Shown here: piece by piece, positions 1-51,323 of the stretch
Position numbering within the stretch: position 1 is the first letter of the stretch
Layout: each line of letters opens with the position of its first letter
Origin: Chromera velia
Lineage: Eukaryota
Reading direction: 5' to 3'
DNA length: 51,323 bases
Assembly: GCA_018398765.1 (NCBI GenBank)
Contig: JAHBMJ010000274.1
Coordinates: 1 to 51,323, forward strand
Position numbers and translations under genes: made by a program
The notes under the pieces: model-generated
Database searches by the model: none
Seen by the model: only the letters and a program-made list of their open reading frames with translations
What the model was told of the DNA's origin: nothing

Positions 1-428
1 AAATTTTAAGTCATTTAAACTCTAATTTAAATTAAGTAGATTCAGGTGACGTATATTTGCATAGCATAGCATAGCATTGATATCAACCGTCAACTATATT
101 TTTAACTAGAATTTATAAATCAATAAATAAAGTATACATAAAGCATATAAACTATAATTTAAATGAAATACATTAACCGTCAACTATATTTCAAACTAGA
201 ATTTCTCAGTTTAAATTTTATACTTCGATCAAAAAGATTTTAAATTATAAGTATACTTTAAGCATAAATTAAAATTTAAAATAGAATTTAAATGAACGGT
301 TTTTTGTTTAAAATCAAACCTCAAACCTCAATGACTCAAACATTAAAATCAAAGTAGACTTTATCCTGTCCGTCATCGGCCGAATCCTCTGCGGGCGCCG
401 AAGGCTGAAAAGGGAGTGGCGGCCCACC

Positions 429-3400
429 CTAAGCCACCTGAAGGATACCTGCTCCTGCTGCAGCCGCTGCTGCAAGTGCTAGTGTAGCAGAGGAAAAAGA
501 AGAGGCCACAAACGTCACCCGCTCCATTGCTGCAGGGTTGTCTGGAACATCATACACCAGGTAAAGGGACGCCGACCCCCACCTGCTGCTGCTGAACGAC
601 ATGTAAATGGAAGGACGAAGGAGCCGTCTTGCTACCCCCCCCTCCACTCCAAACCATCGGTTGAAGACGGCATCGACCTGCAACCCAGGCAGCACACCCT
701 GGATCGCCTTTCCCCTCAGACGGACAACGCAGGGATGCTCCATGGCTGTCCTAAATTGGATGGCCTCCATCTTGAGGAGGCGCTCCACTGCCTTTCGCCT
801 CTTCGCATCATTTCGGGGCTGCCTTTTCTTCAGCTTTCTCTTCTTCCCCCCTCCTCCCTCCGCTCCTTCTTTCTCCGAGGTCACCTCCTCCTCGGGGTTG
901 TAGTTCGTCGTCAGTAAGGCACGCATCCTCTCGTCCGTCACGTCAAACACGGGATTCACTCCACAAATCACCTCTGCACTCATAGAGGCGCACATACACC
1001 ATGAAGTCATTCATCCCTCCATCCATCACCAGGCAGGCAGGCAGGCGAACAGCCCGGCAGACAGGTAGGCAGACAAGGCAAGCAGCAAAGTACAGGCAGG
1101 CAGGCAAGGTCCATCCATCTGTTTATGCACTCATGCATCCATGCACCCATTCTTCCGTTTCCCTGGTCCAAACACCCCTCTGTAGTGTGACCAGCACTGC
1201 TTCATTGGGGGAGAAAGATGTATCGAATCACCTTTTGGAATGTCGTCCTGCTCAGCTGACGCATCTACTTCCCCGAGTCCCAGAACGACCCTCCCCCACA
1301 CGTAGTAAGGTCCGAGGCTAGGGTATTTCACTTTGATGGAGGTGTACTAGGTTTTATAGTAAAAAACCTTACACAAAAACAGTTTTTAAACATTTTTTTA
1401 AATAGATTCCTAACTCAATTTTGCTAAAAAGTCATTTGAACACATAATCACATGTAAAATCCTTGGTTCGGCAAGGTTATATTAGGTTAAGGGTAGGTTT
1501 AGGGGGTGTTGCCAATGAAAGTTCTGACACAAGGTTACAGAAGCTTCATTTTAATATTGTCATCTTTTGAAACCTGCTTGAACCTGCCAATACCAGTATT
1601 AACATAGTATAAACGAGCCTCAAACTGTTCAAAACAAACTTAAAACTGATGATTTGACTCTTTAAAACTGTTATTGAGACACCTTGTCTCAGCAAGCTAA
1701 GCAGTCATGCACATGGGAAAAACATTGTCAAATTTCGACAAATTTGTGATGAAGCATTCAAGCTGGCAGACAAATGGAATCAGGGACAACAGAGAAAAGA
1801 GTGTGATGGCAATAAAAGATCGAAAGCAGAAAGGTGCTGTGACTGTTCGAGAGAGCCCTTTTCTTAGCTTTCCTCCCTCATGTCTTCTCTGCTTAGCCCT
1901 CTGCTGTCTCGCTTGTAGCCACAGAGCCCGAGCTCTCCTCCTTCACTCCCCTACGTCCCTCTGCTACACTCATGCTGCTAGTGACCTTAGTCTGATTTGC
2001 GGCAACAAGATGATTGCTCCCACAGTGGCCCACAAATTTCTGGCAGCGCACGATGTTGGAGTTTGTGATCCACATCACGAAATGACTCTCCTTGGCCGGC
2101 TTTCCAGCAAGCTCACACGGCGTACACGTTAGAGCTATACACACGCAGTCACGGTAGCTCTTACCATCCGTGTCAGGGTCCCAGTGTCTCTTTTCCATCA
2201 CTTTCAGATTGGTGTGGGCCGAGTAGTTGAGGTTCATACCCTATTTTTTCCAAGTTTTTTCCAAGTGGACGTTGTTGCTTGCAGGTGGGAAAGCAGTGAC
2301 AGCAGTATAGAAGAGTGGTTTGTCAGCAAAGTTTTGGACTTAATTGATCCATCTGATGTACACCCAACAACAAAAAAAGGAAGAAGTTTGGGGGTATCTC
2401 GGATTGCCCTTGTTGAAGAGAATGCCGCATTTTCCGCTCGTATCATTTCATATGAACAGGTTTCTTCTTCAGATGATCAACAGAGTTCAAACCGCTTTTA
2501 TTCTGTCGCACGTTAACGCCGGGAACTGATGACACACCGCTTTCTGCTATTTTTTTCTGGTTGCATTCGGCAGTTTTGGTTGGGGGGGGGGTAACGGTGA
2601 ATAACGACGAGCTTGCTTGCGCAGAAAGTCAGTTTAATGATATGATTGAGCATGAAAGTGATGAAAAGGATGAAAACTGAAGGAGAGTTAAGTCATATGG
2701 TTTTGAAATCATGTCTGTTTGAAGCAGGTTATACCAGGTTACATAAGGTTTAGGTAGGTTAAGTGTTAGGTTACATAACGATGTTTTACTACTCTTAGAA
2801 CCATAAGTGGCAACATGATGAAAACCTTAAATAACCATCATAAATCATGATGTTACAAGTCTTTTTTTAAGTTCATGAAGGTTTTTTTAGGTAAAGAACC
2901 ACATTGAGCATACTTTTAGATGTCTGGAGTGTTTTACATACTTGAAGGGGGGGGTATAAGATTAATTTTTATTATTATTTTTTTTTCTAGTGAAATACCC
3001 TAGGTCCGAGGAACCCCGTCAGAATGTCCGTCTAGTAAGGAGCGAGTGAGAGGACTCGGTACTTTAACGCGAAGTACTTGAGGCCGTTCGACACGCACAA
3101 TCTGTAGGACAACCAATTCAATGAATCGTGAAATTCATTGAATTCATCCTTGTACAAATCAAAAAAGGCCCGGCCCCTCGCAACCCAGTGCCTTAGGATT
3201 TCTTTTGGGGCCTCCCTGGCCTCGTACTCAGGCCTCCGCATTGTCGACGAGAGCAGATTTTCAAATAAAACAGAGAAAGAGTTGGTCATCTTCGATTGGA
3301 GCGAGTCAAACAATTTAAGGACTCCGTCTTTCTTCTCTTCTGAGGGGGCCGACTTTCCTTCCAACGCTAAAATTAGGGCCGTGATGGGTCCTTCATCCGG

Positions 3401-3460
3401 AAATATGCTTCTGCACTGCCTCACTGCCGCAATAGCTGCCTCCACATTTTCAGCAGCCAT
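429..3460 (-). pseudogene. Hypothetical spliced gene interrupted by the 1318-3003 element
   Basis: Protein-like minus-strand ORFs 3032-3502, ~1150-1317 and 429-1010. A GCCT-rich intron-like segment at ~975-1150 ends in TGCAG. No family recognised. Confidence 0.4.
1318..3003. mobile_element. Non-autonomous TIR DNA transposon with 8-bp TSD (hAT-like)
   Basis: Perfect 15-bp TIRs CTAGGGTATTTCACT / AGTGAAATACCCTAG, with GTCCGAGG at both 1310-1317 and 3004-3011. Confidence 0.9.
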
Positions 3461-3875
3461 GGAGATAGAAGGGAGCGGACACGAATTTTTTTCAAAAAAC
3501 AAACTGGCAAACAGGAAACTGCTGGTGCACTAGCTATAGTTGAAGTCTAGAGATTCTGTTCTATAGAATTGATGGGAGTAGAATAGGTAAGAAATCCCCC
3601 AACTTTCAGCTCTGGAGGCCACTTGGTTGGTTCAGTCGAGTTTTCGGCGGCGAAGCGCCGCTTTGGGGGGGCAAAAAAGAACCCGGCGGGCCCCGGTATG
3701 CATAAATATGCTAAACATGCCAAAACTTAGCTTAAAAGCTTATAAAAAGGTAATGGAACGAGTGGTGGGCAGCCCGCCCAACTTACTGAGGCAGGGCGGG
3801 GCGGGCCGCTCAAATTGTACTGTACTGTACTATACTAGTTTTGCTTCTACACTGTACTGTACTAGTGTAACTATG

Positions 3876-5003
3876 GCTTCTGTGATATCAAGAATTTGAG
3901 TGAAGATATTGTTGGAGACCCTGCGGAACCGATGGCTCCCCAATAATACCAAACCAGCCGGTTTGATATTGGTGGGGGGGGGTCAAACAATCAAAATTTT
4001 CAAAAGTCTAAATATAAAACATCGCTTTCAATAACGAAACCGAACGATTCCCCACCTCAACAAAAAAGTGAAATTTTGACCCCCCCCTAATAATATAGAA
4101 CCGGCCGGTTTAATATTGTTGGAAAGCTGTCGGCGCCGCTAATTGCGACAACAATAAGCGATACAAGTGTTGTTCAAANNNNNNNNNNNCCTTGCCGCCG
4201 CTCGCCACCGCTCCCCCTTCCTTTTGAGCTCATACCTTGTCTACCCCTCTTCTTCCTGGACGCCCTCTCTTTCGCAGCTCCCTATGTATTCCGCTCTTTC
4301 AAGTTAACATTCTCGTTCACCTCCAACCCCCAACCCGGTCCTGCCCCTCCGCATGCAAACTTTGATACACCATATGCATTACCACAAGTAGCGGTACCAC
4401 GCATCAGACAGTGTCATACAGACATTCACATAGAAAGCCTGCCTAGTGGAAGAATGAAAACAAGTGCCAGCAATAGCGCCAGCACCCCTTTCAACGACAG
4501 AAAGGATCCGAAACTGTAGGAAAACCACGAGGCACACAAATCAGCCACAAAAAGACGTCCGGGCCAATCCCTTTCTGAAAAATCTGGGTCGTTTGCTGAC
4601 GTAGGCAGAAAAGATAAAGGAGACGGGAGGGAAGAAATCAAGACAAGCCCCCTAGCATAATAGAGCGAGAGCAACATCTGCTGGCAAGCAAGCAAGAGAA
4701 AACTTTAAGGCATTCCATAAAGAGGGAAAGATATATTTCTAGTGCATGGTTGCCTGACGGGTCTGGGGCGTTGCTTTCAACCCTTTTCCCAAACAATACC
4801 CATAACCCACTAGAGAAGATTCCACAAGGACTCGATCCACCTCCCAGACAAAGCATAACTGGAGTCCCAAATCCTGCATACATACACGTGAGAAGGAGAG
4901 GAAAAAATCTATGAGCATTCACCAGGGCACATCTTTTCCTGACGCCCAGCCTGACGCCGCATGACGTGCTGCAACAACTTCACATAGTCTGCAGATGGGC
5001 AGA
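3876..5003. repeat. Dispersed repeat A, copy 1 (contains an N gap)
   Basis: Colinear with 42306-44006, from GCTTCTGTGATATCAAGAATTTG to CTGCAGATGGGCAGA. Confidence 0.9.
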
Positions 5004-5541
5004 AAACAGAGTGGACTCTTAAGTAGGACTAAGTGGAATCCAAAGTAACTTTTAAACTAGCTTTTAAATTTACTATATTCTAGCTTCACTATAAAGTAAA
5101 ACTCGGTTACTTGAAGCAATCTATGATGATGATGATGATTGAGGGTTAAATCTTAGATCTAGCGATACCAGATCCCAAGAGCCTTTTAAAGCATTTAAAA
5201 TCATTACTCCTGTGCAAATTTGCTCAAATATGCTCAAAAGACTAGTTGATTAGCTAAGGTGCATGGTGGGGAAAATTACGATCACCGTGGCACGTAGAAG
5301 TTAGTGAATGTTACCTGCAAAGAAATACACAGGCACAACACTAATGGATACGCTCAAAAGCAACGTTTAGCGCCGCCAATCAACTATAAAGAATTGCTTC
5401 TTCTGCAAGGGAAACAGTGCAGGAAGGAGGGCTTCACAGCTAGGGCCTAGCTGGTTAGACCGGATAGGAGACAGTCAGCAGGGGTCGGAGAGAACAGAGC
5501 ACAGAGACAATATAATGCTATTCACAAAGAACTCACACTAT
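5004..5541. repeat. Dispersed repeat B, copy 1
   Basis: AACAGAGTGGACTC...CACAAAGAA(C/G)TCACACTA also occurs at 30681-31143. Confidence 0.85.
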
Positions 5542-6899
5542 ACGGCACAAAAGCTTACAACTCGACGTTCTGTATATGTCAATAAGAAACTGTGAAAAAG
5601 AAGGACAGGTCCATAGGTAGATCCAGATGTTTAGAGGGAGACTAGTACAGAGTGTCACAAATGAGAAAGGATGAACGAGTAAGGAGCACTTGCGTTGGGA
5701 TAGTATGGACCGCGTTCAAGGACTGATACATATGGAGCAAGTGGAAGACATTCAAATGGATGAAATCAGTGAGCGATTGTTCTGGATGGAAAAATGTCTG
5801 GCAGGACTGAGAGCTGTGCAAAACTTCAGAAGAGGCGGTCAAAAAATGGAGGCTCCAGCAGACTCTCCATCGACCCTCTCTCAGTGACCTCCCTTATGCA
5901 TTTCTGTCAAGCTTCTAGCAGAACAAAGAAGCTGGATGCTAAGAAAATCATCATACAAAGCGAGAAAGCGAGCCGCGCTTCCTTAACTGACCTGTAGGTG
6001 TCCTCAAGTCTCCGTCCACCAACACCTGCAAACATGGAGGGACAGGCGTTCACACTTTATGCAGTCAAAGAAGCACTTCTGTCTAGCTTATTCTGCGTGC
6101 ACAAGGTCCCAAGGAAAAGACCAAGAGCCTAAAAAGCAGTGGGTCCGGACAGGCTGACTTGGGGGTTGACCCTGGGGCTCCGAAGAGTGTGACCTGCAAG
6201 GAAAGAGTAAGGAGAGCGATGAGAGCAGCAGTACTTTAACACTTAGATAAGGCCGGTAGCCCTTCCCTGCTTGAACAAAAGGAGCAGCAGCAAGCAAAAA
6301 GACGTTAGAAACAAGATCAAGATGGCTGGTATCCACTGGACTCACCTGCAAGCTCCACTTCGTGCCGACCGAAGATGTTCCAGCAACACCCGTCTCCTCC
6401 AGAGCCCCGAAAGTGCACTCCCGAAAAACAAGTCAAAACCGAGAAAACCCTCTCAGACTGTCACACATCTTCAAAAACCGTCAGAAAACATGTGACAGAG
6501 CGCTTTTTATGGCAAGATTTCTGTGGGAAAAGTCTGTTTGCTCAGAGGTTCAGGACTCCACAGTTTTGAACCTATGGACCTTCAAGACGGACAAGAGACT
6601 TCAGACCCGATTATTGGCCGACAGAAACAATTTTTGAAAGTCAGCTGCGTGCATCAGGGAAGGTGTTTTGAGACTGTTTTGGGTCAGGGACCTCGAGTTG
6701 CCCGCGAGATACTTTTGTGCGTCTTGGCAGGGAGTTCTGTCCCGATAAGCCACAAGGACCATGGGACTAAACGCAAATGTGCGACAAAAAATTTCTGTGA
6801 TACTTTGATGTGCTGCCGACGTTTGCCTAGTCGCCGTAGTCCGGTCTCCTCCGGCTCTCATGCTGATGCGTAAGGCCCCAGTCTGAGATGGCCTGGAAA

Positions 6900-7115
6900 G
6901 CATAGCTGAGGGGCACTTACAAAGAGTTGAGGTAGGAGCACGCCTATGTCGATGCGAATCTACGATTAAAAATCTGACGTACGCAAATGCATGTCCAGGA
7001 AATATATATAGAGCTGAGAGGGCACTTAGCGCAATTAACAGGTGAAAACATATACAATTGAAAACAAAGTTAATTTCGCTTTCCGGGCCATTCGTACGGA
7101 ATACAATCAGATGAG
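6900..7115. repeat. Dispersed repeat C (related to 50960-51256)
   Basis: Shared AGAGCTGAGAGGGCACTTA, AAAAATCTGACG.ACGCA and GCTTTCC.GGCCATTCG.ACGGA blocks. Confidence 0.7.
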
Positions 7116-7407
7116 CTATATTTTTTTATTTGTATAGACGCTTATATTAAACGTTGTTTAATAGAACGTTTATAACATATTAAAAAAGAACAGTAAATCG
7201 AAAACGCAGTGTATATAAGCTCTGAATGTAAGCTGCATATACTAATATAGGAATTTGTTGATGAATTGGTTTAAACAATTGAATTTATACCCTTGTAAGA
7301 ATTTAGTTTGTTTAGTCAATAGTATAGGTATAAATGAAACTGATGCTTATATTCACAGTCTGCTTTAGAGGTGGCCTGTATGGAGAACACTGCCTCCACA
7401 TCGTGAT

Positions 7408-7767
7408 TGAGAATGTCGCGGCCGGTGCGGCGGGCGGCCTGCCTAGAGTTTTGGACCCTGGGCGGCGCCGGTCACCCTCTATGCAGACAACAGCGTTTCG
7501 GGACCTCGGGCCACCACGGTATCGAATTGGGTTTCAGAAAAAACGCGGTCTGCAGCAATCGAAACAATCCAAACCGCCAGAAATTCATGGATTCAGCTAG
7601 CTTGATTGAGACTTCTAGCAGTTCGATGGATCGATTTAGCATTGACATTCTCTTTACCTGTATGAACCTGAATAGATCGTGTGCCTGTGTATGTGTATGA
7701 TTGGGTTCCCTCCGAAGGAAACGTCTTCGGAAGGTAGGTTATTCATCTACCACTATAATCAACGTTA
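7408..7767 (+). repeat. 5' LTR (TG...TA)
   Basis: Runs TGAGAATGTC...ATCAACGTTA; about 17 substitutions against the 3' copy by manual alignment (~95% identity). Confidence 0.95.
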
Positions 7768-7768
7768 A

Positions 7769-7783
7769 TGGTGACGAAGCTCC
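7769..7783 (+). promoter_or_regulatory. Primer binding site
   Basis: TGGTGACGAAGCTCC starts 1 nt after the 5' LTR; TGG is complementary to the tRNA CCA end. It differs from the iMet PBS TGGTATCAGAGC. Confidence 0.7.
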
Positions 7784-10079
7784 TATCAGATTTCGGTTTC
7801 GTTTGACTGCGTCCACTTCTACCAAAAAATAACCTTCTGATTCCTTCTATCGGCTAAAGTTTGGAGTCCTTCAGCCACTCATCGCTTCTTTCTTCCCTCC
7901 TCTCTTTCCATACAGACGCGAAAGAAGAAGAGAGAGAGAAAAGAAAGAGAGAGAGAAAGAGACGGTACGTCTGCTCTTTGGAGCGAGTCAGTCCCTCCTT
8001 CTCCCATGCATACCATTCATGAAGACTCTCCTTCCACTGAAGTGAGACGTCGTTCTCCCTCTCTTTTACCCAAAAATGATGGCCATGCTGATGCAGAAAG
8101 CCGTTGTTCCATTTTTTTGCCTCCGTCTAATTTTTGTAGGTATGAGACGGCTAGCCCTTTGGCAAAGCTGAATCAAACCTCTTCACTTTTTCCCTCTTCT
8201 GCCCCTCTCCCTCCAATTTTGCCATATTCTCACTCCTTTCCCAACATGAACGAAGGCGGTGCAGATGCAAAAGGCTCTCGTTCCCTTTTTCCCTCTCCCT
8301 CTGGCTTGCGTCCTCAAGAGACTTCAAACCCTTCGGTCAAAGAAACTGAAGAAAGACAAGTCTCTCTTTCTCTTTCCCCCTCTCGCCCTCTCCAACGTAT
8401 AGATCTCGCCTCTGCACAAGCTTTTTCTTCACCTCCATCTCATCTTGTCTCATCTTCGTTTCACATGATCCAACCTTGCAGCAGAGAGATGGCACCTAAG
8501 GCGGCCACGGCGGTGAGTCCAGTCAAGATACCTCTCAGGGTTCGACCTCTCCCCTTCTGTGAACTATCATAGTCCTCTTCCTCTGTTCCATCTCGTCAGA
8601 TCAATGTGGGAGTATCGCATGTTTCGGCCCCCAGATCTTCTTCTTCTCTCGCTCTTTTTCCTGCCTCAGAGTCTGTGTCTGTGAGAGGAAAAGAAGACAA
8701 CCATGAGAAAGAAGTGCATAAAAACAGTGAGACAGATAGGAAGACAGAAAAACAGTCTGATAAAGACCCTGTCCAACCTCCCACTTCCAGTTTCCTTCAA
8801 TCCACCCTTTTGCCTGAGTCTGCCCGTTTCAACGCAGCGGTGCTTGAAGGAAGGCAGAAGGCTGAATGGAAAGAAACCAAACTGAAGGAATTGGAAGAGA
8901 TGAAGCGGAAAGAAGTATGGTATTTGAGAGAGATTGAGACTCGTTTGGCCGTCTCTTAACCTTCACCTGCCCAGATCCCATCTCCTCCCTCCCAACTTCA
9001 CACTGTTCTTTCACCTGAATCTACTCATCTCCACAGTGCTCTCAATGCAGAAAGAGAAAAGGCAGAGCGGAAAGCAAAGCAGGTAAAAGAAATTGAGGAA
9101 TTGAGAAAGAAAGGGAAAGAGATAAGTGATTGGATGCAGGAGACAATGAAGAACAGTGGTCATAATCGTTGCCAACCTGAATTCGTCTCCACTGCCTCTT
9201 TTGGACACCCTCCCTGCCTGCAGGCGACCTCTGGGAGTCTTTACCCCCCCCCTGAGAGAGGACGGGGGGGAATTGATCAAGAAAGAGAGGCAGAAACAGA
9301 GAAACAGAGACCAATTATTGACAGAGACAAAGTGTTGCATGTCGGTAAACTTTCTTATAATCTTTCTTCACCTATGAATGCGACTGCGGACCTTCCTGAT
9401 GGAAAAGTCTAATTTTGCTCGTCCCTTACCCCCCTTTCACCTCCTGTGAATGCAGACCTTCCTGTTGGAAAAGTCCAAAGTCATGCATCTCTCTTTCCAC
9501 CTGTTTCTAGCCCTCTGAATGCGGACCATCCAGTTGGAAGCGTCCAATTTCAGAGTGTACCCTTTCCCCCGCCCATTCGCTTCTCCCAAAGCTTACCGAT
9601 ACAACCGCCTCTATCATCATCTGGTCTAGCGCACGGCCTAACTGGTCTCTGTGTCTCTGGTGTGCCTTGTGGGGAGAACCTTGGTGTCTCTCCTTCTTAA
9701 TCTTTCCTCCTGATAAGTATACACTATCCTTATCCATCCTCATACTCTGCTCACCCTTCCAAACCCCTTGTCTTTCCTATAAACTCTGAAAATTCTTCTC
9801 CTCACTCTTTAGGTTCTTATGCCCCAAAAGCTGAGAATCCTAGGCTTGAATTTTTTGATCCAAGAAATCAGTTTCTTCAGTCTAATTTTTCTACTTTTCC
9901 TAGTGCTCAAAGCGCACAACCTCTGCCTCCTTTTTCAACTAAAGTTAGCATAGAAGTAGGAAAAGAAAACGAAAAAGATGAGGCAATTAGTTTTTCCAGA
10001 CAGCCTGTCTGCAAGCTTAGACTCGTCACAAAGCGAAACTATGAGTCAGAAACAAGGCTCACGAAAGACAAAAAGGAGA

Positions 10080-11460
10080 AAAGAGAGAGTGACGCAGACC
10101 TTCGGCACCGTGACAAGTTGGTCGGACAAATCTTAGAAAAAATAAAGCAGATGCCTAAAGAAATAATTCTCTTTATGCCTAAAGGGAAAGGGATGAAAGG
10201 CAACCCTTTTCTTCATAAAAAAGTTGCTCGTCAGAAACGATAATTCCTCAATCTCTATAGAAACATGACTGAGCCATATTGACCAGCTGTTCAAAATGAG
10301 GTGACAGAACGAGCTCTTGATAGTTTTCCTCGTAGAGCAATCGAAATGCAACCTGAAGCGATTCAATATGAACTGCGTGCTGCTGGTATGTAGATTCGGA
10401 AGGGAATCTGGTCCGAGGAAGAGCAGAATACGGTTCCGATGAGGCTGACGTTCATAGAACTGGAGGCAATCGCTGTGCATATGCAGGGGTATGCCCTCGA
10501 TCTCCTCTTGCTGAGACCAGTCGAGATCATGATGAAGGTATGTAGATGGAAAGGAGAATCTCTCCAAAAATATGCTCTCCGTCTTGACAGAGAAGTGGAG
10601 TCAGAAATGAAATTCCTGACCAAACACATTCTCCCTGATACTTTTACTCTACGCCCTCATCTGCGTCGTCTCCTGCCGTCTGCTCCTGTTTGAAATCCCA
10701 CAGCGACCATCTCTGTGTTCTTTGCAACGGCCGGTCTGGATGACGATGTACACAAACACGCCTCTGATGCTCTGCAAAGATATCATGAACAGGTCATGTT
10801 TATCAGTGCTCTCAGTGATAAAGAAATTTAATGCACAGTATGGTTACTCACGAACACTCTCACTTTTGCTTCTGTCCCAATAGACATTGAACAGGGTCTC
10901 ATATACCCCTGGTTCGTAAATAATGTGAACAGAATAATGAGAAAATGTGGTGCATCTGTGTCTGAACCCGGACCTGACCCTGTTCTGAATGAGACCAGCT
11001 CGCTGGCTATCACACGCATCCAGCAGCACATGAATCGCATGATGAGAGAGCATGGCCATGCAGGTGGAAATCAGAGCCAGCCTGCAGCAAGTGTCCCTCT
11101 TACCCCTTCACAGACAAAGCCTCATTCAAACCAGCCACACGAAAGACAGAAAGGAGGATCGACTCATCAAGTCATTAAGCAGCCTCTCCATCAAACTCCT
11201 CATACATTTACAATGCAAGCTGCTCAGCCGTTTCTCTCAAATCCTCCTCCTCCCCCCCCCCCTTCTGGCAATCCTACCTCTTCTTCTTTGCAGGGTACAG
11301 GGCCACCTACTTTTGGCGTTAGCCCTCCCAGCAGTTCTTCCTCCCCCCCAACTGGATGGCAGGGAGGACCTGCGGGCTCATCTGCGGCCACTCGAGGAAG
11401 AGGAGGACTAACAAGAGGATGTGGGAGAGGGAGAGGCCAAAGAGGCAAGCAAAATGATGG
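10080..11460 (+). pseudogene. gag: Gag-like region (MHR-like motif plus RG-rich tail)
   Basis: WKGESLQKYALRL resembles the retrotransposon capsid xxGESxxxYxxR motif. TRGRGGLTRGCGRGRGQRG precedes the first 2A peptide. Position matches gag. Confidence 0.5.
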
Positions 11461-11461
11461 G

Positions 11462-11509
11462 TGGGTCAAGGATCTGACCAGGGAAGGTATTGAACCTAAC
11501 CCTGGTCCC
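11462..11509 (+). other. 2A/StopGo peptide 1 (WVKDLTREGIEPNPG|P)
   Basis: In-frame complete ExNPGP motif, resembling the avihepatovirus-type DLTxEG(V/I)EPNPGP. Confidence 0.88.
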
Positions 11510-12790
11510 TCTGGCACCGAAAAGGCTGCGGCAATGACAGCTCATCCTCCCTCCCAGGCTGAAGAAAACTTTGAGGGCCAAGAGAGGGAGGAGATGAACG
11601 ATTTCCCTTTTTCAGCACCCTCTGACTCTGATGAAGCGGAGTCGGAAATCTTTGCCTACCATGCGGCCGAGGTCCAGACGAGACTGCCTCATAGACAGCT
11701 ACGTTGGTCGAAACCTCACCCACGCAGGCGTCACAACCCAGACTGAGAGGGCGCTAGGCATCGGAGGAGGCAATCACAGAATGCCATCCCGCAAAGGGAT
11801 TCATACTCTGAGGCCCCTGACCCCCTTCCAAGTGATCCTGTAGCTGAGTCTGATCTTCTTATGATAAGCACTCTAGGGAGAGACTTTTCAACACCTCATC
11901 GGTCTTTTTCAGAGACCCCCCACAGGTCTGACCAGTCAGTTGCTCTCAACTCTCTCATGGTCACACCCCCGAAGCCTTTTAATTTTCATACACAGTTACC
12001 CACGACATCTGCCCATTACTACCCTCCGCCTCCAACAGTACCTCCCTTTCCTCTGTCCCTCCATATTCCCATCGCCCCTCCGACAGTCCGCTCAATCGCT
12101 GCTCCCGAAAGTCTTTCAAGCCCTCCCGCAAACCCCCTTCTTTCCCTCTCAATAGGAAAAGAGGAAATGGAAGGTCCTCCTGAATCCTTCCAGAGAGGGG
12201 CTACACGAAATGAGCGACCAGAAGGAGCTATGGCTGCAAACACAGACCAGCTTGATCATAAAAGGCTGTGAGAGAATAAAGGCCTTTCACCATTCTATGT
12301 GGTAGCAAAGGCAATCAAAGTAATGGGGGGAAAAATGACCGAAGACACAGTACACCCAGTTTTGGCAGACACCATTCTCACTCGATTCCTTCGGGAGCCA
12401 TTCCACCTCGGAACTCCAGCTCTAGAGAACATTTTTTCCCCCGCCACCTCTTTCCGCTCTTTGACTGACCTGGATATCAACATCTTGCTGAAGTATTGGG
12501 GTTTCAGCATGATCCCAATATCTATGCAGGAGGTTCATGACACCCTCGCTCAGCCAATGACCGACCCACACACGTGCCTCGTGGTGGGGGAGGCCTGTCT
12601 CGAAGAGACGGAATGGACAGTTATGGCTCCTTTTGAAGGGGCGCAGACCCAATCAGAGAGACAGAGCTGGACAGAATGGTCTATGAGAAAAGAAAAAGAG
12701 AGAGGAGTCACAGGGTTTGATCTGTTTTTTTGAGAGACAAAAAATGAAGGGACTGAAATGGCCGTCTTCTCACTCGAACGAATACAAACT

Positions 12791-12964
12791 TGTGAGATGC
12801 CTTCTTGTTGAGCATCTCTCCATGAAACGAACTCAAACACCCCCCGTTCTGTCTCCTACCCTGGCTGCCCTTACCCACACTTCGCTTGCACGCCCTGCCG
12901 TACCAAAGCCATGTTCTCGCCCCTCCGTGAACCTTCTCCTAACACTTTTTGCCCCCAGTGTAGA
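12791..12964 (+). pseudogene. RING-type (C3HC4-like) zinc finger within the polyprotein
   Basis: Manual translation in the polyprotein frame: CEMPSC*...CPYPHFACTPC...CPQCR. One TGA at 12809 hides it from the ORF track. Confidence 0.7.
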
Positions 12965-13357
12965 CGCCTTCCTTCCGCAGAGATGAACAAAGCCGAGGAC
13001 TACTGCAGAGCAGTCTGGAAGAGTACGGTCCTACAGCAGACGCTGCCATCTGATCCTATCGCACTGTAAGGACGATTGATTAAATCAATCCATACAAGGA
13101 TCCGATATGCTCAATCTCACCTCACACTCTCAGACGTGTGGCACCTGCATGACCAGCTTAACCACTACCTTGTCGCGTGTTTATGCAGTAGGGAGTGGGA
13201 AGAGTGGGGAGAACACGACGATAGGGAGTCAGATAGATGGGGAGCTGGAGATAAAGAATCTCCTATGAATGTCAATGGAGGCCATGCAGATGCAAACGGC
13301 CCCCAGGATCATTTAGGACCGCCTCCTCAAGAGGAAAACATTCCTTGACCTAGCAGC

Positions 13358-13408
13358 TGGGTGAGAGATCTGACAGCAGACGGGGATGTCGAACCTAACC
13401 CAGGCTGG
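13358..13408 (+). other. 2A-like peptide 2 (WVRDLTADGDVEPNPG|W)
   Basis: In-frame GDVExNPG, resembling the iflavirus-type WxxDLTxDGDVESNPGP; the final Pro is replaced by Trp. Confidence 0.8.
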
Positions 13409-14008
13409 GATGAGGAGAATGATTCTCAGGGTGATAAAGCCCCGGGCAACGACGCCCCTGTTTCAACCCCGCTGTCTTTTCCAGAGCTAGCTCCATCCCT
13501 TACGCCTGCCTCCATGCCTCCCCTTGAGGCACCGTCAGAAGTCTCGGACCTGGGCCTCTCTGACATCCCATTAAATTCCTATGCTCCCTCCGAGGCCGCC
13601 TCAGTTCCGTCAGATGGCACACTCGCTTCTTTAGAAGATCTTGAGGGAATTGAGCTTAGGGATGGAATGTATGGAGGAGGAGGATATTGGGAAAGGAATG
13701 CTGTAAACGACTTCGAGCGGGCGAGAGGGTCCGCACGAGGTTACATCCGACAACTCTACGCCACCCTCTCTGTCATTCCTGCACTCTCTGACCTCGATCT
13801 CAGTGGCCCTGTGATCCTCGGCATCTTCTACCGATCTGGCTGGCACGACGGATCAAATGGTTTCTGGTCAGAGCAGTCGCTAACCTTCATCAACTACGCC
13901 GGTGCCCTCCAATTCCTCCCTAATCCCCTTCCTACCTCCTGGTTTGGTTTTAACCCCTTTTTTAAAAACGTTTCTCAACCAACCCACCCACCACCAATGG
14001 TAGGTGGT

Positions 14009-14056
14009 TGGATCAGAGATTTAACCGAAGAAGGAATTGAGCCGAACCCCGGACAT
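14009..14056 (+). other. 2A-like peptide 3 (WIRDLTEEGIEPNPG|H)
   Basis: In-frame paralog of peptide 1; the final Pro is replaced by His, followed by Pro. Confidence 0.8.
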
Positions 14057-17000
14057 CCAAAGAGGGATGGAAGAGCAGAAACATCAAGAAACAGGGGAAG
14101 TCAGTCATCTACTTCGAGGCCCATTCGCATCCAGCCTTCTCAGGCCCTTCGTGAAAGTAACCGCAACCTCCCCCCACTGCTCGGCCCCACACCTACGATT
14201 CCTTCTGTTCCTTTCTTTGAGGTCCCTTTTCATCAAGAAACCCAAGAGACGTCACAGGCACAAATGGAACCAATAGAGGGAGGCTTTCTTCCGAGTCCAG
14301 ACGCTATCTCAGCGTTCGGACCAGTCTCATCCCCGAGACCGACAGCAGCAGCAGATCTGCCTCCAAACCCGTTTGCCCCGCCTCTACCCCAACTGTCCAT
14401 CTTTTCACCTCCCCCAAACCGAATCCGTCTCTCACAATTGACCCCAAAAAGAACAGTTCAACTATCATCTCCTCCTCGGAGACCTGTAGAGCTGAGACCT
14501 GCAAGTGCTCAGCGATCAGGAAATTACTCAGTTCGGACTGACACTTAGACAAATACAGGTTCGTCCTCTTTCTCATCTTCTGCCGGTGCTGCTATCCTAA
14601 ACCAGAGTCAGCCTTTGTCCTCTATCAGAGGCCCAGGCCTAGTGCTCCGCCTCCACTTGTGTCTGATTATGCCCCCGGAGACCCCTTTTCCAATGATGGT
14701 CAATCAGGAAAAACGATACGGGTCTTACAGAGGACCCCGATAGAAGAACATCAGTTGAACTTCTCCTCCTCCTCGACATCCCGCCCCTTTGCACCTCCCC
14801 AACCCCTTGACCCCAAAGCTTCTTCTCAGTCGACCACATTAATGTTAGGACCAGCTGGGCAAATACAATCAGAAATACAGCCTGAGAATGGAGCGGTTAT
14901 TGGTTCTTTGAAGGAAGGCCGATCTGTCAGGCTCACTCGCAAGAGAGCCTTGCCAGCGAATGAACCTGCCAGTGGCACCGGCATGGAGGAACGTTGGCTC
15001 ATCAACATCCCCATATTGCTGAGAAGCCTTCAACGGATGTGCACTTCTGTGCTGCGACCCAAGGCGCAGGGAAAGTACCCCATACGCGTCCTCCTCGATG
15101 GTGCTACGGATAAGTGCAGGGTCGTTAGTGAGGCTACGCTGCAAATAGAACCGAAAAATGGTGCCATTGAAGTCCCAGATCCCCTCAAGAGAATCCCTCT
15201 CAGACAACTGAAACCGTACACCTTTAAAACGACCGATGGACAGCCCCCCACCTCGGTCCCCTCTGTGGTATGGAGGCGGGCGTTGCAAAAAAAGGGATAC
15301 CCCCAGTCCGCACCTTTGGCAGTCTACCCAACCAGCCACTGGCTGCCAAGTGTTAAAGACAGGGAGTTTGCGATTGTCCAACCTACAAAAGACAGCACAG
15401 GGGATTCGGAACAACTGATTGGTTTTTTCGGTGGAAAGAACAACCTTTTGCATCTGCTAGTAGGTCGGGGGGACCAGTATCTGTTCGATGTTGAGTGCGT
15501 GCTTGCCCCTACATAAGAAAATGAGGAGGCTCAAGCCATCATGACACGTCTCCTAAAAATATCTTTCTGCTCCCTCCCAAACAACCTCCTCAAATTCCTG
15601 CTTGAGGACGAAGGACCAAACGCTCCTGATCCTTCCCGACTGCCTTTCCACCCACCTGACAAGAGCTAAATCTTTAGTCGTGTTCACCTCTTCCATCTAG
15701 AGAGGTTTGATGAATACCATTCAGCAGCGAGAGAGGAGATGCGTGAGCGAGGAGACACGAACCCAAATGAGGATCAAACGAAAAGGATGGCTGATAAGGC
15801 ACTTGACAGTGTCTTGCCTGAGCGCCTTCGCATACCTTGCAGCGCTCGCAGCCTCATCGATGAAAACCACAGACTGCAGGCTTTTCTCTACATCGATTAC
15901 AATCTATCCAACCCTGTCATTACTCCTCCGAGTGGTCTAGTGAGATGGAAAGGCATTGACCCCCGTCCCACAGCCCACGTCATCCTGAAAAAGCTGGACA
16001 GACCTGAATTTTTCAGGTTGTGGAAAGCCACTCGAAAGTCTGGTGCTAAGATTCCGGAGAAGTGGGAGGATCTTTTCATCTCTGAAGAAAAGCATATGCG
16101 GGAGCCCCACAACTCTATCCTGGCTCTGCGACACGACACTTTCAAACCCCTGTTGAACCCAATGTACGCGAGTGCCGATGCATACGACATTTGTGAGGTT
16201 CAACAGTTAGACCCTCGAGCATGCCTCGGACACAACTCGTACAACTGCTTTACCAGCAGTGGACTGACCTCCTGCTGCGGACACCGGCCTGGACTCCAGT
16301 ATAGTTGGAAGGATGGTACGTTTTTCCTCTGCATCTGTGAACTAGACCCCACATGCACCTCCTGCTCATGTCCAGGAGGGGTAAAGTTCAGAGAAATTCG
16401 GGATGAGCCCCTTCACGGGGAACTAAGCCCTTGCTTGAATGGTTCGTGAGGAAGCGTTTCGAGCTTGAGCCAAATGAATGGGACAAGCTTCCGTTCTCTC
16501 TAGCCACCGTGTTTTGACAGATCTTTGTCCATGTTTTTTTTGTCGCACAGAATCCAACGGAGGCACAGCAAGAGGACCGCCCTCCCAATCTAGGGTCAAA
16601 GCTCTACAAAGCGTCTTTACTGAGGGTCGAACTCCCAGCCCAGCGGTGGCACGGAGTTGAAAAGGCAGAGCCATCTCTGTCTTTGACCAAGAATCAAAAG
16701 CACAAAATAGCAGTAAGGCAGAGGTTGACCGAGCCCTTTATCAGAGACCTCAGTCCTTCGATCAGGCTGTCTCTGAGCGACCTGCATGTTCCGACTGGGG
16801 TTCACCCTGACGATGTTCGGGCCGCGGCCCCTCCTCGCCCAGGGGTAGCCGACACCAGATTGCAGTCGGTCCCAGAAGAGCCCGCTGTTCCTTCCAACTT
16901 CAAAGAGGAATCGGAAATAGGCCATAATTTCCTCCTTCTTGAGGCCCTCTATCAAGGAAAATGGGAGAGGCTCATGGAAGGGCAGACGGCGTTGACATAC

Positions 17001-17704
17001 TGGCAATCGACTGGCAGTCAAGTTCCGTCTGCCCGGGCTCTGATTGATTTGATCTGGAAGTCGATCTTGCCAGACAGACTGAACACATTCATTTTGATTC
17101 ACCCTCTTGTCTTCCTGCTCGATCTGCTAACAGACAGTAACGGACACCCTCCAGCTTTTCTCATCCCCATATGGCTCAGGCACACACCCAGTGAGCCTAG
17201 GGCGAAAGCATCCACCCTGCTCCCAAACTGGGTGGTCTTGATGAGGATTTGGGGGTCCGCTGTTTTTTTCTCTCTGGAAAAGCAAGCCCAGTCCAGGCTG
17301 GGAAAGGGTGGTCAGATTGATCAAGCGTCCGACGGCCTTCCCCTCCCTCAACCGTGCGAGAAAAGCTTTTATGCCTGGCTTCTTTATGAAGTTACTCAAA
17401 AGCCCAGGCAGGCTGTGCCTCCTTCCTCTTCTTCATCTACGGGTCTCTCCCTCCACCGCCCCCGCCCTCCACGTCTGACGCTACCAGCACCCTTACCCGC
17501 AGAGGAAGCGCCCTCCCGTTTATCGGCTGCGCCAAGCACGCCGCGTTCCCAATTTCTGGATCAGTGTCTGCAATCCTTCCCCCCCCAAGAAAGAAACACC
17601 ACGAGAAAGAGGCTGAGAATCCGTGATAAGCGACGATTTTCCCCTGTCTCCAGAGAGTTTGCGATCGATATCATGCGCTCCACAACCCGACGGCACGTCG
17701 GGCC

Positions 17705-18040
17705 TAGCAGATCTGGATCCACGTGGCAGCGGATACTGCCAGTTCCATTGACATCATGAGTGTCGATGAAGGTATCCCCCTCCAACTGATCTTTAACAGG
17801 GACGGGGAGCTCCACCCAAACCCCGCTTTCTTTGCGAGAGGGGAGTTTTCGAATGAAAAACAGATGATTCAAGGAGGGGGCGCTCAATTCCCTTCACTGA
17901 GCCGCGGTCTTATCCGAATTCGGATGGATGACACTCGACCACAGACTCTGCGCTCATCTGGGAAGACCCTAGTCCACTTTGCCAAATTTGGTTTCCGAAA
18001 CCACTTCCTCATTTTTGGTCTCAGTTGGCTCCGACGTTGC
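17705..18040 (+). pseudogene. Aspartic protease (retropepsin-like)
   Basis: IHVAADTASSIDIMS is a D-T-G/A-type active site, and the downstream FLIFGLSWLRR fits the hhGxxWL motif. Confidence 0.65.
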
Positions 18041-18660
18041 TCCTTCACTTGGAGAGAATTGGAACCCTACAGGGATGGAACCCGACATATCGAGATCCCC
18101 CATAGAAAAAACCTTCAGGGAATTGAGACGGGATGGAGCCGCTGGCTTCTTCCCGTCGATATCGATCTGATTCACACTCGGGTCACGTTTCTCCGGATCG
18201 ATGAACCCCCCCCTGACACCTACCTTTTCCACCCCGATACCCCCCTTTTTCACCCATCCGTCTCCTTTGTACACCGTCAAAGAAGCCCGAGGGAACGTAT
18301 GACGGATGGGACGGGTGGCAGGGCTCGAGCCCGCCCGGCAGCCTTCTCCCCCGACCCGACTCAAAAGGAACCCAGTCTCCCCGACGGAACCCTCAGTCCC
18401 CTGTCCCTCGTGGGGGACCGTGACGAGAGACCCATTTGGGCAAGGAGGACGTCCTCACCAGACGCCCCCCTCAGCAGAACGAGACCAGCAGCCAGCTTCT
18501 CTCCCCCAGTGTTCTCCAGAAGCCCATTGAAAAATTTTGTCGGAGGAGAGTCGTCGGGAGGAAAGCACTCTGGGCATGCAAGAGGAAGAGCAGTATGTGG
18601 ACGAGGACCAACCCAAAATCAACCCGTATCAGCAATGGGAGACGGAGTAGGATGCAGTGG

Positions 18661-18840
18661 AGATGTAATTGATGGAGCAGCAGGAGGAAGCTCCCCCGCC
18701 TGCCCCCGAATCTGCAGAGCCGATGCAGTTGGTGGAGCAGTAGGAGGAAGCTCCCCCGCCTGCCCCTGAATCTGCAGAATCGATGTAGTTGGTGGAGCAG
18801 CAGGAGGAAGCTCAACCGACTGCCCTCGAACTTGCAGAGT
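18661..18840 (+). repeat. 3 x 60-bp tandem repeat inside the polyprotein
   Basis: Three aligned units (GATGCAGTTGGTGGAGCAGCAGGAGGAAGCTCCCCCGCC...), probably encoding MQLVEQQEEAPPPAPESAEP. Confidence 0.9.
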
Positions 18841-19819
18841 CGATACCGATAGATGAACATCTAGAGAGCGAGGAGGAATTGGTCGATTATGACCTTTGAA
18901 TGAAACGGAAACAAGTCAACAGAATGTTTTTATTTCTCTCACTTCCTTGTCTATGCTTCCACCTCCTGCATTGAATAATCTTCCCTCTTATCCCCTCCCC
19001 CCTCGACACTCTTCCCCCTCCCGTCCCTTCTCTTTTCCTCTTGCTAATATGCAAGTCCCAAAGCAGTCAAAGATTTTGCCTCCAAAAAAACGACTGCGCT
19101 CTCCTTCTAAGAGCAAGAAGTCAAGAAGGAAAGAGCGAGGCCGTGAGAGAAAGGAAAAGTTCGATTGGGAGGTCGGACAGCGTTGTCACTCGCAGTCTCG
19201 CTCAAAGCGACGTTCCTTTAATCAAAGAAAGAGCAACTGAAAGAAACAATCGGACTCTATTCATGCTTCAATGTTCTTTACTTCTTTTGTTGTGTCTCAA
19301 ATGTTTACTCCTCCCTCCACCTCTACTCCCCCTCCTCCCTTTTTTCTTTACGCTGGTGCTGGTAATTCTGACTCTCCCTTCGACGAAGTTTCTTTCCTTT
19401 GTAACCCTCTTCCTCCTCAACTCACGCAAATCTATTCAGATCATTTTTCACCTGCAGTTTTTTCTGACTCAGTTGAGAAAGGAGGCCTTTTCTGTCTCTT
19501 TGGATCTCTTGCTTCAGAAGAGAACAGACTGACAGCAGAGAACCTCTAACGAACGTCTTTGTCTTCTTCTTCTCTTCCCCTCTCCTCTTCTATGCACGAA
19601 CTTTTTTCTTTTAAAAGAAAGGCCACTGACCATTTTTCATGTTGTTCTTCCTCAGCTGCTGTACGGGAGGAAGACGATGATTGGGATAAGATCTCATCTG
19701 CAGAGTACATATATGCATCTTCAGTTTGTCTTTCTAAAAATTCCGATTCATCTGACTGCATCTTTGCCAACGTGCCCGACAACAAGCGTCCTAATAAGGT
19801 GAAAGTCAGTGCAGAATAT

Positions 19820-20700
19820 GCATGTGAGTACCTGCAGTATGTACATTAGGAAGTGGGGCATATTGGTAGAAAGGCTTTCTACACTTTCGTCTCTCCGTAT
19901 CTTGCCGTGAGAGGCCTGAGAAAAATGTGTGAAGAACTAAGAGCAGAGTGCAACACTTGCCTGCAAGTCCACGGTCTCCTAAGGCGCCTTCATGGACAGA
20001 GAGGCTCTCATCTGAGAATTTGTGCCCCCCTGCAGCAGATAGCGGTGGACACAATTTTTCTGTATGGTCAACCTATCTTGACGGTCATGTGTGAAGCGAC
20101 AAGTTTCCTCATGGCCATCCCACTGAAAAACACGAAGGCAGAGACTGCATGGAAAGCTTTTGAAGAAGGATGGTTGAGACCTTTTGGCTGTCCTCTCTCT
20201 TTTCGTGGGTTTGTAAAAACGGACAATAGGAGTGAATTCAAGGCCGTTTTCTCCTCTATGCTGGAGGACTTAGGAGTTAGACAGTTATGGACCCCCCTCG
20301 GTCTACCTCGGGCCAATGGGCTGCTCAAACATCGGCATGACGATTTGAAACGTCTTGTCGAAGCAGCTCTTTTAGACAGAGGCCTAGAAAAACGGCACTT
20401 CCGTCAAGTTTTTCCTTGCTGTGTGTCTCAACTTAACCTCTTTCCCTCTGTCAACTCTGATAAAAGATTTCTGTATGAACGTCTTACATCTCAACGTCTT
20501 CTCCCCCCCTCTCTTGAATGCATGCTTGCTGAAGTTCATAAGAAAAGTCCGACAGCACTCTCTCCCCTGAACTTGACTGTCAGAGAAAGAGTGTATTGGA
20601 AGAACCCTCGAAAGACCTACCGCTCGCTGGACATCAAGTGGCGGCTCTTTGAAGTATCCTCTCTCGTCCCTCACTCCCGCTTCCTCGTCTATTTGACTCC
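19820..20700 (+). pseudogene. Integrase (HHCC + DDE core + SH3-like tail)
   Basis: VH*EVGHIG...CNTC; IAVD; KTDNRSEF; TPLGLPRANGLLKHRH, where the catalytic E appears mutated to K. Confidence 0.92.
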
Positions 20701-22109
20701 CATCTCTAAGTCTGGAGAGAGACTGCAGAGTAAGGAGTATCTTGCCCACTCTTCTTGTTTTGTTCGTGCACCTTCTCACCCCCTCGCTTCTTTCTCCCGC
20801 CCTGCCCCAACTGATCGCCAGTCGCAGTCTGAGAGACCCCCTGAGACTAGAAGGGATCTCTTTATAGAGGTACCAAGTGATGACAGACTACAAGAACCAG
20901 CTCGGTCTGCAAGCGATCAATCAAAAAAGAAATCTTCCTCTTCTTTCTCTTTTTCTTCCATTCCTTTTGCAGAAAGCATGGAGTTCAAAAGTCAAAAAGA
21001 CTCGTTTCCCATTGGGTTGGCCTCGGCCGGCCCTCTCCCAATCAATGAAAGAGAGGCACAGTCTTCAAAGGATTCTCGCTCACTTCCAGATGGAAGACAG
21101 ACCGATGAAGTCAGAGCGGGAAAGAAATCTGTATCTCAGTCTGCTCATTCTTGCTCTTCTTCTTCTCATTCTTTTCCACGTATTCTTGAAGGAGAACCTA
21201 TTTTTTTGTTTTCTGAGCCTGTCCTCCCTCAACCTCCCTCTTCCCAAAGACAACCCAAGTCAGAAAAAGACACTGAACGCCAGAGTTTACTGACCCCTTC
21301 TCCTTCAGATGGAGAGACGTGGCGTTTCACAGTCTAGAGAAACCCAGAGCTGTTGAAGAAGTGTCCATTGATCTTCTGGAAGGATAAAGAGCTGCAGAAA
21401 GGCATAGTTGGAAGGAAGGTTGGGATATTGACAGATGGATTTCTTCTTGTACATGTATGGGGGTCCTATTCACAAGGACAACTGACAGTGTGTGAAAGAG
21501 TCCTTGCCCCACAGTTTCATCATCCCAACAACACTATCTGTTCCACCCTGACTCCTTCACTCACTTGCTTTCCTCACATCCAAAAGGTGTCGCCTTCTTG
21601 TCTGAGAGAATCAGAACTTTTCCTTTCTTTTTCTCGTTGCCTGCTTCCTGATGCATGTGCAAAAATCGCAAAGCACCTTGACTCAGCCTCAATCTCTCGT
21701 CTTGGACTCAATCAGAGCAAGACAGCAGACGCGATCAAAAAGACGGAGGACTGGTTGAGAGAAGCACTCAAACTGTCCCCCGATCTTATACTTCAGGAGA
21801 TAGAAACAGCGTCTACTGACATTCTATCAGACAGCGAAGAAGATAAATCGAATCAGCTGATAGAAAGTGCTTTCTTTTGTCTTGATGGTCTAACTGACCC
21901 TTGACAGTTCCCAATTCCTTTTTACTCTTCTAATGTCCCCAGTCCCTCTCTCCCTGATCTATCCGTCTCGTCTTCGTCTTCTTCTTTTTCTTTTTCTTTG
22001 TCTTCCTCCCTGTCCTCTTCAGCAGCTGCAAAAGGAGAGAAACAGGCTCATTGTTTTGCTGCAGGAGCAACGCATCAAAAATTCTCAGTACGTCGCCTCT
22101 CTCCAGATC

Positions 22110-23070
22110 AGGTGACAGACTTTAAGGCAGCCAGGCAGAAGGAGTTAGACAAATTTGAACGTTTTCGTGTATTTAAGGCAGTTCCAGTTCAGTCGGTTCC
22201 CAAGGGTTCAGTCGTCTTGCCTACACTGTGGGTAGAGACCTTGAAACTGAATGACGAGGGTGAAAGGGAATTCAAGTCGAGATGGGTGATTCGGGGAGAT
22301 CAGGACCCGCGAAAAGGTCTCGAGGTGGCAACTGACCTATGTCCGCCCAAGAATATTTGCTTGATGCTACTTGCAGCACTCAGTAGCGCAGGTTTCGACC
22401 CGTCTTTCATCAGCACTGTAGACGTAGACAATGCATTTCTGCAAGCACCAATGAATGACATGATGTATGTACTCCCTCTGAAAGAACATCCTGACTATGG
22501 CAAAAAGCTCTGGCTGTTGCAGCAACGTATGTATGGACTCTCTGAAAGCCCCCTTCTTTTTCAAAAATTTCTTGAATCAAAACTTCTCAAACATGGATGG
22601 GTGAAATCTCCCCTCTGGGGAATTTGGTGGAAACTGTCAACTGACGGGGAAGTGGTTGCATTGATGTCTCTCTATGTCGACGATGTCTATGTTGCCAGCC
22701 TCAGTGGCCCAGCAGAGAGCCATCTGCAAGAAATTATAAGAAGTTGAATGTAAGCAGATCAGATCACTGCAGAGGTATATTGGAGTGTTCTATGAGGTTA
22801 CAAAGGATGAGATCTAGTGCTCACAGGAGTCTTATACAGCTAGTCTGAATGACAGAGGTGTCAGACCCCTAGTCAATCCCATCCCCGATGCAGCAAAAAA
22901 GCAAGCAGACACTTCTCCCCCCCTGAACAAGAAAGAGACAAAAGCTTTCCAACAGAGTCTGGGTGAGCTTTCTTACCTGGCCTCTTTTACGCGTCCTGAT
23001 TTGGCGTACGGCACAAGTCACATGACACAGTGGAATGCCGTTCCAACCGTAAATGCTTTTCGATGGCTCC
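22110..23070 (+). pseudogene. Copia-type reverse transcriptase (RVT_2)
   Basis: FKSRWVIRGDQ, VDVDNAFLQA, MYGLSESP and YVDD (22673-22684); after a frameshift, RYIG...SQESY...GELSYLASFTRPDLAY. Confidence 0.96.
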
Positions 23071-23139
23071 AGCGACTTGTTTCCTGGGCTCGTGCATACT
23101 CCCTCCATGGAGTGGCAGTTCCTCGCTCTCCCAGAGCAG

Positions 23140-23620
23140 AGCCCCTGCATGTTAAATTACATACTGATGCATCTTTTGGCACCCCAGCCCATCCCGAGCC
23201 TCAAATCGGGTAGGTACTCACCGTCTGTGGATGTCCCCTTGCCTGGAAGTCCATCAAACCGAAGAAGGTAGCAAAATCCACAACGGATGCAGAATTCATT
23301 GCCGCAGAGAACGGGGTCGAACTTCTCTCCTCTCTCCTCCCTTTCTTTGAGAAGCTTTGGCCGAAAGTACACAGAACGCTTTGGTCTGACAGTCACGATC
23401 TCGTGTCCCTGGTCGGTCAACCCGTCTATTCTGGTGCGAGGGCAACAGTTACTCAACAGTCTCTTGCCACTGAAATCGACGACCTGCGAGAGAGAGAAGC
23501 AGTAGAGACGTCTCTAGTCAGCATATTGCAGAAAGCAGTGCACCAGGATGTTCAAGAGAAGTTTATTGCCCTTGAGCATATTTCAACTGTCCGGAACGTT
23601 GCTGACCCTCTCACAAAGGG
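23140..23620 (+). pseudogene. Copia-type RNase H
   Basis: HTDASF, AWKS..KKVAKSTTDAEFIA, WSDS and HISTVRNVADPLTK. Confidence 0.93.
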
Positions 23621-26600
23621 AAAAAGTACGCATAAGCTCTACCGACTGTTAGAACAGAAGGGAAGGGAAGCACGGAAAGGTGCGACACATCCTCCTCCTG
23701 ACCCACAAAGGAGGCCTATTCTTCTGCAATCTGACCTTCAAGCAGAAGTGTCAGTGTTCTTTGAGAATGTGAACCGAGCTCAAACCACTTTCTCACAATT
23801 TTTTCCACGCTTTCCCCTCATCTGTCCGACTCGTGCTCTTTGTGATATATCTGTGACTCCTCTCTCAGCCTTTCACTTCCGCATGCTCTCCCTTGCCATG
23901 GCTTGCTCAGCTTGCCATCAGATAGGACATTCATCTAACACATGCCCTGATGTGGAGGCAGAATGCAAGGGAAGAAAGGAACTCTACCTTGAGCAAGCAG
24001 GACATATTGGCAAAGGGTGTACGTTCTGTGCTGCGGTCGGCTTCCTCAGCAAAGCCCATCGAGCAGCAGATCACGCGGTTGACCAGAGAATGCCTCCAAC
24101 CACACCGGCTCCTGTCACCTTGATTGGACGCCTGGTGCGGCCTCAAATCCTCTGAAGTGCACCCTTCGGGACCTGCATGAATGCATAAATGCATGGCATT
24201 TGCTTCATTTTTTCTTCCTCTCCCTCTTCTCTTCCTATGCATGCATTCCTCTCTCTCATTGTGTATATCAACAAAGACCAGGCCTGGCAACACCACAATG
24301 AAATTGAATGCCTCCCTTGAATGTCTCCTCCCGTTTCTTCTTTTTTTGAATGTATATGATCGCTTCTGTTCTTTTATTGTTTCCTTCTCTCACTGCAACT
24401 GGACAACCCTAATTTAACCTCCACTTGAATTCCATATAAGCCATAAAGTGAAGGAGGGGCGCTCGAAAAAGAGATTGAAAAAGAATGAATAAAGTGAAGG
24501 AGGGGTGATCCCCCGCAAAAACATTGACAAAGTGAAGGAGGGGCCCCTTCTCACAGTTTTTTTTTCTTTCACACGAACAAACCTGCATGCGATTTTTTCG
24601 GTCACTCCATGCATGTATGGAGCTTGACTATAAAGAACCATAAAGTGAAGGAGGGGGCGGCGCGACGAAGCGCTATGTCCTTCCTCCGGAAGATAAAAGA
24701 AGGAATACAGACAGCTGCCACAAGAAAGATCAAGTGAGTCAATGGTATGAAGGGAGGGGGACGCCTCACCCTTTGCCTGGCAAACTAACTCTGACCTCTC
24801 TTCCCTTCTCTGCTTGTTTCTCTTCTCTTCTCTTCTCTTCTCTTCTTTTCTGTATTTCGATTGTTTCTTCTTCCTCACCCGGCAGGGACCCCTCCCCCCT
24901 CCTTTTCTGTCATGAGTTGTCTTTCTCCCCTCTTAAAATAGCTAACCGCAAGAATCAAGCCACATTTTTTCTCTTCAGTTTTTTCCTTTCTCTGACACTT
25001 CTCTTCTTATGTCTGACTGAATAAGCGATCGATCATTTGTCTTTCTGTTCCACTGTGTACCCTCTTCTCTCTTCCCAATGAATGCATTTGTATACATAAA
25101 TGCATACATGCAAGTGAAAAAGAAAAAGACATTTGATTCCTGCAAGACCATAACAAAGAAAAGAAAGTGCGAGACTGTCAGTTGAACCTACCCGTCTCTT
25201 GGCAGACCCTTGCAACCAGCCAATGCATGTCTTCTCTCCCTCTTCTCCTCTTTTGTGAACACAGGCAGGACGAATGCATGAATGATTCTGGTGGTCAGCC
25301 CTCAGGCCGAGCAAGAATCTGGTTTCTCTCTGTGCCTTCTCTTCTTAGACTCTAATCTCGACTGCTGCCGACAATCCTACAAGAAGAAAAATACCCTCAA
25401 AGGAGTCCACGTCAAAGCACCAGGTGTCCCCCCACCAATTGTGCGAGACTCCACAACGGCAGCATACATGAACATTTTTGTCGAGACTGGATTCGAAAGA
25501 AAGAAAGAAAGCTGGAGGAAACGGATTCAACACTGAAGTTCTTCTTGCATTTTGACCTGTTCTATGTTTATTTTGGAGGTTCCTTTTTTTCTTCAGTTTT
25601 ATCTTCAGAAGAAAAGAGCAGTCTGAAAGAAGCAGGGAAAGGAAAAAGATGATCACGTCGAGTTTGCACTAACCGGTCAAGTCTATGCCTCTTGTGTCTC
25701 CATATGTCTCCCTTTCCTTCCTTCCCGATCACGTAAGTGTCAGGAAGAATAAAAAGGACTGACAAGACGTACCAACAGCTGCAGCTTGAAGATCTGCAGT
25801 CTTTCCTCGTTACCTGCAGTCAAAAGATATATGAATGTGCGAAATAAGACAAGAGAATTCATGTAAGCATGCTTAGTCTTAATGCTCCTCTCCCCTTTTT
25901 CTCATCCCCGGTCTCAACGGAGTTTGATGCATAGAATTACTTGGCCACTTCATGAAAAAGTGGCTACAGTCTTTCTTTTTTCTTTGTTTTCTGTTAGCTG
26001 GTCCTGGTACCTTGCCCTTATCGCTCTACCAATTCATTTTTCTTTGTGTGGTTTCCCCAAACTTGAGAGAAATTGCCGACTTGACCTCCCTTCCTCCATA
26101 CCGCCCTCCTTTTCTCACAACTGTCAAGCCTGGCTTTCTCTCTCTCGCTGAAAGATTACTAAAAGAAAGAGTTCCTAACTTCTCCTTTCCTGACTCCCCC
26201 CTTTCTTTCAATCCCTTCGTCCCCAATACCATAACATCATGCGAATTTTGAGGACAGCGTGAATGCATGCATGATGCGGAATGATGGTGTTTGTGAATGA
26301 ATCATCACCACACCCCCCCACATCACAATCAACACAACCAACCGGTTTGTTATACCACCAAGTCATCATTTAAAGGATCTTCTATGAGATATATAAAGCC
26401 AGAAAGACACGCGAACGGACCTGGTTGCTGGTAGATGATGGAAGTAAGAAGACGGTGATGATATGCGATTCGGAACTGATGCCGTCTCCTTGTCCATGTC
26501 ATTGCCCCCCCCCTTCTCCCCTTCCTCATCACCAACCTTTCTCCTTTCTCCTCAGCCTTGTCCTCCCTCAGAAGCGAGACGAGAAGCCAGGAAATGTAGT

Positions 26601-27022
26601 GGAAAGAGCGTTTGAGACGGAAAGCAAGAACTAAAGCAAGAAGAAAGGTGGTGTAGCTCACCTCATTGTGCTCTTCTCCTACCTATGTCCCTTTCCTCCC
26701 TTTCATCTTCCACTCAGCCTTCCACACATAGAAAAGGCACCGTTTCACACCTTCAAAAGGGAGAGGACATTTACTTAAACCATATACAAAAAGGGCAGGA
26801 AGTTTGGAAACAATAAGATCCGTCTACCAGGTTGAAGAAAGCCATAAACATGCATGCATGAAAAAGAAATTCGCGCGCACCACGCGCGTCAGATGCATAA
26901 CTATGCCTTGCAGGATTCATTTTCAAGCCCCACAAGCAGGATTGCGGCCGGGGCCTCCGACTGTGGCGGGCCTCAAAGCAACGTGCTCGAAGCCATGAGT
27001 TTCTTGCACGTTTGGACCCACC

Positions 27023-27040
27023 AAAAGTGAATGGAGGGGA
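27023..27040 (+). promoter_or_regulatory. Polypurine tract
   Basis: AAAAGTGAATGGAGGGGA lies immediately upstream of the 3' LTR. Confidence 0.8.
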
Positions 27041-27041
27041 C

Positions 27042-27401
27042 TGAGAATGTCGTGGCTGGCGCGGCGGGCGGCCTGCCTGGAGTTTTAGACCCTGGGCGGC
27101 GCCGGTCACCCTCTATACAGACAACAGCGTTTCGGGACCTCGGGCCACCACGGTATCGAATCGGGTTTCAGAAAAAACGCGGTTTGCAGCAATTGGAACA
27201 ATCTAAACCGCCAGAAATTCATGGATTCAGCTAGCTTGATTGAGACTTCTAGCAGTTCGATAGATCGATTTAGCATTGACATTCTCTTTATCTGTATGAA
27301 CCTGAATAGATCGTGTGCCTGTATGTGTGTGTGATTGGGTTCCCTCCAAAGGAAACGTCTTCGGAAGGTAGGTTATTCATCTACCACTATAATCAACGTT
27401 A
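27042..27401 (+). repeat. 3' LTR (TG...TA)
   Basis: Colinear copy of 7408-7767, followed by the TSD GTGAT. Confidence 0.95.
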
Positions 27402-28439
27402 GTGATCCAATCGAAACATTTAAGTTTTGATCGGCCAACAACTGAATCTGAGCTGCGTCTTATTGTGGAAATCTAGGTGGGAATATGAATCGTATGTCAC
27501 GTCTGCATACTTTAAGAGTAGTATCATGTAGTCTGGATTGTGACCTCAATCAATCGATAATCGACTGACATTCGACTGACAGTGTCTTAGCTTACAGCCA
27601 TATGGTAAAAGAAGCTGAACATAGAAATGTTTGTGTCGGTTTGTGTACAGTCGTGTGTTGCTGTCGTGTTTACCAAATTGAATGCTGTATGATTGATAGG
27701 CAAGGGGCGCAAGCGAGTTTGTATTAGTATAGTCACTTATGAATATTTGTTCGCAGCGGAGAGACCAAGCAGTGAGATTCCGACCGTGTGTGTCTTCCTG
27801 TGGTGAAGGAAGAGTAGGTAAAGAGGTGCCTCCGGCAGTCACTGTGTACTTTTCTGTGTCTATCAAGAAACGTTGAGGCTGAACAGCAATGAAGTTTACA
27901 CAGCAAGGCATGCAGAATGGTTGGGCATCAGATTATGGCAGACATACATATGTAGAAGGAAGAAAACTAGGGAGTAAAAGTCTGCTCCGCAGTTAGGCAT
28001 GCAGGATAGTCAAGCATAGGGGTGTACTATCCTCCTATTAAGACACCAGGGGGGGGGGGGCATCCAAGTTTGCTCCGTTATGCCCGTGGATGGCGGGACG
28101 AGCATCAGGCGCTTTGCGCCTGATGCACTGGACACCGCCCCCCCCGGTGTCCACTGCTACCGGCCCATGCAAGAAGGGATACCCCCCCCCGGTGTCCATG
28201 CGGAGTTGCCCACCGAGGCTGACGTTCAGCTTTTTAATGCATGCATGCATGCATACATTTTTTTTTTTAGAGGCCCATGCATACAACAATGCTCCATAAC
28301 ATGTTTTATGGGTGCAAACCGGGGAAAGTCTCTCAAAATTATGCACCTGAACGTGCCTGAACGGCAACACCCACCCAACCTTCCTCACTGAGTCCTCTGC
28401 TAATCAGCACCGGCCACTCAACCTAAAAAGTTCGGCGAA

Positions 28440-28568
28440 CACGCTCTGCTCTGCTGAATCGAGGGATACCCTGAGGAGGAGAACACTTGGGAGCCAGAGA
28501 GAAACCTCCTTAGTACCTCTGTCAAGAAGATGGTCGCCGCCTACAAGAAGGCTAACCGGATGAAGTGA
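28440..28568 (+). pseudogene. Chromodomain fragment
   Basis: Manual translation HALLC*IEGYPEEENTWEPERNLLSTSVKKMVAAYKK, the canonical chromodomain C-terminal half. Confidence 0.85.
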
Positions 28569-28619
28569 AAGGAAAGATGCAGAAGAGGATGGGTTAGCCA
28601 AGCACACGCACACATGCAC

Positions 28620-28676
28620 ACAGAGAGAGAAAGAGACAGAGAATGAGAGAGAGAGAGAGTAAGAGAGAGAGTAAGA

Positions 28677-28729
<53 letters not shown>
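28620..28729. repeat. (AG)n microsatellite
   Basis: Visible directly. Confidence 0.95.
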
Positions 28730-28731
<2 letters not shown>

Positions 28732-29374
28732 CCGAGTCATTTTCATTATGTATCTATAGATAGGTCGGACTTCGTGCCTGAAGGGGGTCCATAGGCTTGT
28801 CAGAACGTATTGGGGTGACTTTGCATTGGGGTAGTCAGGTGTTCCAACGTTTTCTTCTCCTTCCTCAGTCCTTCTCTTTGCACGCAATTAGTGTATCGCA
28901 TTCATACATGGTGTCTCGATGGACCAAGATCGAGTACATACATGTATGACTCTATCGCCTTTCCCTCTCTTCTCAGCATCTCTCACTGTTCGGAGATCGA
29001 AAAATTACTGATGACTTGCACAGTTATTGACAAGTTGCACATGGATAAGATTGCACACGATTGTTAACTAAGCTAGTGATATATTAGTAACATGATTAGT
29101 TTGAAGACACTTTTAAATAGTGTCTAATAGTTTAAGATATATTAGTGTTTTTGAGTTTTAAAATCGTCTTAGATAGTCGAAGAGATTTTAAGATATTGTA
29201 TAGCTGAGAAGTTAGGGGTTTTTTTTATCCACCATATTATGCCTCACACCCCCCCGCCATCTGTAGTCCGGCGTTTTCAGATGACCTCATTCTGAATCAT
29301 ACCGGGGGGGGGCATCCACCCTCAGCTCTTGTAGCGCTGCACACCACCTCCCCCTCGGTGTCATACATCCCTAT

Positions 29375-30680
29375 AGTTAAGCGTTAGACGGCAGGCATAT
29401 ATACAAAAAGATCAAACTCTAATGGCAAGGCATGCAGAAAGGCCGAGCGTTAGGTGACAGGCACCCATGCAAAAGAACGAGATCTGCACCGCAGTCAGGC
29501 AGGCAGAAAGTTTGAGCGTCAGACGGCAGTCATTCATCCAGAAAGAACGTCAAACTCTGCACGGCCGTCAGACATGTCGTAAGGTCCAGCGTCTGGCAGG
29601 CATACATGCAGACGCATACAGAATTTGAACTCTTCACGGCACTAAAATACAAGAAAAGTCAAGCGTCAGACGGCAGTCAGACACGCAGAATGGTCGAGTG
29701 TCAGACGGCTGCAGGCATACATGCAGAAAGAACCAAGTCTGCACCGCAGTCAGGCATGCAGAAAAGTCGGGTGTCGAATGGCAGGATATGGCAGATACAC
29801 ATGCAGAAATCGAACTCTTTACAACAGTAAGGCACAAGAAAGGTCGAGCTAGCTTTAGATGGCAGCTATCCACGCAGAAAAAACAAACTCTGCACGGTAC
29901 TCAGGCATGCAGAAAGGTTGGGCGTCAGATGGCAGGCACACATGCAGAAAGAACCAAGTCTGCACCGCAGTCAGGCATGCAGGATAGTCGAGCGTCAGAC
30001 AGCAGGCACACATGCAGAAAGAACAAACTATGTATGGCACTCAGGCATGCAGAAAGGTCGGGCGTTAGATAGCAGGCACACATGCAGAAAGAAAAACTCT
30101 GCACGGCAGTTAGACATGCAGGATAGTCGAGCGTCAGATGCCAGCAGGCACATATGCAGAAAGAACAAACTCTGCACGGCAGTCAGATATGCAGGATAGT
30201 CGAGCGTCAGACAGCAGGCACACATACAGAAAGAACAAACTCTGTACGGCAGTCAGGCATGTAAGATAGTCGAGCGTCAGACGGCAGGCATATATGCAGA
30301 AAGAAAAAACTCTGCACGGCAGTCAAGCATGTAGGATAGTCGAGCGTCAGACGCCGGCAGGCACACATGCAGAAAGAACAAACTCTGCACGGCAGTCAGA
30401 TATGCAGGACAATCGAGCGTCAGACGGCAGGCATACATATAGAAAGAACAAACTCTGCACGGCAGTCAGGCATGCAGGATAGTCGAGTGTCAGACACCGG
30501 CAGGCACACATGCAGAAAGAAAAAACTCTGCACAGCAGTCAGACACGCAGGATAGTCGAGCATCAGACGCCGGCAGGCACACATACAGAAAGAACAAACT
30601 CTGCACAGCAGTCAGGCATGCAGGATAGTTGAGCGTCAGACGCCGGGAGGCATACATGCAGAAAGAACAAACTCTGCATG
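29375..30680. repeat. Tandem satellite, ~70-73-bp unit
   Basis: Unit approximately AGACGGCAGGCACACATGCAGAAAGAACAAACTCTGCACGGCAGTCAGGCATGCAGGATAGTCGAGCGTC. Degenerate units also occur at ~27900-28015 and ~39885-40050. Confidence 0.92.
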
Positions 30681-31143
30681 AACAGAGTGGACTCCAAAGT
30701 AGGACTTAGTGGAATTCAAAGTAATTTTTAAATTTACTATATTCTAGCTTCATTATAAAGTAAAACTAGGTTACTTAAAGCAATCTAAAGTTTTTTAGAG
30801 CATTTAAAATCGTTACTTCTGTGCGAATCTGCTCAAATGTGCTCAAAAGACTGGTTGATTAGCTAGGGAAAAATTATGATCACCGCGGCACGTAGAAGTT
30901 AGTGAATGTTACCTGCAAAGAAATACACAGGCACAACACTAATGGATACGCTCAAAAGCAACATTCAGCGCCGCCAATCAAGTACAAAGAATTGTTTCTT
31001 CTGCAAGGGAAACCGTGTAGGAAGGAGGGCTTCACAGCTAGGCTGGTCAGACCGGACAAGAGGTAGTCAGCAGGGGTCGGAGAGGATTCCGAAGAACAGA
31101 GCACAGAGACAACATAATTTTGTTCACAAAGAAGTCACACTAA
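30681..31143. repeat. Dispersed repeat B, copy 2
   Basis: Copy of 5004-5541 with internal deletions; abuts the truncated 3' end of the LINE. Confidence 0.85.
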
Positions 31144-31659
31144 CGTCCTTAGGAGTGGCTTAATCTTCTCATATAAGGCACTTCTCAGCAGACAGGACAT
31201 CTGTACCTTGGGGCCATTCTTTGAAGACAAAAGAAATAGAGAAGAACGTAAAGAAGATGGAAGAGCTCTCTGTAGTCCTGATAAAGAGGCAGACAGGGGG
31301 AAGTTGCCCCTTTCTTCCCTGTCTCCCCTTTTCATGCATTCCATTCCCCAGGCATCCTTAATTTTGGCAGAAACAAACAAATTCCCCTTTGGGGCCCGTC
31401 TTTCTGAGCTCCGGACAGGGAGAGATGTCAAAAAGTCAAGGCCTGCCCATCTGAACAGACCATTGACGGCTCGTCTTTGCTTCTGCCCCGTTGGTCCCTT
31501 CCATGAATTCAAAAGAGCCTAAGGAATACGGAGATGCGAACGGCTAAGTGTAATCCAGAATGAAGCAAAACGAGCACACAAGAGCGCGCGAGCAGACATT
31601 AAATTAATAGACAAAAGAGAGGGTACACGCAAACTCCTGACTGGAAGTCGGGCCGCCTA

Positions 31660-32860
31660 TCAAACAAACTGGAGCCGCAAGTTGTCAATCGCCTCCCAGT
31701 CTCCCTGTCTTATCGGAAAGCACTCCAGGCTATAGAGTGCCACCGGCTCCCAGCACGCCTTCAACAGCTGCATCTTTCCCCTCAAAAGCAACCCAGACAG
31801 ACTTGCAGCCAGACCAATCACCGCCCCTATTGCACGCTCTGCACTGCGTAGACGTGCTTCAATCGACCGAGTCAAATCCCCTCCCTCAAATAGAAGGTAA
31901 CCCAAATATTTGTACTGATCACACCAGTCTACTTCCTTCCCTTGGTACAAAATCATACCGTTACAGTCCTCGCGGTATTCACAAAGGCGCAGGACCTTGG
32001 TTTTCTTTAGATTGACATTCAACCCCCACTTTCCGCAATACCCCTCCAGGGCATCGAATTTTGCTTGGAGGTCGGCTGCTGAGTGTGCAAACAAGACAAG
32101 ATCATCAGCGTAGCCTATACTTCCCAAACTAGCCCCAGCAAGGTGAACCCCCTCCATTTCCTTTCCGTCTCCCCGTTTTCCTTTCTGAATCTCATTATAC
32201 AGGTCATTAATGAATAATAGAAAAAGCGACGGGGATAACGCATCATCTTGCTTAACCCCTGCCCCCTTCAGGAATAGAGCCGAGTCCCCATCGACTCTCG
32301 CTTTTACACCTCTATACATTGATGCAATTATCAATAGATCTCTCTTCTCTATTCCCTCAGCCTGCAGCTTTGCCAGAAGCTTCAGCCGAGGGATAGAGTC
32401 AAGCGCCTTTAAGAAGTCGACAAATCTGCCCAAGAGCCCCTTCTTGCCTCTTCTGCATTCTTGTACCAATTAAGCCTACCACTAGCTGCTCCGATCCCCT
32501 CTCTTGTACCCACCCCTTTCCTAAACCCGATCTGTCTGTCGTCAAAACGAGCTTGCTGACAGATTCTATCATCTATAAGGAGACCAAAGAGCTTTACAAG
32601 GGGGTTAACGATATAGACTGGACGCCAGTCATTCGGTTGTGGCGAAGGAAGACCTTTCAGGACGGGTACGATTCTCAACAAATTCCAGTTATCAGGCCAA
32701 CACGCATATGCATGCATTAAATTAAAGAAAACAAATAAAAGGAAGCAAGAGATGGGAGAGTGACAAAAGCAAAGGTCGAGTTGTTGAGGAGAGATGCCAT
32801 CGAGCCCTGCCGCTTTCTTTCTATCCATTCCTTTCAGACGATCAGTCACCTGCTTATACG
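31660..32860 (-). pseudogene. LINE reverse transcriptase
   Basis: KAAGLDGI, VPVLKG..DWRPV, QIGFRKG, FVDFLKALDSI, GVKQDDALSPSLF, YADDL, VNLKKTK and YKYLG; one frameshift near 32450. Confidence 0.96.
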
Positions 32861-33669
32861 AGAAAATGAATTGCTTCGGGGGCTCCGGCTCCGGATCAGG
32901 CTCTGGCAATTCTTCACCCTCCCCAAAAACCCGTGCCCAATGGTTTGAGAAGTCTCTTGCCCCTGGTCTCAGACCGTTTTTCGACAACTTTCTCCTTTCT
33001 TTCCAAAGGAAGAGGGGGTCATTAAGCAAATGTGTCTTCGCTTTTTCAGTTTCCCCTCTCTCAAATCTCTTCCTTTTCTGCCAAAAGATCTCTCTCCTTT
33101 TCTTTAAGATGTTTTCCACCCTTTCCTGCTTTAACTCTCTCTCCACCCCACTTGCACAGTCCTCAACTTCTTTCCTTACTTTCTTCAGGTATTCCTGCAG
33201 CTCTTTACATTCCTCATCCCACCACCCTTCCTTCTCTCTAAACAACATTTTGAAGGTAGGAGGCTGTTGCTTCTCTGTTGCTTTCACTATTACTTCCTTC
33301 ACCGGCCTAACCAAAACCCAACACCAGGCTGTAGCCAAGGCTTTCACCCGGTCTTTCTTATCTTGAGGGCTCACTGGGGAGGAGGTCAAAGAAGAGGGCA
33401 AAAAGGCTGTCAAGGAGGGTGGGGAGGAAGACACAGGAGGGGGTGGGGGAAGGGGAGGCTCTTCGAATGGTTCAACTTCTCTATAATGCTCCCAGAGTCC
33501 CTGCCATGTCTCTCCCACCAGCTCTCTTGTTGCTGCCGCTATTGGCAGCAAATCCTCATCTTTCACCGCTGCCTTTCTGATGGATCTGTAAAGCGGGGGG
33601 CACTGCTGCAGGGATGGGGCATCCATCCGCTTTCCCGCAGCCTCAAGCGAAGAAAAAGGAGAGAAAAAC

Positions 33670-34535
33670 AGATAGATGCATGGTCATGATCGGAGCCAAT
33701 CAGTCCATCGAAAGCGATTTCCTAGTCTGTACAAAAGGAGAGAAGGAAAGGGTCAACCAATACATAATCGACAACGGATGCCTCTTTTTTCGTGTTCTTT
33801 GATTTACAGGTATAAGCACCCAAAAAGCGGAAGTCTTTGCCCCCACACTTCCTTTGCAGACCATTCAGGATGAGTAGGTTGCTTTCACCGCAAAGATGCA
33901 CCAATTCACGGCCCATGGGGTTGACTGACTGCTTGCATTCTGAATGCCGGATGAAAGAGGGAGCCGACTCGTCAGAGCTGGTAGATTCGTCCTGTTCGAA
34001 CAGTTACTCACGATTTTACTCGAGACCTTCTGGACAGAGCGATGCCGTGTGAGAGTTGAGGTCCCCCAGGACCACTCTCGGCTCTCCCAGGGGGACAGAG
34101 CACAGGGAATCAGACAAGATCTCTTTTGTGTCATCTTTTTTATGATTTGACCAACCCCCCGGCAAATATACCCCAAACACATGCAGTTTTCTACCCGACA
34201 AGTGGATGGCCACCCTGGCGATGCTCGGCCCTACCAGCTCAAACTCTGGTCTGAGTTCCCCCCAACGGTCCGATTTGACCAAAATGCATACGCCTCCAGA
34301 CCGGATTTCTTTGTCTGCACAAACGGAATAGACTTTTGTCTTTCTCCTTCTCCATTCCCTATGTGACCAATTTACTCCTTTCCAACCCCCCAGTTCTAGA
34401 TCGCAGGACAGGTGTTGTATTTCAACCAGAACCACAACATTCGCATCCGTTTCAGTGAGCCATGAACGAATGTCCCCATTTCTTATCTTCCGCTGCAATC
34501 CTCCCATATTGATGTAGGCAAAGCGCAGACGGTCC
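33670..34535 (-). pseudogene. LINE apurinic-like endonuclease (EEP)
   Basis: FAYINMGG, VVVLVE, SGGVCILVK, GVYLP, VVLGDLNSH, LILNG, SVVDYVLV and SDH. Confidence 0.93.
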
Positions 34536-35511
34536 TGTGGGTGAGACACCGTCAAGTCCTGGTAGCAAGCATTCCCTTGCTTCTTGAACTTGCCTCTTCT
34601 TACCTTCCAATACTCTTTCACAGCTTTCTGTATGATTATTCTCTCATCCTCTAACCTTTCTTTCATCAAGTCTCTTTCCTTTACCCATTCGAGACCAGAA
34701 TCAGGAGAGCGCCTGATTTTAAACCATCTCTCACCACTGTGTAACCTTTTATGCCCTAATACAAGTAGAGGAGGAGAAGAAGAAAAAGAAGAAGAAGAAG
34801 AAGAAGAAGAAGAGGAGGAGGGGGGGGAGGGGGGAGAAGAAGAATCCGAAAAAGAAGAAAAAGAAGAAGAGGACGATTTGGGAGGAGCATGCGAGGCAGC
34901 AGAGCAAAAGGAAGAAGAATCATCCAGAATATCATGATCTCTCCTTCGTTTCTTTCTCCTCCTTCTCTTGTTGCGTGGGACGAGGAGTATCAAGGCTGGA
35001 CAAAAGAGGAAGATCGATAAATAGGAGGGAGATCGCCCCGCGGGGAAGAGGACTCAGAGTCAGAAAGGCGTGGCGATCCAGAAAAAGGGGACGGAAGGCC
35101 TTGTCCCCTCGAGCGAGAAAGCTCGTTAGAAGATGGCGAAGGCCATGAAAGCAAAACTTCACTCGAGCTGCGATTCAGTGCAGGATCAGATCCTCCGTCG
35201 AGTCCCAGCTCACTCTCATCATAAGCAAACAACGAGGAAGAGGAAGAAGACGAAAAATGCGAAGATGCAGAGAGAAAAGGTTCTTTGGCCATAGCAGATC
35301 CAGAAAAAAGAGAAAAAGAGGAGAGAGAAAGAGAGTTCAGAGGATTTTGAACCTGCATGCATGCATTCAACGGGTCGATCAGGCCGGGATGGGGGAGAGG
35401 TCTAGCTGGATGGCCCCGCTCCTTCCCGGCACAACCTGACAAATCTCATGCGGCCCTATGTCCGTTAATCCCTCCCCCCCTTCCTTCTTTCCCCCCACTG
35501 TCTGCCGCCGA

Positions 35512-35928
35512 GGAAGAAGAAGAAGAAGAAGAAGAAGAAGAAGAAGGAGAAGAAGAAGAAGAAGACAAAGAAGAAGAAGAAGAAGAAGAAGAAGAAGAAG
35601 GAGAAGAAGAAGAAGAAGAAGAAGAAGAAGAAGAAGAAGAAGAAGAAGAAGAAGAAAAAGAAGAAGAAGGGTCCATCCGGTGGCCTGGCCTCTCCCCCCC
35701 CTCCCCTCCCTGTCCATTGCCCACCTCGTTCCTTCCCTTGCAAGGTCGAGCGGAAGAGGAAGAAAAGAAAAGAGCAGACAAAGAAGAAGAAGAAGAAGAA
35801 GAAGCAGGAGCAGCAGCAGCAGCAGCAGAAAAAGAAGAAGAAGAAGAAGAAGAAGCAGCAGCAGAAGAAGAAGAAGAAGAGGGAGAAGAAGAAGAAAACG
35901 AAGAGGAAGCGGAAGGAGAAGGGAAGGG

Positions 35929-35961
<33 letters not shown>

Positions 35962-35978
35962 AGAAGAAGAAGAAGAAG
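35512..35978. repeat. Two (GAA)n tracts inside the LINE
   Basis: 35512-35668 and ~35755-35978; they read as poly-Ser on the LINE coding strand. Confidence 0.95.
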
Positions 35979-38900
35979 CAAAGGGGGAAGAATTTCCAAA
36001 AGGATTTTGACATTTGCCCTGTCTTCCTAAAGAACAGTTCCAGCAAGCCCTTTTGAGCTTAGCGTACCTACAGCGGCTGCAGGTACTATTTGCAGCACAA
36101 CTATATTTGCAGCACTGGGGTCCCCTCCTCCTTCGACTTCTTTCTCCTCGAGGCGTCCGGAGGACCCGGGCCGTCACCCCCTCTTTTGTCTTTTCCTTTT
36201 TCATTTTCTTCATTCCCTTTGAAGCTTCTTCCATTACCCCCCTTTCCTTTCTCCCCTCGTCTATCCGTTCCTTTCTTCATCTCTTCATTTCCTTTCCCTC
36301 CTGTCTTCCCCGTTGGTTGGTTCTTCCCCCCTCCCCCCACCCCAGTAAGAGAGAGAGGAAGAGGAAGTGAAAGAAAAGGAAAAGAAACATCGCATACATC
36401 TGTCACCTTCCATTCGATACCTTCTGCACTCATGTGTTCTTCTTTATCCAAAGAGATGACATTGTCAGCTACTCTGAGAGGAGAATGGCGTGTATCGAGA
36501 GTCGATGCATCCGGGAGAGGCGAAGGTGTCCTACCTGTGTGAATGTCATGTGTGATCGCTGGAGAAGATGACGTTCTGTCATACGTTCTTTGTCCGAAGT
36601 CTACCGAGAAGGCCTCTCTTCTATGCATGCATGAGCCGAGCTTACTGTGATCGCATACTTCATTCCCTCCCTGCCCGCCCAGAAAGTCCTCTTCTATGTC
36701 CCTCCCTCCAAGTTGCTGCTTCCCCTTCCCTCCCTTCAACCCCCCACCCTAACTCTTTGGAGTTCCCGTCTCCAACAAATCCGGAGGTCTTTGGCCCCAC
36801 CTCTTTCCAGGAGGCCATCCGCGAGTCCCTTTCCATGCCCCCCTGAAGTGTCTCCCTGTCTATCTCCCTCCGCCCTGCCATGATCTGCACATAGGGGGAG
36901 GAGGGGGAAACTGTGTCTTCTCAGAAAAAGCATGAAGGGGAGCGCGATCAAAAACCATCCCTGCCCCACTGACCAGCGTCGGATAGACCGTGGTTCCCCC
37001 CAGCCTATCTATCCCCCCCTCTCCCAGTCGGTCACTGGGGTCTACGGGCTCGTCGCAGGATGTCGTCAGTCCAATGGTGTGATCATTTCCATCGGAGGTT
37101 TCAACAACACAATGTGACAGAGGGAATACCGTTTTTTGGAAAAAGATTTGAGACCGAAAGGAAAACATCTTTACACAATTTTCAAGGAGCGCAAACCGGT
37201 TCGTAACCGAGACAGGGGAACGTTCCTTCCCTCCCCAAAATACCCCTTCGTAACGCTTTCCTACCCCCCCTTCAGTCCCTGATCTCAACCACCCCAACAG
37301 CCCAACTTCTTCCACAGCCTGGAGGATACAATTCACAGCTCGCTCTCTGCCCTCAATTTTCTTTCTCTCACTGATTCTGTCTATTTCTTCCTCAAGAGTC
37401 TGAATTGCCACTACTCGTTTCTCTATCTCATACACTAACGCCCTTCTCCTCGTCAGCAAACGACTCAACTTCACACAACCTGCCTCATTGCCTCTGAGGG
37501 ATCCGTTATGTGCCGGCACAGAAGGAGTTCGGATCCTTTCCCCCTCCCCCGACTTCTTTTAGGCCCGAGGGCCCGGAGGGCCATCACCTTCCTCTTCCCT
37601 CGGAGAATCGGGCTCCTCAAACATTTCTCCATCGGACTCATCCCCTCCTCCGAGCTTCCCCCGCCTTGCTGGAGGGGCTGATGATGCTGGTGCGTCATCT
37701 CTCTGTCGGATCTGTCCCCTTTTTGCGGGAGATGCAGGTGGTCAGGGGTCTGGTGGGATCGATCAATGTCTGCGAACGAACTGAAGAGGGGTCCAGACTC
37801 CATCGCCGTCTCCTGCCGTTCCTCTCCCCCCCCGACCGGCACCATACCAGCTTGTTCAGAGCCCACACCCCCATTAAGACCGAGCACGGGTTGGGAATTG
37901 GGAAAGAAATGTGGGGCAGGCAGGGGTTGGGGTCTATTCAGCATTCCATCCGAATACCCCTGGTGGTAAGGGTATGGAGACGGGAAGCTAGACGCGAAGC
38001 TGTACATGGGGGCTACCATGGGGGCAGTCATGGGGGTAGGCCGAGCTATGGCCCCTGCGGGGGGACCATGGCTCCTGGGGTAGAAAACCATACACGCCCC
38101 TTGCAGCCCGGGAGGTGCATCCGCGGTGTGCGGGGCTGGATTCACGGCTGGCCTCGACCCGTCCTCATCCCTCTCCTTCGCGACCACTTCCTTTGCTTCC
38201 TTCACCTCCTCCTCATCGTGAGCATCAGGGGAGGCGAGTACTCCCCTCGCCTACCGAACCCTTAACTGTTTCTTCTGCTGCTCGTTTTTCGGTATACGGC
38301 AAAAGAACAGTCTCCCGTCTTTGGTTTCTATGCAAAACCGCTCACCAAAGAGCTTGTCACACTTCTCCGCATTATCATCCAAGTCAAACACAAGAGTCGT
38401 CTTCGGTTGGCCAAGCTTCTTGTTTGGTTTCTTCGGGTTGGGTTTGGGTTTCCACGAAGACTTGCTCTTGATCGTTGATATCATGGCTGCGGAAAATGCT
38501 TTTGCTTCTTCGAGTTGCATATTGGAGATTTGGGGGTATCTAGCACAGTCCCTCAGGAACTTTTTCAGATCCCGGTCGAAAGAGATCGGGCCCCCGTTCA
38601 GGAAGAGTCCTTGGATCTCTCGAGTGCGGAGTCTCTTATCCTCAGCCGCTTTAAAGAGATCTGCGCTAGGGGATTTCTTCTTTAGTTCGGTGACTTCATC
38701 CCTCAGAACCTTTATCTCCCCCTCCAAGCCGCTAAGCCGTTCCCGGTCCTCAGCCTAACCCTGGGTGAGGGCTGCGAGCTGGGTTTTCACCGGCTCTAAC
38801 TGGTTAGTAAACGATCTGTTGAGGTCCTCCGACTGAACCTTCAGTTTCACATTCAGAAGGGCGCTCAGCTGATTTACCGCTGCCGACTCCAGGGGACTGG

Positions 38901-41169
38901 AGACCGGCTTTGGAAAAGAAAAGTCAGAGGAGCCTTTTAATTCAATTACCAGCCATCTGCCGGCAAGCGCCAACAAGAGAGAAGCAACAGCCCTTGTGGG
39001 AGGATACAGGAGACGGCTTTTGGCAACGTATCACCAAACTCTGCAGTCTCTTCACCTTTTCTCCTCGGAAAGGTTTCGTTTTGATTTGCTCAGAGAATGC
39101 AGCTCAAGAAGATAGCAGAAGACAGCAGAAGCCTGAGTTATTCACTCGGTTCTTCAATGTGTAGTCCTAGGTTATAGGTCAATCAATCAATCATTTAAGG
39201 CTAGACTTAAGGTCAATTCAAAAAGTTAATGCGTCATCTGTAGGGACAGCTATGTGGCCAGTGTGCTTGAAGATGATGCATGTCAAAGCGATAGGTCCCG
39301 TTTTGCACTTGGCGCCCAAAGATAGAGAACCGCTGGCCGCAATGACCACAGCTGGCCCAGACAGATGCACCCGCGCGATTCCAACAACGGAAAGAGTCCG
39401 CCTCAAAGTTTGGGCGGTCCCCCCAATCCAGTGCTCCAGCCTCCAAAGAAAGACCCGCCGCTAAAAGCTGATGTCTGAGGCTTCGAAGGGCCTCTAACTC
39501 CAGAGACCCAGGGGGGTGGAGATTTGCCATCTGCAAGCAAGTAGACATAAAAGAATCATAAGTAAATACGGGCTTCTTTTTACAGCCGCGGTGCAGCAAC
39601 CGCATCCGCCCCTTCCTCTTTCCGTCCGAGACCACCCAGCCCTAGACCCAGCCGCACCACGAGGGGAGCTCGAGGAGGCAATGTTCTTCTTGCTCCTCCC
39701 CACTTAAAACATGTTTTTAAAGGTCGGCGCCGCAGACGAATTTTTTTTTTTGGGACCCTAATTTTTATCATTTTTTTTCTTGGTAAAAGGAAGGCAGACT
39801 GAGGCCATTACCGGTTACCGGCAGTTGCTGGTAGACTAGACCTATTACTGACCAGAAAAGCAACCCTATTTGCATGCAAATTGGTCCAATGTCAGACGGT
39901 AGGCACACATGCAGAAGATCAAACTCTGATCGAACTCTGATGGCAAGGCATAAGAAAGGCCGAGCATCAGACGATAGTCAGACACGCAGAAAGAACAAAC
40001 TTTACACTGCAAGGCATGCAGAAAGGGCAAGCATCAGACGGTAGTCAGGCACGTTGTGAGGGGCATTCCGCCTAATAAGAAGACTGAGTAATAAAGGGCT
40101 GACAAGCGTCAGGCAGATGTGGACTGGACAGGGGACCCAGGCCACATAGCGTGCATGGGTGTATCACAAGGCCGCGCATCGTGAAGTTGGGTATGCTTTC
40201 ATTAAGTGATTTTAGTGAAGTGCATGCTTGATGTGTCTGCTTGACATCATCACTAAGAATGCTTGAGATTGATATTAACTGCTAGACCAAACCAACCAAT
40301 GTCTGTCAGACTTTAACCACCTGTATCTGATATTACTAAAACTCCCATAAAACAGCTTACATCTGGTAGTTCAAAGCCTTGTTCTACCCTCAGTTGAGAG
40401 AGAGCGCTCTTGTTAAATAATATTAAAGTCTCTATGCTTGAAAATGGACCTCTATGCTGAAGTCTGACCTTTATATTAATAGTTTTATTCTACGTTTTCT
40501 TGACATAAAATATAAGTTAATTAGATTATTTTTTTTTTAGTTTATCAATGATAAATAAGCTGATAATAAATGTTTATAAATTTAGATTCAAGTTCTTAAA
40601 AGTAATTCTAGCGCTAGCTAGTTAAAGCTAATTGATCAACAGTGATTGCCAGCTGCTACGCGTGAATGTTTTTCAAATCTAAATCTGTTTAATGATACTG
40701 TTAGCTAAAAACGTTTTGAAATTTGACTATTATTCGATTAAGTATGTGTCTGCGCATGAATGCGCGGCAAAAAGTTGAAAAAAAAAAAAACTATAATCTA
40801 TCTAGATAATCTAGACATTTTAAAGTTTTTACTACAAATGTCAGACCAGAATAAAATTCATTCTCTGGAAAATTCTTTTAAAAATAGTTCAGTGAGAATG
40901 AGTTTTGAATTTTAATACTATCAAAACAATGATCGAAAACTAAAATTTAATATTTTTTAAATATTATTTTAAGAGAAAACTTTGAAAAGGCCAATGTTTA
41001 AGCCGTTTTGTTCCATTTGTTATTCAGATTGATTCTGATTGAAGAGTTGTTTCTGTACTTCTTCTACCATCGCCCAAAGAATGATATTCTGAGACACCAA
41101 CTTTGTGTAGGACAAATCACGGAAACTCAGAGTGCCTCTGCCTTGAACGTATAAATAATATCCATTGGG

Positions 41170-41922
41170 TGAGGAAAGAAAATAAAACAAGTAAGCAAAA
41201 CAGGAAGGCAACGGAAATGGAGGAAGGAAGAAGGCAAACAAGCGAGAAAAAGAAAAACGAAGGAAGAAAGGAAGCAAGGAAGGAAGGAAGGAAAATAAGG
41301 AGTCTTAGACGAAGAAAGAAGGAAGGCCAATTAATAAACATGGAAGGCAGGATGGAAGGAAAGAAGGAAGAAAGAAATTAAGAAAATAAGAAAAAAGAAG
41401 GAAGAAAGAGAGGAAGGAAGGAAGGAAGGAAGGAAGGAAGGAAAAAAGGAAGAACGGCAGGCAGAGATAAAGGACAGAAGAAAATAAAAAAAGAAGGAAC
41501 TTCAAGGAAAGAAGAAAGTAGCAGGGGAAGGAAGAAAGAAGCAAAAGGAGAAACAGGGCAACGAAGGAAGGAAAAAGGAAGGAAGGAAGGAAGGAAGGAA
41601 GAAAGGAAGGAAGAAAGCAAGGAAGGAAGGAAGGAAGGAAAGAAAAAAGGAAAGAAGGAAAGAAACAAATAGAGGAAGGATGGGAAAAACGACGGAAGAA
41701 AGGAAGGATGAAAGACAAGAAGGAAACAGACATAGAAAGCTTAAAAATTTTTGAATGAAAGAAAGAACGAAAGTAGGAAGGGGGAACAATGCAATGAAGG
41801 GAGTAAGGAAAGATGGAAAGAAGGGACTCTGACAAAGAAAAAAAAGAAAAAGAGATCGAAGAAGGAAGGAAGAAAGAAAGTCATAAAGAGAGAAAGAGAG
41901 AGAGAGGGAAAGAGAAAGAGAA

Positions 41923-41953
<31 letters not shown>

Positions 41954-42060
41954 AAGAAAGAAAGGAAGGAGGGAAGAAAAAGAGGAAGGCACGAAAACAA
42001 CAATTAAGGAAAGAAAGGGAAAAAAACAATAAAGATGGAAGGGAAAGGGAAAGAAAAGAA
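41170..42060. repeat. Purine-rich GGAA/GA low-complexity tract
   Basis: Visible directly. Confidence 0.9.
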
Positions 42061-42305
42061 GCTGTGCGCTCCAACTGGAAAATATGGAGAAAAGCAGAAG
42101 GGCATGAGGGAATCAACTTGTATCAATAGAGCTAGAACGGCAATATTCTTTTTAGAGACTCACCAATCACATGCTCACCCATAGTAACTGCGCAAAGGTA
42201 GCACGCTTCTGAATCTTATGTCCTGCACAGATAACAGTTTAGAAAAGACAGAGAACTGAAACGTACAATCGGATTACTGCGTGCATACGTAATACATGCA
42301 TTCTG

Positions 42306-44006
42306 CTTCTGTGATATCAAGAATTTGAGTGAAGATATTGTTGGAAACCCTGCGGCGCCGACAGCTCCCCAACAATACTAAACCGGCCGGTTTGATATTG
42401 TTGGGGGGGGGTCAAAAAATCATAATTTTCAAAAGTCTAAATATAAAACATCGCTTTTGATAACGAAACCGAACGATCCCCCACCTCAATAAAAATATGA
42501 AATTTCGACCCCCCCCCAACAATATGGAACCGGCCGGTTTGATATTGTTGGAGAGCTGTCGGCGCCGCTAATTGCGATAACAATAAGCGATACAAGTGTT
42601 GTTCAAAAAGAAAAAACAAAAAATAAGCTGAAACCACCCATTTATAACACATTCCGAAGCCATCGCACACCTCCTGAGAAAAAGTTTTTTTTGAACCCCC
42701 CCCCCCCTTNNNNNNNNCCCCCCCCCCTTTAGTGTCTGACTCCCCCAGGGCCTGGTACCCTCCCACCGTCTCTGCCGTCTCTGCTGTCTCCACCGTCTCC
42801 GCAATCTCCACAGTCTCCGCCGTCTCCGCCATCTCCACCGTCTCCACAGTCTTCGCCATCTCTGCCGGCTCCACCGCCTCTAAAGTCTCTTCCCCCCTTG
42901 CCTCCCCCTCAATTGACCTCCCCCAACTGCGCCCCGGCCCACTGTCTCAGCCGTCTTCGCCGTCTCCACCATCTCCGCCGTCTCCACCGTCTCCGCCGTC
43001 TCCACTGTCTCCGCTGTCTCTGCATGCCGTCTCCGTTATCTCCACCCTTCCTACCATCTGTACCGTCTCCACCGTCTCATCTGGTCTTCTTTCTCTCCTA
43101 GTTTCTCTCTTCCAGTATCTTCATACTCGCCTCTGTTCCTCCCCCTCTTTGACCTCCGGACCCGCCTCANNNNNNNNNNNNNNCCCCCCCCCTGCCGCTG
43201 CTCACCGCCGCTCCCCCTTCCTCCTGAGCTCACACCCTGTCTACTCCTCTTCTTCCTGGACGCCCTCTCTTTCGCAGCTCCCTATGTATCCCGCTCTTTC
43301 AAGTTGATATTCTCGTTTACCCCCAACCCCCAACCTGGTCTTGCCCCTCCGCATGCAAACCTTGATACACTATATGCATTACCACAAGGAGCAGCAGTGC
43401 CACGCATCAGACAGTATCACACAGACATTCATATAGAGAGCCTACCTGGTAGAAGAACAAAGACAAGCGCCAGCAATAGAGCCAGCACCCGCTTCAACAA
43501 CAAAAAGGATCCGAAACTGCAGGAAAACCAAGAGGCACACAAATCAGCCACAAAAAGACGTCCGGGCCAATTTCTCTCTGAGAAATCTAGGTCATTTGCT
43601 GACGTAGGCAGAAAATACAAAGGAGACAGGAGGGAAGAAATCAAGACAAGCCCCTTAGTACAATAGAGTGAGAGCAAAATCTGCTGGCGAGCAAGCAAGA
43701 GAAAACTTTAAGGCGTTCCATAAAGAGGAAAAGATATATTTCTACTGCATGGTTGCCTGATAGGTCTGGGGCGTTGCTTTCAACCCTTTTCCCCAATAAT
43801 ATCCAGAACCCACCAGAGACGATTCCACATGGACTCGATCCACCTCCCCGACAAAGCATAACTAGAGTCCCAAATCCTGTATACATACACGTGAGAAGGA
43901 GGGGAGAAAGTCCATGAGCATTCACCAGGGCACATCCTTTCCTGATACCCAGCCTGACACCGCATGACGCACTATAACAACTTCACATAATCTGCAGATG
44001 GGCAGA
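42306..44006. repeat. Dispersed repeat A, copy 2
   Basis: Direct copy of 3876-5003; includes a 9-bp CCGTCTCC(A/G) tandem array at ~42765-43080. Confidence 0.9.
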
Positions 44007-44799
44007 GACGGGACTGTATACTCAACGGAAGAGCTTAGAGACAAAGGCAGCTCCACCTGCCCGACAAAGCACAAGAGGAGTTCCAAATCCTGCGTATACA
44101 CACGCCAGAAGTAGAGGAAAAAGCGCATTAACATTCAGCAAGTGGCATCCTTTTTTGACGTAATGCAACAACTTCACACAATCTGCAGATCGAGACGACT
44201 GGACTCACCAGAAGAGGGAGTCACCAAAGTAGTTCCCGCTCCCCGACAAAGCACAACAGAAGTTTCAACACACACGATCGAAGTAAGTACGAATGAGGGG
44301 ATAAAGCGCATAAGTATGCAGCAATGACGACTTATACATACAGCCAATTAATGAAAAAAGCATGCAGGTCTCTAGCATCAAAAGCCAGATAATCGGTTCT
44401 GACGTGAGCAGCCATAATTAAGCACACCGCGCCGCAGCCGGCGCGCGACGTGCATACGGATCCTGCGCCGTGCACGCCATGCAGGCACATAAAATATAAA
44501 GCTCAAACTTTAGCATAAAGGTCGGTTTTCGAGCATAGGGACTTAATTCAGTATACTCAGACTGGTTTAGTTTACCAACTGTCGACTCCATACATCGATA
44601 GAAGGTGTGACAGAGAATGTACCGGCTCCAGGGATTCTGCAGATCGTCGGGGCCATTGAAGAACTGTCTCAGAGGATTGACTCTATGCAGCCAATACAAA
44701 ACCTATATGGAGAAACTCTGTAATTACTTATTTCTTAAGCTCCTCAGGAATCTATCCAGGCAACGGTGACATCACCTGCCATTGCGCCAGCCCAAAGTA

Positions 44800-45560
44800 T
44801 AACTGCGTCCTCGTTGCACTACATGAAGCTGTGCAAGGCCCCTGCTTTGTTCTCTAGAGTGCAGGCCAAGCTGACTAGGTGGTTGAAAGATATAGAAGAC
44901 TTCTACAAACTTGAGAAAGTGTTGGACCTGGACAAGGTACTGGTGATAAAGAACAAAATATCCCAGGACCTGAAGGAATGGTTTGACCTCTATAAGGTCG
45001 AGAACGGACCATTCCAGAACTGAGAGTCGTTGAAGGCTGCCCTTATTGAGCATTATTCAGAGACACTGGCCAGACAAAAGGCTAGAAAGGACCTGAAGAA
45101 ATGCTAATGCACTGGAGCTAGGGTGGACGACTATAACAAGCGATTCAAGCCGCTTGTCACGAAACTGAAGGGCTGGTTAATCGAAGAAGACATCGTTGAA
45201 GACTACATCTTTAGTTTGCCAGCAGATGTCCACCTTGAAACAAACAAGGCGCATCTGATCAAGTTAGTCATCGCCATGAAGACAGCAAGCGAGCTTGAGG
45301 TCTTTCTCTCTGGTGGAGAAGGACCGCGAGGCGGGACATGAGACTTCCAAAGGCTGAGTGCCTTCAAAAGTGGTGGGGAGAGTACCCGACGCAACTCTCC
45401 ACTGGAACAAGAGGAAAGGCCTGTTCCCATGGACCTGTATCGGGTCCGTCAACTCCTACCTCCACTCACACCGGCAGAGAGGTCTCTCTGCATTGCAGAG
45501 GAAAGGTGTTTCAAATGCCGCCTCGCCGGGCATACTGCTAGGCAGTGTCCAGGTCCCTTC
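44800..45560 (+). pseudogene. gag: Ty3/Gypsy gag remnant
   Basis: One frame with stops: WLKDIEDFY...EWF...VDDYNKRF...PVPMDL...RCFKCRLAGHTARQCP (CCHC). Confidence 0.88.
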
Positions 45561-45689
45561 TCTTGACTCGGCGGAAATTTCTCTGGAATGCGGAGACTCA
45601 CTGACGGAGGGAATTCTCAGGACTTGCAGGACTACAGGAGATTTTATGGAGACTTCAAGCAGGAGGGAATCATTTTCTGGTTCCCATAA

Positions 45690-46400
45690 CCTGCAAGCTG
45701 ACCTGACTGACCCTCTCTCTTCTTTGGATAGCGATTAGAACAATGTCTTGTCTGGCCACAACAAAAACACTGTCCTTCTTGCAGACACTGTTCTCGAGAG
45801 AGTTGGTGCACTGCATCAAGCTGCATAAGAACCAGACCGTTCTGGGAAGAGCCACTGTGATGCTTTCTATTTCCTCTCCCATTTCCAGACTGCTTCCGGT
45901 GGGCACCCCGACTTTTTCCTTCCGTCTTCTGAGCTGTAATGCACGCGGCCTCAATTGCCTCTTCGAGCGTCTCCGGTCCTTTCTTGGTGACCTCGAGGCG
46001 AATGTCTTTCACAATAGACTCTTTGAATATATAGATTAGCTCATCAGGAGTCATGTGTTCGAGCTTTTCTGCAATATTCAAGAAGTCATCTCCATACATC
46101 TCCATTCTTTCCTCCTTCGAGTACCGCAGCTCCTTCAACTCATCCCTCAGATGATCCTGTCCGAGGGGATCAATGAACTTCTTCGCGAGTGCAGCAGGGA
46201 ATTCCTTGAAAGAGTGGAAGGTTCCATTGCCTCTCTGCTTCCTGTTCACCTATGTCTTCAAAGAAGGGGACAGGTAGCTCGAAATAACAAAAACTTTCTG
46301 GTCGTTTGGGCAACACGTGCAGTCCAAGTATCCAGACATCTCCAAGGTCCAATTCTTCACGTCCCTTCTGTCTCATAAGTACACGGAGGGGACCTTCACC
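45690..46400 (-). pseudogene. gag: Second Ty3/Gypsy gag remnant, convergent
   Basis: KKFIDPL...MEMYGDDF...PETLEEAIEAA...LMQLD...GQCFCCGQTRHCSNRYP (decayed CCHC). Confidence 0.88.
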
Positions 46401-47369
46401 TGATAAGCCCTCGGCAGCAGCTCCATGTGAGTGCTAGACGCAAGCCAGTTCTGGGTAAGGGAAACATCTGTTGAGGCCATGGCAGTCTGTGTCGATCCTC
46501 ACTGGCTCCGGGATCATTTCTGCAATCCTCTCCAAAGAACGCCATTCTGCAGAACATTCCTCTGCAAACTCTGCACAAAGACTCGTCGAAGAGCACTCGA
46601 ATTGCGAGCATCGAATTGGAGGGCCGCACTCGAATTGCGAGCATCGGTCTCAAGCTCCATCTGGAGGACAACAAAGTTGCCACACTTTTCGAAAAGAAAA
46701 GTGGCCACTGGAACGAACAACTGACTGTACTGACAATTGAAACTTTTGTACTGGAAAGTGACTTTGAAAAATTTAGTTTTTAAAACATTAAAATAGATAG
46801 TTTACCCTTTAAACTAATTGATTTTCATAATTTATTTAAGACTATTTAAGCTTAGTAAGATGTTTAAAAAACGAAATAAAAAAATGTATATATAGAGTAT
46901 ATATTTTTTCAAAACCATAAATTGTCTCAGACTGGTACTTATTATCGTAAATTTAATTAACGCTAAGACGAAAACACAATAAGAAATCCATCTGAATGGC
47001 TCTGAATCGATCTGATTGAAGCATTTCTTTTCATGATCATAACTGTTTTATTTTCAATTCATATGAGGCACTGCTCAACGGCGGGCGTGTCAAGGGTAGG
47101 GGCGGGGGGGNNNNNNNNNNNNNNNNNNNNNNNNNNNNNNNNNNNNNNNNNNNNNNNNNNNNNNNNNNNNNNNNNNNNNNNNNNNNNNNNNNNNGGGGGG
47201 GGGGGGGGGGGGGGGGGCATCTCAGTATATATCAAACATGCAGACCCGTGAACGCCACCTGCAGAAATACGTGCACACAAACAGAAAGTCAGTCGAATCG
47301 CCAGAATACACATAAAAGCATGAATGCAAATACAACGTGTATCTTTAATTTGTATCAGAATGATATATG

Positions 47370-48110
47370 AAAGCAGGAAGACCGAAATTGAGAAAGTAAT
47401 CGGACGGGCAGGAAGGCCGAAATCGGGAAGGCAATCAGACGGCCAGGAAGGCCGAAATTGGAAGGCAGTCAGGCCGCCAAGAAGACCAAAATTGGAAGGC
47501 AGGCATGTAGGCAGGAAGAACGAACTCTGGGAGGCAGTCAGATACACAAGAAGGCCGAACTTGGGAAGACAGTCGGGCCAGCAGGAAGAACAAAATTGGG
47601 AAGGCCATCAGGCAAGCAGGATGACCGAAATTAGGAAGCGTTAGGAGGAAACTTGGGCAGGAAGGAAGGCTAAAATAGGGAAGGCAATCAGGCAGGCAGG
47701 AAAGCCGAAATTGGGAAGGCAACCGGACAGGCAGGAAGGCTGAAATTGCGAAGTCAGTCAGGCAGACAGAAAGGCCGAAATTTGGAAAGCATTGAGGTAG
47801 ACAGAAAGACCAAAATTTATAAGGCAGTCAGGTAGGCAAGAAGGCTGAAATGGGAAAGCAGTCAGCATAGTAGGAATGCAAAACTCTGGAAGGTAGTCAG
47901 GCAGGCAAGAAGGCCAAAATTGGGAAGGCAATCGGGCAGGCAGGAAGACCAAAATTAGGAGCGCGGCGAAGACCGAAATTAGGAAGGCAATAGGATGGGC
48001 GGAAAGGCCGAAATTGGGAAGGCATTTAGTCAGACAGAAAGGCTGAAAGCTAGAGGGCAGTTAAGCAGGCAAGAAGGGCGAAATTTTGGAGGCAGTCAGG
48101 CAGGTAGAAA
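47370..48110. repeat. Degenerate ~35-bp minisatellite
   Basis: About 20 units of GGCAGGCAGGAAGGCCGAAATTGGGAAGGCAGTCA. Confidence 0.88.
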
Positions 48111-48470
48111 AAAACATAGGCTCGGAACGTAGGGGCGCTGCTCCCTTTTGCAGTCTGAAGACTGCGGCCTTAACAAAAATGTAAAGACCTACCTCTGGAG
48201 GAGTTGAAGAAGGACTGGGACATAAAACAAACATTTTCTAGAGGAGACCCACGACTTGCAAAGAGTAGAAGAAGGGGGCAGGGGTGAACAACACACGCAA
48301 AAGGAGACGGCAGTTTTATACCTTACCGAGAGTAGACCGGTCAGTCATTCAAAAACTACAATAGCTAGGTTGTAGCCATACAGAAACACTTACAGACATC
48401 GTAAAAGCCTTCTGCATGCACCAAGAAGGCTCATCTCTGCAAATAAGATTTTTTCAATTCCCTCACTGGG

Positions 48471-48709
48471 AGGGGGGGGTGGACCCTCTCGCAGGGGTAC
48501 GAAACGACCGAATTTGGTACCCCTGGTGGAGGGGGGAGGTCCGACCTGCTCTGCAGGTTTGCGTCCAAAATGTGTCTAGGAGTGTTTCTTAGACACATTT
48601 TGGACGCAAACTCTAGACGCAAAGCTGTAGAGCAGGTCGGACCTCCCCCCTCCACCAGGGGTACCAAATTCGGTCGTTTCATACCCCTGTGAGAGGGTCC
48701 ACCCCCCCT
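48471..48709. repeat. Near-perfect ~240-bp palindrome (MITE-like)
   Basis: Arms AGGGGGGGGTGGACCCTCTC...GTGTCTA and its reverse complement enclose a ~10-nt loop; the right arm has a small insertion. Confidence 0.9.
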
Positions 48710-51323
48710 TGTTGCTGGTGGAACGACACAAAACGAGCTGACCTGATTGAACGATCCAAACCAGTCTACCAACCCTTCTAGTTGTCGTACAACTCCTTTG
48801 TACCGAGGCAACCACTCCCACGAGCTACCAGAGGTGTCTAGCCAACACAGATACCGGAGGGGGACGAAACTCCCGAATCAGATTCTGTAACCCCTCCAAA
48901 AATGAAGTTCTGGAATAACAAGCTGAACATGATTTCGTCGTTATCAAGCCTTCCAATACAATCCAATGGAATGCTTGACAACAAAATTTTGTGGATAGAG
49001 GCTCATTTTGTTGACCCGACTTTCTGACTGGAGGAGAACTTTCTGAAGACCTGACTGAGAATTTTTCAGATCAGCATTTTGATGGGTCAGCACGCAGCTA
49101 GGAAGTGCTTTTTAGCCTTGGTGGCCGGCCGGGCCCTGGTCCACAACGCATAGTTTGCCTTCCGGGGCCGTCACATGGTTAGCTGATCTAAAATCGGCTC
49201 CCAAAATCGGCTTTCCCTCGAATGTTTCAAGTCAATCAGAGCACGACCTAGTGCCGCCTCTCTCCCATCACACAGACTTGCTCTCCAGCGATGAAAGTAG
49301 GCTTTATCGAAAGCCCAGAGGATTGGCTTCTTTGCTTTTTCTTGGGTTTATGACATTCCCTCTACTGGTTGCCCTGAGAGGGCAATTTTGATCTTCCATC
49401 ACGAAGGGCACGGCCCGTCTCCACGCAAAAGGGCCTACAAAGTTGCCCCAGTAAAGCTTCCATTGAATCCGTTCCATGCGTGCGCTCTAACAAGCTCTAG
49501 ATGAGGAGCTGGAAAGGCTTTCTGGATGAAGGGGCCAGCTCTGGGTGGCAAGAAGGTGAGCCGCTTTATGAATTTTTGCATATCTGTACTGCAGGTCAGA
49601 CTGAGCCTTTCTCGGAGGACCGTTTGTCGGTGCTTGGGTTTCGTGAGGAAGCATTACGGCTGGTAATCTCGGGTGATCTGAAGTTATGGGAGTGAGGCGC
49701 AGCTCTTGTTTGCATAAAAATTTGGAGGTAGGGCTCCTGGGTGGACTAAGACCCAGTGGCCAGTGCCGGGCCTCACCCAGAAAAAACAAGAACGCTATGA
49801 TGGCTGGTCGTGGGCAAGGCCCTCTAGCTAGAGGCCATGGATCGATCAGGCTTTCAGAAGCTAAGCATTTACCTCTTGCACAGTCATAGTGCTCAACATT
49901 TGTTTGGTTGAACTGCTTTCTGTGTATGTCAAATTGGCAGATCTGTTTGCGGACATTCATTCTTACCTTTCATGGAGGTTGCCCACTATGTGCTCCCTCC
50001 TTACATCAGTGTGCGGATTCGGCATATTCTATTAGAAGTAAAAGTTAGTTTGTTTGTGCATTACACTGCGCATTGTCACATGCCTGCAGAGTCTGCAATC
50101 ACTCCCCGATATATCAAGATACTATAACTCTTTCACCTCACTCACGTCCAACAATTTCCAACATACACACCACAAACCCATTAAACCTTATCTTTAAAAG
50201 TTGTTCATACTTTCATGCAGGTAAGAAACAATAAATAGAATCATTCTAAGTGCTTTAAAGACTTAGTTTTTTATATAAAATTTAATGTGATATATAGAAA
50301 ATTAAAAGTCACTTTCTAGTACAAAAGTTTCAATTGTCAGTACAGTCAGTTGAACGAGGCCACTCTGTTACCTTGTAGGATTAATATCTAATCAGAGACT
50401 GCCAAATATCTATCAGTGGCGGCTTTCTAGAGCCATAAGAAGAATAGGTATTCTTCAGACACAGGGACTTCTGAGAGTATACACACGCAGCTAGATTCAG
50501 ACTGTTAGTTAGTCCGCCTTACTGCTGACGTCTACACTGCTATGGTAATGACGTTATCAATCGATCGAACAATCAGACACAGAGACGGAACCATCGTATA
50601 TCGGTCATGTATATCAATTGTATTGACGCACGTGTGGTGGCAATATACATGGCGCCGGCAGGCCCGCGCAGACACACAACAGACACAGGGCCGCCCGCTG
50701 GTGGGCCGACAGGGCGTACGTAAGTCCCACAACAACGCCCCCTAACACTCCAGTAAACTTGAAACGCCATGCCGTAGGCGCGGACAGATTTGAAACGCCT
50801 GCGCCGTAGGCGCAGCCTAACTTAAAGAGCGCGGCCAAAATAAAGCATACTTGAATTTTTTTGTGGAAGACGCAGACAGTCTTAAAAGAACCGTACTGCA
50901 GGCGCGGCCAGCATTAAAAATTCTATTTCAAGACAGACTGGAGTGTTAGGGGGGTTGGTGAGAGTGCGCGTATGTATGTTGAACGTGCTGAATCTCCGAT
51001 TGAAAAATGTGACGCACGCACATCCATGTATGTCCCAGAAATAGAGCTGAGAGGGCACTTAACACAATATGCATGAGTATAAAGGTCAAAACAAATGGAG
51101 TTAATTTTGATTGCTTTCCAGGCCATTCGCACGGAGTACGTCAGATTGGGGTAGGAGCGCGCATATATGTATACGTTGAGCATGCTAAATCTCCAATTAA
51201 AAAATCTGACGCACGCAGATGCATATCCCAGAAATAGAGCTGAGGGGGTACTTAACATAGGGGTGTAAAATCTCTTTTAGACGGGGGGGGAGAACCCCGT
51301 CGGCAGGGGGGGGGGGGGCCCTA

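Follow-up and report, generated by a model that had tools for sequence, protein, structure and literature searches.

The window analysed here, i.e., the 51,323 nucleotides of Chromera velia contig JAHBMJ010000274.1 (GCA_018398765.1; positions 1 to 51,323, forward strand), carries a decayed, dead copy of a Chromera velia LTR retrotransposon family. The sequence comparisons point to a multi-copy, 20-kb Copia-type family, in which three 2A/StopGo motifs likely split the long frame co-translationally; the products would be a Gag-like protein, a cargo-Pol polyprotein and two free cargo proteins.

The element spans positions 7408-27401 (19,994 bp). It is bounded by direct LTRs of 360 bp (5′ LTR, 7408..7767; 3′ LTR, 27042..27401; both on the plus strand), which enclose an internal region of 19.3 kb, and the identical 5-bp target site duplication GTGAT is found on the left (7403..7407) and on the right (27402..27406), as in other LTR retrotransposons and as stated in the preliminary description. 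The LTRs differ at 17 of 360 positions (95.3% identity; K2P 0.050), with 17 transitions and 0 transversions. Both have the termini TG...TA and lack the TG...CA ends of LTR elements, which are a common convention and no absolute criterion. A TGG-initial PBS-like site lies 1 nt behind the 5′ LTR (7769..7779, plus strand), and a polypurine tract is located ahead of the 3′ LTR (27024..27039, plus strand). The latter is preceded by a 3′ non-coding region of 2.9 kb (24156..27023, plus strand) that contains PPT-like copies at four positions (24445, 24491, 24529 and 24642); stop depletion is absent from 24156-27041 (35, 29 and 38 stops per frame), and no Pfam match was obtained for the non-coding region in any of the six frames. 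An Rfam scan gave no match at gathering score and two weak ones far below it, and the element has no similarity to the neighbouring LINE or to its flanks.

From the first in-frame ATG (8006) to the last stop (24153-24155), the best path through the element comprises 5,383 codons, and in this copy it carries 30 premature stops and four frameshifts (~14654, 16425, 17634 and a 2-nt loss at 22737). The depletion of stops in the main frame is nevertheless far beyond chance: over 8006-14545 there are 15 stops in the main frame vs 84 and 135 in the others, and the counts in the later coding segments are 2 vs 22 and 34, 1 vs 21 and 15, 1 vs 8 and 10, 5 vs 48 and 71, and 2 vs 13 and 24, in agreement with the earlier remark that long stretches stay in one frame. 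All four frameshifts are compensated in sibling copies. At 14654 the sibling protein P0002 reads through, and loose contig ends lie there in all four runs; at 16424/16427 the siblings carry one additional base in four of four runs; at 17634 they do so in runs X4 and X5, with loose ends in X1 and X2; and at 22737 sibling contigs carry two additional bases (GC) in runs X1 and X2. For six of the 30 stops, close siblings allowed a check, and they have R or W at every one of these positions (11744, 12269, 13346 and 14546 in sibling proteins; 10691 and 16515 in sibling contigs), so that an alternative genetic code is not needed. Hence, the polyprotein of about 5,400 codons previously proposed exists as a path of that length that is interrupted in this copy and may not be continuous from protease to integrase, as described below.

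The element has the integrase upstream of the reverse transcriptase (RT) and RNase H, and an RVT_2-type RT, i.e., the hallmarks of Ty1/Copia. The RT (22058..23141, plus strand; YVDD), which includes the private 2-nt loss at 22737, matched RVT_2 at 22.2-22.7 kb (E=4.7e-15; 56.3 bits vs a cut-off of 31.6) and did not match RVT_1; this was the sole domain above its Pfam cut-off. A single RT relative was retrieved, which is from Chromera and 55% identical. The integrase (19820..20800, plus strand), with an H2C2 zinc finger, a core and a C-terminal part, was recognized by Integrase_H2C2 (PF17921; E=0.0018) and rve (E=0.0012) at 19.8-20.3 kb, both below the Pfam cut-offs, and matches the relative P0001 at about 50%. 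The Copia order given in the preliminary description therefore holds, with these sub-threshold integrase matches. Integrase and RT are separated by a spacer of about 400 codons (20855..22057, plus strand) with an extra hydrophobic segment (21338-21901) and no significant Pfam match; in P0001 the spacer is just about 70 aa. The region that follows the RT (23142..23660, plus strand) matches P0001 at 43% and carries TDAS ... ADPLTK, which we take to be RNase H-like motifs; no Pfam RNase H match was found for it. A CCHC zinc knuckle (C-x2-C-x4-H-x4-C; 23901..23942, plus strand; zf-CCHC_4 E=0.05) lies after RNase H, close to where the frame ends.

Upstream of the integrase, the region at 17708..18160 (plus strand) contains D-T-A-S and GLSWL, which are presumably aspartic-protease-like motifs. 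Pfam, PDB, Atlas and fold searches with this region were all blank. The two AlphaFold single-sequence models made for parts of the element had pLDDT values of 37.8 and 36.6, too low for a meaningful fold search. Sibling contigs point to a possible frame junction at 18535..18897 (plus strand), which includes three copies of a 60-bp tandem repeat (18662-18844). In four of four runs the siblings are one base shorter at 18535/18541, and no compensating indel up to 19100 is among the sibling differences listed, so that integrase, RT and RNase H may lie in a second frame. The family might then have two frames, one for Gag, cargo and protease (~3,600 codons) and one for integrase, RT and RNase H, with either a conserved -1 shift or splicing at about 18.5-18.9 kb giving access to the second; the 5,400-codon ORF would in that case be peculiar to this copy and due to the gain of 1 nt. 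This arrangement, which is compatible with functional 2As, is a serious contender that we consider less likely than not. Two contigs that span 18787-19026/19042 have no frame-changing gap, and a T>C change at 18741 in the siblings removes a stop of the other frame. However, the 60-bp repeat may hide a compensating indel, the contigs being short there and nine loose ends lying beyond those listed; a slippery heptamer in the right frame was not found; and RNA folding was unremarkable in three of four windows, with z=-2.2 in one.

The description of one polyprotein had overlooked three 2A-like motifs, which probably split the frame into separate proteins. All are on the plus strand: motif 1 (11462..11509) is of the class B type, with W at position 16 and an NPG-P end; motif 2 (13358..13408) has the core DVExNPG and a terminal W; and motif 3 (14009..14056) is again of the class B type, with a terminal H. 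Such cores occur three times in the element, always in the main frame, and not at all in the remaining 31 kb, and 300 codon shuffles produced one in total. They partition the frame into a Gag-like part of 1,167 aa, cargo parts of 633 and 216 aa, and a cargo plus Pol part of about 3,370 aa. The first part (8006..11506, plus strand; 1,167 codons) appears to be Gag-like, as judged from its position and a motif: its N-terminal half is P/S-rich, a hydrophobic core (~10244-11050) and an RGG-rich tail follow, and the stretch at ~10547-10585 is one that we take to be MHR-like. It has no zinc knuckle and no Pfam match, and the PDB sequence search was blank or gave E>0.5.

Motifs 1 and 3 have the W at position 16 on which the class B register depends (PMC12338488, available part) and the EG(I/V)Ex(N/H)PG core; the terminal proline of the class is present in motif 1 and replaced by H in motif 3. 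Motif 2 agrees with the class A consensus D(V/I)ExNPGP at 7 of 8 positions, the last residue being W. Motif 1, which is the same in sibling P0005, is identical to B56/B58, the Chromera entries in the available part of Table S2 of PMC12338488, where these are given as predicted host peptides; as far as the paper was available, its main text mentions 'Chromera' and 'Copia' 0 times. No match to motifs 2 and 3 was found in that part of Table S2. Motifs 1 and 3 each share 14 of 16 residues with the active peptide B6, which had an activity of 0.84 in HEK293T cells; the only Chromera class B peptide listed as assayed there, B7 (from another locus, with an NPWP end), was inactive (PMC12338488, available part). 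NPG-W is a recognised rare natural active variant, and natural sequences with this end are ~91.5% active in lysate (PMC12846837). In the available part of bioRxiv 2026.09.24.754024, P2A with a P-to-W or P-to-H change keeps >80% activity in lysates, and in cells every P19 change lowers activity by 40-100%. It has also been published that class B activity is abolished by a P-to-A change in the PGP motif, and that the highly active retroelement-linked 2As of a screen include no class B.

Conservation bears on whether these motifs could be inactive leftovers of captured sequence, with a LINE or a dsRNA virus as the source, in a polyprotein that the protease processes as a whole, as has been assumed for Burro. 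Two of the three ends are non-proline, and in sibling P0002 motif 3 keeps its H and the preceding G is replaced by E (NPE-H), so that this G is lost in one sibling; class B motifs are, in addition, most frequent in dsRNA viruses (PMC12338488, available part). On the other hand, motif 2 and cargo B are retained in the diverged relative P0006, which is only 65% identical, and the flanks drift; the terminal W of motif 2 is also present in siblings P0002 and P0004, and in P0006, read one frame off, a terminal P is excluded. Moreover, a terminal W is known from natural active 2As, motif 1 directly follows the RGG tail, at the expected end of Gag, and all three motifs are in register. Inactive leftovers are therefore an unlikely explanation.

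The cargo, measured between motif 1 and the protease-like motif, amounts to 6,198 nt. Cargo protein A (11507..13405, plus strand; 633 codons), which sibling P0005 matches at 90%, has a disordered start and then a hydrophobic region, and it contains a RING-like motif (12791..12961, plus strand) with eight Cys/His ligands in C3HC4 order and a first gap of 4 residues (zf-RING_5 E=0.22, a weak match below the cut-off). An OTU-like reading of 12272-12730 was discarded, since S and E stand at the catalytic Cys and His positions both in this copy and in P0005, and none of the tools lent it support. Cargo protein B (13406..14053, plus strand; 216 codons) has a conserved core, as seen by comparison with P0006 (65% over 139 aa; best 30-aa block 87%). 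Cargo region C (14054..17707, plus strand; ~1,225 codons) would remain fused to Pol; it has a Cys-rich stretch near 16150-16380 and three private frameshifts (~14654, 16425 and 17634). No family match was obtained for cargo A-C with Pfam, the PDB sequence search gave E>0.5 or nothing, and an Atlas search of 15670-16446 returned no usable match. Of the roughly 6 kb of accessory domains previously announced, the cargo itself is real, and none of Pfam, the PDB sequence search, Atlas and AlphaFold identified a domain in it.

P0002, P0004 and P0005, three further gene models of Chromera, match the cargo at 87-92%. P0005 passes unbroken from the Gag-like tail into the cargo (467 of 467 aa aligned; 90% over 11213-12613), and a sibling contig of 1,948 nt (16234-18179) links the cargo to the protease-like region. 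Contigs of at least 80% identity fill 30 of 30 element bins in three of four runs and 29 of 30 in the fourth; these sibling links are overlapping pieces of different copies, the longest of which spans less than the whole element. The contigs also reveal a diverged family, at about 78-83%. Together with the bridged cargo borders, the siblings support a giant and distinct Copia-type family that carries cargo, as had been proposed. Since the frameshifts are compensated and the six stops that could be checked are sense codons in the siblings, the 6.2-kb cargo belongs to the family as such and is no nested insertion. In agreement with the earlier report that no TSD-bounded insertion is present, no direct repeat of at least 10 nt flanks the cargo (two chance 8-mers were found, vs a null mean of 2.8). 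Short siblings without 11.5-17.7 kb had been named as the finding that would speak against such a family; one X1 contig (depth 31) does join 11075 to 18696; the protease-like region is missing from it as well as the cargo, and it reads as a deletion derivative. That the 6 kb are a nested insertion or an assembly chimera within a Copia of ordinary size, for which this contig could be cited, is largely refuted and very improbable, given that the sibling frame crosses both borders, that there is no flanking repeat and no N in the element, and that the element minus cargo still measures about 13.8 kb. No related locus was found among metagenome or viral contigs. Protein searches confined to longer proteins, with the lengths of the known siblings excluded, returned no relatives for 14902-16446 and the own-locus model alone for 17708-18535.

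In the reading that we favour, i.e., a frame cut by 2A motifs, a first ribosomal skip, at motif 1, would set free Gag (1,167 aa), and skips at motifs 2 and 3 would yield the RING-like cargo A (633 aa) as well as cargo B (216 aa); the remaining ~3,370 aa would be matured by the protease of the element. Through imperfect skipping, which the W and H ends would promote, a minority of the products would be Gag-to-Pol fusions and carry Pol into the particle, and the 2A motifs would thus set the Gag:Pol dose, a role played elsewhere by frameshifting or splicing. The cargo proteins would most likely be accessory factors acting on host processes; the RING E3-like module hints at ubiquitin, and this is a weak step. 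A bolder version, which we put forward tentatively, is that of a chromerid Copia expressed like a multi-2A RNA virus, with an ORF of ~5,400 codons, longer than that of Burro, in which graded P/W/H StopGo sites set Gag:Pol and liberate a pair of virus-like accessory proteins, including a host-aimed RING E3 ligase.

If skipping is real, it would add a further route of Gag-vs-Pol dosing in LTR elements to frameshifting, readthrough and splicing, and it would provide a native context for the predicted Chromera 'host' class B 2A peptides. The naturally conserved NPG-W and NPG-H ends would probe whether the last proline can be dispensed with, as was recently found. In addition, Copia, like Gypsy (Burro), could attain a polyprotein of ~5,000 aa through cargo between Gag and protease. 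The LTR search of the Chromera genome paper permitted 1-15 kb between LTRs, so that a class with a 19.3-kb interior would escape structure-based detection; pieces of this class stand in databases as uncharacterized genes.

The element resembles Ty1/Copia (Pseudoviridae) in its LTRs with a 5-bp TSD, in a PBS-like site and a PPT, in the integrase placed before RT/RNase H and in its RVT_2-type RT. The coding part of Ty1/Copia usually takes 4-5 kb, whereas the Chromera element has ~16 kb of coding sequence within the 19.3-kb interior and LTRs of only 360 bp; its total length is roughly three- to fourfold that of an ordinary Copia element. It also differs in its TG...TA ends, in the 6.2 kb between Gag and protease, in the three 2A-like motifs and in a CCHC knuckle located after RNase H rather than in Gag. 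2A sequences are reportedly present in APE-type LINEs (Odon, 2013). The literature search returned no 2A-partitioned Copia and none of comparable length, and neither a Copia element nor an arrangement of three motifs that sets Gag, cargo and Pol apart is described in the available parts of bioRxiv 2026.06.17.732966 and 2026.09.24.754024, the supplements of which could list one. As far as these preprints were available, the former reports a single Ty3-like RT that has a 2A at its C terminus, as well as LINE ORF2p with DUB domains, and the latter includes 'LTR retrotransposon-like' contigs among the 2A-bearing reverse-transcribing elements. The likeness is a motif inside a retroelement frame, at times beside accessory domains; in contrast, most of the cases known from these sources have one motif and belong to non-LTR elements (about 79%). 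Class B 2A peptides share the W at position 16 and the (E/R)EGIEPNPG core, whereas motif 2 has a terminal W and motif 3 a terminal H (PMC12338488, available part). Ogre elements are alike in total length (16-25 kb), but their bulk comes from LTRs of 1.9-6.5 kb, with 11-13 kb inside, vs the 360-bp LTRs found here (PMC6431247, available part). In that review 'copia' and 'Ty1' occur 0 times. A further parallel is provided by Burro/GYPSM1, giant LTR retrotransposons of planarians with a 25-kb interior, a Gypsy-like PR-RT-RH-IN order and MATH, BIR, BCL2, ankyrin and Env cargo; the available part of PMC6431247 mentions no 2A for them. Burro shares the huge polyprotein and the accessory domains between Gag and protease, including a RING-finger-related motif, but the Chromera element has its integrase ahead of the RT, and its path, if continuous, would comprise 5,383 codons vs the 4,873-5,140 aa of the Burro polyprotein (PMC6431247, available part).

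The structure at 7408-27401 is best explained, and in our view quite probably, as a dead copy of a multi-copy 20-kb Copia-type family, with a giant frame that is partitioned at three 2A/StopGo-like motifs. The LTR pair and perfect TSD enclosing 19,994 bp, as claimed in the preliminary description, were confirmed, the element being bounded by GTGAT copies. The LTRs (7408-7767 and 27042-27401; 360 bp each, termini TG...TA) differ at 17 sites by transitions only, and 14 of these sites are in a CpG or CpA context (8 CpA, 6 CpG). Transitions also predominate in the differences between contigs of sibling copies and the window, and the bias in both suggests that Chromera repeats may undergo cytosine methylation or deamination. 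At its 5′ end the internal region carries a PBS-like site starting TGG; a PPT is also in place, with four extra PPT-like copies at 24445-24642. Counted between its first in-frame ATG (8006) and a stop at 24153, the main coding path spans 5,383 codons, and stop codons are strongly depleted along it in one frame at a time, with no depletion in the 2.9-kb 3′ region. The proposed ~5,400-codon polyprotein holds as a coding path, but the window copy is broken by 30 premature stops and four frameshifts on the best path, i.e., it is dead. RVT_2 scored above the Pfam cut-off at 22.2-22.7 kb, with H2C2 and rve upstream of it (E about 0.001-0.002), and the domain order is that of Copia. The segments that we take to be Gag, protease and RNase H, named by position and motifs, had no match in any tool search made on them, and a perfect zinc knuckle (C-x2-C-x4-H-x4-C) is placed after RNase H rather than in Gag. 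The sole RT relative among 7,982 scored candidates (491-2,000 aa) was Cvel_2899 (55%). The C. velia gene model Cvel_16283 matches 15844-16443 and 17771-18766 at 100%, and is therefore a spliced model of the window locus itself.

The element is a real, unusual Copia variant, and it is family-wide. A full HMMER scan with window 12200-14095, from the cargo segments between the Gag-like and protease-like regions (E<=0.001), gave 10 matches: five Chromera models and five unrelated proteins, the latter via 2A motifs only. Among the sibling gene models, all 467 aa of P0005 aligned to 11213-12613 (90%), linking the RGG tail without interruption, across motif 1, to cargo A; P0002 aligned to 13307-15510 (89-90%), its frame open across the 14654 shift; and P0004 unites 8489-8518, 9224-9343 and 13283-13747, collinear with the element. 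Public contigs of four sequencing runs occupied 30, 30, 29 and 30 of 30 element bins, mostly at 90-99% identity. A 1,948-nt sibling contig over 16234-18179 has 104 differences and 2 gaps; both gaps are frame-restoring +1 letters, located at 16427 and 17634, and the 22737 shift of the window copy is likewise compensated in sibling contigs. Six of the 30 stops were comparable in close siblings, each being R or W there. No repeats flanking the cargo were found, in keeping with the earlier view that there is no internal TSD-bounded insertion. The suggestion of a cargo-bearing giant lineage stands in that the cargo is collinear in P0002, P0004 and P0005, but none of the sibling records retrieved covers the entire element. 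Shorter siblings lacking 11.5-17.7 kb, which by the preliminary description would count against such a lineage, are represented by one contig (depth 31) that fuses 11075 to 18696; the protease-like region is missing too, so that this contig reads as a deletion derivative, provided that the protease assignment is correct. Long contigs of runs X1 and X2 over 19016-24476 (about 78-83%, depth 109-225) are collinear with the element, with a spacer of 881 nt versus 875 in the window, and may be a younger sister family.

All three motifs are in register with the main frame: motif 1 at 11462-11509 (ending NPG-P), motif 2 at 13358-13408 (NPG-W) and motif 3 at 14009-14056 (NPG-H). The 2A core has no further occurrence in the window, and 300 codon shuffles produced it a single time. 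According to the accessible part of PMC12338488, class B 2A requires W at position 16, which is present in motifs 1 and 3. Two of the predicted Chromera 'host' peptides in that part, B56 and B58, have exactly the sequence of motif 1, and B58 is P0005. Also reported there are B6 (activity 0.84), which differs by two residues from each of motifs 1 and 3, and B7, the sole assayed Chromera peptide, which was inactive. The terminal W of motif 2 is common to P0002 and P0004, and the diverged relative P0006 (cargo B 65% identical), one frame off, fits GDVEPNPG-W and not a terminal P; being shared, this W is therefore inherited and not decay. W is a rare natural 2A end, 91.5% active in lysate (PMC12846837, accessible part), and W and H ends gave >80% in lysates with a 40-100% loss in cells (bioRxiv 2026.09.24.754024); in the accessible part of the latter, class B is absent among the highly active peptides of retroelement contigs. 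An X4/X5 contig matches 14016-14049 alone (the motif 3 coding sequence) and then diverges; it encodes a class B 2A with a terminal P and 16 residues the same as in the active B6, a predicted canonical 2A in another Chromera element. Each of the unnamed proteins P0008-P0011 has two or three 2A motifs, of class B or class A, and P0009 resembles, by eye, a totivirus-like polyprotein.

Skipping at the motifs would free three proteins, namely the Gag-like one (1,167 aa), cargo A (633 aa) and cargo B (216 aa), leaving a product of cargo C plus Pol of about 3,370 aa, and the weaker sites could be read through to give the fusions required for Pol packaging. Cargo A has eight Cys/His in C3HC4 order (Pfam, E=0.22), which hints at a putative ubiquitin ligase. 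The cargo B core is conserved between families.

Siblings are one base shorter at 18535 or 18541 in 4/4 runs; their frame would then be E/Q-rich up to 18897, while the integrase is encoded in the other one. The sibling differences listed as far as 19100 include no indel that would compensate. A single 5,400-codon ORF is accordingly likely, with moderate confidence, over the Gag-protease stretch; past it, the ORF is unproven. Either a 60-bp repeat conceals an indel, or a frameshift ahead of the integrase is conserved in the family. Two contigs span 18787-19026/19042 with 0 and 12 gap letters, no slippery site fitting a shift before the integrase was found, and no clear stimulator RNA structure was found at the junction (for gag-pol recoding, see the accessible part of PMC5009743). 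Loose ends of X4 and X5 contigs at 18712 resume, by eye, at about 19632, consistent with a 0.9-kb out-of-frame deletion in some copy, the ends of which are not GT-AG.

Other repeats were observed in the window. A broken LINE on the minus strand (31660-35053; RVT_1 E=8e-19, Exo_endo_phos E=7e-6) has no 2A core. Tandem arrays of mutually similar 70/73-bp and 35-bp units occupy 29373-30678 and 47374-47956, with units also scattered at 27892-28024 and 39872-40070. Inverted repeats of 51 nt (96%; 46718-46768 and 50302-50352, 3.5 kb apart) enclose a 102-nt hairpin at 48473-48708; this region, which gave no Pfam match in 6 frames, is possibly a non-autonomous DNA transposon. Dispersed repeat copies with palindromic motifs inside (84-92% identity) are at 3876-5544, 30681-31145 and 42305-44006.

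In the accessible part of PMC4501334, Copia totals 3.7 Mb of the Chromera genome, and LTR spacing was limited to 1-15 kb. A literature search that covered few subscription journals, without Repbase or the supplements of two preprints, found no 2A-partitioned Copia, giant Copia or Chromera Copia families. One Ty3-like RT bearing a 2A is described in the accessible part of bioRxiv 2026.06.17.732966. The giant LTR case is Burro, with an ORF of 4,873-5,140 aa (PMC6431247, the accessible part of which nowhere mentions Copia). Burro carries its cargo between Gag and protease, as does the Chromera element, but Burro is a Gypsy element, whereas the Chromera element is a Copia.

What the first reader, a model, noticed from the sequence alone, without database searches (positions are those of the whole stretch)
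12791..12964. Hidden RING finger in the segment flanked by 2A-1 and 2A-2
Seen: C-x4-C...C-x3-H-x2-C-x2-C...CPQCR in the polyprotein frame, missed by the ORF track because of one TGA (probably from CGA). Established: C3HC4 RINGs are usually E3 ubiquitin ligases, and viruses use them against host defence. Inference: the element releases a RING protein that may counter silencing. The first Cys pair spacing (x4) is atypical.
Basis: partly seen in the sequence, partly recalled or inferred. Interest (0 to 1): 0.75.

Follow-up and report, generated by a model that had tools for sequence, protein, structure and literature searches.

The report
RING finger in giant algal retrotransposon
A 20-kb jumping gene of the alga Chromera velia carries, between two virus-style ribosome-skipping signals, a zinc-finger pattern under selection that likely folds as a RING domain and would let the element tag proteins with ubiquitin; this copy is broken, but its sister copies lack the stop inside the finger.

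Summary
The motif is real: C-x4-C-x19-C-x3-H-x2-C-x2-C-x17-CPQCR at 12791-12964, found in 0 of 100 shuffled windows. It lies in the long first reading frame of a 19,994-bp Ty1/copia LTR retrotransposon of Chromera velia. The internal TGA is decay of this copy: none of the 5 runs laid reads a stop there. One sister contig spanning the motif keeps all 8 ligands, and 10 of its 12 own changes in the motif are at third codon positions (p=0.0005), so the frame is under selection. A RING fold is not shown: Pfam gives only a sub-threshold half match (E 0.45), no homologue with the finger was found, AlphaFold without an alignment failed, and the x4 first pair breaks the canonical definition. The 2A-bounded product would be about 633 aa, not a lone RING: a disordered part, a possibly dead papain-type deubiquitinase-like domain (lead only), the finger and helices. 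2A-2 ends NPG-W, a rare variant shown active in viruses. Nothing supports 'counters silencing'. Verdict: RING-like accessory domain of an unusual giant copia element; new variant of a known kind.

The parts
12791..12964 (+). RING-like zinc finger, C3HC4 ligand order, atypical C-x4-C first pair, ends CPQCR; TGA at 12809-12811 in this copy only
   Evidence: Pfam zf-RING_5 E 0.45 on the second half
11507..13405 (+). 633-codon segment between the 2A-1 and 2A-2 skip sites: Pro/Ser-rich part, papain-like lead, RING-like finger, helical tail; six stops in this copy
   Evidence: five of the six stops are absent in siblings; 13067 unresolved
12272..12780 (+). Possible catalytically dead papain-type (Josephin/VTD/Ulp1-like) domain directly before the finger; lead only
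   Evidence: Atlas feature scores 0.85 (Josephin) and 0.82-0.83 (Peptidase_C48), both under the tool's 0.9 bar; no Pfam or PDB hit
12965..13345 (+). Predicted helical region after the finger; TAA at 13067 in this copy
   Evidence: low-confidence secondary structure
11462..11509 (+). 2A-1, class B StopGo-like peptide ending NPG-P
   Evidence: identical peptide listed, untested, in PMC12338488 Table S2
13358..13408 (+). 2A-2, DLTxDG-type StopGo-like peptide ending NPG-W
   Evidence: motif type and natural p19 = W variant in PMC12846837
14009..14056 (+). 2A-3, class B StopGo-like peptide ending NPG-H
10202..11461 (+). Gag-like region with Gly/Arg-rich end, in frame with 2A-1; label by eye, no Pfam hit
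7408..7767 (+). 5' LTR, 360 bp, TG...TA; target duplication GTGAT at 7403-7407; TGG primer-site start at 7769
27042..27401 (+). 3' LTR; purine-rich tract just before it; target duplication GTGAT at 27402-27406; 17 of 360 positions differ from the 5' LTR, all transitions
19853..20293 (+). Integrase (zinc-binding part and core), upstream of RT
   Evidence: rve E 0.0023, Integrase_H2C2 E 0.06-0.11, both below curated cut-off
22187..22699 (+). Ty1/copia reverse transcriptase
   Evidence: RVT_2 E 3.7e-16, 59.9 bits against cut-off 31.6
23145..23700 (+). RNase H-like region, by eye only
   Evidence: no Pfam hit

Best explanation
The motif is a selected, protein-coding zinc-finger pattern in a giant Ty1/copia retrotransposon of Chromera velia; it likely folds as a variant RING domain inside an accessory protein of about 633 aa that the ribosome would release from the Gag polyprotein by skipping at the two flanking 2A peptides, and it likely works as a ubiquitin ligase or E2-binding adaptor for the element. 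Shown: motif, frame, element anatomy, host, stop private to this copy, synonymous excess. Inferred: cross-brace fold (about 0.75), skipping at both ends (about 0.55), E2 binding or ligase activity given the fold (about 0.6). Speculative: that the neighbouring domain is a dead deubiquitinase fold that brings ubiquitin or substrate to the finger (about 0.35). The target is not known; tuning the turnover of the element's own proteins is as likely as attacking a host restriction factor. This copy cannot make the protein; sister copies probably can.
For: Pattern in 0 of 100 shuffled windows. Ligands 3-8 fit RING-HC spacing in a published table (PMC8601054 Table 1), with Pro after ligand 7 and Arg after ligand 8 (their role in E2 contact is recalled). 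The only RING-type Pfam match is zf-RING_5 on residues 48-78. A helix is predicted right after ligands 5-6 (low confidence). The stop at 12809 is absent at full depth in X1-X4 and X7. The X3 contig spans the motif in one piece; all 24 differences are listed, none removes a ligand; 12 of 17 lineage-specific sites are synonymous third positions (p=0.002), 10 of 12 inside the motif (p=0.0005). A more distant contig (38 differences in 242 nt) shows no ligand loss among the 20 sites assignable to it. Sibling protein P0006 runs open from the Gag-like end through 2A-1 past two stops of this copy. Natural p19 = W StopGo reached 91.5% activity in vitro (PMC12846837). Precedent for ubiquitin-system cargo in mobile elements.
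Against: First pair is x4; all 587 RING domains in the flax table have x2. Ser precedes ligand 2 and Ala sits fourth after ligand 6, where hydrophobic E2 contacts are usual (usual residues partly recalled). Pfam score 11 bits against cut-off 27.9. No protein with the finger among 1.84 billion representatives or in the word search. The ligand test has little power: by chance no ligand codon would be hit with probability 0.37; 8 rows were hidden and 18 of the 38 differences of the distant contig are unassigned; one X1 contig changes ligands 3 and 5 to Tyr. Whether siblings carry the TAA at 13067 or the W of 2A-2 was not visible (40 of 122 rows shown). Highly active retroelement 2A peptides were of classes A and X, not B (bioRxiv 10.64898/2026.09.24.754024), and PMC12338488 calls the terminal PGP essential.
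Confidence: 0.5

Rival explanations
1. A two-zinc finger that is a protein- or nucleic-acid-binding module without ligase activity (a RING-fold scaffold or another C3HC4-order fold).
For: x4 first pair and missing usual hydrophobic E2 contacts; sub-threshold profile score; selection on the frame fits any folded domain.
Against: CPxCR end with Pro and Arg at RING-typical positions; neighbouring ubiquitin-peptidase-like lead.
Confidence: 0.25
2. Passenger cargo: a host gene or a piece of a Josephin- and 2A-bearing LINE (Dualen/RandI type) captured into the copia element, with the synonymous excess left over from earlier function.
For: Region 11000-19000 has GC mostly 0.51-0.55 against 0.42-0.50 in flanking parts; Josephin plus 2A occurs in algal Dualen/RandI LINEs (bioRxiv 10.64898/2026.06.17.732966 section 13).
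Against: Cargo is in frame with the Gag-like region in two copies; no LINE RT or endonuclease hit in the cargo ORFs tested; no closer host or LINE relative found; selection is seen between sub-lineages that differ by about 9%.
Confidence: 0.13
3. One reading: the released RING protein is a ligase aimed at host silencing machinery.
For: Analogy with viral RING proteins (recalled). This copy shows C-to-T decay enriched at CpG (9 of 28 sites against 14% background, p=0.012), which suggests methylation, so there may be silencing to counter.
Against: No substrate evidence; no paper on Chromera transposon methylation came up; the genome paper's main text has no occurrence of RNAi, silencing or methylation.
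Confidence: 0.1
4. Chance cluster of Cys/His in a decayed frame, or a single MYT1-like CCHC finger.
For: No significant homologue or fold match; weak MYT1 hit E 0.18.
Against: 0 of 100 shuffles; synonymous excess; the His at 12821 that the MYT1 reading needs is changed in the distant contig.
Confidence: 0.02

Closest known systems
RING-HC (C3HC4) zinc fingers / E3 ligases
   Same: Ligand order C,C,C,H,C,C,C,C; spacings of ligands 3-8 inside the published RING-HCa ranges; CPxCR end.
   Different: x4 instead of x2 between ligands 1 and 2; 19 residues between ligands 2 and 3 (RING-HCa 10-16); profile score below cut-off; fold and activity untested.
Burro/GYPSM1 giant LTR retrotransposons of planarians (PMC6431247 section 7)
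   Same: Very long polyprotein with accessory domains tied to ubiquitination and apoptosis, including a motif annotated as RING zinc finger.
   Different: Burro is Ty3/gypsy in animals; no 2A peptides are described in that section. This element is Ty1/copia in an alveolate alga with three 2A-like peptides.
2A-bearing non-LTR retrotransposons (L1Tc, Ingi, CR1, L2, Crack; Dualen/RandI with Josephin DUB)
   Same: StopGo-like peptides dividing a retroelement polyprotein; deubiquitinase-fold cargo next to a 2A.
   Different: Those are LINEs, mostly with a 2A before the endonuclease; one Ty3-like case is noted. None of the 8 papers listed contains the word copia.
Class B / motif 1 and 4 StopGo peptides (PMC12338488, PMC12846837)
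   Same: W[VI][RK]DLT signature in all three; 2A-1 is itself in the published table as Chromera entries B56, B58, B661, B697, activity not tested.
   Different: 2A-2 and 2A-3 end in W and H; the 2A-2 sequence had 0 hits in that table; retrotransposon context and cargo were not described in the passages seen.
Helitron VTD/OTU deubiquitinases and their inactive derivatives (PMC9741609)
   Same: Transposon-borne papain-fold ubiquitin enzymes, some with lost active sites.
   Different: DNA transposons; no RING partner in the passages seen; the domain here is only a weak lead.

Membership tests
RING-HC (C3HC4) | Eight ligands in order C3-H-C4 | tested here: met
RING-HC (C3HC4) | Two residues between ligands 1 and 2 | tested here: not met
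   four residues; x2 in all 587 domains of PMC8601054 Table 1. Filed as RING-like, not as a canonical member.
RING-HC (C3HC4) | Spacing of ligands 3-8 (x1-3, x2-3, x2, loop, x2) | tested here: met
   3, 2, 2, 17, 2
RING-HC (C3HC4) | Profile score above a curated RING cut-off | tested here: not met
   zf-RING_5 11 bits against 27.9, E 0.45, second half only
RING-HC (C3HC4) | Ligands conserved among copies | tested here: inconclusive
   kept in the X3 contig (24 of 24 differences seen) and at the 20 of 38 assignable sites of the distant contig; two lost in one X1 contig; chance of no hit 0.37
RING-HC (C3HC4) | Cross-brace two-zinc fold | tested here: inconclusive
   single-sequence models pLDDT 46.4 and 34.7; fold searches uninformative
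RING E3 ligase | E2 binding and ubiquitin transfer | not testable with these tools
   Pro and Arg present; Ser before ligand 2 and Ala fourth after ligand 6 are unusual
Ty1/copia LTR retrotransposon | Paired LTRs with target-site duplication, primer site and purine tract | tested here: met
   360-bp LTRs, GTGAT on both sides, TGG at 7769, purine run before 27042; ends are TG...TA, primer tRNA not identified
Ty1/copia LTR retrotransposon | Copia-type RT, integrase upstream of RT | tested here: met
   RVT_2 E 3.7e-16; rve E 0.0023 upstream
Ty1/copia LTR retrotransposon | Gag, protease and RNase H domains | tested here: inconclusive
   by eye only; no Pfam hits in this decayed copy
StopGo/2A class B | N-terminal Trp and [DG][VI]ExNPG core | tested here: met
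   all three peptides (definitions)
StopGo/2A class B | Terminal Pro (p19) | tested here: not met
   present in 2A-1; W in 2A-2, H in 2A-3. W is a natural active variant; W and H kept over 80% activity in cell-free P2A tests
StopGo/2A class B | Peptide-bond skipping activity | not testable with these tools
   2A-1 listed as untested in PMC12338488 Table S2
Josephin / papain-fold deubiquitinase (neighbouring domain) | Profile or fold match | tested here: inconclusive
   Atlas 0.85 Josephin, 0.83 Herpes_teg_N, 0.82-0.83 Peptidase_C48; nothing in Pfam or PDB sequence search
Josephin / papain-fold deubiquitinase (neighbouring domain) | Catalytic Cys-His-Asn/Asp triad | tested here: inconclusive
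   no Cys in the N-terminal helix region of either copy; triad positions placed only by eye against a recalled pattern

The most novel reading that the evidence does not exclude
A giant copia retrotransposon expresses itself like an RNA virus: three StopGo peptides, two with non-proline p19 residues, cut a roughly 5,000-codon polyprotein into Gag and a set of accessory proteins, one of which joins a dead deubiquitinase fold to an active variant RING ligase and so edits host ubiquitin signalling in a free-living relative of apicomplexan parasites.
Probability: 0.2. Interest if true: 0.8.

Novelty: new variant of a known kind. Interest (0 to 1): 0.52.

Why it matters
Copia elements are known as compact. 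A 20-kb copia with StopGo-partitioned cargo would add a virus-like way of expressing accessory proteins to this superfamily, and give natural test cases for non-proline 2A ends in a cellular genome. A RING with a C-x4-C first pair that still ligates ubiquitin would widen the RING definition.

Tried and rejected
No whole genome was held. Homologue searches found only two Chromera gene models, neither containing the finger; the finger query among proteins of 192-2000 aa gave 7 candidates, none scoring; proteins under 192 aa were covered only. P0007 (E 4e-4) is a repeat protein, rejected. No relatives in metagenome contigs (150 pattern hits, 0 confirmed), viral contigs (18, 0 confirmed) or phage records. 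AlphaFold on single sequences failed; Foldseek and VIA searches gave no significant match, which says nothing about the fold. No language-model look-alike search of the finger itself was obtained. MYT1-like CCHC reading rejected. LIM, PHD and IBR patterns (recalled) do not fit the ligand order, by eye. Expression: no RNA holder listed; X3 and X4 are only guessed to be RNA, so their contigs count here as sequence variants, not as transcripts. No joint across the predicted intron of Cvel_16283 was seen in X1-X4. PHROGs gave nothing useful. Earlier scan findings: none. The original Dualen paper was not held. PMC5408684 has no RING cargo. No complex prediction was run: no eukaryotic E2 sequence was on hand.

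Full report
Observation. The pattern is present as described: Cys codons at 12791, 12806, 12866, 12887, 12896, 12950 and 12959 and His at 12878, spacings 4, 19, 3, 2, 2, 17, 2, ending CPQCR, with TGA at 12809. A loose RING pattern occurs once in the six frames of the window and in 0 of 100 block-shuffled windows; 7 of the 16 Cys in the 1,449-codon frame 10202-14548 sit in these 57 residues.

The element. The motif lies in a 19,994-bp LTR retrotransposon: 360-bp LTRs at 7408-7767 and 27042-27401, ends TG...TA, a GTGAT duplication on both sides, TGG at 7769 and a purine run before the 3' LTR. The LTRs differ at 17 of 360 positions, all transitions. RT is copia type (RVT_2, E 3.7e-16) and a weak integrase match lies upstream of it (rve E 0.0023). 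One low-stop frame runs from about 8000 to 14546 and continues through frame changes to about 23700, which suggests one decayed giant polyprotein (inference). The two real relatives found are Chromera velia CCMP2878 gene models: Cvel_16283 maps to this copy at 97.5-100% over its exons and skips the finger as an intron; Cvel_27326 is a sibling at 90%.

The stop and selection. Five of the 7 runs that hold the stretch were laid. All read a non-stop at 12809 at full depth (X1-X4; X1, X2, X3, X7). The stops at 12731 and 13346 are also absent in X1-X4, and those at 11744 and 12269 are absent in the sibling protein. The TAA at 13067 was not among the 40 of 122 rows shown, so it is unresolved; one contig identical to this copy carries it. 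Of 30 sites where this copy differs from the rest, 28 are C-to-T type and 9 of those are at CpG (p=0.012): this copy is decaying. The X3 contig covers the motif in one piece, and its 24 differences are all listed. None removes a ligand; two are silent changes in ligand codons. Of its 17 lineage-specific sites 12 are silent third positions (p=0.002), 10 of 12 within the motif (p=0.0005). A more distant contig in X1 and X2 has 38 differences in 242 nt; I could assign 20 by their depth values and none removes a ligand; 8 rows were hidden. Against this, one 109-nt X1 contig changes ligands 3 and 5 to Tyr, and ligand conservation alone has weak power (chance of no hit 0.37). So the frame is under coding constraint; invariance of the ligands is consistent but not proven.

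Is it a RING? Ligands 3-8 fit published RING-HCa spacing, but all 587 domains in that table have two residues between ligands 1 and 2 (PMC8601054, passages and Table 1 seen). Pro follows ligand 7 and Arg follows ligand 8; Ser precedes ligand 2 and Ala is fourth after ligand 6; the E2-contact roles of these positions are recalled. Pfam gives zf-RING_5 at E 0.45, 11 bits against 27.9. No homologue with the finger was found. Single-sequence AlphaFold gave pLDDT 46.4 and 34.7 and the fold searches were empty of meaning. It is filed as RING-like, not as a canonical RING-HC member.

The 2A frame. Three StopGo-like peptides share the frame: 11462-11509 (NPG-P), 13358-13408 (NPG-W), 14009-14056 (NPG-H). 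2A-1 is already listed as an untested class B peptide from Chromera (PMC12338488, passages and supplement Table S2 rows seen); another Chromera peptide ending NPWP was inactive there. That paper calls PGP essential, but natural p19 = W peptides reached 91.5% in vitro and the DLTxE and DLTxDG upstream motifs match ours (PMC12846837, passages seen), and W or H at p19 kept over 80% in cell-free P2A tests (bioRxiv 10.64898/2026.09.24.754024, passages and section 31 seen). The same preprint found no class B among highly active retroelement peptides. If both sites skip, the product is 633 aa, about 250 of them Pro/Ser-rich. The domain just before the finger drew Josephin (0.85), herpes tegument DUB and C39 look-alikes from one record and Ulp1/C48 from the other; these are below the tool's 0.9 bar, shuffled proteins reach 0.8 a third of the time, and Pfam and PDB searches were blank. 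It lacks a Cys where a papain-type nucleophile would lie (by eye), so at best it is a dead enzyme fold.

Mechanism. Most likely the element translates Gag and cargo as one frame, StopGo releases the 633-aa accessory protein, and its finger binds two zinc ions as a variant RING that recruits an E2, with the neighbouring domain possibly holding ubiquitin or substrate. Everything after the frame and the motif is inferred. No call identifies a target. CpG-biased decay hints at methylation, but no paper on Chromera transposon silencing came up, so anti-silencing stays at about 0.1.

Comparison and novelty. Ubiquitin-system cargo in mobile elements is known: Burro gypsy elements (PMC6431247, passages and section 7 seen), Helitron VTD/OTU domains (PMC9741609, passages), Josephin plus 2A in algal Dualen/RandI LINEs and one Ty3-like 2A (bioRxiv 10.64898/2026.06.17.732966, passages and section 13). 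I found no report of a copia element with 2A peptides or RING cargo: one search returned 0 papers with all four terms, and none of the 8 papers listed contains 'copia'; some searches were seen as listings. The library lacks most subscription papers and Repbase, and the supplements of the two bioRxiv preprints, which list thousands of 2A peptides and retroelement contigs, were closed and may include this element. The Chromera genome paper (PMC4501334, passages seen) used a 1-15 kb LTR separation, below this element's size. Also seen as passages only: 10.1101/2021.04.23.441226, PMC13547354, PMC5408684.

Verdict. Observation confirmed, interpretation partly supported. New variant of a known kind; interest 0.52, carried more by the 2A-partitioned giant copia than by the finger alone.

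Noticed in passing
window 7800-23700: A low-stop reading frame runs almost continuously, with about four frame changes, suggesting one polyprotein of roughly 5,000 codons; the cargo part 11000-19000 has higher GC than the flanks.
   Followed up: partly
window 17770-17830: A possible fourth, degenerate 2A-like stretch of the Leu-rich type, ending DGELHPNPA; by eye only.
   Followed up: no
window 16990-17350: By eye resembles a dead Ulp1/C48-like peptidase (recalled pattern); no Pfam or PHROGs hit.
   Followed up: partly
window 16200-16400: Second Cys-rich cluster in the cargo, unassigned.
   Followed up: no
window 18653-18844: Short 60-nt tandem repeats coding an acidic Pro-rich unit near the end of the cargo.
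   Followed up: no
window 19853-19969: The integrase zinc-binding part scores weakly against Integrase_H2C2 although the RT is copia type.
   Followed up: no
window 31663-35053 (- strand): Decayed LINE with endonuclease (Exo_endo_phos E 7e-6) and RT (RVT_1 E 8e-19).
   Followed up: no
window 45647-46249 (- strand): Ty3/gypsy Gag fragment (Ty3_capsid E 3e-6, Retrotrans_gag E 1e-5).
   Followed up: no
window 3876-5003 and 42305-44006: Two copies of a repeat at about 90% identity with an internal inverted repeat.
   Followed up: no
window 29370-30680, 39870-40050, 47370-48110: Arrays of about 70-73-nt and 35-nt tandem repeats.
   Followed up: no
window 12323-18766: Gene model Cvel_16283 strings together open pieces of this decayed element and treats the finger as intron; probably an annotation artefact.
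   Followed up: partly
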